The notes under the pieces are model-generated. The model made no database searches, was not told the DNA's origin, and saw only the letters and a program-made list of their open reading frames with translations. Shown here piece after piece: positions 1-64,000 of a stretch of 64,000 bases of DNA (position 1 is the first letter of the stretch; each line of letters opens with the position of its first letter). The position numbers and the translations under genes were made by a program. The stretch spans positions 11,344 to 75,343 of the forward strand of contig CAZSKP010000006.1 in the NCBI GenBank assembly GCA_964607485.1, in the 5' to 3' direction. Source of the stretch: an uncultured bacterium. Lineage in GTDB: Bacteria; Abyssobacteria; SURF-5.

Positions 1-68
1 CGCCTGTCAAGCCAATGGCTTGACAGGCGGGCGAGATCTCGCCAAAATTTGCCTTGCAAATTTTGGCG
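1..68. repeat. Palindromes directly 3' of the tRNA
   Basis: CGCCTGTCAAGCCA-A-TGGCTTGACAGGCG (1-29), GCGAGATCTCGC (31-42), CGCCAAAATTTGC-CTT-GCAAATTTTGGCG (40-68). Confidence 0.85.
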
Positions 69-159
69 GAGAGGGAGGGATTCGAACCCCCGAGGCGAGT
101 TTTATCCCACCTAACCGCTTTCGAGGCGGTCGCTTTCAACCAGGCTCAGCCACCTCTCC
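64..159 (-). tRNA. tRNA-Ser (anticodon CGA)
   Basis: Reverse complement reads GGAGAGGTGGCTGAGCCTGGTTGAAAGCG-ACCGC CT CGA AA GCGGT-long variable arm-GGGGGTTCGAATCCCT-CCCTCTCC-GCCA: acceptor stem, T-loop GTTCGAATC, class II variable arm and encoded CCA. Confidence 0.95.
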
Positions 160-190
160 ATGAACACGTGGCGCCCCCGGCGCATGTGAC

Positions 191-218
191 ATTATAGCAT
201 CTTTTCCGAAAGTTTCAA
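191..218 (-). promoter_or_regulatory. sigma70 promoter for tRNA-Ser
   Basis: Minus strand TTGAAA-16 nt-TATAAT with TGn extension, followed by GC-rich sequence, about 30 nt upstream of the tRNA. Confidence 0.65.
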
Positions 219-310
219 CCCGCAAGGGTCACGGGCGAAGTCGCAAGTGGGCTGGGTCGATCAAGAAGGGATTCATCAGGGCCGGGGCGGGGTTTTCCCC
301 AAATCTGCGA

Positions 311-1393
311 TTACCTCGGTGGGTTACACACAGGACACGGTCCATATCCTCCTGCCTTGGCATTTTTCAGTGAGATCGCTCTCTTGTTTTTCAACAAATA
401 CCGACATCCCGCCCGATGGTATTTGCCTCCGGTCTCGGTTATGTAAACCGTGACTTCATCCTCATCCCATATTTCATCACCGTCCGATGAATCCGGTATG
501 AGGGGATAGCCTGTTGGACTGCTTGTTAATCGTTCGCCGCATTCTATTGCATCTTTTTCGTCGTTATAGACTTCAAGCCAGGCGCGCCATTCCTTCTCAA
601 GTGTTTGCAGTTCCCTGTTATATCTTCTGTATTCTCTCTCAAAGTCAGCTCCTGAAGCCCCCTCCCGACGGTTGATTTCATCCCAGTTTTGCCCGTGGCG
701 AGTATGAATTTCCTCCTTCTTCAGGTCGTATTCATCAAGTTTTTCGCGACGCATGTCCTCGAGTGCTTCCAGTTGTTCGTTAATGATTTCATCTGGTGTC
801 TTTGCGTCGCGGTTCCCGCTATCCAGGGGAAGGGTTTCAGGCTCTCTTATCGGGTTTGACGCAACCGGATCGGGTTTGGAGGGCGCCCAAAGACCTTTCT
901 CGGCGACCGCGGCGGACCGCCCATAGAAGCGGAATAGTTCCATGTACTGGAAAGGATATTGAGCGTAGACACGCCCGTACCCTTGCCTTATGATTTCCAG
1001 ATTCACGAAAAGGCCATCCGGTGCCCGGAAGAGATATGCCAGCAGTCTTCCATATTTGTCGAGGTTCGAAAGACCGGGTTCGTACTCGACATAGACTGAC
1101 TCTCCTGTCAAAAGGTTCTCGATAAACAGACTGGCTTCTACCCTATAGATTTCGGCTGGCTCTTGAAACGTTCTTGGTGTATCGACTCCAATAAGGCCTA
1201 CCTTGGTTTCTTTGCCGTCCATCAGCAGGACAGCGGTGTCGCCGTCAATAACGCGAACGACTTTGTAGGCCGTTGCGCCGGTGAAATCTTTTTGCGGAAT
1301 AGGGGGACAAGACTCCTGAGCCTGGACGAATCCAGCCAGGAGAAGGGTGAGGATGACTACGCTTAAGGGAACTGCTCGCCCTCGCGTACGCAT
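311..1393 (-). CDS. Secreted thermonuclease (SNase)-family protein with acidic coiled-coil insert and C-terminal Cys/His metal-binding domain; probably inactive
   Basis: Signal peptide; VVRVIDGDT, LIGVDTP, DKYGRLLAY, VNLEIIRQGYG, KGLW; C-terminal VYITETGGKYHRAGC..PCPVCNP. Confidence 0.85.
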   Translation of the reverse strand: MRTRGRAVPLSVVILTLLLAGFVQAQESCPPIPQKDFTGATAYKVVRVIDGDTAVLLMDGKETKVGLIGVDTPRTFQEPAEIYRVEASLFIENLLTGESVYVEYEPGLSNLDKYGRLLAYLFRAPDGLFVNLEIIRQGYGRVYAQYPFQYMELFRFYGRSAAVAEKGLWAPSKPDPVASNPIREPETLPLDSGNRDAKTPDEIINEQLEALEDMRREKLDEYDLKKEEIHTRHGQNWDEINRREGASGADFEREYRRYNRELQTLEKEWRAWLEVYNDEKDAIECGERLTSSPTGYPLIPDSSDGDEIWDEDEVTVYITETGGKYHRAGCRYLLKNKRAISLKNAKAGGYGPCPVCNPPR

Positions 1394-1553
1394 GACTGAG
1401 TTTCCTCTGCATGCTGGAGAGAATGCTCTTGGGCGAGAAAATCTTATCGCAGTAAATCCAGAAAGTCAAGGACGAGAGGCGGGGGACGAGCGAAATCGTA
1501 ACCGGGGCGGGTAGATCGACCAAGGAATCGCTGGGGCCGAGAGTAGATATTAA

Positions 1554-1624
1554 CCACCAAGACACCAAGGCACAAAGAAAAACCTTCCTTCTTTACTCTC
1601 TTGGTGTCTTGGTGGCTTGGTGGT
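1554..1624. repeat. Octamer-unit inverted repeat (REP-like)
   Basis: CCACCAAGACACCAAG (1554-1569) is the exact reverse complement of CTTGGTGTCTTGGTGG (1600-1615); both arms are built from 8-bp units. Confidence 0.75.
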
Positions 1625-1746
1625 GCAAATGTCAGCGGTGGAAAGTGCGAAGGGATGAACTGCCGATGAATAAGCGTTCAACGCAGACAAGGAAATCCGT
1701 GGGGATATGTGTAACCAGTGGCTGAGAATGCGAGGTTCCTCGCTGC

Positions 1747-2592
1747 TCAGGCGTATGAGTGGAGGCCTGAGAGGATGAAGTTGACGCCGAAATAGGTGAA
1801 TATGACGGCGAGGAAGCCGACAATGGAGCACACGGCGTTGAATGTGTTTATGTCTTTAATGCCGAACCTGCCGGATACGTACTTGAAGTGGATCATTATC
1901 GCGTAGATAATCCATGTGATGAGCGACCACGTCTCCTTCGGGTCCCAGCTCCAGTATGTCCCCCACGCCTCGTTGGCCCACACTGCGCCCGTGATTATCC
2001 CTATCCCGAGGAAGAGGAATCCGAAGCGGACGGCCTCGTAATTGAAAGATTGCAGCGTTCTGATGATCTCTTTCGGGGCCTCCGCCGCTTTGTCCGGGGC
2101 CGAGCCCTTGCCCTGCGCCTTGAGTATCAGGTACACGATGCTTGCCGCAGCCGACACGGCGAACGCCGCGTAGCCGACGAAGCAGGTCATCACGTGATAC
2201 AGGAGCCAGTTGCTCTGGAGCGCGGGCATGAGTGGTTCAATTGTCTTGTCGAAGAACGAGGCGGCGGCGATGGCGAGCACTGCCAGAATGGCCGCGATTG
2301 CGCCGGCGATTCTGATCTTATAGACGCGTTCCAGCACGAGGTAGATGAGCGCGATGGACCATGCGAACAGTATGAGCGATTCATACATGTTGCTGAACGG
2401 GGGCCGCTGAGCCAGGTCCCAGCGGATGAGTATCGCGATGGTCATCAGCACAAGTCCCACCAACATCGAAAGGGACCCTGCGTATCCGAGTATCTTGCGC
2501 GCGTTTTCGCTCTTCATGAAGTTGTCGATCACATAGACGAATGAGGCGACTATGAAGGTGAGGAACGAGTAGTTTATTAAAGTACCGCTCAT
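1747..2592 (-). CDS. ccsA: Cytochrome c biogenesis protein CcsA (system II, WWD domain)
   Basis: PFSNMYES, LMPALQSNWL..H, GAVWANEAWGTYWSWDPKETW, C-terminal GLHSY; multiple TM segments. Confidence 0.95.
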   Translation of the reverse strand: MSGTLINYSFLTFIVASFVYVIDNFMKSENARKILGYAGSLSMLVGLVLMTIAILIRWDLAQRPPFSNMYESLILFAWSIALIYLVLERVYKIRIAGAIAAILAVLAIAAASFFDKTIEPLMPALQSNWLLYHVMTCFVGYAAFAVSAAASIVYLILKAQGKGSAPDKAAEAPKEIIRTLQSFNYEAVRFGFLFLGIGIITGAVWANEAWGTYWSWDPKETWSLITWIIYAIMIHFKYVSGRFGIKDINTFNAVCSIVGFLAVIFTYFGVNFILSGLHSYA

Positions 2593-2652
2593 GGTTGTTC
2601 TCCCATTACTTTCAGCATGTGCTTCAGGAACCCGCCGGGGGTTCCGACAAGG

Positions 2653-4452
2653 TCACGCCGGTGATTTTTTCGCCTTTCTCACCAAAGGATTTATGTAGAA
2701 TATTATTATCATTCCCAGTATCTGCATCGAGAAACCCGCGTACACCAGCGGCACTCCCGGGTCCTTCTTTATCTCCAACCCGCTCCAGCTCAAGGCCTCA
2801 GTGTCGTAAGAGTTCTGATAAAACGAATAGCCCTTGTAACGAAGCGGGTCGTTCACCTCGATTTTCTTCTCTTCGACCATGCTGCCGCCGTCGATTATCT
2901 GCAGGATGCTGTAAAAATCCCGTATCGTGTTTTCGCTTGAGAACAGCATCTTGTAGCCGTCCACGTCCGCGGGAGCTCCCTGCCAGAGGTCATACGATTT
3001 CGACGGACGGCCGCGCTGCTTGACCGACACCTCCATCGCGGCGCGGTTGGACCTGTCGGGACGGCTCTCTATGTTCCGCACCATGTTGGCATTTTCGAAG
3101 AGTCTATCCACCACAATACCGTAGCTTGTTCCTTCGATCCCGATCGGTTGGCCGAGCTCGACATCGGTCTTCGCAACCAGCTTGCCCTCGCGAATCTGAG
3201 CGAGAACAGGCTTGCCGCTTGCCGGGTCGAGCAGGAGAGCGAAGTCCGAGATGCCGCCAAGAAGGTCGTTTCTCCCGTACCGGATTTGAATGGGGGCGTC
3301 GCTCATCGTGTGTGCGCCGGGGAACCTCGAGAAAAGCCACATCTCCTTCGAGCCCGATGGGCCCGTTATCCTTACCTGAACGGCGGGATTGTTGGGAGAA
3401 TTCGACCTCGAGGTAATCTGACGCGTGTTCGTGTCTATCACAAAGTCGGGCACATACCTCAACACTTCCACCGAGTAGTCGGAGCCCTCGATGTTGAATT
3501 TGGAGCCGACCTGCGCGGGGTACGTCTTCGGAGTGCTCTCGCCCGTGACGGTGACCTCCAGCCGGTCGTTCGATTTGGACAGCGCTATGACCTTTCGCAC
3601 TTGCTCGTCAATCGATTCGCCGCTTGCCAGTTTTATGTACCCGACGCCAAGGTGCGCCCGTTCGAGCACATAAGGACGTTCCAACTGGGAAAGCGCAAAC
3701 CCTCGCCACTCCGCGCCCTCGCCTGTGATGTGGAATTCCATCGCGGGGATGCCCGTCGGCTCGGGGCCTTCGGTGAGCGAAGTCACCGTGACCGCGTTGG
3801 GGATGACGCGGTCCACGTGAACGGAGCCGGCAAGCTCGGGCCTTATGCCCACCAGCGATGCGAGTCCCACCCAACTCGGCTGGGGAAGCGGGACGCTTTT
3901 CCCTTCCTCGACCTTATAGCTTTCCTGTCGATTGGTCTTCACGTCGAGCATCAGCAGCTTATCGGTAGGCTCGGCATACTTGTCCAGAATGAAATCGACC
4001 AACTTTACATCGAAGGGCAGCGTTTCCATCGTGCTGGTCGCCTGTCCGACCCTCATCTGGTCGGTGGTCTCGCCCTCCCTGATGATCATGAATCCCTTCA
4101 CTCCGAGAATGGCGCCCGAAAGCGCGCCCACCAAGATGAGCAGCAGCCCGAAGTGGGTCAGCATCATTCCGAGGCGGTTCCACCTCAGCTTGAAACGGTT
4201 AAGCGTGCATGCAAAGGTATTGAGGCCGAGCAGGACCAGCAGAATGATGAAGCGAAGGTCGTGGTAGATATCGTAAAAGCCGAGGTATCGGAAGATGCCG
4301 TTCCAGACAGGCCCGTAGATTTCGGCGTATTTGCTCGGGTCGGGCGCGTTCTGTTGAATGATCGTGCCGATGATGGATGGTATAAGTATAAGGACGAATA
4401 GAACTACCGTCAGTTTTACCGAGCAAAAGAATTTCCAGACTTTCTTTATCAT
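2653..4452 (-). CDS. resB: Cytochrome c biogenesis protein ResB/CcsB with a large periplasmic region
   Basis: SVKLTV..L..IIGTIIQQ, LTHFGLLLILVG, IEVNDPLRYKGYSFYQ, KDPGVPLVYAG; adjacent to ccsA. Confidence 0.9.
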   Translation of the reverse strand: MIKKVWKFFCSVKLTVVLFVLILIPSIIGTIIQQNAPDPSKYAEIYGPVWNGIFRYLGFYDIYHDLRFIILLVLLGLNTFACTLNRFKLRWNRLGMMLTHFGLLLILVGALSGAILGVKGFMIIREGETTDQMRVGQATSTMETLPFDVKLVDFILDKYAEPTDKLLMLDVKTNRQESYKVEEGKSVPLPQPSWVGLASLVGIRPELAGSVHVDRVIPNAVTVTSLTEGPEPTGIPAMEFHITGEGAEWRGFALSQLERPYVLERAHLGVGYIKLASGESIDEQVRKVIALSKSNDRLEVTVTGESTPKTYPAQVGSKFNIEGSDYSVEVLRYVPDFVIDTNTRQITSRSNSPNNPAVQVRITGPSGSKEMWLFSRFPGAHTMSDAPIQIRYGRNDLLGGISDFALLLDPASGKPVLAQIREGKLVAKTDVELGQPIGIEGTSYGIVVDRLFENANMVRNIESRPDRSNRAAMEVSVKQRGRPSKSYDLWQGAPADVDGYKMLFSSENTIRDFYSILQIIDGGSMVEEKKIEVNDPLRYKGYSFYQNSYDTEALSWSGLEIKKDPGVPLVYAGFSMQILGMIIIFYINPLVRKAKKSPA

Positions 4453-4816
4453 TTCATCTCCAAGTTAAGGCATTCTATTATAGCACAGCGCTCACGCCTC
4501 AGGTAAGTCCCACCGTGTGGCCATCCGCGACATACGTGCTTTAGTTTGCAAAGAGGCTGCCAACGGGGCGTGGGACTGGGCCGCCCGGCGATATGCATTG
4601 TTGTTCAACCACTTAGGACGCACCCGCCCGGACGGGCCCCCTCGCGCAGGAACGGGGAGCATGTCTGTCTTTATTCATTCGATTGCTCGTTTTCAGTCAT
4701 TCCGGCACTATGTGACAGGTCAGTTGATATCCTAAAATCTCTCTCTTGACGATGATTCCATTAGGAGATGCGAACGACGGGGATTTCCATTTCCGACAAG
4801 AGGGGGGCGTATTGGA

Positions 4817-5812
4817 CTATCTCTCCCGTGCTACGATATAGTCGCAGAGGTCGATCATGGATTTCTTGTATTCCGATTCAGGAAATACGTCAAGCGCCTG
4901 TTTCGCGCGTGAGGTGAAATCGCGGGCGACTTCTGTGCAGTACTCATCGGCTGCGTAGGCGCGAATGCTCTCGCACAGCCACGATTTGTCGTTTTCGCCC
5001 AGACGGTGCTCGCGGAGGATTCCCTTTATCCTGTCGGCGTCGCTTCCGTCCATGCGGTTCAACAGACATATCGTCGGCAGGGTGGCCTTTCCGTCGCCGA
5101 TGTCGCAGAGTATCGGCTTGCCCAGTCGTTCCTCATCCGCGACGAAGTCGAGCAGGTCGTCCACGATCTGGAACGCCATGCCGAAATTGTGGCCGAAGAC
5201 GCGCATCGCCTCGGCGGTTTCGTGAGGCGCCCCCAGCGCCTGAACCGGCATCTTGCACACGGCTCCCATCAACGAGCTTGTCTTGTGCTGGATGACGGTG
5301 TAGTAGTCGTCCTCGCCTATTATTCCGTTGGCGCACGCGGTAACCTGATGCAGCTCGCCTTGCGACATATCCTTGACGGCGTTCATTATCGTGCGTATCA
5401 CGTCGGCGTTGCGATATTCGCTGAGGATATACAGCGCCTGGGATATGATGTAGTCTCCCAGGAGGACGGCCACCTTATTGTGCCAGCGGGCGTTGACGGA
5501 TTGAACCCCTCGGCGCACCTTCGCGCCGTCCACGACGTCGTCGTGGATAAGGCTGGCAAAGTGCGTCATCTCGCTCGCCACCGCGACGTCGATAAGCGCC
5601 GAGCTTCCGTTTGCCTCGACCGACAATCCTGCCAACAGCGCCAGCGCGGGGCGAATCTGCTTGCCCTCGACGACGGTCTTCTCGAACCCTATTCCCCTGA
5701 TGAGACCAAAAGCACCTCGGAGGTGCCTGGTCAAATTCTTCCTGACCGCTACCAGTTCCTCCGCTATCGGCTGGTAGATACTGGTGAGGCTCAAATCCTG
5801 TGAAAGCTGCAT
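4817..5812 (-). CDS. Polyprenyl diphosphate synthase (IspB/HepT-like)
   Basis: GKQIRP, ASLIHDDVVD, RRG, AVLLGD, KT, AFQIVDDLLD (two DDxxD motifs). Confidence 0.93.
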   Translation of the reverse strand: MQLSQDLSLTSIYQPIAEELVAVRKNLTRHLRGAFGLIRGIGFEKTVVEGKQIRPALALLAGLSVEANGSSALIDVAVASEMTHFASLIHDDVVDGAKVRRGVQSVNARWHNKVAVLLGDYIISQALYILSEYRNADVIRTIMNAVKDMSQGELHQVTACANGIIGEDDYYTVIQHKTSSLMGAVCKMPVQALGAPHETAEAMRVFGHNFGMAFQIVDDLLDFVADEERLGKPILCDIGDGKATLPTICLLNRMDGSDADRIKGILREHRLGENDKSWLCESIRAYAADEYCTEVARDFTSRAKQALDVFPESEYKKSMIDLCDYIVARER

Positions 5813-5964
5813 GAACTATCTCCGCTTCTGCTCGGCGTTCGAATCTCGAATCTTTCAAATGTCAGAGAGGCCTCCGACAGTCGCTCCTTCTTATTCACGG
5901 TCGGTTTTGCGCACAATCTTACCATATGCCGGCAAGGCACGTCAACGAAACACGGCGGACGCGG

Positions 5965-7353
5965 TCATCGGCTGATCATATGGATCGCCTGCTTGTGCAC
6001 GTCTTCATCCGCCTCATGTATGCTCTCTGAGAGCGTGGGGTGCGCGTGAATCATTTCGGCGATTTGGTCAACGGTCACTCCGGCGTGCACGGCGAGCACC
6101 ATTTCGTGGATGATGTCCGTCACGCCTGGGCCTATCATGCTTGCGCCGAGCACCTTTTCGGTCTTTTTGTCGGCCACCACTTTCACGAATCCCGTCGTGT
6201 CCTCGAGTATCATCGCCTTTCCAAGCGCCGTGAACCGAAACTTGCCGGTGGCGACATCGTGGCCCGCCTCGACGGCCTCGCTTTCCTTCATGCCCACAGT
6301 GGCTATCTCGGGCCGCGTGTACACGCAGTTGGGCACCGCCTGGTAAGAGAAGGTGCGCGAGCCGCCCAGCGCATTGGCCGCGGCCACGGTGCCCTGCGCG
6401 CTGGCGACGTGAGCGAGCATCACGGTCCCGAGAACGTCGCCCACGGCATACACGCCGGGCACGTTCGTCTCCATCTTCTCGTTGACCGTTATCCGGCCCT
6501 TCTCGCCGCACTCGACGCCCGCTTCTTCAAGCCCCACACCTTTTGACACGACCGAACGCCCGACGCAGACAAGCGCCTTCTCGGCCTCGATGGATTCGCC
6601 CGATTCGGTCTTCGCCGTCACCCTTCCGTCGGAGACATCCATCTCCGTGATTTTCGTGTTGGTCATCACCTTTATGCCGCGACTCTTGAATTGGCTCTTG
6701 AGCGTTTGCGCGATCTCTTTCTCCTCGGTGGGAACGAGCTGCGGAAGCAGTTCCACGAGCGTTACCTCGGACCCGAAATCGCGGAACATGCTCGCGAACT
6801 CACAGCCGACGTATGCGCCGCCGATGATGAGTATCGACTTGGGAATCTCCGTGAGCTCCAGAGCTTCGTCGCTGGTGATGCAGTTCACGCCGTCCACTTT
6901 GAACATGTCGGGCTTCATCACCGTCGAACCGGTTGCGATGATTATGTTTTCGGATTCCCCTTTGGCCTGGCCCTGGGGGAGCGTCACTCCGACTCGGCGC
7001 TCGCCGAGCAGCTTGCCCTCGCCGTGAACGTATTCGATCTTGTGCGCTTTCAGGAGGCTGTGCACCCCCTTGACAAGCCTCTGAACGATTGCGTTCTTGC
7101 GCTCGAAAGCTTTGACATAATTGAGCTTAGGTTCGCCGACGCTGACGCCGAACTTCTCCGCCTCCCTCGCCTTTGAGAGCAGGTCGGCGGTGGCAAGAAG
7201 CGCCTTTGTTGGGATGCAACCTCTCAGCAGGCAGGTTCCTCCGACCTCGTCCCGCTCTATCAGGGCCACGCGCGCGCCTAACTGGGCGGCCCTGATTGCG
7301 GCGACGTAACCTCCGGTGCCCGCTCCTATTATGCTCACATCAAACTTTTCCAT
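5965..7353 (-). CDS. lpdA: Dihydrolipoyl dehydrogenase
   Basis: IIGAGTGGYVAAIRAAQLG, redox disulfide GGTCLLRGCIP, C-terminal HAHPTLSE. Confidence 0.95.
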   Translation of the reverse strand: MEKFDVSIIGAGTGGYVAAIRAAQLGARVALIERDEVGGTCLLRGCIPTKALLATADLLSKAREAEKFGVSVGEPKLNYVKAFERKNAIVQRLVKGVHSLLKAHKIEYVHGEGKLLGERRVGVTLPQGQAKGESENIIIATGSTVMKPDMFKVDGVNCITSDEALELTEIPKSILIIGGAYVGCEFASMFRDFGSEVTLVELLPQLVPTEEKEIAQTLKSQFKSRGIKVMTNTKITEMDVSDGRVTAKTESGESIEAEKALVCVGRSVVSKGVGLEEAGVECGEKGRITVNEKMETNVPGVYAVGDVLGTVMLAHVASAQGTVAAANALGGSRTFSYQAVPNCVYTRPEIATVGMKESEAVEAGHDVATGKFRFTALGKAMILEDTTGFVKVVADKKTEKVLGASMIGPGVTDIIHEMVLAVHAGVTVDQIAEMIHAHPTLSESIHEADEDVHKQAIHMISR

Positions 7354-7506
7354 CGCCTTCGTTTCTCCGGGTCGTGCGGCTGGTACGTGGTTGCCTTGAG
7401 GACAGCAGTCAGGAAGAGTATAACATCAAAAACGGCGCTAATCTAGCACAAATCGCCTTCCAAAGTCAAGGCGCGGGGAACGAGGAATTTCGCCGCGTGG
7501 ATCGAA

Positions 7507-8853
7507 TCAATCGGCGCAGAATCGTTCCTGCGATTCCTCGAGGGTTTCCCTGAGCACGGCCGTGCACTGGTCGATCTGTTCCTCGGTAATGATGAAGGGC
7601 GGGGCAATCATGATATGGTCGCCCCGGCCCTGCTCGTCCTCGTAGTAGCCGGGATAGAAGAACACGCCCTTCATCATGCATTGCATGATGATGTCCATCT
7701 TGGCGTTCTTTTCCCTGGGAAGCGGCTCCTTTGTTTCCTTGTCTTTTACGAGCTCGACCGCCCACAGCATCCCCTTGCCGCGGATGTCGCCCACTATGGG
7801 AAGCGAATCGAGCTGGAGCAGGCTTTCGTGGAGGTAATTCCCCATCTGCCCGGCGCGCGCAATCAGGTTTTCTTTCTCGATGATCCGCTGCACCTCGTTG
7901 CCGACGGCGCATGAGAGCGGATGGGCCGAGAACGTGTACAGGTGCTGGAACTCCACTTCCTTCTCCTCGAAGAGTGAGACGAGTTCGTCTCTGACCGCCA
8001 TGCCCGCCAACGGCGCGTATCCGCTGCTTGCCCCCTTGGCGAATGTGGCGATGTCGGGCACCGTGTTGAAGTTGTCCATGCCCATGTTCCTGCCCGTTCG
8101 GCCGAATCCGGTTATTACCTCGTCGGCGATGAATATGACGTTGTATTTGTCGCACGTCTCCCGAATGATGGGGAAATATTCGGGCGGCGGGACGGCCGCC
8201 CCGGCGGCGGCGCCGACGACCGGCTCGGCAATGAACGCGGAGACCGTGTCGGGCCCTTCGGCACGGATTACCTCTTCGAGGTCCTGCGCGCAATCGATAT
8301 CGCAGCCGGGGTACTCCTTTCCGTAGGCGCACCGATAACAGTAGCACGGCTCGACGCGCGGATTGTCCCACAGCATCGGGATGAAATCGGCCCTGCGTTT
8401 CTTGATGTCGCTGAACGAGAGAGTCGCCAGTGTCATTCCGTGGTAGCTGAGGTTTCGGGTGATAACCTTGTATTTGGATTCCCTTCCGGCCACCACGTGG
8501 TACTGACGCGCGAACTTGATTGCCGCCTCGTTCGCCTCCGAGCCGCCGGAGCAGTAGTATATTCGGCTGAGCTCTTTGGGCATGATTTTCTTGATTCGCT
8601 TCGTGAGCTCTATCCTGGCTTCCGACGCGAATACCGGCAGGACGTATGACACCTGCTCCAATTGCCTTTTTGCCGCCTCGGCGACCTCCTTGCGGCCATG
8701 GCCGATGTTGACCGCCATCGGCCCGCCGGAGGCGTCGATTATCTGCCGGCCATAGGAGTCGTGCAGATACACGCCCTCGGTTTTCGTGATGAGGATGGGC
8801 GGCACGTGCGGCTCGCGGTAGAACATGTTCGCGATGACTTCCTGCATCTCCAT
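7507..8853 (-). CDS. Class III PLP aminotransferase
   Basis: SGGSEANE, SYHG, AFIAEPVVG, IADEVITGFGRTG, PDIATFAKG (PLP Lys). Confidence 0.93.
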   Translation of the reverse strand: MEMQEVIANMFYREPHVPPILITKTEGVYLHDSYGRQIIDASGGPMAVNIGHGRKEVAEAAKRQLEQVSYVLPVFASEARIELTKRIKKIMPKELSRIYYCSGGSEANEAAIKFARQYHVVAGRESKYKVITRNLSYHGMTLATLSFSDIKKRRADFIPMLWDNPRVEPCYCYRCAYGKEYPGCDIDCAQDLEEVIRAEGPDTVSAFIAEPVVGAAAGAAVPPPEYFPIIRETCDKYNVIFIADEVITGFGRTGRNMGMDNFNTVPDIATFAKGASSGYAPLAGMAVRDELVSLFEEKEVEFQHLYTFSAHPLSCAVGNEVQRIIEKENLIARAGQMGNYLHESLLQLDSLPIVGDIRGKGMLWAVELVKDKETKEPLPREKNAKMDIIMQCMMKGVFFYPGYYEDEQGRGDHIMIAPPFIITEEQIDQCTAVLRETLEESQERFCAD

Positions 8854-8926
8854 ATTCTTAACCTCCCTTGATTCGGAGACAGCGTTCGCATGTTTGTTTC
8901 AGAACCGGGTGCTTGCTATGAATGCA

Positions 8927-9958
8927 TTACGGGTACAACCTGGGAGTCTGGCTTATGCCGAGCATCTCCCGCGCCTGCGCCGGCGTGGCAACCTCGCGGT
9001 TCAACTCGTGGATCAGGCGCACGGCCCTCTCGACCAGTTGGGCGTTGCTCTCGGCCTTTTCCCCGCGGCGATAGTACACGTTGTCTTCCATGCCGACGCG
9101 TATATGGCCTCCCATTATCAGGCTCAGGGTGATGATGGGGAGTTCCAGCGAGCCTGTCCCGATGGCCGAGAAGAGGGACTTGGGAGGCATGTTGGCAATC
9201 ATATCCATCGCCGACATGACGGTTGGAGGACTGCAGGCGCCGTCCTGCCCGAAGACCAATTGGCACCAGTAGGGCGGCTCGAGCAGTTTTCGGGCGATGA
9301 GGTTGTCCACGAACCACCAGCTCTGACTGTTGAAGACCTCCAGTTCCGGCTTGATGTCGCTCGCCTTCATGGCGCGGGCGAACTTCTCGGTCTTCGTGTA
9401 GCCGAGCATGTCGACGCCCTCGTACTGGAGCGTCTTCTCATCTATGACGGTCAGCCCTCTTCCCTTCAAGAACTCGAGCGTGCTTTCGTCCGGGTCGGAG
9501 AGGGGAAAAGGGGATTTCACCCTCATGCGCATGTAGAGCATGCCCACGTCGAGGGATGCGACCTCGGGTTTGCAGTCGGCAAAGAACTTGTTGATGACCT
9601 CTTCGTCGTCTTCCTTGAACATGCCCGAGCACGTGTTGTTGATGATGAGGTCGGGACATCGTTCTCGGATAAGATGGTTTGCCCTGTAGAAGTCCTCCGC
9701 GTTGCTGGAGTTGGTCGCATAGTTCATGTTGGGATCGCGCGCGTGGATGTGCACCATGCTTGCGCCTGCCTTGTATGCCTCGTACGCCGAGTCCGCCTGT
9801 TCCTCGGGCGTTTCGGGCAGGTTCGGGTTCGCCGCCTTTCCGTGTACCCCGCCGGTTATGGCGCAGGTGACGATGACCGGCGGCCATTTCGTGAAATGCT
9901 CGCGCCACTCCCGATTGTCGGTGAATCTCCAACTCGTGTCCTCAAGGTCAAGAGACAT
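8927..9958 (-). CDS. Beta-keto acid cleavage enzyme (BKACE/DUF849, Kce family)
   Basis: VIVTCAITGG, NPNLPETPEE, AGASMVHIHAR (Zn HxH), PELEVF, GGHIRVGMEDN, REVATPAQAREMLG. Confidence 0.92.
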   Translation of the reverse strand: MSLDLEDTSWRFTDNREWREHFTKWPPVIVTCAITGGVHGKAANPNLPETPEEQADSAYEAYKAGASMVHIHARDPNMNYATNSSNAEDFYRANHLIRERCPDLIINNTCSGMFKEDDEEVINKFFADCKPEVASLDVGMLYMRMRVKSPFPLSDPDESTLEFLKGRGLTVIDEKTLQYEGVDMLGYTKTEKFARAMKASDIKPELEVFNSQSWWFVDNLIARKLLEPPYWCQLVFGQDGACSPPTVMSAMDMIANMPPKSLFSAIGTGSLELPIITLSLIMGGHIRVGMEDNVYYRRGEKAESNAQLVERAVRLIHELNREVATPAQAREMLGISQTPRLYP

Positions 9959-9988
9959 TATTCCATTTCTCCTTATGCTCTTGAATGT

Positions 9989-10432
9989 TCACACGCTCTC
10001 GATGAACTCCAGTATGATGGGCTTTGTGTCCATGTATGCGTAACGTCGAAGGCCCTGCCCCCTCTGGAGCACGCCAATTCCCTTCGCGCGGAATTTTTCG
10101 ATCTCTCCCTCGAAGTCCGAAACATAGATGCCGAGGTGATGTATTCCCTCGCCGTTACGCTTGAGGAAATCGACGTGGACCGAAGGCCCTTCCTTTATCT
10201 CGATAAGCTCCAGTTGGATGGGCCCCAACTGCGCCAACGCCAGCTTGCCCTTGACCATGATCTCGCGCCCGTCGGCCAGCGTCGCGGGCGCCTCGCCCTC
10301 GGCAACGGCGAACGTTCCCTTTCCAAAAAACATCTCGTAGTATTCGACGCACTTATCAACGTCGCGCACCACCACTCCGATCTGGTCGATGGAGCCGATG
10401 GGCGCGTCGTTCGATTTGTCTGCGGGTTCCAT
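9989..10432 (-). CDS. VOC/glyoxalase family protein (methylmalonyl-CoA epimerase-like)
   Basis: IDQIGVVVRD, QLELIE, GEGIHHLG, AYMDT, ILEFIE. Confidence 0.85.
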   Translation of the reverse strand: MEPADKSNDAPIGSIDQIGVVVRDVDKCVEYYEMFFGKGTFAVAEGEAPATLADGREIMVKGKLALAQLGPIQLELIEIKEGPSVHVDFLKRNGEGIHHLGIYVSDFEGEIEKFRAKGIGVLQRGQGLRRYAYMDTKPIILEFIESV

Positions 10433-10534
10433 GTGACAATCCTTCCCTTCTCGTCAAGCTTTGACGTCGGAGATGATATGACGCGGCCTGAGCTGCACGG
10501 TGAAGGGGCGCGGCCGCGCGTCAACGTGGCGACA

Positions 10535-12019
10535 TCACTCGCACATCTCATCGACTTCGGACAATACCTCGTTGAGCACCTCGATGCCGAAATCGATTTC
10601 CTTCTCCGATATCGTGTAGGGCGGCGCGACGCGAACCGTATTCGGCACGGCCGAGCCGACCATGACGCCCTTGAACACGCACTTCTCGGAGATCATCACC
10701 TCGGGATACTTCGAGATGTCGCCGCTGAAGGTGGCGAAGCGGTCCTCCTTGACGAACGGTTCCTTGGTCTGCTTGTTCTTGACTACCTCGAATCCGCCCA
10801 GCAGCCCGATGCTCTCGGCCAGGCCGACGCACTTGTGCTCACCCTCGAGCTCTTTCAGCTTCTTGTGGAGGTAGGCCCCCTTCTGCGCGACGACCTCAGG
10901 CATGTTCTCCTCGAGCATGAACTCGACGGCGGCCGCCACGCTCGCGGCCACTACCGGATGTCCCGCGAAGGTGCTGCCGCTCCAATACCGGAACTTGTCC
11001 AATTCGTTGGCGATATCCTTCGAGATGACCACTCCGCCGACGGGAACCGCGCACCCGTTCATTCCTTTCCCGATCGTCATGATGTCGGGCGTGACGCCTT
11101 CGTAAAGCTGATAGGCGAACCATTTGCCGCACCTGCCGAACCCGCAGATGACCTCGTCGTCTATCCACAGGATGCCCAGCCTGCGAGTCATCTCGCGCAG
11201 TTGGGGGATGTACTCGGGCGGCGGGTTGACCGCCGAGCCGCCGTAGAATATCTCGGTGACGAATGCGGCGACCGTCTCGGCCCCGATGGTGTGTATCAGG
11301 TTCTCCGAGGCATGGATGCACGCCAGCGTTCCGTCGGGCTGCTTGCAGGACGGATAGGTGTGGCCCAGGGTGCAGCGGTAGCAGTAGGGGGCGGGCACGA
11401 TGTGAAATCCTGCGCCGGGGAAGTTGGGAACATCCCGAATCTCTGCCTTTGTCGGGGACGCTATGGCCGCACGGTAATATCGGTTACGCGATGCGCCGGC
11501 GGCGCCGCTCGTGGAGCCGTGGTAGGCGTACTCGCGCGTTATGATGTTGGGCCGGCCAGTAAGATTTTTCGCTATCGCGAACGCCTGCTCGTTGGCCTCG
11601 CTGCCGGTGTTTACAAACCTGATGCGACCCGCCCAGCCGTCGCGGCCGAGCACGTCTTCCATGATGAGCTTGGAGGCGCGGGCGCGGTATTCGGTGCAGA
11701 AGAGCTCCTGCACGTAGCCTACTTCGTCGAGCGCCTGTTTTATCGCGGCGTTGACGCGGGGGTGCTTGTACCCCAGGTTGGCCGCGATCACCTGGCTGAC
11801 AAAATCGAGCAGCTTCATTCCGTTGGCCAGATGCACGTAGTTGCCTTCCGTGTGACTGACCGGAACGAACCGGTATTCATTCGCCGCCTGCTTTACGTGG
11901 AAATAGTATTTGCTATCCCATTCATACACCTGGTCCCAATTAATTTCGCGTTCCACTGTTCCTTCTCCTCTTACATGCAATTCCTTCCACTTCTCCCCGG
12001 TCGATTGGGGACTGCTCAT
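10535..12019 (-). CDS. Class III PLP aminotransferase
   Basis: LDFVSQ..NLGYKHP, NTGSEANE, YHG, IDDEVICGFGRCG, PDIMTIGKG. Confidence 0.92.
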   Translation of the reverse strand: MSSPQSTGEKWKELHVRGEGTVEREINWDQVYEWDSKYYFHVKQAANEYRFVPVSHTEGNYVHLANGMKLLDFVSQVIAANLGYKHPRVNAAIKQALDEVGYVQELFCTEYRARASKLIMEDVLGRDGWAGRIRFVNTGSEANEQAFAIAKNLTGRPNIITREYAYHGSTSGAAGASRNRYYRAAIASPTKAEIRDVPNFPGAGFHIVPAPYCYRCTLGHTYPSCKQPDGTLACIHASENLIHTIGAETVAAFVTEIFYGGSAVNPPPEYIPQLREMTRRLGILWIDDEVICGFGRCGKWFAYQLYEGVTPDIMTIGKGMNGCAVPVGGVVISKDIANELDKFRYWSGSTFAGHPVVAASVAAAVEFMLEENMPEVVAQKGAYLHKKLKELEGEHKCVGLAESIGLLGGFEVVKNKQTKEPFVKEDRFATFSGDISKYPEVMISEKCVFKGVMVGSAVPNTVRVAPPYTISEKEIDFGIEVLNEVLSEVDEMCE

Positions 12020-12180
12020 GCGTGGTCAAGCAGCGACTTATTATATAACCTCTTGGTGCGCGATTCAAGGCGCAGGCACGGGGCGCCCATCTCCTTCGCT
12101 TTTCCGTGGGAGACTATGGTAATATCATATCCGTGCCAGATCCGGAGAACTGAGTGAGGTTGCTTTTGGAGGACGGGCGA

Positions 12181-13158
12181 ATGAAGATCTCGCATTCGGT
12201 GTTTTTCGCACTTTTCGTTTCATTGATGACGCTCACGTCTGTCGCGCTGGCCGGAGGGAAACAGAGCCTCGACATCTCGAACCGCGCGCTTAATTCGACG
12301 CCGCTCCTGGGGCCGGAGGGCATTGTGCTCGCCTCCGATGGGAACATCTATGTGGGTCAGGGCGATGGCAAGATCGCCCGCGTCGCCGGCGACGGCACGG
12401 TCGAGGAGTTTGCCGACCTGAACGATCTGCCGGGCGAACGCAAGGAACGCATCAGCGCCATCGGGCTCGCCATGGACGGCGAGGGCGACATTTACGCGGC
12501 GGCGCTCGACTTCAACGGTGGGTCGGTGCTCAAGGTGACCGGACCGGGAAAGCCCGATGCCGGCGCGGTGGTCCTTTACCGCCACGGAATAGGCATGGCG
12601 AATTTCGTCCTGATCGATCGCGAGAGCCAGACGATGTACGTCTCCAATTCGGCGATGTTCTCGGGCGGCGTGTTTAGATTCGATATGAGCGATGAGACGC
12701 GCGTCGGCAGCGCGGCCGACCCCGAAACGGAACTGCTGGGCAAGATGGGATATGCGAACGGCCTCGCGCTCGGCCCCGACAGGGAATGGCTCTACGTCGC
12801 CGAGACGACCAAGGGCCGCATTTCGAGGATACATCTCGGGACGAAGAAATCGGAGGTCTTCGCCGAGGTGGGCGGATGGGCCGATGGAATAGCCTTCGAC
12901 CCCGGGCGGGAAAGGCTCTTCGTGTGCGACAACAAGGGCGGGAGAATTGTCGCCGTTGACCTTTCGGGTAAGGTTGTGGGGGAAGTTCGCCTCATCGGCA
13001 GGGAAGGCCAGTGCGCGCCCGCGTCGATGATCTTCCGCGACGCGGACACCATCGTCTTCACCGACCTCTGGAAGGCCAGCCTGTGGCGCGCGCTGATTGG
13101 CCCGGCGCAGTACCATTCATATATTTATGAACTTCCTGTCACCGACATTCTAAAGTAG
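12181..13158 (+). CDS. Secreted SMP-30/gluconolactonase-family beta-propeller
   Basis: ATG after GGAGG; signal peptide; GPEGI, ANGLAL, ADGIAFD motifs. Confidence 0.85.
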   Translation: MKISHSVFFALFVSLMTLTSVALAGGKQSLDISNRALNSTPLLGPEGIVLASDGNIYVGQGDGKIARVAGDGTVEEFADLNDLPGERKERISAIGLAMDGEGDIYAAALDFNGGSVLKVTGPGKPDAGAVVLYRHGIGMANFVLIDRESQTMYVSNSAMFSGGVFRFDMSDETRVGSAADPETELLGKMGYANGLALGPDREWLYVAETTKGRISRIHLGTKKSEVFAEVGGWADGIAFDPGRERLFVCDNKGGRIVAVDLSGKVVGEVRLIGREGQCAPASMIFRDADTIVFTDLWKASLWRALIGPAQYHSYIYELPVTDILK

Positions 13159-13164
13159 AAGGAC

Positions 13165-13437
13165 TCATTCGAAATTGTAGTGTTTCCTCACGGCTTTGGA
13201 GACCTTCCAGACGCAGTCCATGCCCTTGGGGAAGGTGACGAAGTCGCCCGGCCCGAATTCGACCGGCTTCCCGCCTCTCGGCTCGACGCGCACCTGGCCC
13301 TCGAGGACGTAGCACTTCTCGGTGTCGTCGTAGTGCCAATCGAACGTCGAGGGCTCCTTCTCCCACGTCGGCCATGAGAAGACGCCCATTTCCTTGAGTT
13401 CCTTTTCGCTCTTCTTCTCCTTCCTTATCTCGGCCAT
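13165..13437 (-). CDS. Cupin (DUF861-like) protein
   Basis: WPTWEKEPSTFDWHY, EKCYVLEG, GDFVTFPKG, VRKHY; AGGAG precedes the ATG at 13437. Confidence 0.88.
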   Translation of the reverse strand: MAEIRKEKKSEKELKEMGVFSWPTWEKEPSTFDWHYDDTEKCYVLEGQVRVEPRGGKPVEFGPGDFVTFPKGMDCVWKVSKAVRKHYNFE

Positions 13438-13483
13438 CGTATTTCTCCTTTCCAACATCTGTGCTGCGTTGTTTCTCTATTGT

Positions 13484-13534
13484 CTTCTTGAGATGCTTCG
13501 CTTCTTGAGATGCTTCGCTTCGCTCAGCATGACA
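13484..13534. repeat. REP-like half element with a 17-bp tandem duplication
   Basis: CTTCTTGAGATGCTTCG twice, then CTTCGCTCAGCATGACA; matches the right arm of the element at 17016-17091. Confidence 0.75.
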
Positions 13535-13615
13535 GGGGGGGTGCCTTAGTTCTTTCGTCGGGTTTCGGCTTCAGGGTTCCGGGTTAAAACCCTAAACTCG
13601 GGACCCTGAACCAGA

Positions 13616-14494
13616 TTATATTTCGATCCCCAGTATGCGCTGAGCGTTTTTGAGAAATATTTTTTCGAGGATGTCGTCCTTGTAGCCCTCGGAGGCGTAT
13701 GCGTCGAAGAGCTTCTGGTGCGGGATCATGGGATAGTCCGACCCGAACATCGCGCGGTCCTGAAGGCGGCCGTGCAGCTCCTTCTTCAGCGCGGGCGAGA
13801 AATATTTCGGAGACCAGCCCGAAAGCTCCATGACGACGTTTGACTTGTGTATGAGCACGGCGATCATCTCGTCCTGCCACGGCCACGAGGGGTGACACGC
13901 GATGATGAGAAGGTCGGGAAAATCGGCGGCGACGTCGTCGATATATGGAATGGGCTTTGTGTACTTGAGATGAATTCCCAAGCCGCCGGGCATGCCGGCG
14001 CCGAGGCCGGTCGTGCCCGTGTGGAACATCACGGGCGCCTTCAGCTCGGCGCATTTCTCCCAGAGCGGATAGAAGCGGCGGTCGTTAGGGTAGAATCCCT
14101 GCGCGGTCTGCTGAAACTTGACGCCCATCAGTCGGAGCTCTTTGATCGCGCGTTCGGCTTCCTTGATGGCCATCTCGCCCTTCCACGGGTCAACCGAGGC
14201 ATAGCCGCCGACGAACGCGTCGGGGAAGTCGCTCGTGAGTTTGGCGATGTAATCGTTGCTCGTGGCCGGCTCGCCGGTGTTGCTCTCGGCGTCCCACGCG
14301 ACGATTATCCCCTTGACGCCCGCGTCGATGAAGTCCTGGGCCATGTCCTGTTCGCTCTTCGAGACCGACAGCACTTCCTCATCCGAAAGCTCTTGCTTCT
14401 GATAATACTGCAGGAGAGCTCTCTGATACTTCAGCAGGCTCCTGGCGGCGGCTCGTGTCGATGGGTGCGCATGCACATCAATCGCCTTAATCAT
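13616..14494 (-). CDS. Amidohydrolase-2 family, CouO/PhdC-like beta-ketoacyl-CoA hydrolase
   Basis: IDVHAH, FHTGTTGLGAGMPGG, IDDVAADFP, HPSWPWQDE, ELSGWSPKYF, FGSDYP; start moved to the ATG at 14494 after AGGAGG. Confidence 0.85.
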   Translation of the reverse strand: MIKAIDVHAHPSTRAAARSLLKYQRALLQYYQKQELSDEEVLSVSKSEQDMAQDFIDAGVKGIIVAWDAESNTGEPATSNDYIAKLTSDFPDAFVGGYASVDPWKGEMAIKEAERAIKELRLMGVKFQQTAQGFYPNDRRFYPLWEKCAELKAPVMFHTGTTGLGAGMPGGLGIHLKYTKPIPYIDDVAADFPDLLIIACHPSWPWQDEMIAVLIHKSNVVMELSGWSPKYFSPALKKELHGRLQDRAMFGSDYPMIPHQKLFDAYASEGYKDDILEKIFLKNAQRILGIEI

Positions 14495-14546
14495 CTCGGC
14501 CTCCTGTGGGAAGTTCGTTGGTATTTTTCGAGTGCCTATCGGAATC

Positions 14547-15308
14547 CTACGCGGTGTTTCCTCCGTCAACAACGATGATCGACCCGGTGGTGAAGCTCGA
14601 GGCATCCGATGCAAGATACAGCGCGGCCCCGGCGATTTCGTCCGGCTGGGCATGTCGGGTCAAGGGGATATCCTTGATCGCGAGCTCATATATTTCCTTT
14701 GTTTCGATGAGCACGCTGGCAAAATGCGTCTGCGTCAGCCCGGGGCATATGGCGTTGTATCTGACGCCGAACGGGCCCAGCTCCTTTGCATATGCTTTGG
14801 TCATCATGACCACGGCGGCCTTCGTCATGCCGTACACAGCCTGCATGGGCGAGGCACGCAGTCCGGCGACGGATGCGATGTTGATTATCGACCCGCTCTT
14901 TCGCTCGGCCATGAGCTTGCCCGCTTTTTGGGCCATGAAGAAGTAGCCCTTGGTGTTGACCTCGAAGGTCTTGTCGTATGCGGATTCAGGGACCTCGAGC
15001 ACACTGCCGAAGTACGGGTTCGTGGCCGCGTTGTTGACGAGTATATCCACCTTCCCGTAGGCGTCCATCACCCGCTCGAACAGGGCATCGACCATTTCCA
15101 TCTTGCCCGTGTGGCAGGCGACGGCGATGGCTTCTCCTCCCGACTTCTTTATCGACGCCGCGACAGAGTCGAGCGATTTTTGCTTTCGGGACGATAGGAC
15201 CACTTTCGCGCCGTTTTCGGCGAACGTTCTGGCGATGGCCTCACCGATTCCGCGACTGGCCCCGGTCACGACGGCCACCCTGTCTTTGAGACTGAAACTT
15301 GCCCCCAT
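14547..15308 (-). CDS. Short-chain dehydrogenase/reductase
   Basis: TGASRGIG, NNAA, YGMTK (YxxxK), VDGG. Confidence 0.93.
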   Translation of the reverse strand: MGASFSLKDRVAVVTGASRGIGEAIARTFAENGAKVVLSSRKQKSLDSVAASIKKSGGEAIAVACHTGKMEMVDALFERVMDAYGKVDILVNNAATNPYFGSVLEVPESAYDKTFEVNTKGYFFMAQKAGKLMAERKSGSIINIASVAGLRASPMQAVYGMTKAAVVMMTKAYAKELGPFGVRYNAICPGLTQTHFASVLIETKEIYELAIKDIPLTRHAQPDEIAGAALYLASDASSFTTGSIIVVDGGNTA

Positions 15309-15386
15309 TCCTTAACTTCCTCCTCATCAGCGAAACATATTAACCTCGAAGGGACCGAAAGAATCAGAACTTCACACGTGAGCGGC

Positions 15387-15851
15387 CTACTTTGTGAAGA
15401 ACATCGTGAGCGCTTCCGCGACGCAGGCCGGCTTGTCTTTGCCCTCTATCTCGATGGTATGCGTCGTGGTCACGAGGACTCTGCCGCCCGCCTTCTCCTC
15501 CACGTTGGAGAGGACGATCCTGTCCCTGATTTTCGAGTTCACCTCGACCGGCGTGACGAACCTGAGCTTGTTCAGCCCGTAGTTAATCGCCATCATTGTC
15601 CCCTCCGGCACGAGCGAAATGTCGGACGCAAAGAAAGGAATAAGGGAAACGGTGAGATAGCCGTGCGCGATGGTCTTGCCGAAGGGACCGCCGGCTGCTG
15701 CCTCTTCATCCACGTGTATCCACTGATGATCCTCCGTGCAATCGGCGAAATCGTTGATCCGCTTCTGGTCGACCTGAATCCAGTCGCTGACGCCGATTTC
15801 CTTTCCGACGCGCTCCTTGATTTTTTCCACTGCCAACACTTCCATAGCCAT
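15387..15851 (-). CDS. MaoC-family (R)-enoyl-CoA hydratase
   Basis: FADCTEDHQWIHVD, TIAHGYLT, NYGLNKLRF. Confidence 0.92.
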   Translation of the reverse strand: MAMEVLAVEKIKERVGKEIGVSDWIQVDQKRINDFADCTEDHQWIHVDEEAAAGGPFGKTIAHGYLTVSLIPFFASDISLVPEGTMMAINYGLNKLRFVTPVEVNSKIRDRIVLSNVEEKAGGRVLVTTTHTIEIEGKDKPACVAEALTMFFTK

Positions 15852-15890
15852 TGTTTTCCTCCTTTTACTGAGATGTCTCTTGGCAAGAAT

Positions 15891-16688
15891 TCAAACCTTC
15901 ATGCCCGGCAAATTGAGTGAGGCGGTGTTGCCGCCATCGACAGGAAGGGCTTGTCCGGTGACATAGCTGGCCTCGTCGCTTGCCAGAAAGAGGATGGCCG
16001 CCGCAACTTCCTCCGGCTTCCCATATCGCCTGAGCTCGCAGCGATAGCCGAGCTTGTGCTCCTTTCCCGTATTTCGCGCGTAATCAAAGATCGGCTTCGT
16101 CATCGCCGTTTCGATCAGCCCCGGACAGACGGCGTTGACCCGCACGCCGTATCCACCGAGGTCGCAGGCGGTCGTCTGCGTGAAGTTGATGAGAGCCGCC
16201 TTGCTGGCGCTGTAGGCGTTTCCGCCCGCTCCGGCCCGGATGCCCGCGACGGAGGCCGTGTTCACGATTGAGCCCTGCCTCCTCTCCCGCATGTGCTTCG
16301 CCACGTGCTTCGTGGCAAACATTGCCCCCATAAGATTGACGTCAAATGTCTTTCGCCAATCCTCGGCGTCCTCGTCCTCGATGCTGGGATATCCGCTGAT
16401 TATTCCGGCGTTGTTGCACAGAATGTCCACCTGCGAGTACCGCTCGAGGGCAAACGAGATAAGGCCCTTTACTTCTTCTTCTATCGCCACGTTCGTCTTT
16501 CGCACCGACGCCACGCCGCCCTGTTTGGCTATGAGGTTGGCGACTTCGGTCAGCCCTTCTTCATTCATATCGGCCAGGACGAGCTCTGCACCCTCCCGGG
16601 CGAACAAGAGGGCCGTCGCCCTGCCGATGCCGCTGGCCGCTCCGGTTATAACCGCAACTTTACCCGCCAAACGTCCTTGAGCTGCCAT
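15891..16688 (-). CDS. Short-chain dehydrogenase/reductase
   Basis: TGAASGIG, NNAG, YSASK, VDGG; ATG at 16688 follows AAGGAG. Confidence 0.93.
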   Translation of the reverse strand: MAAQGRLAGKVAVITGAASGIGRATALLFAREGAELVLADMNEEGLTEVANLIAKQGGVASVRKTNVAIEEEVKGLISFALERYSQVDILCNNAGIISGYPSIEDEDAEDWRKTFDVNLMGAMFATKHVAKHMRERRQGSIVNTASVAGIRAGAGGNAYSASKAALINFTQTTACDLGGYGVRVNAVCPGLIETAMTKPIFDYARNTGKEHKLGYRCELRRYGKPEEVAAAILFLASDEASYVTGQALPVDGGNTASLNLPGMKV

Positions 16689-17015
16689 GATCCTCTCCTT
16701 TTGAGTGGGGCGTTCAGCCCGTCCGGTATCGGTCATCCTGGCCCTTTTCCGTTTCCGACGGTGTATCTACACCAAGAGATGGTTGACCCTCGAATTGTTC
16801 CGTTTGACTTAAGGTTGCCGATTTGCCGGGAGAGAGTCGTTGAAGTTGCCTTTGCGGGGGTGAGTATATATTATTGGCCTTGGAATTTCAATGCTATTCA
16901 GCTAGAGGAGTTTCCCCAAGAATCTGTTCATGAAAGTTGTAATGTCTTTGACCGCCGGTCCGTACGAAATTCTGAATATGGCGGTCTTTTGCTAACTCTG
17001 ATCGCAATTGCAGGC

Positions 17016-17091
17016 TGTCATTCTGAGCGAAGCGAAGAATCTGCTATCGCGTTGGTGCAAAATGAGATGCTTCGCTACGCTCAGCATGACA
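17016..17091. repeat. REP-like bipartite palindrome (GTCATTCTGAGCG family)
   Basis: TGTCATTCTGAGCGAAGCGAAGAATCT ... GAGATGCTTCGCTACGCTCAGCATGACA. Confidence 0.85.
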
Positions 17092-17273
17092 TCGCTTCGG
17101 AAAGAAAAGATACGCGGAGGAAATGGGGGAACTCCACTATTCAGCTACGAAAGGTCAAAAAGTGAGAGACGATCTGGTCATGCGAAGTCTCGCCCGGCGG
17201 CTTCGCATAACCTCTACGCATCAACTGACCGTCTTCTCTCCTCTTGCGCCTCAGGGTCGGCCCTGCTTGAAAG

Positions 17274-17615
17274 TTACCCGATTGCCTCGCTGCCCCACTC
17301 GCCGGTTCGTATTCGGATACACGAGCCCAGGTCGAGCACAAAGATCTTTCCGTCTCCTATCTTTCCGCTCCGCGCGCCCTTGATTATGGCGTCCACGGTG
17401 GGTTTCACGAACTCTTCGTTGACTGCTATTTCTATTCTCACCTTCTTCAGAAGGTTCACCTCCACGTCCACTCCCCGATAGGTTTCGTGATAGCCTTTCT
17501 GCTGGCCGCAACCGAGGGCGTTTGTCACCGACATCTTGAACACCTCGGCGTCGGAGAGGGCTTTCTTCACATCGGGCAGTTTGAACGGCTGGATGTATGC
17601 TATGACGAGTTTCAT
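17274..17615 (-). CDS. glnK: P-II nitrogen regulatory protein
   Basis: [46 protein letters not shown]; directly downstream of amtB. Confidence 0.93.
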
Positions 17616-17653
17616 GACGCTCTCCTTTCAGAGTCCCGACGAACGGAAGCCGA

Positions 17654-19009
17654 TTATTCGGTCGTGAATATCTGGAACCCGCTGTATGCCTCCATGCCGT
17701 GTTCGTCGATGTCGAGTCCTCTCAGTTCCTCTTCCCTGCCCACACGCAGGCCGATGGTACGTTTGATGATGACGAACAGTGCCAGCGCGCCCAGGAATGT
17801 CCAGAGGAACACCGCGACTACCCCGATAAGCTGGCTCCACAATTGCCCCACACCGCCTCCGAAGAAGAGACCGTTGACGGCGCCCACTCCGCTGGCTTCT
17901 CCGTATTTTGCCTGGGCGAAAAGGCCGACCGACAGTGTGCCGAACGAACCGCAGACGCCGTGGACGGATACTGCTCCGACGGGGTCGTCGATTTTGAGCA
18001 CTCTATCGATGAATTCAACGGAAAACACGACCAGTACGCCGGCCAGCGCGCCGATGATGACGGCGCTCGCGGGCGACACGCTTGCGCAGGGCGCCGTTAT
18101 TGCCACGAGGCCCGCCAGCGCGCCGTTCAGGGTCATGCTCGTATCCGGCTTTCCGTGACGAAGCCATATCGCAATCATTGCAGCCACGGCGCCCGCGGCC
18201 GCCGAGAGGTTGGTGGTGACCGCGATGGTCGCTATGCTGAGATTGGTGCCCGCGGTGGTGCTGCCGGGGTTGAACCCGAACCAGCCGAACCAGAGGATGA
18301 AGACACCCAGCGCGGCCAGGGGGATGTTGTGTCCGGGAATGGCTTTCACCGTGCCGTTGGGCCCATATTTGCCCAGACGCGGCCCCAGCACGATGGCTCC
18401 GGCGAGCGCGGCCCAGCCTCCGACGGAATGGACGACCGTCGAGCCGGCGAAGTCGATCATGCCCCTGCCGCCAAGCCAGCCTCCGCCCCATATCCAGTGT
18501 CCGACAACGGGATAGATGAGGGCGGAAATGATCGCGCTGTACAGGAGATAACCGATGAATTTGGTGCGCTCCGCCATCGCTCCGGAGACGATGGTGGCCG
18601 CGGTCGCTGCGAAGACTACCTGAAACATCCAGAAGGCAAACTGCCACAGCCCGTCTCCGCTGGAAGGGTCGCCTACGCTCAGGAAGAACCCGTTCGACCC
18701 GAACAGGCCGAGTCTGTCGGCGCCAAACATTATTCCAAAACCGACCGCCCAGTAGGCAATGGAGCCGACGGAGAAATCCATCAAGTTTTTCATCATGATG
18801 TTCGAGGCGTTCTTCGCCCTCGTGAAACCGGTTTCGACCATGGCGAAGCCAGCCTGCATGAAGAACACCAGAAACGCGGCCACAAGAGTCCACACGGTGT
18901 TCACGGCCACCCGGTTTGTCATGGCGGTGGCGTCACCGGCAAACGCCGGGCCGGATGCGCACATCACCAGCAAGAGCGCAACGAGAACCATGGTAGTTGT
19001 TCTGTACAT
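17654..19009 (-). CDS. amtB: Ammonium transporter
   Basis: LVFFMQAGFAMVETG, DFAGSTVVHSVGG, LWFGWFGFN, DDPVGAVSVHG (twin His); ATG at 19009 follows AGGAGG. Confidence 0.96.
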   Translation of the reverse strand: MYRTTTMVLVALLLVMCASGPAFAGDATAMTNRVAVNTVWTLVAAFLVFFMQAGFAMVETGFTRAKNASNIMMKNLMDFSVGSIAYWAVGFGIMFGADRLGLFGSNGFFLSVGDPSSGDGLWQFAFWMFQVVFAATAATIVSGAMAERTKFIGYLLYSAIISALIYPVVGHWIWGGGWLGGRGMIDFAGSTVVHSVGGWAALAGAIVLGPRLGKYGPNGTVKAIPGHNIPLAALGVFILWFGWFGFNPGSTTAGTNLSIATIAVTTNLSAAAGAVAAMIAIWLRHGKPDTSMTLNGALAGLVAITAPCASVSPASAVIIGALAGVLVVFSVEFIDRVLKIDDPVGAVSVHGVCGSFGTLSVGLFAQAKYGEASGVGAVNGLFFGGGVGQLWSQLIGVVAVFLWTFLGALALFVIIKRTIGLRVGREEELRGLDIDEHGMEAYSGFQIFTTE

Positions 19010-19043
19010 TTTCGCTCCTCCTTTCCCGAATTTCTTCCAGAGT

Positions 19044-19799
19044 TCATAACTCAACGCTTATCGAAAAGCCGCCGTAGAATTCGTCGTCGTACTGATTGTC
19101 CAGCGCCACCGAGTAGAAGATGCCGGGTTCGAAGCTCAGTTTTTCGCCGAGCGGGATAGTCAGGCTGGCTCCCAAAAGCGCATTGCTGAAGGAGGAGTCG
19201 AAGCCCCACTGTCCATCGTTGTACCCGACGGCCGCGCTCAAGTTCAGCGACAGCGGCTCTATCGGCAGAGTGTGCGCGACCGAGAGTTCGTAGTAAGTTC
19301 CGTCGCCCTGGTCGTAGTCGTAATACACGGCGAATGACGGGGAGAGCAGCGTGTCTGCTGCGATGGCCGCATAAACTTCCTGCGAATCGTTGTTCGGCGG
19401 CAGATTGGGGAAATCATAGTAGATGTAGCCGAGCGACACGCTGAGCTTTTCCAATTTTGGGCTGATAAACTCCAGCGACGTCGTGTAGTCGAGGGTATAA
19501 TCCAGTTCGGTCCATTCCTTGTCATCCGTCAGTGTGTAGTTGCCCCAGACCGAGGCGGTGAAATTTTCTATGCCGACGTAGGCGCTGGGCTGAAGCACGG
19601 GCTCATCCACCAGGTTTTGTCCGCGCCAGATGTACTTCGTGTAGAAATCGACGCCCGCCCCAACGGAGATGTCCCACGTTCGTACAGTCTCCACGGGCGA
19701 AGATGCGGCGTTCTCTCCGGCGAATGCGGGTTGGTCTCCCGGCAACAAACCAAACACCATCAACGCAAGACCGACCAGAATTTCTCTTCTTAACAACAT
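19044..19799 (-). CDS. Putative outer-membrane beta-barrel/porin (TorF/TIGR02001-like)
   Basis: Signal peptide; KYIWRG, PVLQP, ELDY, YIYYDFP; alternating aromatic beta-strands; first gene of the amtB-glnK unit. Confidence 0.7.
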   Translation of the reverse strand: MLLRREILVGLALMVFGLLPGDQPAFAGENAASSPVETVRTWDISVGAGVDFYTKYIWRGQNLVDEPVLQPSAYVGIENFTASVWGNYTLTDDKEWTELDYTLDYTTSLEFISPKLEKLSVSLGYIYYDFPNLPPNNDSQEVYAAIAADTLLSPSFAVYYDYDQGDGTYYELSVAHTLPIEPLSLNLSAAVGYNDGQWGFDSSFSNALLGASLTIPLGEKLSFEPGIFYSVALDNQYDDEFYGGFSISVEL

Positions 19800-19844
19800 T
19801 TGCTTCCTCCTCCCGAATCAAACCAATGATTCTCGGTCGCAGGG

Positions 19845-19894
19845 CAAACAGAAAGGCAGGCCGCCTCCAAAGGGCCACGGAGACAACCTGCCTT
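19845..19894 (-). terminator. Intrinsic terminator/attenuator in the porin-amtB-glnK leader
   Basis: Minus-strand RNA AAGGCAGGUUGUCUCC-10 nt-GGAGGCGGCCUGCCUU followed by UCUGUUUG; a 16-bp stem that is fully paired only on this strand (three G-U pairs). Confidence 0.7.
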
Positions 19895-20065
19895 AAGCTG
19901 TCCGCCCTCTGTGATGCAGGCGCCGCCAGGCATCGCGGTTTTCGGCTTCGTTAGCCAGACGAAACCTAGCCTGCAAAGATGCGGCTTACAAGGTCTCGAC
20001 TCCTTCCTTCTCTCATCGTCGCGGCTGTGCGCAATACCTGCTCGCTTGAGTTTTACCCCTTTAAC

Positions 20066-20102
20066 TGCTCATTCAACCGGCAGCCTGCCTCGAAAATGGG
20101 CA
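20066..20102. promoter_or_regulatory. Tandem NtrC-like TGC-N11-GCA boxes
   Basis: TGCTCATTCAACCGGCA (20066-20082) and TGCCTCGAAAATGGGCA (20086-20102), 20 bp apart, upstream of the amtB operon. Confidence 0.45.
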
Positions 20103-20347
20103 CGCTCTTCATCATCGCCGGCAGGCCCGGTCGAAACATTCTTTCGCAACAACTGCATTCGTTCCCGCGCCGAATTGGGCCAATTCATTAGGGTTGCGGG
20201 GTGTCGCCTTTCTCCGAAGGGTAGATTCTTAGTTCTCTCCCTCGGAAATCGACGACAGTTCGGAGCAACAAGGATGCCAACCGCTTTACTTTTGCGAGTT
20301 CAGTGATTATCCTAGAAACGGGTGAGAGAACATCGGAGGTGCCGAAT

Positions 20348-20857
20348 ATGTACTCGAAGACAGTGATGGACCACTTCAAGAATCCGCGGAACGTGGGAGA
20401 AATGAAGGACGCCGACGGGATAGGGGAAGTGGGCAATCCGATCTGCGGCGATATGATGAAGGTCTTCATCAAGGTTGACAGCGACAACATCAAGGACATC
20501 AGTTTCCTGACGTTCGGCTGCGGCGCGGCCATAGCCGTCTCGAGCATGCTGACGGAAATGGCCAAAGGGAAGAGTCTCGAAGAGGCCAAGAAAATCACCA
20601 ACAAGTCCGTGGCCGAGGCCCTTGAGGGTCTCCCGAAGAACAAACTCCACTGCTCGAACCTTGGGGCGGATGCCCTTCAATTGGCCATAAAAGATTACGA
20701 AGATAAGAAAGCGGGAAAGCTCAGGCAGCCTTCCGCGGAGGACAAGCACGAACATCCGCGCGGAGAGAGGTGCCAGTGTCCGTACTGCGATGCCGACCTG
20801 AAATCGGGAACGGAATTTTGCGCGAACTGCGGCCAGGAAATAGAACACACTCACTAG
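20348..20857 (+). CDS. iscU: Fe-S scaffold IscU/NifU-N with C-terminal zinc ribbon
   Basis: MYSKTVMDHFKNPRNVG, NPICGD, FGCGAAIA, LPKNKLHCS; extension CPYC..FCANCG; GGAGG before the ATG. Confidence 0.93.
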   Translation: MYSKTVMDHFKNPRNVGEMKDADGIGEVGNPICGDMMKVFIKVDSDNIKDISFLTFGCGAAIAVSSMLTEMAKGKSLEEAKKITNKSVAEALEGLPKNKLHCSNLGADALQLAIKDYEDKKAGKLRQPSAEDKHEHPRGERCQCPYCDADLKSGTEFCANCGQEIEHTH

Positions 20858-20876
20858 ACGCCCAGGAGCATTTGAG

Positions 20877-22052
20877 ATGACAATCATAAATCTTGATTAC
20901 ATTTCCGCCAATCCTTTGCTGCCCGAGGTTCAGGAGGCAATGATCGAGGCGGTCAGGATGAATTACGGCAATCCCTCGAGCCCGCACCGATTGGGTGACC
21001 AGGCGGCGGAGGCGCTTGAGCGCGCGCGGGAGGCAGTGGCCGGACTGATCAACGCCGCTTCTCCCAAAGAGGTCATTTTCACCTCGGGCGGAACGGAATC
21101 CATCAACCATGCCATCAAGGGAGTGGCCGCGGCCAAGCGAGACAAGGGGAAGCATATCGTAACCTCCAATATCGAGCATAACGCGGTCTTGAAAACCATA
21201 AGACGACTGAAGATGTTCGACTACAAGGTCACCTCGGTATCCGTGGACGAATACGGTCGAGTGAATCCGGCCGACGTCGCCAATGCCATATCGGATGCAA
21301 CCATCCTGGTGAGCGTCATGCACAGTAATAATGAGATCGGAACCATCGAGCCAATCAAAGAAATCGCCAAGATCGCGCGGGAGAAGAAAGTGGTCTTTCA
21401 CACCGACGCCGTGGCATCGGTGGGAGTTGTGCCGATTGATGTGAAGGAACTGGGCGTGGACCTGATGAGCTTTGCCGCCAACCAGTTCGGCGGGCCGTCG
21501 GGCGTCGGTGGCCTGTATGTTCGTAAGGGCACAAGTCTTTGGCCGCTGCTGGACGGAGGAGCTCAGGAGAACAACAGGCGGGCTGGCACGGAAAACCTGA
21601 TCGGGATCATCGGCATGGGCGCGGCCGCCGAACGTGCTTCGCGTGAGATGGAATCACGCATGAAACATTCGCTCGGTCTCAGGGAAAAGCTGATCAGCGG
21701 ATTGAAAGGGAGAATCGAAGACGTCTACATCAACGGACACCCGGAACATTCCTTGCCCAACCTGGTCTCTGTATCCATCAGTTACATCGAGGGAGAAAGC
21801 ATTGTGCTGATGCTCGATGAAGAGGGCATCGCAGTTTCAACCAGGTCGGCATGCGCCTCGGGCTCGCTCCGGGCTTCGCACGTGCTGTCGTCAATCGGGC
21901 GAGACTGGGCCAGCGCGCAGGGCACCCTCGTGATAACATTCGGACGAGATACCACGGAAGCGGAGATTGACCGGTTCCTGGATGTACTGGCGGAAGTGGT
22001 CAGGACATTGCGAAACATGTCGCCCCTCTATGCCAAGGCAAAGAAGTCATAG
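20877..22052 (+). CDS. iscS: IscS/NifS-like protein lacking the PLP Schiff-base lysine
   Basis: YGNPSS, FTSGGTES, IEH, NNEIG, FHTDA, RAGTEN, STRSACASG (Cys retained); the SAHK motif reads AANQ. Confidence 0.88.
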   Translation: MTIINLDYISANPLLPEVQEAMIEAVRMNYGNPSSPHRLGDQAAEALERAREAVAGLINAASPKEVIFTSGGTESINHAIKGVAAAKRDKGKHIVTSNIEHNAVLKTIRRLKMFDYKVTSVSVDEYGRVNPADVANAISDATILVSVMHSNNEIGTIEPIKEIAKIAREKKVVFHTDAVASVGVVPIDVKELGVDLMSFAANQFGGPSGVGGLYVRKGTSLWPLLDGGAQENNRRAGTENLIGIIGMGAAAERASREMESRMKHSLGLREKLISGLKGRIEDVYINGHPEHSLPNLVSVSISYIEGESIVLMLDEEGIAVSTRSACASGSLRASHVLSSIGRDWASAQGTLVITFGRDTTEAEIDRFLDVLAEVVRTLRNMSPLYAKAKKS

Positions 22053-22674
22053 AGGCTCTTGCCGCGAAAACGTTTGCCGAGAACACCTACCGCTCAAACG
22101 AAGACTCATCAAGGTTTTTAACGTCGGATATTGATTGTCACGAAAGCTATTCGCTTTTAATATGATGAAACTCGGTACAAGCGGCGAATTCGCAGAAATA
22201 TGTTGCAATTTTGAGATATTTATGCTAGATTATGTTAGAGATTTGTGACATCAAAGATGTCTGAATCGTATTTTTTGGCGCTGCGCCGAAGGGAACAGGA
22301 AGGGAGTGAAAGCCCTTCTGACACGCCGCGCGCGGTTGTTTGCAGTGGGATTAAGAGCGTTTTGCAGTACGCAAACTATAAGCGAAGCTCAGTTTCATGC
22401 GGTTGCAAAAGGCTTCGATCTCCAAAAGATTCTGTCGATAACGCCCGATTTTTCACCCCTCGGGATGACAGACTGCCTGCGGTTTCTAACGAGAGACCAT
22501 GTTGGCAAATGAGTTCCCTCGCTGAGGCATCACCCAGAAGGCATGAGGAGTCCTTCTTAAGGTCTCCAAGTGTTCCGTGTGCGGAAGCTCCGGCGCTGAA
22601 TCGGGGTGTGGCCGTGTCATAGCCTCGATGCCCGCCGGTGCCGGGAGAGACGCTGATCGAAGAGGAGAGAGATT

Positions 22675-23616
22675 ATGACATCGAGCGCATTGCTTCACCT
22701 GATCACCTACGCGGCGTTCATCACGTTTGTCGTCGCGGTGGCGGTACGGGCATATAAGATACAGACAATGCCCGTTCACCTGAGATGGGAACTGTATCCC
22801 GTCGCCCACGAGGGCAAGCGTGCCAGTTACGGCGGCTCCTACTACGAGGAACTCGACTGGTGGACCAAGCCGCGCAAGTTCTCCCTGATCGGTGAACTTA
22901 AAGGGATGATACCGGAGATGCTTTTCATAAAGGCTCTCTGGGAGAACAACCGTCCGCTGTGGTATCGCTCGTTCCCGTTCCATTTCGGACTGTACTGTCT
23001 CATAGGATGGGCCGGCCTTCTGGTTGTCGGCGCAGTTGCGCAGATAGCGGGGGTGCCGGTGGTAGCCGGCTCCGAATCGGTCGTGGGTGCGGTCATCCAT
23101 TACCTGACGATTCTCGCCGGAGCTATCGGGCTCATTCTGGCCAATTTCGGCGCACTCGCGCTGCTTCACCGGCGGTTGACCGATGAGGAACTCCAGGGCT
23201 ATACTGCGCCCGCCCATATCTTCAACCTCGCGGCTTTCGCCGTGGCCCTGCTCATAGCCTTCTTCACGTATATTCTCGTCGACCAAACCTTTTCGATTGC
23301 GAGAGGCTATGTGCAGAGCCTGCTGACATTCAACATCAACGCTCCCGTGGGCAGCTCGGCCGTCGCGGTCGAGTTTCTCCTGTTCTCGCTCTTGCTGGCG
23401 TATGTGCCGCTGACCCACATGTCGCATTTCTTCACCAAGTATTTCTTCTACCATCAAATCAGGTGGAATGATGAACCGAATCTTGTTGGTTCCAAGTTGG
23501 AAAAACGCATTACGGAGGCGCTGGGTTACCCGGTGAGTTGGTCTGCGCCACATTTGAAGGCAGACGGAAAGAAGAACTGGGCCGACATCGCCACCGAGGA
23601 GGTCGATAAGAAATGA
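22675..23616 (+). CDS. DsrM/NarI-like membrane cytochrome b
   Basis: PVHLRWELYP, FPFHFGLY, LLHRRL, PLTHMSHF; multiple TM segments; overlaps the next gene (ATGA). Confidence 0.85.
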   Translation: MTSSALLHLITYAAFITFVVAVAVRAYKIQTMPVHLRWELYPVAHEGKRASYGGSYYEELDWWTKPRKFSLIGELKGMIPEMLFIKALWENNRPLWYRSFPFHFGLYCLIGWAGLLVVGAVAQIAGVPVVAGSESVVGAVIHYLTILAGAIGLILANFGALALLHRRLTDEELQGYTAPAHIFNLAAFAVALLIAFFTYILVDQTFSIARGYVQSLLTFNINAPVGSSAVAVEFLLFSLLLAYVPLTHMSHFFTKYFFYHQIRWNDEPNLVGSKLEKRITEALGYPVSWSAPHLKADGKKNWADIATEEVDKK

Positions 23617-25217
23617 AGAAGAAGAAGATTAGGGTGGAGGACATCAGCAAGCCCGGTGAGAAACTTACCCACCTGGACCCGAAAGATTTCATGCCCCTGC
23701 CGCCTCCTTATGATAAGCCGGAAAATCTTCCCGACTGGGACCCGCTCAAGGTTTCCGACAAGATTGAGTCCTCTCTGGACGACACGGTCGTCGTGGCAGT
23801 GCCCAAGCCGGAGACCAAGGAGGAAGAGGATAAACTGGTCCGACAATTCCTCTCAGGGCTCGAAAAGCTTTTCACGAAAGAAGACAACTGGTCCTTCCTC
23901 CAAATCCTGAAACTCACGATGGAACACTGCGCCAAGTGCCAGACATGTTCCGACGCCTGCCACATCTTTGAAGCCAGCGGCAGGAACGAGGTGTACCGGC
24001 CTTCATACCGGTCCGAGGTGCTGAGGCGCATCTACAACAAGTACCTCAAACCGGGCGGCAAATTCTTCGGCAGGTGGAAACACGGCGACATAGACCTGAA
24101 CTGGACGACGGTCGCAAGGCTTATCGAACTCTCCTACCGGTGCAATATCTGTCGGCGATGTGCGCAAACATGCCCCATCGGCGTGGACAATGCGCTGGTT
24201 ACGCACGAGCTGCGCAAACTGTTCAGCCAGGAAATGGGCATCGCAGCGCGCGAGCTGCACGAAAAGGGGTCGATGCTCCAACTGCAGGTCGGCTCTTCGA
24301 CCGGAATGAACCCGCTGGTGGTCAAGGATAACATAGAGTTTATCGACGAGGACATGACCGAGAAGACCGGCATGGAAATCAAGACCCCGTGGGATAAAGA
24401 GGGCGCCGACGTGCTCCTCATTCACAATGCCGGCGAGATAATGGCCTGGCCCGAAAACCCGGGCGCGTTCGCAGTCATCTTCGAGGCCGCCGGAGTGAGC
24501 TGGACGCTTTCGAGCGAGATACCCGCATACGACGGCATCAACTACGGCCTGTGGTACGACGATTTTCAATTGGCGCGAGTCGCCATCAAGCACGCGCAGG
24601 CCGCCAAGAAGCTCGGCGTCAAGAAGATCGTCGTCGGCGAATGCGGGCACTCGACCAAGTCGCTCATGGTCATCGCCGATCGTGTCCTGACGGGAGACCT
24701 GAATGTTCCGCGCGAAAGCGCAATGACGTTCCTGGAAGACCTCGTCTTCAGCGGACGAATCAAGGTGGACCCGTCAAGGAACGATTTCCCGGTGACCCTG
24801 CACGACCCGTGCAACATGGTGAGGCTGATGGGCATCGTCGAGCCGCAGAGGAGAATCCTCAGGCATATCTGCCCGCAGTTCCGCGAGATGGAGCCCCACG
24901 GAGTGTACAACTATTGTTGCGGCGGCGGCAGCGGCTTCGCTATAATGACCCCGTACAATTTCCAAAGCTGGCGAAACCTCGTCTCCGGAAGAAAGAAGTT
25001 CGAGCAGGTCCTGAACGCATTCAAGGACGACCTCAGCCCTGAGACGCATAAGTACCTGTGCGCGCCCTGCAGCAATTGCAAGGGCCAGCTTCGAGACCTC
25101 CTGTTCGCGTACGACGCATGGGAGAAGTGCGGAATCCTGTACGGCGGATTGGTCGAGCTGATAGTCAACGCCATGGTCGATGTCAAGCCGGGATTCATCG
25201 AGTGGGAATGGCATTGA
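23613..25217 (+). CDS. DsrK/HdrD-like Fe-S oxidoreductase with CCG domain
   Basis: CAKCQTCSDAC, CNICRRCAQTCP, GECGH, HDPC, CCGGGSG, APCSNC. Confidence 0.88.
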   Translation: MKKKKIRVEDISKPGEKLTHLDPKDFMPLPPPYDKPENLPDWDPLKVSDKIESSLDDTVVVAVPKPETKEEEDKLVRQFLSGLEKLFTKEDNWSFLQILKLTMEHCAKCQTCSDACHIFEASGRNEVYRPSYRSEVLRRIYNKYLKPGGKFFGRWKHGDIDLNWTTVARLIELSYRCNICRRCAQTCPIGVDNALVTHELRKLFSQEMGIAARELHEKGSMLQLQVGSSTGMNPLVVKDNIEFIDEDMTEKTGMEIKTPWDKEGADVLLIHNAGEIMAWPENPGAFAVIFEAAGVSWTLSSEIPAYDGINYGLWYDDFQLARVAIKHAQAAKKLGVKKIVVGECGHSTKSLMVIADRVLTGDLNVPRESAMTFLEDLVFSGRIKVDPSRNDFPVTLHDPCNMVRLMGIVEPQRRILRHICPQFREMEPHGVYNYCCGGGSGFAIMTPYNFQSWRNLVSGRKKFEQVLNAFKDDLSPETHKYLCAPCSNCKGQLRDLLFAYDAWEKCGILYGGLVELIVNAMVDVKPGFIEWEWH

Positions 25218-25297
25218 TGGTTCAACAGACAAGAGATTCGCTCGTGGCCTGAAAGCAGGTTTGTGGACGGGAATTCGCCGAACATAACGAAAGGACG

Positions 25298-25723
25298 ATG
25301 AGGATGGCGGACGGACAGGGAGCGAAAAAAAAGATTCTCGTGCTCGACGACGAGCCGGATGTGGTAACCTATCTCGTGAGCCTTCTTGAGGACAACGACT
25401 ACATCACCGTTTCGGCAGCCGATGGGGTCGAGGGAATGGAAAAGGTGAAATCCGAAAAGCCCGACCTCATTACCCTCGACATCTCCATGCCCGAGAAATC
25501 CGGTATCCGATTCTACCGGGAAATCAAGGCCGACCCGGACTTGAAGAAGATACCGGTCGTCGTCGTTACCGGCGTCGAGAGCACGCAGGACGGCGGCACG
25601 GGAAAAGACTTCGAACGGTTCTTAAGCACTCGCAAGCAGGTGCCTCCGCCCGATGCGTTTATCATGAAGCCCATCGAAGAAGCCGAGTTGCTGAACACGT
25701 TGAAGAAGCTGCTGAGCGCCTGA
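25298..25723 (+). CDS. Single-domain response regulator
   Basis: ILVLDDE, LITLDISMPEKSG, VVVVTG, MKP. Confidence 0.9.
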   Translation: MRMADGQGAKKKILVLDDEPDVVTYLVSLLEDNDYITVSAADGVEGMEKVKSEKPDLITLDISMPEKSGIRFYREIKADPDLKKIPVVVVTGVESTQDGGTGKDFERFLSTRKQVPPPDAFIMKPIEEAELLNTLKKLLSA

Positions 25724-25754
25724 GCGCGCAATCGAAACTCCGAGCGGGGCCGCG

Positions 25755-27350
25755 CTACTCCTGGGGGCCGTCGTTTCCGCGCACCCCATTTGCGGAACGA
25801 CTCATAACCTTTGGGCCCGCGAAAAGCATTCCTCCGCTGTCGAATTTCTTTTCGAGAGCAAACTGATCGTTAAGCTTCGTATTGTCCACGTACTGTTCCC
25901 GATAACTCTTCAGTCCCGCCGGCTCGAAGGGGATTCCCGAAAAGAACACGTAATCGACGCTCGACGACAAGCGCTGTTCGAAATCGGCATACCTTGCGGG
26001 AGCCAACACGGAGACGAGGTCGGCCTTCCACGCCAGTTCCCACGGTTGATCGGTGACGACAACCGACTCGGAAGGCAACTGCCTCAGATACTCGATTTCC
26101 TCCCCGTCTTTCGACCAAATGGATTTATAATCGGTATTCCATCCTTTCCCGACGGAAGTGGCCGCCACGGCGAGGACGGCCGCGCCCATCAACCATGGCC
26201 GCGCCCGAGGCCACGGCGCCAGCCGAAGCAATCGGTCGAAGGCGATGACGGCGAACAACGCGATGAGCGGAATGAACGGCACAAAGAGCCGGATCAGCGG
26301 ATGCACGATCGCCACAAGATGCATCTGGAGCACCATCATGATGCAAAGCGTGTAGAGCAAGAACCGCAAGCGTCGCTGGATGCGGAAGGCAAGAAGGCTC
26401 GCAAAGAAAAAGAGCATCACCGCCGGGTGCGTCAGAAGCGGAATCTCGCCGGTCAAATAGTTCAGTCCGCGAACGTATTTCGTCACGAGGTCGCCGAAAT
26501 GGTGCGTCAGCATGGCGATCGGGCCCACCGGGTCGAATGTGGCATATAGATAGTAACCGGGATATGTCTTCGTGAACATCGCCACCTCATACTTCTGCAG
26601 AGAAAACATCGGGTTGCCGGTGAGCACCGTGTTCCGTATCAGCCACGGCAGCGACACGAGCAGCGCCCCCGCACCGAAAAGAGCGGTCTCGCGCCATTTG
26701 TATCTGTCTACGACCAGGAGAAACCACAGCACCGCCGGCAGATAGACCAGCGCGTTGTAACGATGCAGGTAGCACAGTCCGAACACGAGGCCCGTCACGA
26801 ACGGGTTCGCCCCGACGTACAGGGCATACAGCAGTAGCGCCAGCAGAAACGCAAACGACATCTCAGTGAGGGCGTGCAGGCTGTAGTTCCACATCTGCGG
26901 CAGAAAAATCACGAGCGCAGCCGCCGCGACGCCGACCGACCTGCCCGAAACCCTCCTGCCGAAAAGATACATCGCGGGCGCGAGGAGAATGAAAAAGAAG
27001 CCAGACACCAACACGCCCGCCGACTCTTTCACCCCCGCGAGCGAATAGGCGAGGCAGATCATCAGCGGATACAGAGGCGGGCGCCAGTAGTCGGGATGGT
27101 GTTCGAGGCGCACGTCGAAGGCAAGCTCGAGCGGCTTTATGGCCTTTGTGGTGAACCCTTCGCCCCTGTGGAGGTTTCGAGCTATCTGGCAGTAGTCGGC
27201 CTGGTCGTTCGACCGCAGGCCCTCGAACTTGTGCGTAAACAGAAACGCGAAGATCACCGTGGCTGCAACCGTGAACGCGAGAACAAACCACCAGTCGTTC
27301 GCGCGCAATGGTATAGTTTCGGGATTATCGACCTTCGGATTATCTGACAT
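25755..27350 (-). CDS. GT-C membrane glycosyltransferase (ArnT/PMT-like)
   Basis: DQADY..IARNL..GEGF, RPPLYP, ALTE, PWLIRN..LTGNP; many TM segments. Confidence 0.8.
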   Translation of the reverse strand: MSDNPKVDNPETIPLRANDWWFVLAFTVAATVIFAFLFTHKFEGLRSNDQADYCQIARNLHRGEGFTTKAIKPLELAFDVRLEHHPDYWRPPLYPLMICLAYSLAGVKESAGVLVSGFFFILLAPAMYLFGRRVSGRSVGVAAAALVIFLPQMWNYSLHALTEMSFAFLLALLLYALYVGANPFVTGLVFGLCYLHRYNALVYLPAVLWFLLVVDRYKWRETALFGAGALLVSLPWLIRNTVLTGNPMFSLQKYEVAMFTKTYPGYYLYATFDPVGPIAMLTHHFGDLVTKYVRGLNYLTGEIPLLTHPAVMLFFFASLLAFRIQRRLRFLLYTLCIMMVLQMHLVAIVHPLIRLFVPFIPLIALFAVIAFDRLLRLAPWPRARPWLMGAAVLAVAATSVGKGWNTDYKSIWSKDGEEIEYLRQLPSESVVVTDQPWELAWKADLVSVLAPARYADFEQRLSSSVDYVFFSGIPFEPAGLKSYREQYVDNTKLNDQFALEKKFDSGGMLFAGPKVMSRSANGVRGNDGPQE

Positions 27351-27639
27351 GCCGTTTGACGAAGTCGCAGCCGGTTTCCCTCGCTCAGGTAAGGCAGTAG
27401 CGATGCTAACGCAAAACAGGCGGATAAGTCAAACGAACGCCGATACTGACGGACTTGCGCGCTGTGTTTGAGGATAGATAAAAATACGACCCGTCGCTGT
27501 AAGAGGAGGGAATATCGATGAGTTGAAAGAAGAGATTCCGTGAAGCCCCTCTGTTGCCATTACACTGCTGTAACCTCAGGAACAAATCCTTTGTTGAGTT
27601 TATATCTCGGAATCTCCTCTTGAGAATTTCTTGGCAGCC

Positions 27640-28590
27640 TCACTTTTTCCTGTTACTGCGCTTCCTTGTCGACCTCTTCGATGCCCGTGTAAGAGGCACC
27701 TTATGCTCGCGTATCATTTGAGCTCCCGTACCCTGCCCTTCGTATGCTGTAACGATTTCAGTTTTTGCGTTTGCGAACAACGAATAGGATTCCTGTTGAA
27801 CACGGCTTATGGCCATAAGAGCGTATTCAGGCTCGACCTCCACACCAATGCTGTTGCGTCCGGCCTGCAAAGCCGCCAACATCGCTGTTCCAGTTCCACA
27901 GAAGGGATCGAGCACAGTATCATCGTAAAATGAGAACATTCTCACACAGCGATAGGCAAGCTCCAGTGGAAAGGGCGCGGGATGGTCCTTTGTGGAAGCA
28001 CCGCCTACTGTCCAGAACTGCCGGAACCATTTGTCATATTCACTTTTTGATATTCTGCTCAATCTCCTTTGTTTCTCCGTGGGCTTTCTGTATCCGCCGG
28101 GTTTTCGCTGCATCAAAATGAACTCTATATCGTTCTTAATAATGGCGTTTGGTTCATACGGTTTGCCCAGGAATTTGGTGCCATTTTCGACCTCAAAACT
28201 CGCATTCGCAATCTTATACCAAATTATCGGGTTCAGGTTGTCAAACCCAATCTTTCGGCAAGTTACGCAGATATCCGCGTGAAGAGGAACAACCAGATGG
28301 CGGCCGTGTTTTCGGCGCGAGAGACACACATCTCCCACAACGCATATTAGACGCCCGCCAGGCACCAATACCCTGTAGCAATGTTGCCAGACCTTCTCCA
28401 GCTGGGTAATGAAATCGTCGTAGTCCGACACATGGCCAAGTTGCCCCGGACGTTCTTTGTATTTCTTGAGGGTCCAATATGGCGGCGAAGTAAGAACAAG
28501 ATGTACCGACTCATCTGGGATAAAAGACATCTCACGAGCGTCGCCAACAACGAGTTTGTGGGTTGTGATATCTCCACCCTTGTCACTCAT
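27640..28590 (-). CDS. Beta-class amino DNA methyltransferase (probably N4-cytosine)
   Basis: LVLTSPPY (motif IV) precedes HPAPFP and VLDPFCGTGT (motif I). Confidence 0.92.
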   Translation of the reverse strand: MSDKGGDITTHKLVVGDAREMSFIPDESVHLVLTSPPYWTLKKYKERPGQLGHVSDYDDFITQLEKVWQHCYRVLVPGGRLICVVGDVCLSRRKHGRHLVVPLHADICVTCRKIGFDNLNPIIWYKIANASFEVENGTKFLGKPYEPNAIIKNDIEFILMQRKPGGYRKPTEKQRRLSRISKSEYDKWFRQFWTVGGASTKDHPAPFPLELAYRCVRMFSFYDDTVLDPFCGTGTAMLAALQAGRNSIGVEVEPEYALMAISRVQQESYSLFANAKTEIVTAYEGQGTGAQMIREHKVPLTRASKRSTRKRSNRKK

Positions 28591-29408
28591 GACCGCTTGA
28601 CTCCAAGCTTCGAGAGCAATAGCTTCACCGCTGTCTCTATTGAATCGGCTGTTTCAGATGCAAAGACTACACAGGCAATGTTTGGCGATTGCAGCCGGCT
28701 GAGAATATTAGCGTGCTCCTCTATGAAGGGATAATACACAACTGCTCCAAAGCGGGCAGAGGGATAAGCCCTTTTCAAGTTGGATGCTTTATTAACGATC
28801 TCGTCGCATCTCTTGTGTATGTCGCGGCGAGCTTCAATTCGCTTTACGTCGATCCCTAATTCTATATCTCCGCTCTTCGGAGAAGCCGCATCCAGCTCAA
28901 ATCTTTCTTTACGATGGGTAAATGTTCGCTTTCGGAAGCTGGCCGAAGCATGCGTGTTTAGGCACTTCAGTATCTTCTTCTCCCACTGGCCTTTGAGTTT
29001 TCGAACCTCTTTATCAACGAATGCCCATCGGTCAAGATAGCAAAGCGTTGGAATCTCCAGAAATGGTGGGAGATGAGGACGAATGTAGCCTGCAATGATT
29101 TCTGCCTGTTTCGGCTTTAAGCGAGGGTTATACGTATCAAGGTTCTTTATGCCAAGGTCCCTTTCAATTGCACGGGCGGCAATGTTGCATGCCGCCAGTA
29201 GAGGTTTTAGGACCAGAGGCTCTGCGGAGATGCCTTGCGCCAGATCTTCGGCGGTCATCTCTGAAAACGTTATGATTTCGACTGCGCGACTTTGGATAAA
29301 TCTGTTGAAAGCATGTTGAAGCGCCTGATGGACCGACGACGCGCGCTTCTTGGCGTCCTCGCCGACCCATCCCATGTAATCTGCGTGAGAACCGTATCCT
29401 TCAGGCAC
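28587..29408 (-). CDS. Putative type II restriction endonuclease (PD-(D/E)xK)
   Basis: KGQWE..., RFELDAA...GIDVK motif; 4-bp overlap with the MTase; AT-richer than the flanks. Confidence 0.6.
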   Translation of the reverse strand: MPEGYGSHADYMGWVGEDAKKRASSVHQALQHAFNRFIQSRAVEIITFSEMTAEDLAQGISAEPLVLKPLLAACNIAARAIERDLGIKNLDTYNPRLKPKQAEIIAGYIRPHLPPFLEIPTLCYLDRWAFVDKEVRKLKGQWEKKILKCLNTHASASFRKRTFTHRKERFELDAASPKSGDIELGIDVKRIEARRDIHKRCDEIVNKASNLKRAYPSARFGAVVYYPFIEEHANILSRLQSPNIACVVFASETADSIETAVKLLLSKLGVKRS

Positions 29409-29688
29409 CTTTATCTCTTCAATTCTGGTTCCATGTTCTTAATAGTCATTGGAATACTACTACATTCCCGAATAGAAGTCAAAAGCAATAATCCCCCCGT
29501 ACAGCAATGTTGTGCTGCCAGAATCGCTCTTGTCCACTCTGTCGAAGCTTCATAAATCGACCGCGGGATTGTATCCGCGGCCTTTCCCGGTGAGTCAAAA
29601 ATCGTCCCGGAGTATTCCATTTTGGCTTGAAATATGGTAAAATTTAGGTGAGCATGGCTCCCTGGCTCGATGGGGGGTGGGCAGGAAA

Positions 29689-29829
29689 ATGAAAGGAACT
29701 GTCCAGAAAATCGTATTCTTTCTGCTCTCCATGATGCTCCTGTTCCTGGTTTATAGATGCGCAATGATGATGAAGGAGAGCAAGAGCCCGTACGTGAATT
29801 TCCCCAACAAGATCGACACCTTCAGGTGA
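29689..29829 (+). CDS. Small single-TM protein (46 aa), below the ORF-track cutoff
   Basis: MKGTVQKIVFFLLSMMLLFLVYRCAMMMKESKSPYVNFPNKIDTFR*; TGGTAAAAT extended -10-like box near 29634. Confidence 0.45.
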   Translation: MKGTVQKIVFFLLSMMLLFLVYRCAMMMKESKSPYVNFPNKIDTFR

Positions 29830-29917
29830 GCCGCGCTCGATGTCGTGAGCGCGCCGAACCCCGGTGCGCGTTGTACCCTTTCTCAGCCAATCTTAGTCCA
29901 TTCAACTGGAGACATAT

Positions 29918-30568
29918 ATGCCGGAGCAGCCTGTTTTTTTTCATGCGGGAACCCTGAAGCTGGAAGGCATGTTCTCGCCGGCGCCCGCCGGTCAGCAGCA
30001 ACGGCCCTCGGCCGTCATATGCCATCCCCATCCGGTTTACGGAGGCACGATGGGCAATAACGTCGTCATGGCGCTCACACGCGCGCTCCAGCAGACGGGC
30101 CACGCGACGCTTCGGTTCAATTTCCGTGGCGTCGGCCGTAGCGAGGGACGGTATGCCGAGGGAACAGGCGAGATAGAGGACGTCCGCGCAGCGATCGCGT
30201 TCGTGCGTCAGGAATCCGGAGCCGGCGACTCACCGACCATTCTCGCCGGCTATTCGTTTGGCTCGTGGGTGGCCGCAAACTCACTCGACGGCGACAGCGT
30301 CGTGTCGCACCTCATACTGGTGGCGCCGCCTACCTCGATGTTCAGCTTTTCCGCGTTGAACGACGACAAGCAGGAGCGCGCGCGGCATTTTATCGTCGGC
30401 GAGCGCGACCAGTACTGCGACCGCGCCGTCCTGCAGGAAATATTCGACCGGCTCCCCGAGCCCAAGACAATCCGCGTCATCCCCCGCGCCGACCATTTCT
30501 TTTTCGGCCGCGACCGGGCGCTCGGCGAGGCCGTCAGAGAGGCCGTCGCCGACCACACGGCCGAGTGA
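29918..30568 (+). CDS. Alpha/beta hydrolase
   Basis: CHPHPVYGGTM, LRFNFRGVG, GYSFG nucleophile elbow, D, ADHFF. Confidence 0.92.
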   Translation: MPEQPVFFHAGTLKLEGMFSPAPAGQQQRPSAVICHPHPVYGGTMGNNVVMALTRALQQTGHATLRFNFRGVGRSEGRYAEGTGEIEDVRAAIAFVRQESGAGDSPTILAGYSFGSWVAANSLDGDSVVSHLILVAPPTSMFSFSALNDDKQERARHFIVGERDQYCDRAVLQEIFDRLPEPKTIRVIPRADHFFFGRDRALGEAVREAVADHTAE

Positions 30569-30571
30569 AAA

Positions 30572-30691
30572 GGGGTCAGGTCTTGCATTGCAACATTCTT
30601 CGCGATAGGATTTTCATTTTCAGACAGGAATTTCTCTCACCGCTCGGGCGAACGGAAAAGGACTGAATGTTGCAATGCAAGACCTGACCCC
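30572..30691. mobile_element. 120-bp MITE/REPIN-like element with perfect 27-bp inverted repeats
   Basis: GGGGTCAGGTCTTGCATTGCAACATTC (30572-30598) and its exact reverse complement (30665-30691). Confidence 0.75.
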
Positions 30692-31478
30692 AATAGGGCC
30701 TTCCCCCAAGTTTGACACCATCCTGTGGAACCTCGAGGGAGCGGTCCTCACGCTTACCCTCAACAGGCCCGAAAAGCTGAACGCGTTCAACGTCGGTATG
30801 TTCAGCGACGTCGAACAGGCGATGGAGGCGGCGTCGGCCGATTCCGCCGTTCGCGTCGTGGTTTTCACGGGAGCCGGACGCGCTTTCAGTTCGGGCGCCG
30901 ACCTCACGGATGTAAGCCAGTACCATGCCGGCGCCGAAGGCGACGCGCTCGCACTTGGCATACGACAGGCCCAGAGAGCATTCGACAAGGTCGAAGCGCT
31001 CCCGAAACCCACGATCGCCGCCATCAACGGCCACGCCGTCGGCGCAGGCTTGCAGCTTGGGCTTGCGTGCGACTTCCGCATCGCGGCCCGCGACGCAAAG
31101 CTGGGGCTATCGGACGTGAAGATAGGCATCGTCCCGGCCCTTGGAGCCACGACCAGGCTTCCCGCGCTGATCGGGATCGCAAAGACCAAGGAGCTCATTC
31201 TGACAGGCGACCTCGTGAGTGGGGAAGAGGCGCTCAAAATCGGGTTGGTCAACTACGCGGTTGATAGGGAATCCCTCGACCAGGCGGTGAACGAGCTGGC
31301 GCAGAAGCTCGCCTCCCGCGCGCCGCTCGCGATGGCCGCAGCGAAACGCCTGCTCAACTCCGCGGCGTCACTCGACGAAGTCGCCTCCGCTCAATCCCGC
31401 CTGATCAAATCCGCAGACGCGCTCGAGGGCATCTCCGCGTTCTTCGAAAAGCGGCCGCCGAACTTCACAGGATCGTGA
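30675..31478 (+). CDS. Enoyl-CoA hydratase/isomerase (crotonase) family protein
   Basis: LNRPEKLNA, AFSSGADL, PTIAAING.AVGAG, ACDFRIA, AFFEKRPP. Confidence 0.92.
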   Translation: MQDLTPIGPSPKFDTILWNLEGAVLTLTLNRPEKLNAFNVGMFSDVEQAMEAASADSAVRVVVFTGAGRAFSSGADLTDVSQYHAGAEGDALALGIRQAQRAFDKVEALPKPTIAAINGHAVGAGLQLGLACDFRIAARDAKLGLSDVKIGIVPALGATTRLPALIGIAKTKELILTGDLVSGEEALKIGLVNYAVDRESLDQAVNELAQKLASRAPLAMAAAKRLLNSAASLDEVASAQSRLIKSADALEGISAFFEKRPPNFTGS

Positions 31479-32310
31479 CAGCTTTCCGAATTTTCTCGCC
31501 GCGCTTCCTTAACACAATCCCGTCGTGCCGCCAGATTTCTTTGAACTCGGCGTGGGTGAGAGTTCTCCTTCCGTCAAACGGGTCGCCGAGGACTACCTCG
31601 TCGTCCGTTATGTCAAGCACGGCCACGTAGTGGTCGACCATGAACGTGAAGCGGATGGCGGCTATCGATGTCCCTGCACCTTCAAGCTCGCGGATCGAGT
31701 CGAAGTGTCGATACTCGCAGTCGAGGCCCTCGCCTCCATACATCTCTTCGAGCGCGCCGCAGAGCAAATCGGGCGGCGTGCCCGTCACAGGATTGGAATA
31801 TGCGGCGACGGCTATTTCTCCCTCTGCTCCTCGGATTCCGAGCTGTCCCAGCGCCGTCACGGCCGCGGCCGGGCCGCATGTGTAGGCCGTGCCCTGCATG
31901 CACACGCCGGTCGAATTGACACTCGTCTCCAGCGCAGACAGACGCCCTTTGAGAATCGCCGGGAGCGCGAACGGCAGAATCGAGAAGTGGACGACGGCGA
32001 CGACCATGAAGGTGTTCACCATCACCCTCTGCCGTTTGCGAGGCAACCGCGCGAGGCTGGTGGTGACCAGCATCGCGCACGCGAGCGACAAGGCCACGAA
32101 CTCGCGCCGACCCGCCATCAGCCAGGAGAATGGAATCTGAAAAACAAGCGTGTCGCTCCATCGCGCCGCCGCAACCATGCCGATGAGAGCGAACGGTACG
32201 ACGTATCCGATTTGCCAATACGGACTCCGCAGGCGCGAGAACGCCCGCCCGGCAAGGACCCCAACCACCGCAAGCAAAGCAACGCCCATCGTCCCGAGGT
32301 ACTCAGCCAT
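31465..32310 (-). CDS. Membrane-anchored C39-like cysteine peptidase
   Basis: About four N-terminal TM segments; MQGTAYTCGPAA (Q..C), HYVAV, GDP, F..IW..I; no ABC domain. Confidence 0.8.
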   Translation of the reverse strand: MAEYLGTMGVALLAVVGVLAGRAFSRLRSPYWQIGYVVPFALIGMVAAARWSDTLVFQIPFSWLMAGRREFVALSLACAMLVTTSLARLPRKRQRVMVNTFMVVAVVHFSILPFALPAILKGRLSALETSVNSTGVCMQGTAYTCGPAAAVTALGQLGIRGAEGEIAVAAYSNPVTGTPPDLLCGALEEMYGGEGLDCEYRHFDSIRELEGAGTSIAAIRFTFMVDHYVAVLDITDDEVVLGDPFDGRRTLTHAEFKEIWRHDGIVLRKRGEKIRKAVTIL

Positions 32311-32389
32311 GTCCTTTCCCTCCTGTGCGGGGACCGGCCTCCCCTTCCCCGGGCGTCGCCGCTTCCCATGGTGTGGGCTTTAAGCACCA

Positions 32390-33196
32390 TCAATCCTCAA
32401 GTGGTTCGCAATCCGGTATCGGCGCGCGCGGGCGCTCGTCGAGCAATCGCGCCATCGTTTCGGTCATCGGAAATTTCTCGCCCAGCTTGACGAATTCGAT
32501 GTGACCGTCGAGATAGAGGACATTGCCGCTGGGTGGGATATGGCTGAAGTTGGCGGGGTCGGTGTATGGTCTATCCCACACAATAGGAATATCGGCGGCG
32601 GTCTTGGGCGGATCATTCAAGAAACTCTCGGCTCCTCTTTTCAAACGATGAATCACGTTGCTGCCGCCATTGCCCTTTCCGTCCGCCACGACGATATCCT
32701 TGTCGCGATCCTCTGGCGCGAGCTTGTCGTATGCCTCAAAGAACGCCTCGGCCTCCTCGTCGCTTGTGACGAGCCAGCCGAGGTACACGTAGCTCATATC
32801 GGTGATGCAGTCCGGATGCACCTCGCCGACCTTGCAATCTGGATGATGTTCATTTGAGCGGAGGCGGAAATTGATTGTTGGGTCAAAGTCCGGATCGCTT
32901 GGGCACGCCACAATCGAAGCATCCGAAGCGTACTTGAAATATTCGGGGAAAAGCGCATCGCCCTCAAAGATGAAGTTGTTCTTCGTATCATCGATGACAG
33001 GATATCGGCCTTTATTCTCAGAGCCATACAGGTCGAACGCCAGACCGAATTGTTTGAGATTGTTGACGCATGCCGCACGCCGGGCGATCTCCACCTTGCG
33101 TGAACAAGGCGAGCAAGGGAAGAGTATCAAGAACGCCACGCCCGCAATCACCAACAGCGCAATAGTCTTTCCAGTACTCGTCCGCTTCCTGCCCAT
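32390..33196 (-). CDS. DUF1559/H-X9-DG-type pilin-associated protein
   Basis: N-terminal TM, ARRAACVNNLKQFGLA, ACPSD, SYVY, FSHIPPSGNVLYLDGHIEF. Confidence 0.8.
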   Translation of the reverse strand: MGRKRTSTGKTIALLVIAGVAFLILFPCSPCSRKVEIARRAACVNNLKQFGLAFDLYGSENKGRYPVIDDTKNNFIFEGDALFPEYFKYASDASIVACPSDPDFDPTINFRLRSNEHHPDCKVGEVHPDCITDMSYVYLGWLVTSDEEAEAFFEAYDKLAPEDRDKDIVVADGKGNGGSNVIHRLKRGAESFLNDPPKTAADIPIVWDRPYTDPANFSHIPPSGNVLYLDGHIEFVKLGEKFPMTETMARLLDERPRAPIPDCEPLED

Positions 33197-33314
33197 GGCG
33201 CACCTCCCTTTCGATAAGGCCTCAAGAGATTCGCAGCGTCACCTATCCCTCACAATAGGGTATCGAGGGGCGCGGGTGCTCGTCTAGCAACCGCGCCAGC
33301 CTCCTGTTGTGTGG

Positions 33315-35711
33315 TCATTCGGTGACGGTCGTGTCGTAACGCACGCCCTCGGGCACGGGTACCGGCACCGCCACGCTCACGCCCTCTTCTCCGGCCGTTT
33401 TCTCCAATTCGTCCACGGCCACGAACGCGGTGTATTCGCACAGAAGGTGGTACGTGAGCGACGTGTCGATTATCTTGCCTTTCAGTTCCTCCGAGGGATT
33501 ATAAGTCTCCTGGTCGGAGAGGTCGGCAATCTTCCAGCGCGCCCAGATGCTCTCGATGGCGGGATGCTCGGCCTCGGCGTCGGGGTCGACGTTGACCATG
33601 AACGAGCGCTCCTCGCCGCCGACGCGGCCGCTCACGCGGATGGCTGCCGGCGGCTCGCCCTCGAACCGACCCGTCACCAGCACGGGCCGGCCCACGAACA
33701 GGTCGGGAATCTGTCGCGGATACACATCGGAAACGTTCGCGTCGCCCCAGTCGATGCCGATGTCGGCCAACGCTGGGTGCGCCGCGCGCTCGTAGAACAG
33801 ATCCACCTCTTCTCCGGCGGAGTCATCCAGGCCGACGTACGCAACCGCCCCGCGACCGAGCCTGGCCATTCCTGCGAGCAGGTAGCGGTTCGTCGAACTG
33901 CCCACGCCGAAGCTGAAGATGCGCGCGGGCCCGACCTTCTCTTTGACGGCCGCAAGAATCTCGGCCTCGTTTCCGATGTATCCGTCGGTCATGAACGACA
34001 CGACGCGCAGGCGGTTCTCGTCGTGAGGGAAGTCGAGCGCGGCCTTGATGCCCTCTATCATCATTGTGCCGCCGCTGCCATGGAGGAACTTGAGATATGC
34101 CAGGCCCTTCCCAACGTTCCAGGCGGTGGCGGGAATAGGCTCAGACCCGAGGCTGGAGGCGTCCTGCGAGAAGCGGATGATCTGGAATGTGTCGTCGGGC
34201 TCCAGCTTGCGCAGGCAGCGCCGCATCGCCTCCTTTGCCTTGGCCAGAGGCTCGCCCGACATGCTCCCCGAACAGTCGAGCACAAACACCATCTCGCGCG
34301 GCGTCCGGGGCAGGCCGGCGAGCTCCTGCGGCGGCTGGAGAACGAGCGCGAATGTGCCTCCACTCTCGCCTCGGTGAATGAGCATTGCCGTCTTTATCCG
34401 GTCGCCCGCCGTCTTGTAACGCAGAACGAAATCGCGGTTCGGTATGCGGTCGTTTGGGCTGAGAGCCACATGCACGCGCGAGGGCGCGACGCGACTGACC
34501 TCTATCGCGTGAGTGCGACTGCGGACCTCTTCGATTGCGACGCCGGCGTCGATGTCGAGGCTGAGCGAGATGTCGTGACCGCTGCGCTCGCCGGGTTTCA
34601 GATACTGGACCTCGGTCGTCTGGCCCGACGCGCCCGCGCTGCCCCGGCCCACCGCGCCGACTCCGTTGGTTTTGCCCGGCGGGTTGAAGCGAGGGCCCAC
34701 GACCATCGGGAAGACAAACTCGTATTCGCCGTCTCGGTAGGCGAGAGGATTGAAATAGACAATCTGGACGTCCACCCGCTTGCCCGGTTCGATATTTGCC
34801 ACCTTCTGCGTGAACACGTTCGGCCGTTCCTGCGTGAGCAGCGAGGCGACGTATCCCTGCGAGCGGGCCTCTTCATATATCTCGAGCGCTTCCTCGCGCT
34901 CGCGGATGATGCCGCGTATGCGCCGCTCGCCAACGATCATTAGGAAGTCGGTGACCGCCGCGCTCTGGGGCAGAGGGAACACGTACTCGGCCTCTATCTT
35001 GGTGTCGTATGGGTTATGAAACTGCTGGGTCACCTCGACCGTGGCGACAAAGGCTGACACACGCCCCTTCACCTCGGTGTGCTCGAGAGGCACGGCCACT
35101 TCCTTTTCGTCGATGAGCGCGCGCAGCTCGCCCTGCGTGGGCTGGTCCTTGGCGGGTTCCGTCTCCGGCTCGGAAGCGGAGAGCTCGACTACCCACACCT
35201 CGTCAAATGCGCCGGCCGCCTCCCACGGTTCAAGATCCAGTTCATCGGCTATGAGCCGATTGAACCCGTACGGGCCGGCTCGTCGGGCCGACTCCCGCGC
35301 CTTGGCGAGAGATGGGAGAACGATGGCGATGGCGAGAAGGATCGAGCAGTTGAGAAACAGGCCCGCGAGCGCTCTCCGCCTGTCACCCGGCAGTGTGACG
35401 CCGAGGATGCTGGCAATGATTCCCGCGAGGCCCAGAACCGGGATGCTTATTGCGGACAGTCCGAGAAGGATCTCCGCCCAGTTTGGCAAGTATCCATTCT
35501 CGCTGAGTGCGATTAACGCCACAGTCAGCCCCGCCATGACAATGCCGGCAAGGCCCAGCCGGACGCCGGTCCTTGCCACCACGCCGGGCCTTTTCGGGGT
35601 AGGCGGGTCGCCTTGAACTTCTCTTAACTCTGAACCGCAGTGCTCACACCTGACCGCATCCTTCGGGAGTTCCTTTTTGCAGCTTGGGCAAACCTTCGAT
35701 TGCTGTGCCAT
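33315..35711 (-). CDS. Zinc-ribbon/TM/VIT/vWA domain protein
   Basis: CPSC..CEHC; three TM segments; VIT (EVTQQFHNP, YVFPLP, F.QKVANIEPG); vWA MIDAS DCSGS, GGT, MTDG. Confidence 0.9.
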   Translation of the reverse strand: MAQQSKVCPSCKKELPKDAVRCEHCGSELREVQGDPPTPKRPGVVARTGVRLGLAGIVMAGLTVALIALSENGYLPNWAEILLGLSAISIPVLGLAGIIASILGVTLPGDRRRALAGLFLNCSILLAIAIVLPSLAKARESARRAGPYGFNRLIADELDLEPWEAAGAFDEVWVVELSASEPETEPAKDQPTQGELRALIDEKEVAVPLEHTEVKGRVSAFVATVEVTQQFHNPYDTKIEAEYVFPLPQSAAVTDFLMIVGERRIRGIIREREEALEIYEEARSQGYVASLLTQERPNVFTQKVANIEPGKRVDVQIVYFNPLAYRDGEYEFVFPMVVGPRFNPPGKTNGVGAVGRGSAGASGQTTEVQYLKPGERSGHDISLSLDIDAGVAIEEVRSRTHAIEVSRVAPSRVHVALSPNDRIPNRDFVLRYKTAGDRIKTAMLIHRGESGGTFALVLQPPQELAGLPRTPREMVFVLDCSGSMSGEPLAKAKEAMRRCLRKLEPDDTFQIIRFSQDASSLGSEPIPATAWNVGKGLAYLKFLHGSGGTMMIEGIKAALDFPHDENRLRVVSFMTDGYIGNEAEILAAVKEKVGPARIFSFGVGSSTNRYLLAGMARLGRGAVAYVGLDDSAGEEVDLFYERAAHPALADIGIDWGDANVSDVYPRQIPDLFVGRPVLVTGRFEGEPPAAIRVSGRVGGEERSFMVNVDPDAEAEHPAIESIWARWKIADLSDQETYNPSEELKGKIIDTSLTYHLLCEYTAFVAVDELEKTAGEEGVSVAVPVPVPEGVRYDTTVTE

Positions 35712-35755
35712 GGCAATCCCCTCCGCTTAAGTTTTTGATTCCGCCCAGTTGCATA

Positions 35756-36229
35756 TTACTCCGAGTCGTGGCTGGATTCCTGCTCCTCATCCTCCGCGCG
35801 GCGAGAGGCCTCCGCGTCCTCCGCTCGCATCAGCTTGGCGAGCTTCGCAGTGTCGGCGAACATCTCGACGTGCCCGCAGGCAGGACACGCCCGTGCCGCA
35901 ACATCGACGACCGACTCGCTAAACACGAAGAACTTGGTCTTCTTGGGCATGAAATAGAGCTTGCCCGTCGAGCGTACGCTTCCCGGCAGCAGAAAGCCGT
36001 GCCCACAGACCGAGCAACGAGCGGCGTGATGTTCGGCCTCATCCTTAGCAGTGACCTTGCGGGCGACCATGTCGAGGTTCTCGCGCCGGAACCGCGTGGC
36101 CCCGCCTATTTTGAAGAAGCTGAGCGTGCCCTCTCGCATCCATCGGAAGATGGTCGGCTCGCTGACACCGAGGTAGCGCGACGCCTCCTTGATGGTCAAC
36201 CATCCCTCTGCCGTAACCAAATCAGCCAT
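35756..36229 (-). CDS. HTH_17 (excisionase/BldC-like) DNA-binding protein with C-terminal zinc ribbon
   Basis: WLTIKEASRYLGVSEPTIFRW..G.L..FKIGG.TRF; CSVC..CPACGHVE; AGGAGG upstream of the ATG at 36229. Confidence 0.85.
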   Translation of the reverse strand: MADLVTAEGWLTIKEASRYLGVSEPTIFRWMREGTLSFFKIGGATRFRRENLDMVARKVTAKDEAEHHAARCSVCGHGFLLPGSVRSTGKLYFMPKKTKFFVFSESVVDVAARACPACGHVEMFADTAKLAKLMRAEDAEASRRAEDEEQESSHDSE

Positions 36230-36239
36230 TGCCACCTCC

Positions 36240-36304
36240 TATCGTTTTATATTATTGACTATCATTTCATATCATATTATATCGTACCGCTTCGAATCTG
36301 TCAA
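36240..36304 (-). promoter_or_regulatory. Consensus sigma70 promoter with five 10-bp-phased direct repeats
   Basis: Minus strand TTGACA (36299-36304)-17 nt-TATAAT (36276-36281); plus-strand hexamers TATCGT/TATTAT/TATCAT/TATCAT/TATCGT at 36240, 36250, 36260, 36270 and 36280. Confidence 0.85.
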
Positions 36305-36528
36305 GGCCTAACGGTCAAGAAAATCGTTTGCAGGCAAAAAAGATCGAGAGAAGGCCTGGTCATACGAAACCTTGCCGGGAGGGGATTTCAGACGACTTCT
36401 TGTCGGCAACTAATTACCGTTGCTTATCTTAGGAATGTGGCGCATGCTGACTCTATTTTGCCTCGAACTCGCCTTTATGAAACTCGAGCTCTTTTCTTGT
36501 GGAGCGTTTGCTGCGATCAGGCGGGCCC

Positions 36529-36582
36529 TTGACAAATTGGGCGATGGGTGATAAGATATTATTGAGTGAGTACTCACTCAAT
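36529..36582 (+). promoter_or_regulatory. sigma70 promoter plus TetR-type operator
   Basis: TTGACA (36529)-17 nt-TAAGAT (36552) with TG extension; perfect 22-bp palindrome ATTGAGTGAGTACTCACTCAAT at 36561-36582. Confidence 0.85.
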
Positions 36583-36618
36583 TTTTCGGTGGGCTTTACA
36601 GAATAAGGAGAAACGAAG

Positions 36619-37230
36619 ATCGACAGGCAACGCAAAAACCAGAAGCGGCCAAGGGCGTCGTCCTCGGAAACCAAGCAGAGAATTGTGGATGCCGCGCTCG
36701 CAATTGCAGCCAAGAAGGGGTTCGAGCAGGCGACCACGGCCGAGATCGCGAGACACGCAGGCGTGGCCGAGGGCTCGATTTATAACTATTTCCGGGCGAA
36801 AGACGACCTCCTCTTCCACATGGTCGAGCAGTATGCCACGTCCTTCCTCGGGCAGCTTACCGCTGAAATCGAGGGTGAGACGGATGCGCTCGCGAAACTC
36901 GAGCGACTCATCGCATTTCATATCCGATTTTTCACACAGGAGGGCAACATCTTCCAAGTTGTGTTCGGCAAGACATGGGGGACCAGGGTGCAGATGGCGC
37001 GCATCATTCGTGGCGCTATTGCCCCGTACATGGTCCTCGTGGAACAGATAGTCACCGAAGGCATCGCGCGGGGACGATTCAAGAAGCTGAACCCGCAGAT
37101 AGCCGCGTCGTTTCTTCTCGGGGGGCTGCAGCTCACGTTGGTGCGACGGTTTTTCGACCTCGCCGACTACAGTCCCGAAGAGGCGATCGAGCAGGTTCGG
37201 AAAATCTACCTGGACGGCCTGATAGCATAA
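36619..37230 (+). CDS. TetR/AcrR-family regulator (apparent ATC start)
   Basis: ETKQRIVDAAL..KGF..TT.EIA..AGVAEGSIYNYF..KDDL; helix 1 begins upstream of the called GTG (36685). Confidence 0.88.
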   Translation: MDRQRKNQKRPRASSSETKQRIVDAALAIAAKKGFEQATTAEIARHAGVAEGSIYNYFRAKDDLLFHMVEQYATSFLGQLTAEIEGETDALAKLERLIAFHIRFFTQEGNIFQVVFGKTWGTRVQMARIIRGAIAPYMVLVEQIVTEGIARGRFKKLNPQIAASFLLGGLQLTLVRRFFDLADYSPEEAIEQVRKIYLDGLIA

Positions 37231-37265
37231 CAACCGCCTTCATAGGCTTGAATTGCGAGGATGGT

Positions 37266-38342
37266 ATGACACAGGCTACCGATGAACGCGGCACGAAGCG
37301 GAACACGAAGAGGCCATTGCTCGTGAGAATTGTCGGGATAGCTGTTCTTTTGGTGGTCGTCTCTTTCCTCTGGTGGCGCTTCGGTCCCATTTCGGAGCGG
37401 AACGCAAATCGGTCGAAGATTCTCGCCACGGGCACCATCGAGGCCACCGAAGTCGAGGTGTCTGCGGAACTCGGTGGAACAATCGAGAAACTGTTGGTCG
37501 ATGAAGGCTACCGCATGGAACGCGGGCAGCCGGTGGCGAAGATAGAGGACAGCCAATTGCAGGCCGAGGCGCTGCGCGCCGAGGCGGCGCTCGAATCGGC
37601 CCGTGCGGCGCTGGAGGACTTGGAGGCGGGAGCGCGCTCCGAGGAGTTGCAGCGCGCCCGGGCGAGGGTGGGGCTTGCCAAAGCCACGCTTGCGCTCGCC
37701 GAAACCGAGTGGCAACGCGCGGAGAGACTTTTCAAGGACGGCGTCTTGTCCGAGGACCAGCGCGACAATGCCCGCACGAGCCTCGACGTGGCAAAGAGCC
37801 AGCACGATGTCGCCGCCGAGGAACTGAAACTGCTCGAGGCCGGCTCGAGGCCCGACCAGATAGAGGCCGCCCGCTGGCAGCTCAAACAGGCCGAAGCCGC
37901 GTTGCGGCTGGCCAGGGTGAGGCTCGATAAGACGAACATATCAGCGCCCATTTCCGGAACCGTGCTGGTCAAGAGTTCCGAACAAGGCGAGGTGGTTTCC
38001 CCCGGCGTGCCCATCGTCACAATCGCCGACCTCGACGACATGTGGGTCAAGATATACATCGACGAGGTTGACATCGGAACGCTGAAGCTCGGCCAACATG
38101 CGAAGGTCCGGGTGGATTCATTTCCGGGAAAAGAGTTCTCCGGCAAAGTGACATACATATCCGACGAGGCCGAGTTCACTCCCAAGAACATCCAGACTCG
38201 CGAGGACAGGGTCAAGCTCGTGTTTGCGGTCAAGATAGGCATCGACAATGCCGGCGGCCTGCTAAAGCCGGGAATGTATGCAGACATCGAACTCGAAGCG
38301 ATGACGCCGGAACCCCACATGGCCGGCGCCGAATCGGATTGA
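37266..38342 (+). CDS. HlyD-family membrane fusion protein (YbhG-like)
   Basis: N-terminal TM, ATGTIEATEV, coiled coil, ISAPISG, AEFTPKNIQT, LKPGM. Confidence 0.92.
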   Translation: MTQATDERGTKRNTKRPLLVRIVGIAVLLVVVSFLWWRFGPISERNANRSKILATGTIEATEVEVSAELGGTIEKLLVDEGYRMERGQPVAKIEDSQLQAEALRAEAALESARAALEDLEAGARSEELQRARARVGLAKATLALAETEWQRAERLFKDGVLSEDQRDNARTSLDVAKSQHDVAAEELKLLEAGSRPDQIEAARWQLKQAEAALRLARVRLDKTNISAPISGTVLVKSSEQGEVVSPGVPIVTIADLDDMWVKIYIDEVDIGTLKLGQHAKVRVDSFPGKEFSGKVTYISDEAEFTPKNIQTREDRVKLVFAVKIGIDNAGGLLKPGMYADIELEAMTPEPHMAGAESD

Positions 38343-38356
38343 GAAGGGTATCGGTC

Positions 38357-39298
38357 ATGGCGGCGAGAAACAACGAGGCGGCAATAGAGACCCACCATCT
38401 CACGCGCAGGTTCGGCTCTCTCGTGGCCGTCAATGATCTCAGCCTCAGCATTTCGCGGGGCGAGATATTCGGTTTTTTGGGGCCGAACGGAGCGGGCAAG
38501 AGCACGACCATCCGAATGCTTTGCGGCATACTGCGCCCCTCGGGGGGAACCGGCACGGTCGGCGGATACGACATCGAAAAGCAGCCCGAGCAGATCAAGC
38601 GGATCATCGGCTACATGTCGCAGAACTTCGGGCTTTACAACGACCTCACCGTGGAGGAAAACCTGGCGTTCTATTCGCGCATCTATCTCCGCAACTGGAA
38701 ACTGGCACGCGAGAAATGCGAGTCCGTCATCCAGGCGATGAAGCTGGAGGAGTACCGCAACCAGTTAAGCGCCAAGCTGTCAGGCGGCTGGAAGCAGCGG
38801 CTCGCGCTCGCCTGTGCCGTCGTGCACGAGCCGGAGATTCTGTTCCTCGACGAGCCCACGGCGGGCATAGACCCCGTCTCGCGGCGCGTGCTGTGGGACA
38901 TCCTGTACGACCTTTCGCAGAACAAGGGAATAACCCTGTTCGTGACGACGCATTACATGGAAGAGGCCGAGCGATGCAACAAGATAGGGTTCATATGGCG
39001 CGGCCTTCTCGTCGCCTGCGACTCGCCCGCCAACGTAAAGAGCCACATCATGACCGATGAGCTTCTCAACCTGAAATGCTCGGATATCCAGAAGGCATTC
39101 GAGATTCTGTCGAAATCGGGCGACATCATCGACGTCAATATTTACGGCGACGAGCTCCACATTGTCGTCCCCAACGCGCGCGAAGGGGCCGAGCGCGTGC
39201 GCCGATTCATGGACGAGGCCGGTGTGGAGGTTCAGTCGCTCGAGCCCATCGCGGCCTCGATAGAGGATGTCTTCGTGTCGCTTTCCCGCAAGAATTGA
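38357..39298 (+). CDS. ABC-2 transporter ATP-binding protein
   Basis: GPNGAGKST, LSGG, LFLDEPT, TTH. Confidence 0.95.
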   Translation: MAARNNEAAIETHHLTRRFGSLVAVNDLSLSISRGEIFGFLGPNGAGKSTTIRMLCGILRPSGGTGTVGGYDIEKQPEQIKRIIGYMSQNFGLYNDLTVEENLAFYSRIYLRNWKLAREKCESVIQAMKLEEYRNQLSAKLSGGWKQRLALACAVVHEPEILFLDEPTAGIDPVSRRVLWDILYDLSQNKGITLFVTTHYMEEAERCNKIGFIWRGLLVACDSPANVKSHIMTDELLNLKCSDIQKAFEILSKSGDIIDVNIYGDELHIVVPNAREGAERVRRFMDEAGVEVQSLEPIAASIEDVFVSLSRKN

Positions 39299-39356
39299 GC
39301 GCGAGTTTCCATGGACCCGAATGCTTGTGAAACTGGCAAGCACAATGTTCTAAAGG

Positions 39357-39496
39357 ATGTCATCCCGAGCGAAGCCATGTCATCCTGAGCGAAGCCATGT
39401 CATCCTGAACGAAGCCATGTCATCCTGAGCGAAGCGAAGGATCTCTTTTTGAAAAAGCTGAGGCGTCTTGAGATTCTTCGCTACGTTTAGAATGAC
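39357..39496. repeat. REP-like element whose left arm is amplified as 4 x 20-bp tandem units
   Basis: ATGTCATCC(C/T)GA(G/A)CGAAGC(C/G) at 39357, 39377, 39397 and 39417; right arm GAGATTCTTCGCTACGTTTAGAATGAC. Confidence 0.85.
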
Positions 39497-39574
39497 GGTT
39501 GATGAAGTTTTGAAGCAAGAGCACACGAATCCATTCGGGCAACATTCATTTCACACCCTTCTTGAGGTAAGACG

Positions 39575-40708
39575 ATGTCGCGGCTGTTCGCGTTGATACG
39601 AAAAGAAATCATCCAGGTCCTTCGCGACCCCATCTCGCTCATCATCATGTTCGTGATGCCGGGATTCATGCTGGTCCTGTTCGGCGTGGCCATATCGCTC
39701 GACGTGAACCGGATAAGACTCGCCGTCTGGGACCTCGACCGGACGCCCAGCTCGCGCGAGTTCATCCGTCGGCTGACCGAGAGCGGCTATTTCCACATAG
39801 TCGCCCACGTCGGCAACGACCGTGAGATCAGGCGGCTGGTCGATGCCGGCGAGGTCAGCGTCGCCGTGAAGATTCCGCCCGATTTCGAGCGCAACCTGAG
39901 GGCTGCGCAGCCATCACCCGTCAGAATAGTGGTCGATGGGGCCGACAACAATACGGCCACTATCACGCTGAGCTACATCAACCTGATAGTGGAGCGATAT
40001 TCAACCGAACGACTCATCGAGGGATTCGGCCGGCGCGGGGTTCCGGTTGAAAGGGTGCGACTGCCGGTCGAGCTGGAGCCGCGCATCTGGTACAACCCCG
40101 AGCTGTTGAGCGAAAATTTCTTCGTGCCGGGATTGATAGGATTGGTCATGATGGTCACGACCACCGTGCTCACCGCGCTTTCGATCGTGAAGGAGAGAGA
40201 GCGGGGAACCATCGAGATGCTGATGGTCTCGCCCCTCTCGCGGGCAGAGCTGGTGCTGGGCAAGATATTTCCGTATTTTGTGATAGCGCTCATCAACACG
40301 GTCGTGCTGGTTGTGTTGGCACAGTTGCTGTTCGGCGTTCCCTTTCGGGGCAGCACAGCCTTGTTCCTCGCGCTATCGGCCCTCTTTCTCCTGACCGCCC
40401 TGAGCTTTGGGGTGTTCATATCGACGCTGGCTTCGAGCCAGCAGGTGGCCTGGACGGTGTGTATGCTCTCGACCGTGCTCCCTTCATTTCTGCTCTCCGG
40501 CTTCATATTCCCTATCGAGAGCATGCCGTGGGGCATACGGCTGTTCACGTATCTTGTGCCCGTGCGCTATTACATGGTCATAATCAGGGGAATCATACTC
40601 AAAGGAGTGGGCGCCGAATCGCTCGTTCCCCAGATAGTGAGTCTGGCCGTTTTCGCGTTCGTCATGATAACGGTTTCCTCGCGGAGGGTAGCCCGGAGGC
40701 TCGCATAG
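39575..40708 (+). CDS. ABC-2 permease (YbhS-like)
   Basis: RKEIIQVLRD, WYNPEL, FVPGL, KERERGTIE, LSGFIFPIESMP. Confidence 0.92.
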   Translation: MSRLFALIRKEIIQVLRDPISLIIMFVMPGFMLVLFGVAISLDVNRIRLAVWDLDRTPSSREFIRRLTESGYFHIVAHVGNDREIRRLVDAGEVSVAVKIPPDFERNLRAAQPSPVRIVVDGADNNTATITLSYINLIVERYSTERLIEGFGRRGVPVERVRLPVELEPRIWYNPELLSENFFVPGLIGLVMMVTTTVLTALSIVKERERGTIEMLMVSPLSRAELVLGKIFPYFVIALINTVVLVVLAQLLFGVPFRGSTALFLALSALFLLTALSFGVFISTLASSQQVAWTVCMLSTVLPSFLLSGFIFPIESMPWGIRLFTYLVPVRYYMVIIRGIILKGVGAESLVPQIVSLAVFAFVMITVSSRRVARRLA

Positions 40709-41866
40709 GTGTTCAGGCAGTTACTCAACATCACACTCAAGGAGTTCGTCCAACTAAGGCGGGACAAGCGCATGTTTCCGCTGATATTGATAGCTCCCAT
40801 TCTGCAGATGCTCCTTTACGGATACGCGGCCACGTTCGACATTGAGAACATACCCACCGCCGTTTACGATTCCAGCCGCTCGGCCGAATCGCGTGAGTAC
40901 CTGCGCCGGTTCTTCAATTCACGCTATTTTCGACACGAGCTCTATACCGACAGCTACGCGGGGGTTCACTCGGCCCTGGACTCCGGCAGGGTGACCGCGG
41001 CGATAGTTATTCCCGGCGACTTCTCGAGTGACCTGAGGCGCGGTAGCGGCGCGAAGGTGCAGGTGCTGATTGACGGCACCAACTCGAACGAGGCGACTCT
41101 CGCGGCCAACTATGCGGCGAGGATATCGCAGAGATACTCGGTCGAGCAGTTGATGACTCAGGTAAGAATACTGGGAGGCGGCGAGATGCTCGACGCCGCT
41201 CAGCGCGCGGCCGAAGGAGGGATGCTCGTGGACGACCGCCTCCGCGTGCTGTACAACCCCAGCCTGCAGAGCCGCAACTTCATGGTGCCCGGCGTCATCG
41301 CGCTCATACTTCTCGTCATGACGTCCATAATGACGGCGATGAGCCTCGTCCGGGAAAAGGAAATCGGGACGATGGAACAGCTCATCGTCACCCCGCTCAA
41401 CCCTGTCGCCCTGATTCTGGGGAAACTCATTCCCTTCATCGGCATCGGGATGATAGACGTCGCCATCGTGCTGGTGGCGGCGGTGTTCTGGTTCGGGATA
41501 CCCATTCGGGGCAGCGTCCCGCTTCTTTTCGCTCTTTCCGGCCTGTTCCTTATCTCCACGCTTGGGTTCGGCCTGCTCGTCTCCACTTTTTGCCGGTCGC
41601 AGCAGCAGGCGATGATTACCGCATTTCTCGCCATACTTCCGATGATCCTTCTTTCCGGCTTCATCTTTCCCATCGCAAACATGCCCGTACCCATACAGTA
41701 TATGACCTACCTGATGCCAGTCCGGTACTTCTTGATTATCATTCGGGGGATAATCCTCAAGGGCATCGGCGCAGATGTGCTCGCGGCCCAGATATATCCC
41801 CTGGTGGCATTCGGAACCGCGATGGTGCTGATCTGTCTGGCTCGCTTCCGCAAACGAATTGAGTAG
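40709..41866 (+). CDS. ABC-2 permease (YbhR-like)
   Basis: KEFVQLRRD, YNPSL, MVPG, REKEIGTMEQL, LSGFIFPIANMP. Confidence 0.92.
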   Translation: MFRQLLNITLKEFVQLRRDKRMFPLILIAPILQMLLYGYAATFDIENIPTAVYDSSRSAESREYLRRFFNSRYFRHELYTDSYAGVHSALDSGRVTAAIVIPGDFSSDLRRGSGAKVQVLIDGTNSNEATLAANYAARISQRYSVEQLMTQVRILGGGEMLDAAQRAAEGGMLVDDRLRVLYNPSLQSRNFMVPGVIALILLVMTSIMTAMSLVREKEIGTMEQLIVTPLNPVALILGKLIPFIGIGMIDVAIVLVAAVFWFGIPIRGSVPLLFALSGLFLISTLGFGLLVSTFCRSQQQAMITAFLAILPMILLSGFIFPIANMPVPIQYMTYLMPVRYFLIIIRGIILKGIGADVLAAQIYPLVAFGTAMVLICLARFRKRIE

Positions 41867-41935
41867 ACGTTGCACTTGATGCGAGCGCCATGATAAAATT
41901 GGCCGACGGTTGCTAACGCTGAAAGGCGGTCCCGA

Positions 41936-42799
41936 TTGGCACCCCAACACAACTTCGCTCAGGCAAAAAGGGTCCTGCTCACCGTCCTGGTGCTCAACTG
42001 GCTGGTATCAGCCGTCAAGATAGTGGTCGGCTATCTCATCAATTCCGTCAGCATGACCGCCGACGGGTTCCACTCCCTCCTCGACGGAGCCTCGAACATC
42101 ATCGGACTGGTGGGGCTCACCATCGCCTCAAAAGATCGGGATGAGACCCACCCGTACGGCCACAAGAAGTACGAGACGTTCACGGCGGTGGGAATATCGC
42201 TGCTCTTGTTCGTCACGTGCTTCGAGGTCATCGAGCTTGCGGTGCGCCGCTGGCTGGAACCGAAACAAATCCACGTGACTGCCTTCAGCTTCGGCGTGAT
42301 GATAGTCACGATGTGCATCAACTTTCTCATCATGCGATACGAGAGCAGGAAAGGTCGCGAACTGCTCAGCGACGTGCTCATCGCCGACTCGGCCCACACC
42401 AAGAGCGACATCTACGTTTCGGCCTCCGTTATCGCGACGCTCGTTCTGGCGAAGGTCGGTTATCCGCGATTCGACGTTATCGTTGCCATAGGCATTGCGC
42501 TCGCCATTGGACGCGTGGGCTTTCTGATAATGAAGCGAAGCTCCAGGGCGCTTGTCGATACGATGGTGCTCGACAAATCGCGCATCGAGGAAATATGCGC
42601 GAGCATCGAGGGTATCGAAAAATGTCACAAGATACGCACGCGCGGCCGGGAGGACGACATCAATATCGACCTTCATGTCGTCGTTGACGAGGACATGCCC
42701 GTGCACGACGCCCACGCCCTTTCACACGAACTCGAGCAACGCCTTAAACAGCAAATCCCCGGCGTCACCGATGTGCAAATCCACATAGAACCCTTCTGA
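41936..42799 (+). CDS. Cation diffusion facilitator (FieF-like)
   Basis: ADGFHSLLD, HPYGH, ADSAHTKSD, C-terminal IHIEP. Confidence 0.92.
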   Translation: MAPQHNFAQAKRVLLTVLVLNWLVSAVKIVVGYLINSVSMTADGFHSLLDGASNIIGLVGLTIASKDRDETHPYGHKKYETFTAVGISLLLFVTCFEVIELAVRRWLEPKQIHVTAFSFGVMIVTMCINFLIMRYESRKGRELLSDVLIADSAHTKSDIYVSASVIATLVLAKVGYPRFDVIVAIGIALAIGRVGFLIMKRSSRALVDTMVLDKSRIEEICASIEGIEKCHKIRTRGREDDINIDLHVVVDEDMPVHDAHALSHELEQRLKQQIPGVTDVQIHIEPF

Positions 42800-42896
42800 C
42801 TTTTCCGCAGAACTTTTGCTTGACAGAACCTCGGCCTTCTTGATTTAATCTGCCTAGAACATCTGCCGCACCTACTAACCATCACAAGGACGCCGG

Positions 42897-44903
42897 ATGA
42901 TGAATGATATGAGGGGGAGAAGCTCCTTCCTGAAAAAGCGCGGGGTGCAATTGGCGGCCATCTGTTGGCTGTTGTTGGCACTCGTTATCGTCTTGAACCG
43001 GGAAGACATTTGGGACTTTGTCCGCCCTTACTCTCCATTTGGCAGAATAGAATATACGCCTCCACCCGCGTTGGGGGACGCGGGCCCCGGCGCCGGGTAC
43101 CTTCGTCACCCTATCCGGGGAATTAAGTACGCACATCAGACGATGTTGGCGAAGCGACAGAGTGACAATGGCCCGATAAGGTTCACTATTGACGCCGAGA
43201 AAGGGGACGGTTTGGAGGTCGGGTTGGTCCGTCTCAGCGGACCGCGCCATAATTCCGGTGAATACGTTTTCAACGTTTACGAACTGCTGAAAGGAAAAAG
43301 GAAGAAGCTGCTCGAGACGTCGGGAGAATTTCCGGTGGATAAGTGGACGTTTTTTCGAATCAACAATGGTTTGGCAGGGCGAAACGACGGCACCACTGAA
43401 ATCCAATACACGATCAGACGCAAAGGATGGAAAGGGAAAATCGCGTCAATTTTTTCGAGGGGAAAAGAGGGCGACGGCCTCTATCAGAATTTCGCGTTCC
43501 TGAAGCCCAATCTATTAAACAAGAGGAAGCAGGGAGAGTTAAACGTCATCCTGATTTCATTCGATACACTCCGCGCCGATCACCTGGGTTGTTACGGATA
43601 TCCTCGCGACACGAGTCCCAACATCGATGACTTCGCCCGCAAGAGCGTTATGTTTTCGCAGGCGATAAGTCCGCAGCCGCAAACGATTCCCGCCCATCGC
43701 AGTTTGTTTACCGGGCTCTATCCAATGGCCCACGGGTACCAGGAGAAGGTGGGAGGGTGGGACGAGTTTATCGGAATATTCCGGCCCCTATACCCCCATG
43801 CGACGCTCGCCAGTGTCCTGAGGGACAACGGATATTACACGGCTGCGTTCACTGGCGGCGGAACCATATCCTCGGAGTTCGGGTTTGCAAGAGGCTTCAA
43901 CGTTTACGAGGAGTTTTGTAGCTTCGAACGGATCGATGATCCCAAGTTAATGGGAATAAGTCGCGACAACGATACGAAAAAAATATTCGACAACGCCATT
44001 CAATGGCTGAAGGAGAATTCCGACCTGAAGTTCTTCATGTTTGTCCACACATTCGAGTGTCACTCTCCCTATGAAGGTACTTACTTTCTTTCCGACGACT
44101 CAGCGAGCAGCCTTATCGAACAGAGAAAGGCGCTCTATGACGGGGACATCAGAATCGCGGATTCGCACTTCGGCAGACTCATGCAGGCAGTTGATTCGCT
44201 TAACCTCCTGTCGGACACGGTGATCTTGTTTGTGAGCGATCACGGCGACGACCTTTACGATCACTATCGGGAGAGCGACTGGATTCCGCCCATTCCCAAA
44301 GATCTTATCATTCCCCAAGTAAACCGAATCGACCACGGTCATTCGCTATATGATGAACTCATTCATGTTCCTCTAATCGTCTATATTCCCGGGATAGAGC
44401 CTCCGAAGCGCATCATCGGCAATCAGGTGCAGCTAACAGATGTGATGCCAACAATCCTTCAACTTCTCGGCATTGAATATGAAGGCCCTGTCAACGGAAC
44501 GAGCATATTGGAACTCATGATGACGGGCAGAAGAAATGAAGATCCTCCGGCTTTAGGCGAGTGCGGCATCACCGGAGAAAACCGAAAATCGATTCGAAAG
44601 GACGGATACAAATACATCTGGACCAAGGACCCGGCACGCGTGCCGCCGAGCGGCGTAACTCTGAGAAATCTCCACGAACACGAGCTCTTCAACTTGAAGA
44701 GCGACCCCAAGGAAAAGATCAATATCTATGATGAAAACAAGGAACTGGGCGCGGAATATGACAAAATTCTCAAGGAGCAGCTCGAGGCGACGGCGGCCCT
44801 CAAAAACAGGTTGCAGACAATGAATAAGCAGACCGACGAGGAATCAACCCGCTTGTCGGAGGACGTATATGACAGCGTTAAGGCTCTGGGATACCTGCAA
44901 TGA
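42897..44903 (+). CDS. Membrane-anchored sulfatase-like (alkaline phosphatase superfamily) protein
   Basis: NVILISFDTLRADHLG, QTIPAHRSLFTG, FVHTFECHSPY, VSDHG, HGHSLYDE, LFNLKSDP.E, KALGYL. Confidence 0.85.
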   Translation: MMNDMRGRSSFLKKRGVQLAAICWLLLALVIVLNREDIWDFVRPYSPFGRIEYTPPPALGDAGPGAGYLRHPIRGIKYAHQTMLAKRQSDNGPIRFTIDAEKGDGLEVGLVRLSGPRHNSGEYVFNVYELLKGKRKKLLETSGEFPVDKWTFFRINNGLAGRNDGTTEIQYTIRRKGWKGKIASIFSRGKEGDGLYQNFAFLKPNLLNKRKQGELNVILISFDTLRADHLGCYGYPRDTSPNIDDFARKSVMFSQAISPQPQTIPAHRSLFTGLYPMAHGYQEKVGGWDEFIGIFRPLYPHATLASVLRDNGYYTAAFTGGGTISSEFGFARGFNVYEEFCSFERIDDPKLMGISRDNDTKKIFDNAIQWLKENSDLKFFMFVHTFECHSPYEGTYFLSDDSASSLIEQRKALYDGDIRIADSHFGRLMQAVDSLNLLSDTVILFVSDHGDDLYDHYRESDWIPPIPKDLIIPQVNRIDHGHSLYDELIHVPLIVYIPGIEPPKRIIGNQVQLTDVMPTILQLLGIEYEGPVNGTSILELMMTGRRNEDPPALGECGITGENRKSIRKDGYKYIWTKDPARVPPSGVTLRNLHEHELFNLKSDPKEKINIYDENKELGAEYDKILKEQLEATAALKNRLQTMNKQTDEESTRLSEDVYDSVKALGYLQ

Positions 44904-44960
44904 TACGAAGCTGAGGTCAGGGAGACAGGCCCCATTTTCGCCGAGCCGCCGGCCAGTGCC

Positions 44961-45722
44961 TCACGCTGTCGAGCCGCCGTCGATGTTGACGATGGCGCCG
45001 GTGAGGTAGCTGGCGGCGTCGGACGCGAGGAATGTCGCAAGGCCGACGATTTCATCCGTCGTGGCGAGCCTGCCCAGCGGGATGTCGCGTACGACCTCGG
45101 CGTGCATCTCGGGGCTGCTCCAGATCGCCTCGCTGAATTTCGTCTCGACCATGCCGGGTGAGATGGCGTTCACGCGTATGCCCACACCGGCAAGCTCCTT
45201 GGCGAGCACCTTGGTGAGCATATCGACGCCTGCCTTGCTCACGCTGTATGCCCCGAGCAGCGGCGCAGCCTTCTGTCCGGCCACCGACGATACGTTTATG
45301 ATGACTCCGCTCCCCTGTCCCATCATGACCTGTCCCACGGCCTGTGCGAAGAGGAAGTAGCTCTTCAGGTTGGTGTTCATGATCTTGTCCCACCCATCCT
45401 CGCGTAGGTTCATGATGGGCGACATGATGCTGCGGGCGACGTTGTTCACGAGAATGTCTATCCGACCGAACTTCTCGAGCGCGGCGGAGACGAACCGTTC
45501 GATGTCCTCTCTCTTGCCCACGTCGGCCGCTGTCGCAAGTGCGCGCCGGCCGAGCTGTTCTATCTCGACCGCAACGGGTTCCACGTTCTCCGCCTTTCGG
45601 CTGCAGATGGCCACATCTGCGCCGGCCTGGGCAAACCCGAGCGCAATTGCCTTCCCGATTCCTCTGCTGGCTCCCGCCACGAGCGCTATCTTGCCGGTCA
45701 ACGCGAATCTATCAAGCGACAT
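44961..45722 (-). CDS. Short-chain dehydrogenase/reductase
   Basis: GASRGIG, NNVA, YSVSK, IDGG. Confidence 0.93.
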   Translation of the reverse strand: MSLDRFALTGKIALVAGASRGIGKAIALGFAQAGADVAICSRKAENVEPVAVEIEQLGRRALATAADVGKREDIERFVSAALEKFGRIDILVNNVARSIMSPIMNLREDGWDKIMNTNLKSYFLFAQAVGQVMMGQGSGVIINVSSVAGQKAAPLLGAYSVSKAGVDMLTKVLAKELAGVGIRVNAISPGMVETKFSEAIWSSPEMHAEVVRDIPLGRLATTDEIVGLATFLASDAASYLTGAIVNIDGGSTA

Positions 45723-45934
45723 CGGCGCCTCTCCTTCCATCGGTTGATTCCATTTTCCTCTGAAAACTGCCAAATGATACCATCGACGCTTCAGCTTGTC
45801 AAACGGTTTTGGAGGAAGGAATCCGCCCCCCTTTCTCTTTCTGGGTTAGGAGAAAAAAAGAAAGAAAGTAGAGGAGCGACCTCGTCTTGTTTGAGACGCC
45901 GGCCGGGGAATTCTTAGGAGGGAGAGTCCAATTC

Positions 45935-46081
45935 TGTACATTTTTTGTCGAAACGACAACATTTGTCGGTTTCGCCATATGTTGAAGCATTGCTTGGTAT
46001 AAATAATGTTATATCAATTGCTTAAGCCAGAGTCGGCCGTGGTCGTATCCCCGCAAGCACACTATTTGGCACAGATAGTGC
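45935..46081 (+). promoter_or_regulatory. sigma54 promoter with IHF site and candidate enhancer sites
   Basis: TGGCAC-AGATA-GTGC (GG-N10-GC, 46067-46081); IHF consensus TATCAA-TTGC-TTA (46012-46024); palindrome TGTCG-AAA-CGACA (45946-45958). Confidence 0.75.
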
Positions 46082-46323
46082 TCGGTGCATGGAGAGAAAT
46101 CTGGAAGAGTCTCTGGTAAGAGCCTGAGTTTTCGATAGTTTTGGTAGGATTCGTATATTCCGAGTAACCGAAGAGTCGGTCGGCGGACCGCGAATCCAAT
46201 GTGTGTGTCTGCTAAGAAAAAGACAGTGGAATAGGGAAGGGGGGATGCGCGAGGCGATGCGCGGAGCAATTTCTGTTGTATTGTTCGTCTTCTGATTTCA
46301 GGAACTATAAGGGAGGGAAAAAG

Positions 46324-47013
46324 ATGCGTAAGAATGCAGGATTCACACTGATCGAGGTTATTGTAGCGGTGGGCATAGTGGCGATTCTTTCCGCCGCCGT
46401 GGCCGTCAGCGTGGTCAAGTATCTCAACGACGGCAGAATCGCGCGCGCCGCGAGCGACTCGCAGACCATCGGCACGGCCGTCATGGCCTTTATGAAGGAC
46501 ACAGGGAAGTGGCCGGTCAGCAATGACGGCAACATCAACGACGCGGGCGAAGTCAGCCGTCTCGTCGGCCTGGCAAGGGGCGACGTGGGCAATGCTGCAA
46601 TGATACCCGACGGCGCCGGCACCGCCGTGGGCGACGGCAACTGGGACGGCGGCGGCTCCGGCGGAACCGCGGCTGCCATGGAAGACATGCTGATCCTCAA
46701 CCAGGATGCCGACACGGTTCCGCTCTATGCCGTGAGCCAAACCGCTCCGGTCAGACAGGGCTGGAACGGTCCGTACATTGACAGCATTCCTCTGGATCCG
46801 TGGGGGAACCCCTACGTGTGCAACATCCGGTATGCTCCGGGCGGCAGTGTCGGTGGCGTGACTCCCGCCGAAGAGGCGACACATGCGGTGTTTGTGTTGT
46901 CAGCCGGTCCGAACGCTCTGTTCGAGACCTCCTTCGACGATGCCACCGCGCTGGGTAATGCCGGAGTCGGCGGAGACGACATCGGTTTTCTGGTTGCGGG
47001 CGCCACGCAGTAA
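46324..47013 (+). CDS. Major pilin/pseudopilin, GspG-like
   Basis: MRKNAG|FTLIE prepilin site; GWNGPY..DPWGNPY; VLSAGPN; GDDI. Confidence 0.88.
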   Translation: MRKNAGFTLIEVIVAVGIVAILSAAVAVSVVKYLNDGRIARAASDSQTIGTAVMAFMKDTGKWPVSNDGNINDAGEVSRLVGLARGDVGNAAMIPDGAGTAVGDGNWDGGGSGGTAAAMEDMLILNQDADTVPLYAVSQTAPVRQGWNGPYIDSIPLDPWGNPYVCNIRYAPGGSVGGVTPAEEATHAVFVLSAGPNALFETSFDDATALGNAGVGGDDIGFLVAGATQ

Positions 47014-47035
47014 GCGTCGAACGAAGGTATCCGAA

Positions 47036-47650
47036 TTGAGAGAATCTCGCGGGTTCACGATCATCGAGGCAATTGTCGCTCTGGCTATCGTAGCGATCTT
47101 GTCGGGAGTAGTCACGGTTGCGGTCTTGAACTATTTGAATTCCGGCAAGATCGCGCGAGCGCAGAGTGATTGCGCCACGATAGCCAAGGCCATCCTCCAG
47201 TTTCGGGCTGATTGCGCATTCTGGCCGACGAGGACGAACGCCGCGGCGGCCGAAAATGTCGACTGCCTCATAACCGGAGGTCCGGGGACCGTGCCGCCGG
47301 GCGACGACTCGGTGGCTCCGGGTGCAAGCAACTGGGGAAGCTTCGGAGTCGTCGATACGATCTCCGACCAGTTGATTACGAATGCTCCCGTCTATTCGAC
47401 TACTGTGAATCCCCGGCTTCAGCCCGGATGGAACGGCCCGTACCTGAACGCCGATGTCCTGGACCCATGGGGAAACTCCTATATGGTCAACATCCGGTAC
47501 CTGAGGTCTAACGGGCCGGCCAACAGCGCGGCGCACAACGTGTTTGTGCTGTCCGCGGGAGCCAACGGAATCACTGAAACCGCGTATAACGACGGTGTCG
47601 TCGGGGAGGTCATTACGCTCGGAGACGACATAGGCTATCAGGTGCGATGA
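47036..47650 (+). CDS. Second GspG-like pilin (paralog)
   Basis: TTG start; RESRG|FTIIE; GWNGPY..DPWGNSY; VLSAGAN; GDDI. Confidence 0.86.
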   Translation: MRESRGFTIIEAIVALAIVAILSGVVTVAVLNYLNSGKIARAQSDCATIAKAILQFRADCAFWPTRTNAAAAENVDCLITGGPGTVPPGDDSVAPGASNWGSFGVVDTISDQLITNAPVYSTTVNPRLQPGWNGPYLNADVLDPWGNSYMVNIRYLRSNGPANSAAHNVFVLSAGANGITETAYNDGVVGEVITLGDDIGYQVR

Positions 47651-47714
47651 ATGGGGGAGCATTAACTTCTGATTTCTCCCGTTCGTGTCGCTATAGCGGA
47701 AAGACAGACTGAAG

Positions 47715-49424
47715 ATGCGTGTCAAGAAGCAAATCGGCCAACTGTTGTTGGAACGACAGATTCTCACCCAGAGCCAGCTCGACCTGGCACTGAACGAGCA
47801 GAAACGCACGGGCGAGAAGCTGGGCAAGGTGCTGCACAATCTTGGTTTCATCACCGAAGACCTGCTCTCCTCCGTGCTTGCGTTTCAGTCGGGCGCGGAA
47901 CAGGTCGACCTCTCGCAGATCGAGCCCGAGCCTCGTTTGCTGACCCTCATTCCGAAGGAACTCGTCAAGGCGGAGCTGGTTTTCCCCATATCCCTTAAGG
48001 GAAGGCTCCTGACGCTCGCCATGGCGAATCCTTTCGACATCATGACGATAGACCATGTGGAGCAGAACACAGGCTTCAAGGTCAGGAGCGTGTGCGCCAC
48101 CGAGAGCGACATCATCAGGGCCATCGACGCGTATTACGAAGACAGCGCCAACATTGAACGCATAATTGAGGATTGCATAAAAGAGGCCGAAGATTTCACC
48201 CAGAATCTCAAAAGGGGGGAGAGCGATAATTCGGCGATAATCCGATTGGTCAACCACATTTTCATGAAGGCCGTTGCGGAAGGGGCGACGGACATTCACA
48301 TCGAGCCCGAAGAGAACGTCGTCAGGATGCGTTTTCGTATTGACGGCGTGCTGCAGCAGGGCGCGGCCCTTCCGAAGGTGCTTCAGATGCCAGTCGTCAC
48401 TCGCATAAAAATCATGTCCAACCTCAATATAGCGGAAAGCCGCCTGCCCCAGGACGGCAGGTACCTGTTTGAAATAGGAAAGAAGAGGGTCGATTGCAGG
48501 ATTTCCACGCTTCCCACCACCTACGGCGAGAACGTCGTTATCAGGGTTCTCGACAAATCGAAAATAACGCTGAATCTTAAAGAGCTTGGATTGTTGGACG
48601 AAAAGATGAAGCTTCTGAGTTCATCCTTTTTGAAACCATACGGAATGATACTCGTGACGGGCCCGACCGGCTCGGGGAAAACCACCACCCTCTACGCCAC
48701 GCTCTCGAAGATGAATTCCCTCGAGAAAAACATCCTCACGCTGGAGGACCCGGTGGAATACGACCTCCCCGTCATCCGGCAGACTCAGGTGAATCGGAAG
48801 GCCGGGTTGACCTTCGCCACCTGTCTCCGATCCGTCCTGAGACAGGACCCCGATGTGATTCTCATCGGCGAGACGCGCGACGCGGAAACCGCCGAGCTGT
48901 CGGTTCACGCCGCGCTCACGGGACACCTCGTGTTCTCGACCCTCCACACGAACAACGCCTCCGGCGCCATTCCGAGGTTGATTGAGATGGGAGTGAAACC
49001 CTATCTCTTGGCCTCGGCGCTGCTCTGCATTGTGGCCCAACGGCTGGTACGAAAAATCTGTCCCCACTGTAGGGTCGCCGACCATGAATATGACGAACAG
49101 CTCTCGAAACTGGGCATAACCGACCACGCCGGAACCCAGTTTTTCAAAGGACAGGGATGTGAGAATTGCTACCAAACAGGCTACAGAGGCCGAACGGGAG
49201 TGTTTGAGATACTGACCGTGAACGAAGAGGTCAGGCGCTTGATATTGCTTCAATCGGACAGCGAGACGATTCTGAAGGCGGCCAGGGCGAACGGAATGGC
49301 GACGATGCTGGAAGACGGAATCGACAAGGCCGCAGCCGGTTTGACCTCGTTGGCGGAAATAGTCCGGGTGTGTCCGACGGATGCGACGTATCTCGTGGAC
49401 GATCTTGTCATGGAGAAGGCATGA
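47715..49424 (+). CDS. GspE/PilB/MshE assembly ATPase with N-terminal MshEN-like domain
   Basis: TDIHIEP, RLPQDG, GPTGSGKTT, LEDPVE, LRQDPD, TLHTN, CPHC..CENC. Confidence 0.95.
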   Translation: MRVKKQIGQLLLERQILTQSQLDLALNEQKRTGEKLGKVLHNLGFITEDLLSSVLAFQSGAEQVDLSQIEPEPRLLTLIPKELVKAELVFPISLKGRLLTLAMANPFDIMTIDHVEQNTGFKVRSVCATESDIIRAIDAYYEDSANIERIIEDCIKEAEDFTQNLKRGESDNSAIIRLVNHIFMKAVAEGATDIHIEPEENVVRMRFRIDGVLQQGAALPKVLQMPVVTRIKIMSNLNIAESRLPQDGRYLFEIGKKRVDCRISTLPTTYGENVVIRVLDKSKITLNLKELGLLDEKMKLLSSSFLKPYGMILVTGPTGSGKTTTLYATLSKMNSLEKNILTLEDPVEYDLPVIRQTQVNRKAGLTFATCLRSVLRQDPDVILIGETRDAETAELSVHAALTGHLVFSTLHTNNASGAIPRLIEMGVKPYLLASALLCIVAQRLVRKICPHCRVADHEYDEQLSKLGITDHAGTQFFKGQGCENCYQTGYRGRTGVFEILTVNEEVRRLILLQSDSETILKAARANGMATMLEDGIDKAAAGLTSLAEIVRVCPTDATYLVDDLVMEKA

Positions 49425-49452
49425 CCTCCTCCTGCTCGGAGGAGCTGACATT

Positions 49453-49598
49453 CGTCATTCTGAGCGTAGCGAAGAATCTCAAAGAATGCGGCAATTTCAG
49501 GCCAGGTATGAGATCCTTCACTTCGTTCAGGATGACGAGAATATGATGATGACGAGAATATGATGATGACGAGAATATGATGACGACGAGAATGTGAT
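49453..49598. repeat. REP-like palindrome followed by 4 x 17-bp tandem repeat
   Basis: CGTCATTCTGAGCGTAGCGAAGAATCTC...GAGATCCTTCACTTCGTTCAGGATGACG (49453-49537); GATGACGAGAATATGAT three times plus one variant (49531-49598). Confidence 0.85.
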
Positions 49599-49633
49599 GC
49601 GTAGCAACATTGTGAGGAGATATTCGATTTCCG

Positions 49634-50836
49634 ATGCCTAAGTATGGATACAAGGCGGTGAGCGCCGAAGGAGCGAACGTGAGCGGCACGATGTATGCCG
49701 CGAACGCGCAGGAACTCGAGCGCATGCTCGATTCGCTCGACGTCTATCTCATATCCGCCAAGCAGAAAGGCGACGCTCCCACGTTTCTCCTCGGGCGGCG
49801 CGTTTCCCGCAAGGAATTGATAGCGTTCTCGATTCATCTCAGCACGTTGATAAGCGCCGGTGTGCCCCTGCTGGCCGGCCTGGAGGAGCTTGAAAAGGAA
49901 GCTGGAAGCAGGGCGTTCAAGAATACCGTGGCGGATGTCCGAAGAAACATCGAGACGGGGAGCACGCTGGCCGACTCGCTCTCGATGCATCCCGAGGCGT
50001 TTTCCCAGTTGTACGTGAGCGTTGTGAGGGCCGGCGAATCGACGGGAAAGCTCGACGACACCCTGAACGATTTGCTCACGTTCCTCGAGTGGCAGGAGGA
50101 GCTGTCGAGGGATGTGAAGCAGGCGGTCATTTACCCGTGCATGGTGCTGGCGGCGGTCATCGGGCTCATAGCTCTTCTGCTCGGGTTTGTCTTTCCGAAG
50201 TTCATATCGATCTTTGAGCAGTTCGATTTCGCGCTGCCGCTTCCGACGAGAATGCTGATGTTCATGAGCAGATTCTTTGTCAGCTACTGGATATGGCTGC
50301 TCGTGGGCATTTTCCTTGTCATCGGCGCGTTCAATCTCATGAAAAACCGGGAGGCCGTCCGAGAGATCATCGACAGGGCCAAGCTCGGCTTTCCCATTCT
50401 CGGGCCGCTGTTCCAGAAGATCGCTCTCTCGCGTTTCGCCCATCATCTGGGGGTGCTGTTCAAATCGGGAGTCAGCCTCACGCAGTCCCTCGAAATAGTC
50501 GAACGCGTGGTGGGAAACAGGGTGTTGGGCAGGGAGATAGCCATGGCCGGCGAACGGGTGGCAAACGGCGAGCCCCTCTCTCAGGCCCTTGAGGTGAGCA
50601 GACGTTTCCCCGGGCTGGTCATCAGGATGATCCGCGTGGGCGAACAGACGGGCGATCTCGACCAAACGCTGGGCAAAGTGAACAAGTATTATGACCGCGA
50701 GGTACCCGCCACGGTCAGAAAAATTTTCACGGTATCCGAAGGCCTGCTCCTCGTGGTCCTGGGTGGAATAGTCTTGTTCGTGGGGCTGGCCATAATCCTG
50801 CCGCTCTATCAATTCCAAGGGGCGATTCTGCACTAG
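49634..50836 (+). CDS. GspF/PilC platform protein
   Basis: LSTLISAGVPL, AGESTGKL, YP, VGEQTGDL, ILPLY. Confidence 0.95.
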   Translation: MPKYGYKAVSAEGANVSGTMYAANAQELERMLDSLDVYLISAKQKGDAPTFLLGRRVSRKELIAFSIHLSTLISAGVPLLAGLEELEKEAGSRAFKNTVADVRRNIETGSTLADSLSMHPEAFSQLYVSVVRAGESTGKLDDTLNDLLTFLEWQEELSRDVKQAVIYPCMVLAAVIGLIALLLGFVFPKFISIFEQFDFALPLPTRMLMFMSRFFVSYWIWLLVGIFLVIGAFNLMKNREAVREIIDRAKLGFPILGPLFQKIALSRFAHHLGVLFKSGVSLTQSLEIVERVVGNRVLGREIAMAGERVANGEPLSQALEVSRRFPGLVIRMIRVGEQTGDLDQTLGKVNKYYDREVPATVRKIFTVSEGLLLVVLGGIVLFVGLAIILPLYQFQGAILH

Positions 50837-50846
50837 GGAGACTGCA

Positions 50847-51755
50847 ATGAATGACAATCGCACAGAATGGCATCTTGCGGGTCGGACGAAGGGATTCTCG
50901 CTCATCGAGATGATTATCGCCATCGCGATTCTTGCGGTGCTGTCGGCCGCGGTTGTGCCCGTGTTGTATCGCGGCATCGACGCCCAGAGACATCAGGCCA
51001 CGTTCGAGGAAATGGAGGCGATCGCCGAGGCGATTGTCGGGAACCCGGCCGAGGACAATTACGGCTATATCGGCGACATGGGCGGTCTTCCCGCGAGCCT
51101 CAACGACCTGAACACCAACCCCGGCGCGACCACTCATTCGGTCCAGACGAACGGGGTGCCCATGGGCTGGAACGGCCCGTACTTGAACGTCGGCTCCACG
51201 CCGAACGATTACCTCTCCGATGCATGGAGCAGACCCTATGTCTATAACAGTGCAACCGGACAGATAACCAGCGGCGGGCTGAATGGAACCGTCGGCGATG
51301 CAGACGACATCATCGTGCCGCCGAATCCTGTGGTCGCCTCCGGGACCGTCGCCGTCACGGTGACGAGCGACAGCATTCAGAATCCGGGAAGCACGGACAC
51401 GCTTGACGACACGATGGCGGTCGTTGTGGTTCTGTTCTCGAACAACGGAGTCGAAACCGCTGCTGCAACAACCTACAATGGGTCGAGCTTTGTAGCCACC
51501 GGGCCGAACATTCACAGGGGCGTGCACGCCGTGATTGTGAACGGACTGGACGGACCGGTTGAACCAGGACCGGGCCAGGGCCAGGGTCAAGGTCAGGGAC
51601 ATGGCCAAGGTCAGGGGCAAGGTCAGGGCCAGGGGCAAGGGCAAGGCCAGGGTCAGGGCCAGAGTACCGACACCGATGATTTTTCTGGGCGGACTGGCGC
51701 CGCAAACGTCGTGGTCGGTCAAGGCGTTTCCACCGTGACCGTGTACATTCGGTAG
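50847..51755 (+). CDS. Third pilin-like protein with Ig-like extension and (GQ)n tract
   Basis: RTKG|FSLIE; GWNGPY; DAWSRPY; DDI; 15 GQ/GH dipeptides. Confidence 0.85.
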   Translation: MNDNRTEWHLAGRTKGFSLIEMIIAIAILAVLSAAVVPVLYRGIDAQRHQATFEEMEAIAEAIVGNPAEDNYGYIGDMGGLPASLNDLNTNPGATTHSVQTNGVPMGWNGPYLNVGSTPNDYLSDAWSRPYVYNSATGQITSGGLNGTVGDADDIIVPPNPVVASGTVAVTVTSDSIQNPGSTDTLDDTMAVVVVLFSNNGVETAAATTYNGSSFVATGPNIHRGVHAVIVNGLDGPVEPGPGQGQGQGQGHGQGQGQGQGQGQGQGQGQGQSTDTDDFSGRTGAANVVVGQGVSTVTVYIR

Positions 51756-51773
51756 GAAGAGGGCTGTCTCGAA

Positions 51774-53420
51774 ATGAAATCGCAATCTGTCCTCGCTTTG
51801 GAAGTGGAGGATTACAACCTGCTGGCCGTGGAGGCGGTCCGGAGGGCCGAGTCGGTCAAAGTCCTCAAATTCGGCCGATTCACCCTGCCCGAAGGAGCCA
51901 ACGGCGAGGGGTTGGGCCGTGCGATCAGGACGGTTCTCCGTTCAAACGGATTCACCGAGAAAAAGGTCGCAGTCCTGTTCTCCAGCGAGTTTGTCGAACA
52001 TCGCCTGCTCGACCTGCCCTCGGTTTCCGGATCCAAACTGGCCGCCATCGTCAAGGGACAATCCATGAAGGACTCCCGACTGGCCGCCATCGAGCAGGTG
52101 CAAAACCAGTTCTGCGTCCTGGAGGAAGTCAAGGAAAAGGGCAAGACGAAGAAGAGGGTGTTCTGCACGAACTTCTCTCAATCGGAACTGCAAAACATAT
52201 TGCTGTCGATGTCGGAGGCCGGGCTTAAACCCTGTTACGCAACATCGGCGTCGGCTGCACTGTCGCAGCTTGCGCTTGCCTGTTCTCGTGACATCGGAAA
52301 GGGATGCAAGGCGCTTCTGCACATACGGGGCCGACAGGGACACATCCTCATTTTTGACAGGAAGGGCTGGTTGTTCTCGCGCGAATTCAAGCTTGCGCCC
52401 GGTTTCTCCGACGACTATGCCGCCCGCTCATTTGGCGAGACGGAGGACCCTTCCGAGGACGAGCCCTGGTCTTCCTCCAGCGAAGACGAAACGGCGTCGG
52501 GCGGCGATGGCGGGCTCTTCGCGGATATGGCGATAGACGAGATAAACCGGTCCATTCTCTACTTCAAGCAGAACAGCCGCAGGATGGTTGACGAGATTCT
52601 CCTCGCCTGCGACGACGAACTCGGGAGCGAGCTGGAAAAAAGGATCGTCGGGGAACTGGGAATTTCCGCGAAAAACTTCGATGCGTGCGAGAACGTCGAT
52701 CTTTCGGGTCTCCATAGCTCACCCAATCAAGAGGCATTCGCCCTGAACGAATATCTGCCCCTTATCGCGCTCATCTCCGCGCCCGAGTCGCAGATATGCC
52801 CCAACCTGATTCCATCCGACTTTCTCGAGCGGCGGGCGAGGACGGCGGCGAAGACGATTCTGGCGGTCGTCGCGCTTGGACTTCTCAGCGCGGGGGTGGT
52901 CGGATATACAGCCCTTGCCTACAGCGACAGGACGCTTGCCGCCCTCTTGAGGCAGAAGCAGGCCTATATGGAAACGAGGCGGTCGCGCATTGAAAATCTG
53001 GCCGAGCTGATGAGCAGGAAGAAGTCGTTCACGAAAAAGGAGCTGATTCTGAAGCAGTCGCTCGCGCCCCAGCCTCCCTGGGCGGAGATGCTGAGGCGGG
53101 TGAGCCTGATGGCTTCCGATGAACTCCTGCTTACTCGGTTGTCGGTCGAGAGGAGAGGCGACGGCTGTTGGGTCAGCGTCTCGGGCGAGGTGCGCGCGGC
53201 GAGTCCAAACGACGCCCAAACCAGCTTCCGAAAATTCTGCGATGAGTGGGACGGCTCAGCGTGTTTTTCACAGACCGTCCTGGAGCCGGTCAGGCTTCAG
53301 ATAGTCGAGAACGATTCGGGCGGACAGGCCGTCGAGCCCGCCGCCGTTGCGGCCCAATCGAAGTACAGAGTGCTTTTCAGCATGCAGTCCAAACTGGTGG
53401 GAAGAGATGAAGCTTCTTGA
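51774..53420 (+). CDS. PilM-PilN (GspL/MshI-like) fusion
   Basis: Actin-like N-terminus (VLALEV, EINRSILYF), PNLIP linker, TM, coiled coil, ferredoxin-like C-terminus. Confidence 0.75.
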   Translation: MKSQSVLALEVEDYNLLAVEAVRRAESVKVLKFGRFTLPEGANGEGLGRAIRTVLRSNGFTEKKVAVLFSSEFVEHRLLDLPSVSGSKLAAIVKGQSMKDSRLAAIEQVQNQFCVLEEVKEKGKTKKRVFCTNFSQSELQNILLSMSEAGLKPCYATSASAALSQLALACSRDIGKGCKALLHIRGRQGHILIFDRKGWLFSREFKLAPGFSDDYAARSFGETEDPSEDEPWSSSSEDETASGGDGGLFADMAIDEINRSILYFKQNSRRMVDEILLACDDELGSELEKRIVGELGISAKNFDACENVDLSGLHSSPNQEAFALNEYLPLIALISAPESQICPNLIPSDFLERRARTAAKTILAVVALGLLSAGVVGYTALAYSDRTLAALLRQKQAYMETRRSRIENLAELMSRKKSFTKKELILKQSLAPQPPWAEMLRRVSLMASDELLLTRLSVERRGDGCWVSVSGEVRAASPNDAQTSFRKFCDEWDGSACFSQTVLEPVRLQIVENDSGGQAVEPAAVAAQSKYRVLFSMQSKLVGRDEAS

Positions 53421-54081
53421 CAATATCAGCTTTCGGATGAAGGCGCTCCTTTGCGTTCTGGCGATCGTTATCGGCATCAACGTGCTTTTTTTCGCCGTGT
53501 TTAGGCCGAAGATTTCTTCGATGGTCCAAACGAAGACGAGGCTCGAGACGCTCGTGGCCGAGATAAACAGGGAAGCCAGGGAAGAAACCGACTTCGTCGT
53601 ACCCACCGCGGAGGAGCAGAGGGAGTGGATGGGGGTCGAGTCGGAGCTGAGACGGAGGATTCCCGAAGACATGGAACTGCCTCGAGTGCTTGAAAGCATT
53701 GCGACATTGGCAAAGGACACGGGAATCGAAGACCTCACAATGGCCAGCCTGCCTCAGGATGCCGATGAAAATGCACCGGGTGACCGGGTCGTCCAAATTG
53801 GCGACAAGAAGTTCTCACTCTCTTCCGGAGGCGACGCTCCCGAAGGGACGAATCCGCTGGGGAATCTGGAGCTGGAGCAGGCGACGATAGACATGACGTT
53901 TCACTCCGAGTACAAGGCGCTGGCCGAGTTTCTGGAGGGTTTGTGCGGCCTTCCCCGATTTGTGCTGATAAGGAAGCTCGACATCGAGCGCGAGCTCCCG
54001 ATGATTTCGGTCAGCGTGTCCGTGAGAGTCTTCTCGCTCGCAGAGGCGCAGACGCGCGTTCAGACGATCGAGTCGAATTGA
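53407..54081 (+). CDS. PilO/GspM-like protein
   Basis: N-terminal TM, RIPEDMELP.VL, Y..L..FL..L..LPRFV. Confidence 0.78.
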   Translation: MKLLDNISFRMKALLCVLAIVIGINVLFFAVFRPKISSMVQTKTRLETLVAEINREAREETDFVVPTAEEQREWMGVESELRRRIPEDMELPRVLESIATLAKDTGIEDLTMASLPQDADENAPGDRVVQIGDKKFSLSSGGDAPEGTNPLGNLELEQATIDMTFHSEYKALAEFLEGLCGLPRFVLIRKLDIERELPMISVSVSVRVFSLAEAQTRVQTIESN

Positions 54082-54092
54082 GGACAGCCAAA

Positions 54093-54668
54093 ATGGAACG
54101 GTGGTTTGACACGAAGCGATTGGGTCTGGGAATGCTTCTGGTGATATTCATTCTTGGCGCAGTCATCCTGTGGGTCGGCAAACCGAGCAATCTCGCCCAT
54201 GGCAGCCTCGTGCGGCCTGAGCAGTCGCTCTCGTCGAGCGAATCTCAATTCGAGGCCGACAGCTCATTAGAACAGATCAAGGGCTACTTCAATGACAAGT
54301 TCCTCGTGGACGATTACGTCCATGGCCCCGGCTGGTCGGAGCATCCGTGGGGGAGAAATCCCTTCCTGACGCCGGGCGAAATACGTTTCTTCGGGAGCGG
54401 CGAACGTACGGCGACCGCCCCGGGAAGCGCCGGCAACGCCGTGAGCAGCGGAATATCGATAGTGGGAATCATGTTGGGCTCGAATGAAAAGAAGATTGCC
54501 TTGGTTGACGACGGAAGAATGCTTCGCGTCGGCGACAAAGTTGGAAACGAGTTGGTGGCGAAGATCGATATCGACGGCGTTGTTCTTGCAAGCAAGAGTG
54601 GAAGCAGGCGCATCGAGCTGCCTCAGAGCACGGTCCGATTGGAGAGCGCCACCAGGACAGTTGAATAG
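54093..54668 (+). CDS. PilP/MshK-like accessory protein
   Basis: TM, GRNPF, IVGIM, ALVDD, RVGDKV, IDIDGVVL; lies before the secretin. Confidence 0.65.
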   Translation: MERWFDTKRLGLGMLLVIFILGAVILWVGKPSNLAHGSLVRPEQSLSSSESQFEADSSLEQIKGYFNDKFLVDDYVHGPGWSEHPWGRNPFLTPGEIRFFGSGERTATAPGSAGNAVSSGISIVGIMLGSNEKKIALVDDGRMLRVGDKVGNELVAKIDIDGVVLASKSGSRRIELPQSTVRLESATRTVE

Positions 54669-54696
54669 AGGGGATTCCAAAAGAAGGAATAGGCCA

Positions 54697-56481
54697 ATGC
54701 ATACGAGAGTTCTCCGACGTCACACTTCAGAGAAGCCCCGCCCGACGCTATGGATTGTTGTGACGGGATTTGGAGTTCTGCTGCTCTCTTCTCTTGTTGC
54801 TTGTTCGACATTGCAGCCGCAACCGCCGATGAAGAATATGGACGTCATGGTTGGAGCATCGTCCGAGCCCGAGCCGGCCGAACAGCCACCTAAGCTTGAA
54901 GAGAGGCCTCTGTTCCTGTTGGGCGAGAAGGAACCCCAAGCGGGCGAGACGGCGGCAGTCCTTCCGAAAAGATTTACGCTCTCCGTGCGCGACGCCGACA
55001 TTAAGGACGTTTTGATGGCCTTTTCCAAAGACAGCGATTACAACATCGTCATTAGTCCCTCCGTAGAGGGAAAGGTTTCGGTTGACCTGAAGGAAGTTGA
55101 CATCTTTCAAGCGCTCGATTCGATTCTGACCCCTCTGGGTTACACGTACATGCGCAAGGGGAATTTCTTCCGCATCATGCCCGAGCAACTGGTGACTCGT
55201 GCATTCTCGTTCAACTACGTCACCACTCGGCGCAAGAGCGAGCGCTCTCTGACATTCACGAATATGTCGGTTGTCGGTCAGACATCGAGCGTCAGTTTCA
55301 CGGGCGGCGCGAGCGGCTCGAGCGGTTCGAGCGGAGGCGGGGGAGGGAATAACCAGAGCGAGACCACGCTTGATGATATCGTCTCCTCCAGCATATGGAA
55401 CGATGTGCAGACGTCGCTGGAAACGATTGTCTTCGGCGATTCACAATCGTCTTCTACTGGCACGGAGCAGTTGACCGGATTCAGCCGCGGGGATGAGTTT
55501 GGCAGGCGCCTCATCGTGAATCCGCAGGGAGGAACGATCTACGTCTCGGCCTTCCCGCGCGAGATGGAACAGGTGGAAGCCTTTTTGAGCGACCTGGAGG
55601 AATCGGTCAGGCGCCAGGTGCTCATAGAGGCCAGGATACTGGAGGTGCTGCTGTCCGACGAATTCGCCTACGGCGTGAACTGGAGCTATGCCTTGAAATT
55701 CCCCCACCTGAGCGATCTGGGAGGAAACCTGCTCGATTTCACCGGGACCATTTCCGATTCCACCTTTAATCAGACCCTGGCGCCGGAGGAATCCGACTTT
55801 CAGATCGGTGTCGCCAACGACCATTTCTCCGCGTTGCTGAACACGCTCGCGAGGCGGGGTCAGGTGAACGTTCTGTCGAGTCCGCGCGTCTCGACCATGA
55901 ACAATCAACCCGCCGTCATACGCGTCATAAGGGACGAGGTCTTCTTCCAGGCCGATGTGGCTCCGATCGTGATTGTCAATGGAACGGTCACGGGCGGCGA
56001 AGTGGAGTATAACCCGGTGGTCCTGCCCATCGGCGTCGTGCTGGAGGTCACACCCCAGGTCGGCGACGACGACACCATCTCCATGGACATACATCCGACC
56101 ATTTCATCGATAGTGCGGGTTGAGAAGTCGCCGATCGGCGATGAGCAGCCCGTTGTCGACCGAAGAGAGATCGACACGGTGGTCAGGGTGCGCAACGGCG
56201 ACACGCTCGTGCTTGCGGGCCTCATTCAAGAAACGCATCAGGAAACCAACCGCGAAGTGCCTTTGGTCGGGAGAATTCCGGTCGTTGGCAGTCTCCTGTT
56301 CAAGGGTACGGACCAGGAAAATGCGAAAACGGAACTCGTGATAGTGATGAAGCCGACCATCCTGAGCGATTTCAGGATTGCGCGGATCCACGAGGAGAGC
56401 ATGAACAGGCTGGGACAACTGAAGCGAAAACCCTCCATGAACTTGAATCCTTACGTATACGACAAGAAAGCCGGGGAGTAA
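54697..56481 (+). CDS. Lipoprotein secretin (MshL-like)
   Basis: Lipobox LVAC; STN domain; Ser/Gly-rich loop; QVLIEARILEV, VLSSPRV, LEVTPQ, VPLVGRIP, KTELVI. Confidence 0.92.
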   Translation: MHTRVLRRHTSEKPRPTLWIVVTGFGVLLLSSLVACSTLQPQPPMKNMDVMVGASSEPEPAEQPPKLEERPLFLLGEKEPQAGETAAVLPKRFTLSVRDADIKDVLMAFSKDSDYNIVISPSVEGKVSVDLKEVDIFQALDSILTPLGYTYMRKGNFFRIMPEQLVTRAFSFNYVTTRRKSERSLTFTNMSVVGQTSSVSFTGGASGSSGSSGGGGGNNQSETTLDDIVSSSIWNDVQTSLETIVFGDSQSSSTGTEQLTGFSRGDEFGRRLIVNPQGGTIYVSAFPREMEQVEAFLSDLEESVRRQVLIEARILEVLLSDEFAYGVNWSYALKFPHLSDLGGNLLDFTGTISDSTFNQTLAPEESDFQIGVANDHFSALLNTLARRGQVNVLSSPRVSTMNNQPAVIRVIRDEVFFQADVAPIVIVNGTVTGGEVEYNPVVLPIGVVLEVTPQVGDDDTISMDIHPTISSIVRVEKSPIGDEQPVVDRREIDTVVRVRNGDTLVLAGLIQETHQETNREVPLVGRIPVVGSLLFKGTDQENAKTELVIVMKPTILSDFRIARIHEESMNRLGQLKRKPSMNLNPYVYDKKAGE

Positions 56482-56487
56482 TCCAAC

Positions 56488-57420
56488 ATGTACGAGGAAT
56501 ATTTCGGGCTGAAAGAGCTGCCGTTTCACATAACACCCGACCCCAAGTTCATCTTCATGAGCAACGCGCACAGAGAGGGGCTGAATCACCTGCTTTACGG
56601 AATCAAGATGCGCAAAGGCTTCCTCGCGCTTATCGGCGAAGTGGGAATGGGGAAGACAACTCTGTACCGCTTCCTTTTCGAGAAACTTGGCCCCGCCTAT
56701 CCGACGGCGGTCGTGCTCAATCCGCTCCTTACCGGCAAACAGATGATCACCGCCATTCTGAGAGATTTTGACGTTCCCGTGACTTCGATAGGAAGAACCG
56801 GCGAGGCTCTGGTCGATAAGCTCAACCGTTTCTTGAAGTCGAAAAACGAGGAGAAAAAGATCCCCTTGCTGGTGGTGGACGAGGCGCACCAGCTTCCCGA
56901 TTCTCTGCTTGAGCTGCTCCGAATATTGTCCAACTATGAGACCAATCGGCAGAAGCTTCTCCAAATTCTTATGGTGGGACAGCCCGAACTGCTCCGAAGA
57001 CTTTCCTCGCCGGCCCTCCGGCAATTGAACCAGCGCATCAACGTACGCTGCTACCTCGGCGGGCTGGAGAAGGACGAGGTGAATCGGTACATCGAGCATC
57101 GGCTCACGGTCGGGGGCAACAACGGCAGTATTCGGTTCACTCCCGGCGCAAACCGGGTGATACGAAAGTCTTCACGCGGCGTCCCGAGATTGGTGAATCA
57201 GATTTGCGACAGGGCGCTCCTGAGCGCGTTTGTCCACGGCGTTCGAGTGGTCCGCAGGCGAGACGTGAGAGAAGCCATTGTGAGCCTCGAGGGCGGCTGC
57301 AGCCTGTCGCCTCTGTCGTTTCATGGCCCGTCCGGTTCGGAGTCGTATGTGGGAAGCTCGAACCAGCGGTTGAAGTTCTGCCAGCTATCTCCCGACTTGA
57401 AGATTGGAGTGCACGTATGA
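56488..57420 (+). CDS. ExeA/MshM-like AAA ATPase
   Basis: MYEEYFGL.E.PF..TPDP, GEVGMGKTT, VVDEAH, VGQPEL, GVPRLVN. Confidence 0.92.
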   Translation: MYEEYFGLKELPFHITPDPKFIFMSNAHREGLNHLLYGIKMRKGFLALIGEVGMGKTTLYRFLFEKLGPAYPTAVVLNPLLTGKQMITAILRDFDVPVTSIGRTGEALVDKLNRFLKSKNEEKKIPLLVVDEAHQLPDSLLELLRILSNYETNRQKLLQILMVGQPELLRRLSSPALRQLNQRINVRCYLGGLEKDEVNRYIEHRLTVGGNNGSIRFTPGANRVIRKSSRGVPRLVNQICDRALLSAFVHGVRVVRRRDVREAIVSLEGGCSLSPLSFHGPSGSESYVGSSNQRLKFCQLSPDLKIGVHV

Positions 57421-58634
57421 GCCTTATCACGGAGGCGCTCAACAAATTAGACGACCGGATGAGGCCCGGAGACGTGGACGCGCACGGTGGAGACGACGCC
57501 GAGCCGATTCCCATCGCTCGCAGGCAGACTGCAAGGAAGAAAAGAAAGAAGGCGCTCTATCTTATTCCGGCCGCTCTTCTCATTATCGCAATCGGAGGCT
57601 TTCTCTCACTGAAATTCTTCGTGAAGCACCGGCCCGACAGAACCGTCGTGGCTCGGCAAGTCGAATCGAACAACGGAAGAAACGCTCCTGAAACCGGCGT
57701 GCCGGCAGTATCACAGCCTCCGGCGCAGGACGAACCGGCCGACCCGGCGGCGAGTGAGCCACAGGATGCCTCCCAAGAACCATCCGCGCCGCCGGTTGAA
57801 GAAGCGGCAGCGGCGGCGACACCGCCGACAGCAGAACCGACTCCGTCTTCATCCGTCGAGAACCCCGGTTCCGAGACCCCCGTTGCCATTAACGAGGGAA
57901 CGGTTGCAACCGAGGAACCGATTGCAGAAGAGCAAACCCCCTCCGAACCACCGGCCGAGGCCGCCATCGAAGAAGCGGAAGAGCATGATGCTGAAACAGC
58001 GTCGAGTCTTGTAACCGTATCGGCGACAGAGTCGATGCGTCAGAAATTTGCGGAGGCCTTCGACCGCGCGGTCGCTTATCATAGAGCCAAGGACTACTTC
58101 AACGCTCTCAGTTGCTACAAGCAATGTCTATCTATCAATCCCGATGCGTCGGATGTGTATGCGAACATGGGAATCATATGCACCATCATGGAAGATTATG
58201 ACGCCGCAATTTCCCATCTGAAGAAGGCTTTGAGCATAGACCCCAAGAACCCAACAGCGCATAACAACCTCGGAGTCATCTACCTGCAACGCAACGACAA
58301 TAAACATGCGTTCGCAGAATTTGAGTCGGCCCTGACTCAGAATCCCGACAACCCGGAAAGCTGTGTCAACCTTGGACTCGCCTGCATGGGACTGGGGCGT
58401 CCGAGCGGGGCGGCCCAGGCGTTTGAAGCGGCCTTGCGGCTTGCGCCCGCTCAGCCGGATGCGCATTACAATTATGCCCTGCTCCTGGACAGGCAAGGCG
58501 ACTATGAGGAAGCTATCCACCATTACTCGCAGTTTGTCCAATGGGCCGAGAAGAACGAACCCCGGAGCGTCCAACAGGTGCGAAACCGAATTCTGTATCT
58601 CCAGAAGAAACGCCTCTCGCACGAAAGCCACTAA
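57417..58634 (+). CDS. Membrane-anchored TPR protein (MshN/ExeB-like)
   Basis: MSLITEAL, TM, Pro/Ala/Glu-rich linker, several TPR repeats (AHNNLG, AHYNYA). Confidence 0.85.
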   Translation: MSLITEALNKLDDRMRPGDVDAHGGDDAEPIPIARRQTARKKRKKALYLIPAALLIIAIGGFLSLKFFVKHRPDRTVVARQVESNNGRNAPETGVPAVSQPPAQDEPADPAASEPQDASQEPSAPPVEEAAAAATPPTAEPTPSSSVENPGSETPVAINEGTVATEEPIAEEQTPSEPPAEAAIEEAEEHDAETASSLVTVSATESMRQKFAEAFDRAVAYHRAKDYFNALSCYKQCLSINPDASDVYANMGIICTIMEDYDAAISHLKKALSIDPKNPTAHNNLGVIYLQRNDNKHAFAEFESALTQNPDNPESCVNLGLACMGLGRPSGAAQAFEAALRLAPAQPDAHYNYALLLDRQGDYEEAIHHYSQFVQWAEKNEPRSVQQVRNRILYLQKKRLSHESH

Positions 58635-58645
58635 GGAGAACCGAG

Positions 58646-60196
58646 TTGATTGAGGATATCAATGTAAAAAGACTGCTCGCTGAATCGGACAATCTTCCCA
58701 CAATGCCGGCAGTAGCCAGCCAGCTCTTGGTAATCACAGAGTGGGAGAATGTGGACTTGGGCAAGGTGGCGGAGACGATAAGCAAGGATGTCTCGCTCAC
58801 CTCCAAGATCCTGCGCGTAGTCAACTCGCCCTTCTACGGGCTGGGGCAGGAAATAAGCACCATATCGCAGGCGCTGGTAGTGCTCGGGGCACGGGCCACG
58901 CGGTCGCTTACTCTCAGCTTTTCCATATTGACGATGTGCAAGGGCGACGGGACGTCTCGGTTTGATTATCCCGGCTTCTGGACACGGTCGCTCAACACGG
59001 CGGCCGTTGCGCGCGAACTTGCGTTCGCTGTGGGGCTTCGGACAGAGGAAGAGGCCTTCCTCGCAGGGCTGTTACAGAACATGGGCGTCATGGTGGTCGC
59101 CCGATGTGTTCCACAATTGTATGCTCGCGTCGTCGGGGAAGCCGGAGACAAACTCGCGCCTTCGCTTGAGGCGGAGAGAGAGCACCTGGGCATCGACCAC
59201 GTCGAGGTGGCCAAATTGCTTTTCGAGAAATGGAATCTGCCGGCCTCGCTGTGCATACCGATCTTCTACCACCACACCCCGGAGAAAGCGAATAACGCCG
59301 AGGGCCAGACGCTTACCTCGATTCGCATCCAATATTTTGCGGGACGCGTCGGAGAGTGGCTGTATAGCCACGACGGCGACGACGCATTGCTGCAAGAACT
59401 TAAGAAAGAAGCGTCACAGTATTTCGATATTTCTCCAAACGAATTCGAAGCGCTCATGTACCGGGTTGACACCAAGATGGAGGAGATGTCTGAGCTTTTT
59501 GAATTGAGCAAATCAAGGCCCAATACCTATGCGAATCTTCTGGAACAGGCGAATCTTAAGCTCGGCGATATCGTCAGCAAACAGGAACGCCTTCTCAGGG
59601 AGCTCGAAGCGGCCAAGGTCGAGGCGCAGACGCTCGCCGAACAGCTCCGCATAGCGAACAATAAGCTGCTTGAGGAAGCGCGGAGAGACCCGCTCACCGA
59701 CCTGCCCAACCGGCGACTGTTTGAAGAGTTCCTCCGGAAAGAACTGGAGCGTTCGATACGATACCATCATCCTATTGCGTTGTTGTTCATCGATATCGAC
59801 GACTTCAAGTCGTTGAACGACCGGTACGGGCACCTGGAGGGAGATTCGGCGCTGAGGCAGGTGGCACACGTTCTGGGGAAAGGAGTTCGCGTGAGCGACA
59901 TCGTGGCCCGCTACGGCGGGGAAGAGTTTATCGTGGCGCTTGTGGAAACCAGGAGCACCGAAGCGATGGCGGTCGCCGAACGGCTCAGGCGCTCCATCGA
60001 GGAGACGCCGATTCATTCCAGTGAAGGTGACACGCCCATACGCCTGACCGCGAGCATAGGCGCAACGACGTGGGAACCCCCCAGCCAGCCCGTGAGCATA
60101 GACGAGCTCATAGAAGAGGCCGACCGCGCCATGTATCGGGCCAAGAAAGCGGGAAAAAATTGCGTTGTAACTGAAAATGAGCAGGTCCCGCAGTAG
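58646..60196 (+). CDS. HDOD-GGDEF diguanylate cyclase
   Basis: TTG after AAGGAG; LPTMP, ILRVVNSPFYG, HHTP; DPLTDLPNRR, DIDDFK, RVSD (RxxD I-site) then RYGGEEF. Confidence 0.92.
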   Translation: MIEDINVKRLLAESDNLPTMPAVASQLLVITEWENVDLGKVAETISKDVSLTSKILRVVNSPFYGLGQEISTISQALVVLGARATRSLTLSFSILTMCKGDGTSRFDYPGFWTRSLNTAAVARELAFAVGLRTEEEAFLAGLLQNMGVMVVARCVPQLYARVVGEAGDKLAPSLEAEREHLGIDHVEVAKLLFEKWNLPASLCIPIFYHHTPEKANNAEGQTLTSIRIQYFAGRVGEWLYSHDGDDALLQELKKEASQYFDISPNEFEALMYRVDTKMEEMSELFELSKSRPNTYANLLEQANLKLGDIVSKQERLLRELEAAKVEAQTLAEQLRIANNKLLEEARRDPLTDLPNRRLFEEFLRKELERSIRYHHPIALLFIDIDDFKSLNDRYGHLEGDSALRQVAHVLGKGVRVSDIVARYGGEEFIVALVETRSTEAMAVAERLRRSIEETPIHSSEGDTPIRLTASIGATTWEPPSQPVSIDELIEEADRAMYRAKKAGKNCVVTENEQVPQ

Positions 60197-60347
60197 CGGC
60201 CCAGAGCAGCCGCAGTCCATCCCAACCCCGGGATCCACCGGCAAAAGCGAGAATCCCATCCCTCATACCCGCCTCGCCCCTCTTTTTCCGCAATGAAGGA
60301 AAACCAAGAAAAGAACGGCCTATTGCCCAAAAAAACAAGTACCTATT

Positions 60348-60453
60348 TGTCATTCTGATCGAAGCGAAGAATCTCTGTTTTGAGATGAACATTTCCAGAA
60401 AAGCGAGAGATTCTTCGTCGCCCGGGTCTGCGACCCTTCGCTCCTCAGAATGA
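60348..60453. repeat. REP-like bipartite palindrome
   Basis: TGTCATTCTGATCGAAGCGAAGAATCTC ... GAGATTCTTCG...CTCAGAATGA, with an insertion in the right arm. Confidence 0.75.
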
Positions 60454-60532
60454 GAGTTCTGATAGACTTAGGAAACAAGAACCTGTTTGCGCAACACGCC
60501 GAAAAAAGGAGATTTTTCCGTCGATTTAGGGC

Positions 60533-60592
60533 TTGACAGCCGGCCGGTTTGGTGGTATAATGACACTGCGACGATATTATGACATAGTGTCA
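60533..60592 (+). promoter_or_regulatory. Consensus sigma70 promoter plus TetR-type operators
   Basis: TTGACA (60533)-17 nt-TATAAT (60556) with TG extension; TGACA-TAG-TGTCA palindrome (60580-60592) and a degenerate copy TGACACTGCGACG (60561). Confidence 0.85.
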
Positions 60593-60605
60593 GAGGAGGC
60601 TCTGC

Positions 60606-61229
60606 ATGGCCAGACGGCATAGGATTGAACAAGAGAGGCAGGCGAGGATGGACCTCATCCTCGATAGCGCCGAGAAACTCTTCATAGAAAAGGGTTACAA
60701 CGATACTTCCATGAACGACATCGGCGAACGTGCCGATTTCAGCCGTACGTCGGTCTATCAATATTTCAGCAGCAAGGAGGAAATATACCTCTGCATCCTC
60801 GAGCAGTACAACGAATTGCTCACCGACCGTGTCGCCGAGGCCACCGCCAACGCGCTCACCACGCCTGATAAGATCAGGGCCTTTCTCGAAGAGATACGGA
60901 AGATGATAAAGGAGAAGCCGAATTTCTTCGGGCTGTATTTCATCCAGAGGCACCAGGTGGAACCGCGATTGTCTGAGGAACTCAGGGCACGGCTCAATAC
61001 AGAGCGGAGAAGGCTTGAGAACGTTTTCCGCGATTTCTATCGGGAGGGAGTCGAGAGGGGCGAGGTCCGCAACATAGGCGTCAAGGATGCCTCGAACCTC
61101 TTTTTTGCGCAGATCATGGGCATGATGTTGCTGCACGAGTACTACGGGAAAGAGTTCGATGTGACGCTCGACGAACACCTTGATAAGTCGCTTCAACTGT
61201 ATCTTGAGTTCGTCGAGAAGGTGGATTAA
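60606..61229 (+). CDS. TetR/AcrR-family regulator
   Basis: ILDSAEKLF..KGY..TSM.DI..ADFSRTSVYQYF.SKEEI. Confidence 0.93.
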   Translation: MARRHRIEQERQARMDLILDSAEKLFIEKGYNDTSMNDIGERADFSRTSVYQYFSSKEEIYLCILEQYNELLTDRVAEATANALTTPDKIRAFLEEIRKMIKEKPNFFGLYFIQRHQVEPRLSEELRARLNTERRRLENVFRDFYREGVERGEVRNIGVKDASNLFFAQIMGMMLLHEYYGKEFDVTLDEHLDKSLQLYLEFVEKVD

Positions 61230-61254
61230 CCGGGCAGAGGGGGAGGTAATTGTC

Positions 61255-63723
61255 ATGGAACAGGCTGTTGCAGAGATACTATCGCCGCAAGAGGAGAGAA
61301 TAGAGCGAGGGGAGCCCATCGGGCTTGTCGGCGAGGACGCCCAGAGGAAACGAGCCAGAATCCACAAGATGCTGGAAGGTTTCAGGGACAAGCCGATAAG
61401 AATGAACCTGGAGAGGGCGCGCCTTCTTACGCAGTCATTCAAAGAAACCGAGGGCCAGCCGGTGGTGTTGAGGTGGGGCAAGGCCATGGCCCACATATTG
61501 CGCAACTTCCCCATTCATATCGACGAGGATGAATTGATCGTGGGCAGCGCCGGACCTCCCGGACGCTATGCCGTCTTCTTCCCGGAACTGGAGGAAAAGT
61601 TCTTCTCGCAGGAAGTCCGTCCGAGCGAACCGGACGAGCCGCTAGCGCTGACGGAGGAAGACGTACGAATTATCAACGAGGAGCTCAGACCTTATTGGGA
61701 AGGCAAGCAGTATCACACGGCGTACGTGAACGCCCTGCCCGAGGATACCCGCCGCCTGCTGGAACTGTATTGCATCGTCACCCCCACCGCGACGGCCCGC
61801 ACAAGCCTGGCATGGAACCACGACTATGAGAAGGTGCTCAAGCGAGGCCTCAGGGGATTCAAACAGGAGGCCGAGGAGAAGCTGGCCTCGCTCGACCCGC
61901 TGAATCCGAAGGACAAGCTGGAGAAAGAACCCTTCCTGAAGGCCGTGATACTTGTCTGCGACGCTATTGTCGAGTTCGCCAAGAGATACGCCGAGCTCGC
62001 GAGAAGCATGGCCAAAGATGAAGCGGACGAGGAAAGAAAGCGGGAGCTTCTGAACATCGCCGAGGTCTGCGAATGGGTTCCCGAAAATCCGGCCAGGACG
62101 TTTCACGAGGCCGTTCAGTCGCAATGGTTGATTCAGACCGTGTCCCGGCTCGAACAGCGCATCGGCGGAACGGTCGGCAACGGAAGGATCGACCAGTACT
62201 TCTATCCTTATTATAAGAAAGATATCGAGGAAGGTCGGATTACGAAGGACAAAGCGCTCGAGCTTATAGAATGCCTGTGGATCGGCATGGCAAAGAACGT
62301 CGAGATATACACGGCGCCGGGCAGCCTGTCCTTCACCGATGGGTACGCCCATTGGGAAGCGACCACGATAGGCGGCGTGACAAAAGAAGGAGAGGACGCG
62401 ACCAACGAGCTGTCCTACCTGATGCTCGAATCGAAGCGCGAATTCCCCCTCAACTATCCCGACCTCGCCGCGCGGATACACGCGCAGACACCCGAACCGT
62501 TCCTCCACGCAATCGCCGAGACGATAAAGGAAGGTACCGGCTTCCCCAAGCTTTTCTTCGACGAAGAGATCATTCCTCTTTTTCTCGCCAAAGGCGGGCA
62601 GGTGGAGGAGGCGAACGACTATTGCATATGCGGCTGCACCGAGGCGAAGATGCTGAACCGTGACGCGGTCTCGACCGGATGCGCCTGGACCAACCTGGGC
62701 GCCGTCGTCGAGATGACGCTCAATGACGGCAAGCTGAAACTGTTCGGCGAGCAGCAGATAGGCGTCAGCACCGGCGACGCGAGAAAGTTCGCCTCGTACG
62801 ACGACCTTTGGAACGCCTTCTGCCGCCAGGGCGAGAACGTCATGAAGCATACGTTCGTCCAGCAGTACGTCGCCGATACGCTCAAGTCGCGCTTCATCGC
62901 GGCGCCGATGTCGTCGATGCTCCACGACCTCTGCATGAAAGAGTGCAAGGACATGCATTCGGGTCCAATCGACGGGGCTCTCTACCTCGGGTTCATCGAC
63001 ACGCTCGGCTTTGCCACCGCGATAGATTCGCTGGCCGCCATAAAGAAACTCGTGTTCGACGACAAGAAGCTGACGATGGCCGAGCTGCTGGACGCGGTGG
63101 ACGCCAACTTCGACGGGAAAGAGGCCATAAGGCAGATGTGCCTGAACGCCCCCAAGTACGGCAACAACGACCCATACGCCGATTCGATAGGCCGCGACAT
63201 CGAGGAGTTCTTCGTCAAGCTGACCCGCAGGTACAAGTCGGCGTTCGGCGGGGAACTGGACATACGATACGTCACCATCACGGCGCATGTGCCGTTCGGA
63301 GCCGTGCTGGGCGCGACGCCCGACGGAAGGAAGGCGGGCGAGCCCATAGCCGAGGGTGTCAGCCCCTCTCAAGGCGCCGACAGGAAGGGGCCGACCGCGA
63401 GCCTCGCCTCCATCGCGAAGACCAAGGCGGCGGGCTACAAGGAGCGCGCGGCAAGGCTGCTGAACATGAAGCTGTCGCCGTCGGCGGTGGCGGGTAAAGA
63501 TGGCAGCAAGAAACTAATGTCGCTCATGAGGACCGCGTGCGACCTGAAAATGTGGCACCTGCAGTTCAACATCATCAACAGGGACACGCTCATCGCCGCG
63601 CAGAAAGACCCCGAAAAATATCGGGACCTGCTCGTCCGTGTCGCCGGCTACAGCGCGTACTTCGTGGACCTGACGCCGCAGCTTCAGGACGAGATAATAA
63701 AGAGAACGGAACACAGCTTTTAG
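61255..63723 (+). CDS. Glycyl radical enzyme, IslA/HpsG (sulfonate C-S lyase) clade, variant active site
   Basis: RVAGYSAYF (radical Gly), CGCTE (Cys loop), GYAHWEATTIGG, SKREFPLNYPDLAARIH, ERAARL, CDLKMWHLQFN; ATG after GGAGG. Confidence 0.9.
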   Translation: MEQAVAEILSPQEERIERGEPIGLVGEDAQRKRARIHKMLEGFRDKPIRMNLERARLLTQSFKETEGQPVVLRWGKAMAHILRNFPIHIDEDELIVGSAGPPGRYAVFFPELEEKFFSQEVRPSEPDEPLALTEEDVRIINEELRPYWEGKQYHTAYVNALPEDTRRLLELYCIVTPTATARTSLAWNHDYEKVLKRGLRGFKQEAEEKLASLDPLNPKDKLEKEPFLKAVILVCDAIVEFAKRYAELARSMAKDEADEERKRELLNIAEVCEWVPENPARTFHEAVQSQWLIQTVSRLEQRIGGTVGNGRIDQYFYPYYKKDIEEGRITKDKALELIECLWIGMAKNVEIYTAPGSLSFTDGYAHWEATTIGGVTKEGEDATNELSYLMLESKREFPLNYPDLAARIHAQTPEPFLHAIAETIKEGTGFPKLFFDEEIIPLFLAKGGQVEEANDYCICGCTEAKMLNRDAVSTGCAWTNLGAVVEMTLNDGKLKLFGEQQIGVSTGDARKFASYDDLWNAFCRQGENVMKHTFVQQYVADTLKSRFIAAPMSSMLHDLCMKECKDMHSGPIDGALYLGFIDTLGFATAIDSLAAIKKLVFDDKKLTMAELLDAVDANFDGKEAIRQMCLNAPKYGNNDPYADSIGRDIEEFFVKLTRRYKSAFGGELDIRYVTITAHVPFGAVLGATPDGRKAGEPIAEGVSPSQGADRKGPTASLASIAKTKAAGYKERAARLLNMKLSPSAVAGKDGSKKLMSLMRTACDLKMWHLQFNIINRDTLIAAQKDPEKYRDLLVRVAGYSAYFVDLTPQLQDEIIKRTEHSF

Positions 63724-63746
63724 GTATTACTCGGAGCAGTTATTAG

Positions 63747-63830
63747 TGTCATTCTGAGCGTAGCGAAGAATGTCAGAGATTACGTCAGGTGCGGAGAAAG
63801 ACGAGATCCTTCACTTCGTTCAGGATGACG
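63747..63830. repeat. REP-like bipartite palindrome
   Basis: TGTCATTCTGAGCGTAGCGAAGAAT ... GAGATCCTTCACTTCGTTCAGGATGACG; right arm identical to the one at 49510-49537. Confidence 0.85.
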
Positions 63831-63882
63831 AAAGTGGGCAGGGCTGCCAATAGTAAGGCAGTTCACTGAGGGCATTGAGGAG

Positions 63883-63908
63883 GTGGGGGCGCACGGCGGT
63901 GCGCCCTC
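63883..63908. repeat. Short REP-like hairpin of a different family
   Basis: GTGG-GGGCGCAC-GGCG-GTGCGCCC-TC. Confidence 0.5.
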
Positions 63909-64000
63909 GCCGCAATCCGCATGAAACACAGAGCCGAAAACTCCAGCCGTCGAGATGGCGAGCTTGGACTCGTCTTCAACATACAGAAATTTTCCCTCCA

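Follow-up and report, generated by a model that had tools for sequence, protein, structure and literature searches.

What does a glycyl radical enzyme (GRE) act on when it keeps both arginines of the isethionate sulfite-lyases but has lost the glutamine that completes their sulfonate grip, and when its gene follows that of a TetR-family repressor? This question is raised by a locus in the window, the whole stretch of 64,000 nucleotides of DNA that was analysed. To our knowledge, the characterised enzymes of the IslA/HpsG branch number just three; they come from gut or sulfite-respiring bacteria, and each holds its sulfonate with the same Arg/Gln/Arg triad. With more than 120 clusters of sequences at 66% identity or above, the family studied here is large; it is also environmental, and it invariably bears, as a natural variant, the Q193A substitution that kills IslA. 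Identification of its substrate would add a step of anoxic organosulfur or organophosphorus degradation or a new GRE reaction type, and would reveal in what way the pocket has been adapted; the enzyme is a good target for enzymology, though one among many uncharacterised GRE groups. Literature searches returned no paper on this clade and no report of a TetR regulator paired with one of its GREs; the Candidatus Abyssubacteria genome paper has no occurrence of glycyl radical enzymes, and CANT-HYD mentions Abyssubacteria for AhyA only.

Organization of the locus and radical machinery

The tetR gene, the GRE gene and the 5' end of an activase gene lie together with a promoter and a predicted two-site operator within positions 60533-64000. 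The features, and the GRE codons discussed below, are as follows.

60533..60561, + strand: sigma-70-type promoter, TTGACA-17 nt-TATAAT with TG before the -10, 12/12 matches; hexamers conserved in most orthologous loci
60561..60573, + strand: predicted operator site 1, imperfect half-palindrome TGACACTGCGACG, 19 nt upstream of site 2
60580..60592, + strand: predicted operator site 2, perfect palindrome TGACA-N3-TGTCA, between the -10 and the tetR start codon
60606..61229, + strand: tetR, TetR-family repressor gene, 207 aa (P0002); TetR_N 5e-17, TetR_C_24 1e-6
61255..63723, + strand: GRE gene, 822 aa (P0001); PFL-like and Gly_radical Pfam domains, aligned to solved structures
61798 (Arg182) and 63265 (Arg671), + strand: anion-site codons, from alignment to solved IseG, IslA and HpsG
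62635 (Cys461), 62641 (Glu463) and 63646 (Gly798), + strand: catalytic codons in intact motifs
61810 (Ala186), 62167 (Gly305), 62353 (Trp367) and 62647 (Lys465), + strand: pocket codons, from alignment
62992-63003 (Phe580-Thr583) and 63274-63279 (Thr674-Ile675), + strand: pocket segments, from alignment
63748..63829, no strand: REP-like inverted repeat pair in the GRE-activase spacer, of a repeat family dispersed through the window
63921..64000, + strand: GRE-activating radical SAM enzyme, 5' end, 26 codons up to the window end; translation MKHRAENSSRRDGELGLVFNIQKFSL

The GRE start codon, ATG 61255, is preceded by the ribosome-binding site GGGGGAGG and was preferred over TTG 61180, against which the lengths of the homologues (821-826 aa) speak. 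A 576-aa antisense open reading frame (61642-63372) was rejected as a gene because it is nested inside the GRE gene. The 25-nt gap between tetR and the GRE gene and the conserved order of the two genes suggest that they are co-transcribed. The activase gene lies directly downstream of the GRE gene in all 21 loci of the clade that extend past it; two of these activases (L002 and L007) score 349 and 338 bits against TIGR02494 (cutoff 174), and the activase start in the window shares the N-terminus GLVFNIQKFSLHDG with the activase of locus L004. Among plasmids, the best match to the GRE protein has 39% identity, and none of the 56 matching records holds a close relative.

The GRE carries the PFL-like domain PF02901 (1.9e-189) and the Gly_radical domain PF01228 (5.8e-31) of the superfamily. 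Its radical glycine, Gly798, lies in an RVAGYSAYF motif of the RVxG[FY] type, and its Cys loop, GCTEAKM, has the G-C-x-E pattern of 1,2-eliminases; Cys461 and Glu463 are the same in all 124 relatives. The sequence-only reading had described an intact GRE, and the codon coordinates that it gave for the cysteine, the glutamate, the glycine and the two arginines all agree with the recomputed ones.

Phylogenetic placement and substrate pocket

Full-length comparisons of the GRE gave 993, 957 and 923 bits against IseG, IslA and HpsG, respectively, and 600 bits or less against CutC. These scores bear out the proposed affinity to the IslA/HpsG enzymes over PFL, CutC and BSS, but the enzyme falls in a separate clade and not inside the IslA group. 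HpsG, with 1210 bits against IseG and 1180 against IslA, is closer to each of them than the GRE is to any of the three. A MAFFT alignment covered 181 sequences. The query clade was recovered as monophyletic with 100% support both by FastTree (25 of 60 rows) and by a quick IQ-TREE run (12 of 32 rows); on the deep branching order the two trees disagree. The reference points were loci picked out from genomes by their PDB similarity, such as L035, which corresponds to Bilophila wadsworthia HpsG (6LON, 1881 bits); the search at the level of 50% representatives gave no separate representatives of IslA, HpsG or the query clade. In both trees the sequences with IslA and HpsG signatures group together, apart from the query clade, and the IslA-signature rows L014, L015 (1377 bits against IseG) and L025 cluster with the HpsG rows. 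None of the outcomes named beforehand as speaking against the sequence-only reading was seen: the Q193 equivalent proved not to be conserved, and the GRE was not placed among characterised IslA/HpsG orthologues.

The relatives comprise 124 distinct sequences at at least 66% identity (range 66-87%) from MAGs labelled as many phyla, with groundwater, subsurface, sediment and sponge-associated habitats. The GRE also passes the NCBIfam HpsG equivalog model NF048011 (1207.4 bits, cutoff 1000); this does not show HpsG function, because the model scores the IslA-signature L015 (1585) above the true HpsG L035 (1514), with other uncharacterised groups at 1095-1440. Automated annotation will at present give these proteins the name '(2S)-3-sulfopropanediol dehydratase' by way of a model unable to tell IslA and HpsG apart, which puts metagenomic inferences of sulfonate cycling at risk.

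For the substrate pocket, the GRE was aligned residue by residue to IseG (Desulfovibrio vulgaris, 5YMR), IslA (Bilophila wadsworthia, 7KQ3) and HpsG (6LON). The IslA residue numbers given in the sequence-only reading were correct; the IslA number equals the query number plus 7 from residue 176 onward. With IslA and IseG the GRE shares full-length homology, the Gly/Cys/Glu machinery and an adjoining activase. As had been claimed, both sulfonate-binding arginines are kept, Arg182 (IslA Arg189) and Arg671 (Arg678) being present in 124 of 124 relatives, and so is the Trp374 equivalent, Trp367, a residue unusual among eliminases; Val673 (Val680) is retained as well.

The predicted replacement of Gln193 by Ala was also found (ARTSLAW against FRSSIQW and YRSALQW), and Ala186 occupies this position in all 124 relatives. 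The isethionate sulfite-lyase triad Arg189/Gln193/Arg678 is consequently incomplete, as is the HpsG set of Arg183/Gln187/Arg672 with SYFEF, where the query has GFIDT. The Arg/Gln/Arg triad, set out in PMC8473560 as well, has been described as common to IslA, IseG and HpsG (PMC13450708, section 5.6.3) and as conserved across the IseG cluster (PMC6453916). For IslA, Table 2 of PMC8473560 gives no detectable activity for Q193A, and R189E and R678E are reported as inactive in the same paper. The other two substitutions that had been cited are less telling. Ile replaces Phe682 (RYVTITAH against RYVPFTSH and RYVPITSH), but this is not distinctive because Ile is also the HpsG state, and Ile675 itself varies (104 Ile and 20 Val in 124 relatives). 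Phe stands for Tyr587 in the query (GFIDT against GYFEF and SYFEF) but is not fixed, with 115 Phe and 9 Tyr. On the alignment, only Q193A is diagnostic among the three. The loop before the first arginine is shorter, as noticed before (22 residues against 29), which corresponds to a 7-residue deletion before strand beta-1.

Further changes from IslA/IseG are Thr312, the residue facing Gln193, to Gly, Arg472 to Lys, Glu589 to Asp and Pro681 to Thr or Ser; Tyr587-Phe-Glu-Phe reads Phe-Ile-Asp-Thr and Pro681-Phe682 reads Thr-Ile. Ala186, Gly305, Lys465, Asp582 and the loop deletion occur in 124 of 124 distinct relatives at at least 66% identity, and 12 of the 822 positions are clade-defining, among which are the equivalents of Q193 and T312 and that of the Cys-loop Arg. 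The change is abrupt: at or below 64% identity, all sequences with both arginines carry Gln or Asn together with the Cys-loop Arg, and the 17 Q-bearing relatives taken for comparison all have the Gln193 equivalent. By this distribution, the pocket changes are a family signature and not a one-off. Side-chain sizes suggest more room in the pocket, which might admit a larger hydroxyalkyl sulfonate.

HpsG resembles the query in the Ile at the IslA-F682 position, a small residue at T312 (Ala in HpsG, Gly in the query) and the GCTE Cys loop, but it keeps Gln187, the Cys-loop Arg and SYFEF. The nearest full-length GREs outside the clade among the loci, at 60-64% identity, are uncharacterised proteins from Desulfocucumis palustris, Desulfotruncus arcticus and two MAGs (L011-L013 and L049), which lie in GntR-MFS-SDR-GRE-activase loci. 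They share with the query the Asp at the IslA-E589 position but, unlike it, have retained Arg/Gln/Arg and the Cys-loop Arg and lack the loop deletion; a GntR/UTRA regulator and a short-chain dehydrogenase (4/4) accompany them, as does an MFS transporter in L012 and L013.

Gene neighbourhoods and candidate substrates

The GRE would most likely be a substrate-induced 1,2-eliminase whose substrate is an anionic hydroxy compound, but neither isethionate nor (S)-DHPS. These two are probably not the substrate because the changes of Gln to Ala, Thr312 to Gly and the Cys-loop Arg to Lys and the 7-residue deletion are found in every member, and we regard it as likely that the specificity differs from those of all three characterised enzymes. 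The activase, by homology, would install the radical on Gly798, from which it would move to Cys461; the Cys461 thiyl would then remove a hydrogen from the carbinol carbon of the substrate, a small hydroxy compound with its anionic group bound by Arg182 and Arg671. Glu463 would deprotonate the hydroxyl, and the substituent next to the carbinol carbon would depart to leave an aldehyde or ketone. C-S cleavage with sulfite release is the most likely course because the family is a sister of IslA/HpsG and keeps both arginines. Our favoured, if tentative, interpretation is that of a GRE that may act as a hydroxy-sulfonate C-S lyase in a self-contained, repressor-controlled unit of tetR, GRE and activase; for the substrate itself, a sulfonate cleaved at C-S has somewhat less than an even chance.

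The gene neighbourhoods weaken the sulfite-lyase interpretation. No TRAP or SsuA/NMT1-type ABC transporter was found in the 16 annotated query-clade loci, whereas one adjoins the GRE-activase pair in all six flanked IslA/HpsG-type controls (L014, L015, L025, L027, L029 and L033). HpsKLM-type DctP/Q/M are likewise absent from these 16 loci and present in L027, L029 and L033; hpsGH is followed by a TRAP transporter in 3/3 flanked HpsG-type controls, and a hpsGHKLM locus has been described (PMC13335735). Sulfite-handling genes (Dsr, TauE, sulfite oxidase) are not conserved beside the tetR-GRE-activase unit in the annotated loci, many of the carrier MAGs are labelled as lineages not known as sulfite respirers, and, compared with IslA/IseG loci, the query locus has a TetR and lacks the transporter, sulfoacetaldehyde reductase and microcompartment genes.

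It is conceivable, though rather unlikely, that the arginine pair holds a different anion (a phosphonate, carboxylate, sulfate ester or phosphate ester), or that a sulfonate serves only as a handle while water or ammonia is removed from the adjacent carbon, the product aldehyde passing to CoA-linked or thiamine-dependent enzymes. HpfG treats DHPS in this latter way. The missing sulfite-handling genes and the resemblance of the TetR protein to acyl-CoA sensors are consistent with this possibility, as are several neighbours. In L004, whose GRE is 86% identical, PhnW (481 bits, cutoff 296) and PhnX (305, cutoff 220) are encoded about 1.25 kb downstream of the activase gene and an aldehyde:ferredoxin oxidoreductase upstream. 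In L017, L018 and L022 the -35 of the tetR promoter is about 27 nt away from the start of a divergent gene, which encodes an unassigned thiamine enzyme belonging to the 2-hydroxyacyl-CoA lyase / oxalyl-CoA decarboxylase / acetolactate synthase group and is followed in L017 by Xsc (839 bits, cutoff 620), and a FadH/OYE-type flavoenzyme is encoded upstream in L006, L007, L020 and L021. The non-core neighbours, however, occur in just 1-4 loci each, several of which come from related MAGs, and clade-wide conservation was seen for none; the PhnW and PhnX genes of L004 are separated from the activase gene by a gap and may be unrelated, and the wider clade has only C-S lyases among its characterised members.

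A reaction new for GREs on a non-sulfonate anion, such as C-P elimination or a phosphono 1,2-shift on 2-hydroxyethylphosphonate-type substrates, is improbable. It is suggested by the replacement of Gln193 and Thr312 by the two smallest residues, Ala and Gly, in 124 of 124 relatives and by the position of one close orthologue upstream of phnW-phnX. In the discussion of PMC8473560, Dawson et al. state that these two residues of IslA sterically forbid group migration; the same paper reports that IslA does not turn over 2-hydroxyethylphosphonate, which argues against a phosphonate.

Less likely than a different anion is that the enzyme does the same job as a known isethionate or DHPS sulfite-lyase, the TetR being a different regulatory solution. 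Lys465, a water or the shortened loop may offset the loss of Gln, leaving isethionate or DHPS as substrate; the retained arginines, Trp367, Val673, Cys461, Glu463 and Gly798, the HpsG-like Ile, the NF048011 score and IseG as the closest solved structure all fit this explanation. It is opposed by the inactivity of Q193A in IslA as tabulated in PMC8473560, by the contrast between an invariant Gln in the comparison relatives and an invariant Ala in the clade, by the position of the clade outside the IslA+HpsG group, by the missing transporters and by the poor discrimination of NF048011. A decaying or non-catalytic paralogue, which the missing IslA-essential residue might suggest, is very improbable given the intact 822-codon frame, the invariant catalytic residues, the evidence of purifying selection, the identity of 66-87% among MAGs with the labels of many phyla, and the conserved dedicated activase and repressor.

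The TetR repressor, its predicted operator and the intergenic spacer

In MAGs that bear the labels of many phyla, the GRE is accompanied by the regulator, the predicted operator and the activase. A TetR orthologue of 64-77% identity is encoded directly upstream of the GRE gene in 17 of 19 query-clade loci, compared with none of 48 other loci. The consensus promoter reported in the sequence-only reading was recovered with all 12 positions matched, the 17-nt spacer and the TG before the -10. The operator placed there also held up as a prediction: the palindrome TGACATAGTGTCA at 60580-60592 is the sole match to TGACANNNTGTCA in 64 kb (0.03 expected). Exact copies, one each, lie just upstream of tetR in 13 query-clade loci, the TGACA...GTCA columns are invariant in 15/15 aligned orthologous upstream sequences, and 10 of the 19 query-clade loci examined (L002, L004, L005, L007 and L017-L022) have a TGACAnnnTGAC[GA] site at a distance of 19 nt upstream of the palindrome. 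By these comparisons, the TetR protein and its predicted operator are a conserved, clade-specific partner of the GRE.

The anatomy suggests that a TetR dimer on the two sites, which cover the -10 and the transcription start, would switch off its own promoter until it is released by an effector, presumably the substrate itself or a metabolite close to it. The protein has the domains TetR_N (PF00440, 61.9 bits) and TetR_C_24 (29.5 bits), and its nearest solved full-length relatives are the acyl-CoA or fatty-acid sensors FasR, FadR and MbdR. It shares with these autoregulated repressors the N-terminal HTH, a palindrome over its own promoter and the position at the head of the operon, but the similarity is low (E = 1e-9 to 1e-15). 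Because these relatives are acyl-CoA sensors, a small sulfonate is not suggested as the effector. The conserved regulator and predicted operator offer a ready-made biosensor route to the substrate.

An Rfam scan of 60000-64000 at E up to 0.1 gave no matches. The REP-like repeat of the GRE-activase spacer has 10 copies in the window, where none is expected, and is not specific to the operon; the copies around tetR-GRE were rejected as mobile-element ends because the same repeat lies at three other places in the window. The spacer itself is predicted to fold with -81.8 kcal/mol (z = -5.6).

Layout and control region of the tetR-GRE unit

A compact unit on the forward strand occupies the final 3.5 kb of the window; in it, a promoter and a tetR gene precede a glycyl radical enzyme (GRE) and the start of its activase.

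Features of the unit, in window coordinates
60533-60561 (+), sigma-70 promoter, 12/12 consensus match with a 17-nt spacer and TG
60606-61229 (+), tetR, 207 aa, TetR_N and TetR_C_24 domains
25-nt gap between tetR and GRE, containing GGGGGAGG
61255-63723 (+), GRE, 822 codons, PFL-like (1.9e-189) and Gly_radical (5.8e-31) domains
63724-63920, GRE-activase spacer, 197 nt
63921 to window end (+), GRE activase, first 26 codons, with the same N-terminus (GLVFNIQKFSL) as orthologous activases

The genes 5' of the unit are unrelated to it, encoding a secretin, an AAA ATPase, a TPR protein and an HDOD-GGDEF protein. A sulfatase-family protein of 668 aa is encoded 16 kb 5' of the unit (42897-44903, +), adjoining a cation-efflux gene and an ABC-2 transporter set, with no evident link to the GRE unit. 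Two antisense ORFs of 576 aa (61642-63372, -) and 348 aa (60468-61514, -), overlapping the GRE and tetR genes, were rejected as composition artefacts; similar antisense ORFs are also present in several GC-rich loci.

For the regulator, 60580-60592 is the single place in the 64-kb window with the palindrome TGACA-N3-TGTCA, against 0.03 expected, and a second, imperfect candidate operator site lies 19 nt 5' of it. Among relatives of the GRE at 66% identity or more (the query family), 13 loci each carry one copy of the palindrome, always just 5' of tetR, and versions with one mismatch were found in L004, L009 and L061. A TetR orthologue (64-77% identical) directly precedes the GRE in 17 of the 19 query-family loci with upstream DNA, the exceptions being L006 and L037, and in none of 48 other loci, while the activase lies 3' of the GRE in all 21 loci of sufficient length. 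Across the family, no conserved neighbours were found besides these two genes. On a textbook reading, TetR would repress at the predicted operator, which overlaps the -10 element and the transcription start, and an effector would relieve this repression. Among solved structures, those closest to TetR over the full length belong to acyl-CoA or fatty-acid sensors, with weak E-values. Taken as a whole, the unit is most readily interpreted as a putative repressor-controlled, substrate-induced GRE 1,2-eliminase.

The spacer between GRE and activase folds with unusual stability (-81.8 kcal/mol, z = -5.6) and contains a REP hairpin and a 13-bp GC hairpin, the end of the latter lying 12 nt 5' of the ATG of the activase. 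There is no Shine-Dalgarno sequence next to this start codon, and no other in-frame start was found after the stop at 63876; the structure may be a way of setting the activase:GRE ratio. The REP-like repeat, GTCATTCTGAGCG[AT]AGCGAAGAAT, occurs in 10 copies in the window with at most 3 mismatches, against 0 expected (13510, 17017/17067, 39419/39473, 49454/49513, 60349 and 63748/63806). Most copies form intergenic inverted pairs 50-60 nt apart; near the unit, a single copy precedes the tetR promoter and a pair sits between GRE and activase.

Active-site signature and placement of the GRE family

The GRE was compared through HMMER alignments with the solved structures of the isethionate sulfite-lyases IslA (7KQ3) and IseG (5YMR) and of the DHPS sulfolyase HpsG (6LON). 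The sequence-only reading had proposed an IslA-clade enzyme with a remodelled pocket; all of its coordinates are correct, as is the IslA numbering it used, in which the IslA number equals the query number plus 7. The radical machinery is kept (Gly798 radical, Cys461 thiyl, Glu463 base), as are the sulfonate-binding arginine pair (Arg182 and Arg671), Trp367 and Val673. In contrast, IslA Gln193 is replaced by Ala186, Pro681-Phe682 by Thr674-Ile675 and Tyr587-Phe-Glu-Phe by Phe-Ile-Asp-Thr, and seven residues are deleted from the loop preceding Arg182. Two further replacements, Thr312 by Gly305 and the Cys-loop Arg472 by Lys465, were absent from the earlier list. Among the three substitutions which that list did contain, the loss of Gln193 holds family-wide, but the changes at Phe682 and Tyr587 are weak markers, because Ile is the HpsG state as well and the Tyr587 position varies inside the family (115 Phe, 9 Tyr).

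A word-indexed protein search returned at least 120 protein clusters matching the GRE at 66-87% identity, none of which carries a functional name, and a genome scan gave 71 loci, 23 of them belonging to the query group. Every one of the 124 distinct sequences with an identity of at least 66% has Arg182, Ala186, Gly305, Trp367, Cys461, Glu463, Lys465, Asp582 and Arg671, and a loop of 22 residues instead of 29. Judged from these sequences, the changes are a property of the whole family and not of one odd gene. The switch is abrupt, with Gln, the Cys-loop Arg and the long loop all present in the next-closest group (L011-L013 and L049) and in all IslA-like and HpsG-like sequences. Just 12 of the 822 positions combine fixation of at least 97% in the family with a residue that none of 17 Gln-bearing relatives has, and since three of these are the equivalents of Gln193, Thr312 and Arg472, divergence is concentrated at the active site.

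An Arg/Gln/Arg triad (Arg189, Gln193 and Arg678 in IslA) is described as common to IslA, IseG and HpsG (PMC13450708), and the IseG cluster of a similarity network as conserving all three triad residues (Xing et al., PMC6453916). Table 2 of Dawson et al. (PMC8473560) gives activity as not detectable for IslA Q193A, R189E, R678E and V680A, and as about 50-fold lower for F682A; Gln193 and Thr312 are argued there to block a migration-type reaction sterically. With Ala for the triad Gln, the query family therefore misses a defining IslA/IseG/HpsG feature while the rest of the machinery is kept. A literature search for this GRE family found no publication.

Tree anchors were genome loci identified by comparison with PDB entries: HpsG is represented by L035 of Bilophila wadsworthia (1881 bits to 6LON), and L015 bears the IslA signature with IseG as its nearest structure (1377 bits). 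Both the FastTree (60 rows) and the IQ-TREE quick tree (32 rows) recover the query family as monophyletic, at 100% support, and apart from the IslA- and HpsG-signature rows, which fall together in another clade; on the deeper branching order the two trees disagree, and it is not reliable. The pairwise scores give the same picture: HpsG reaches 1210 bits against IseG and 1180 against IslA, whereas the GRE scores 993, 957 and 923 bits against IseG, IslA and HpsG, respectively, so that enzymes of different known substrates are closer to each other than to the GRE.

Annotation, substrate and reaction

NF048011, an NCBIfam equivalog model that bears the name of HpsG and a dehydratase description, accepts the GRE at 1207 bits (cutoff 1000), an IslA-signature protein at 1585, true HpsG at 1514 and other uncharacterised groups at 1095-1440. 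At least four differently equipped groups exceed the cutoff, and the model will therefore mislabel them; it is a marker of a broad clade, not of function. A TRAP or SsuA/NMT1-type ABC transporter lies beside the GRE-activase pair in 6 of 6 control loci (IslA- or HpsG-type, with flanks) vs 0 of 16 annotated query-clade loci.

The GRE family is best read as a putative uncharacterised sister of IslA and HpsG, in which the anion would still be gripped by two arginines in a retuned pocket. Its substrate is probably one other than isethionate and (S)-DHPS. As for the reaction, C-S cleavage of another hydroxy-sulfonate is tentatively proposed, at somewhat short of even chances, consistent with the kept arginine pair. 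Another anion or another leaving group is a less probable alternative. A function identical to that of IslA or HpsG, for which acceptance by NF048011 might speak, is improbable beside the family-wide Ala and the separate clade.

Neighbouring genes and other IslA-like groups

Genes around related loci offer leads only, which diverge towards sulfonates, phosphonates and CoA esters, each coming from few, partly related genomes. In L004, whose GRE is 86% identical, the upstream DNA encodes an aldehyde:ferredoxin oxidoreductase (4581-6545), and phnW-phnX, for 2-aminoethylphosphonate transaminase and phosphonatase, lie about 1.25 kb 3' of the activase (14737-16716), both products exceeding NCBIfam cutoffs. 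Three loci carry a gene for an unassigned thiamine-diphosphate enzyme (L017, 7452-9239, -; L018, 7484-9178, -; L022, 3-1700, -) of the 2-hydroxyacyl-CoA lyase/oxalyl-CoA decarboxylase/acetolactate synthase group, whose best NCBIfam matches, all below cutoff, are acetolactate synthase PRK05858, 2-hydroxyacyl-CoA lyase and oxalyl-CoA decarboxylase. As it is divergent from the tetR-GRE promoter, with its ATG about 27 nt beyond the -35 element, this gene is probably under a common control region. In L017 a genuine Xsc (839 bits) comes after it, with a sulfatase farther along. Four MAGs labelled delta-proteobacterial or Spirochaetales (L006, L007, L020, L021) have a FadH/OYE-type flavoenzyme of 690-720 aa just 5' of the unit (about 7100-9950) and nifS-nifU downstream on the opposite strand (about 13400-15700); in L006, which has lost tetR, the flavoenzyme is immediately next to the GRE.

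Outside the query family, the full-length proteins nearest to the GRE among the loci (60-64% identity) come from Desulfocucumis palustris, Desulfotruncus arcticus and two MAGs (L011, L012, L013 and L049, with the GRE at 6070, 7630, 10001 and 10001, respectively). Their layout differs, running GntR/UTRA regulator, SDR, GRE and activase, with an MFS transporter gene between regulator and SDR in L012 and L013 only. Their GRE keeps the Arg/Gln/Arg triad, yet reads GFYDL and RYVPVT, and this clade is likewise uncharacterised. The IslA-like branch holds many specificities still to be assigned. The 50%-identity representatives around the query clade (P0123-P0142) include many more groups whose pockets are made up differently: neither arginine is present in P0123, the second Arg is replaced by Phe in P0124, P0136 and P0139, and P0125, P0128 and P0129 have Gln-Asn instead of Ile-Gln.
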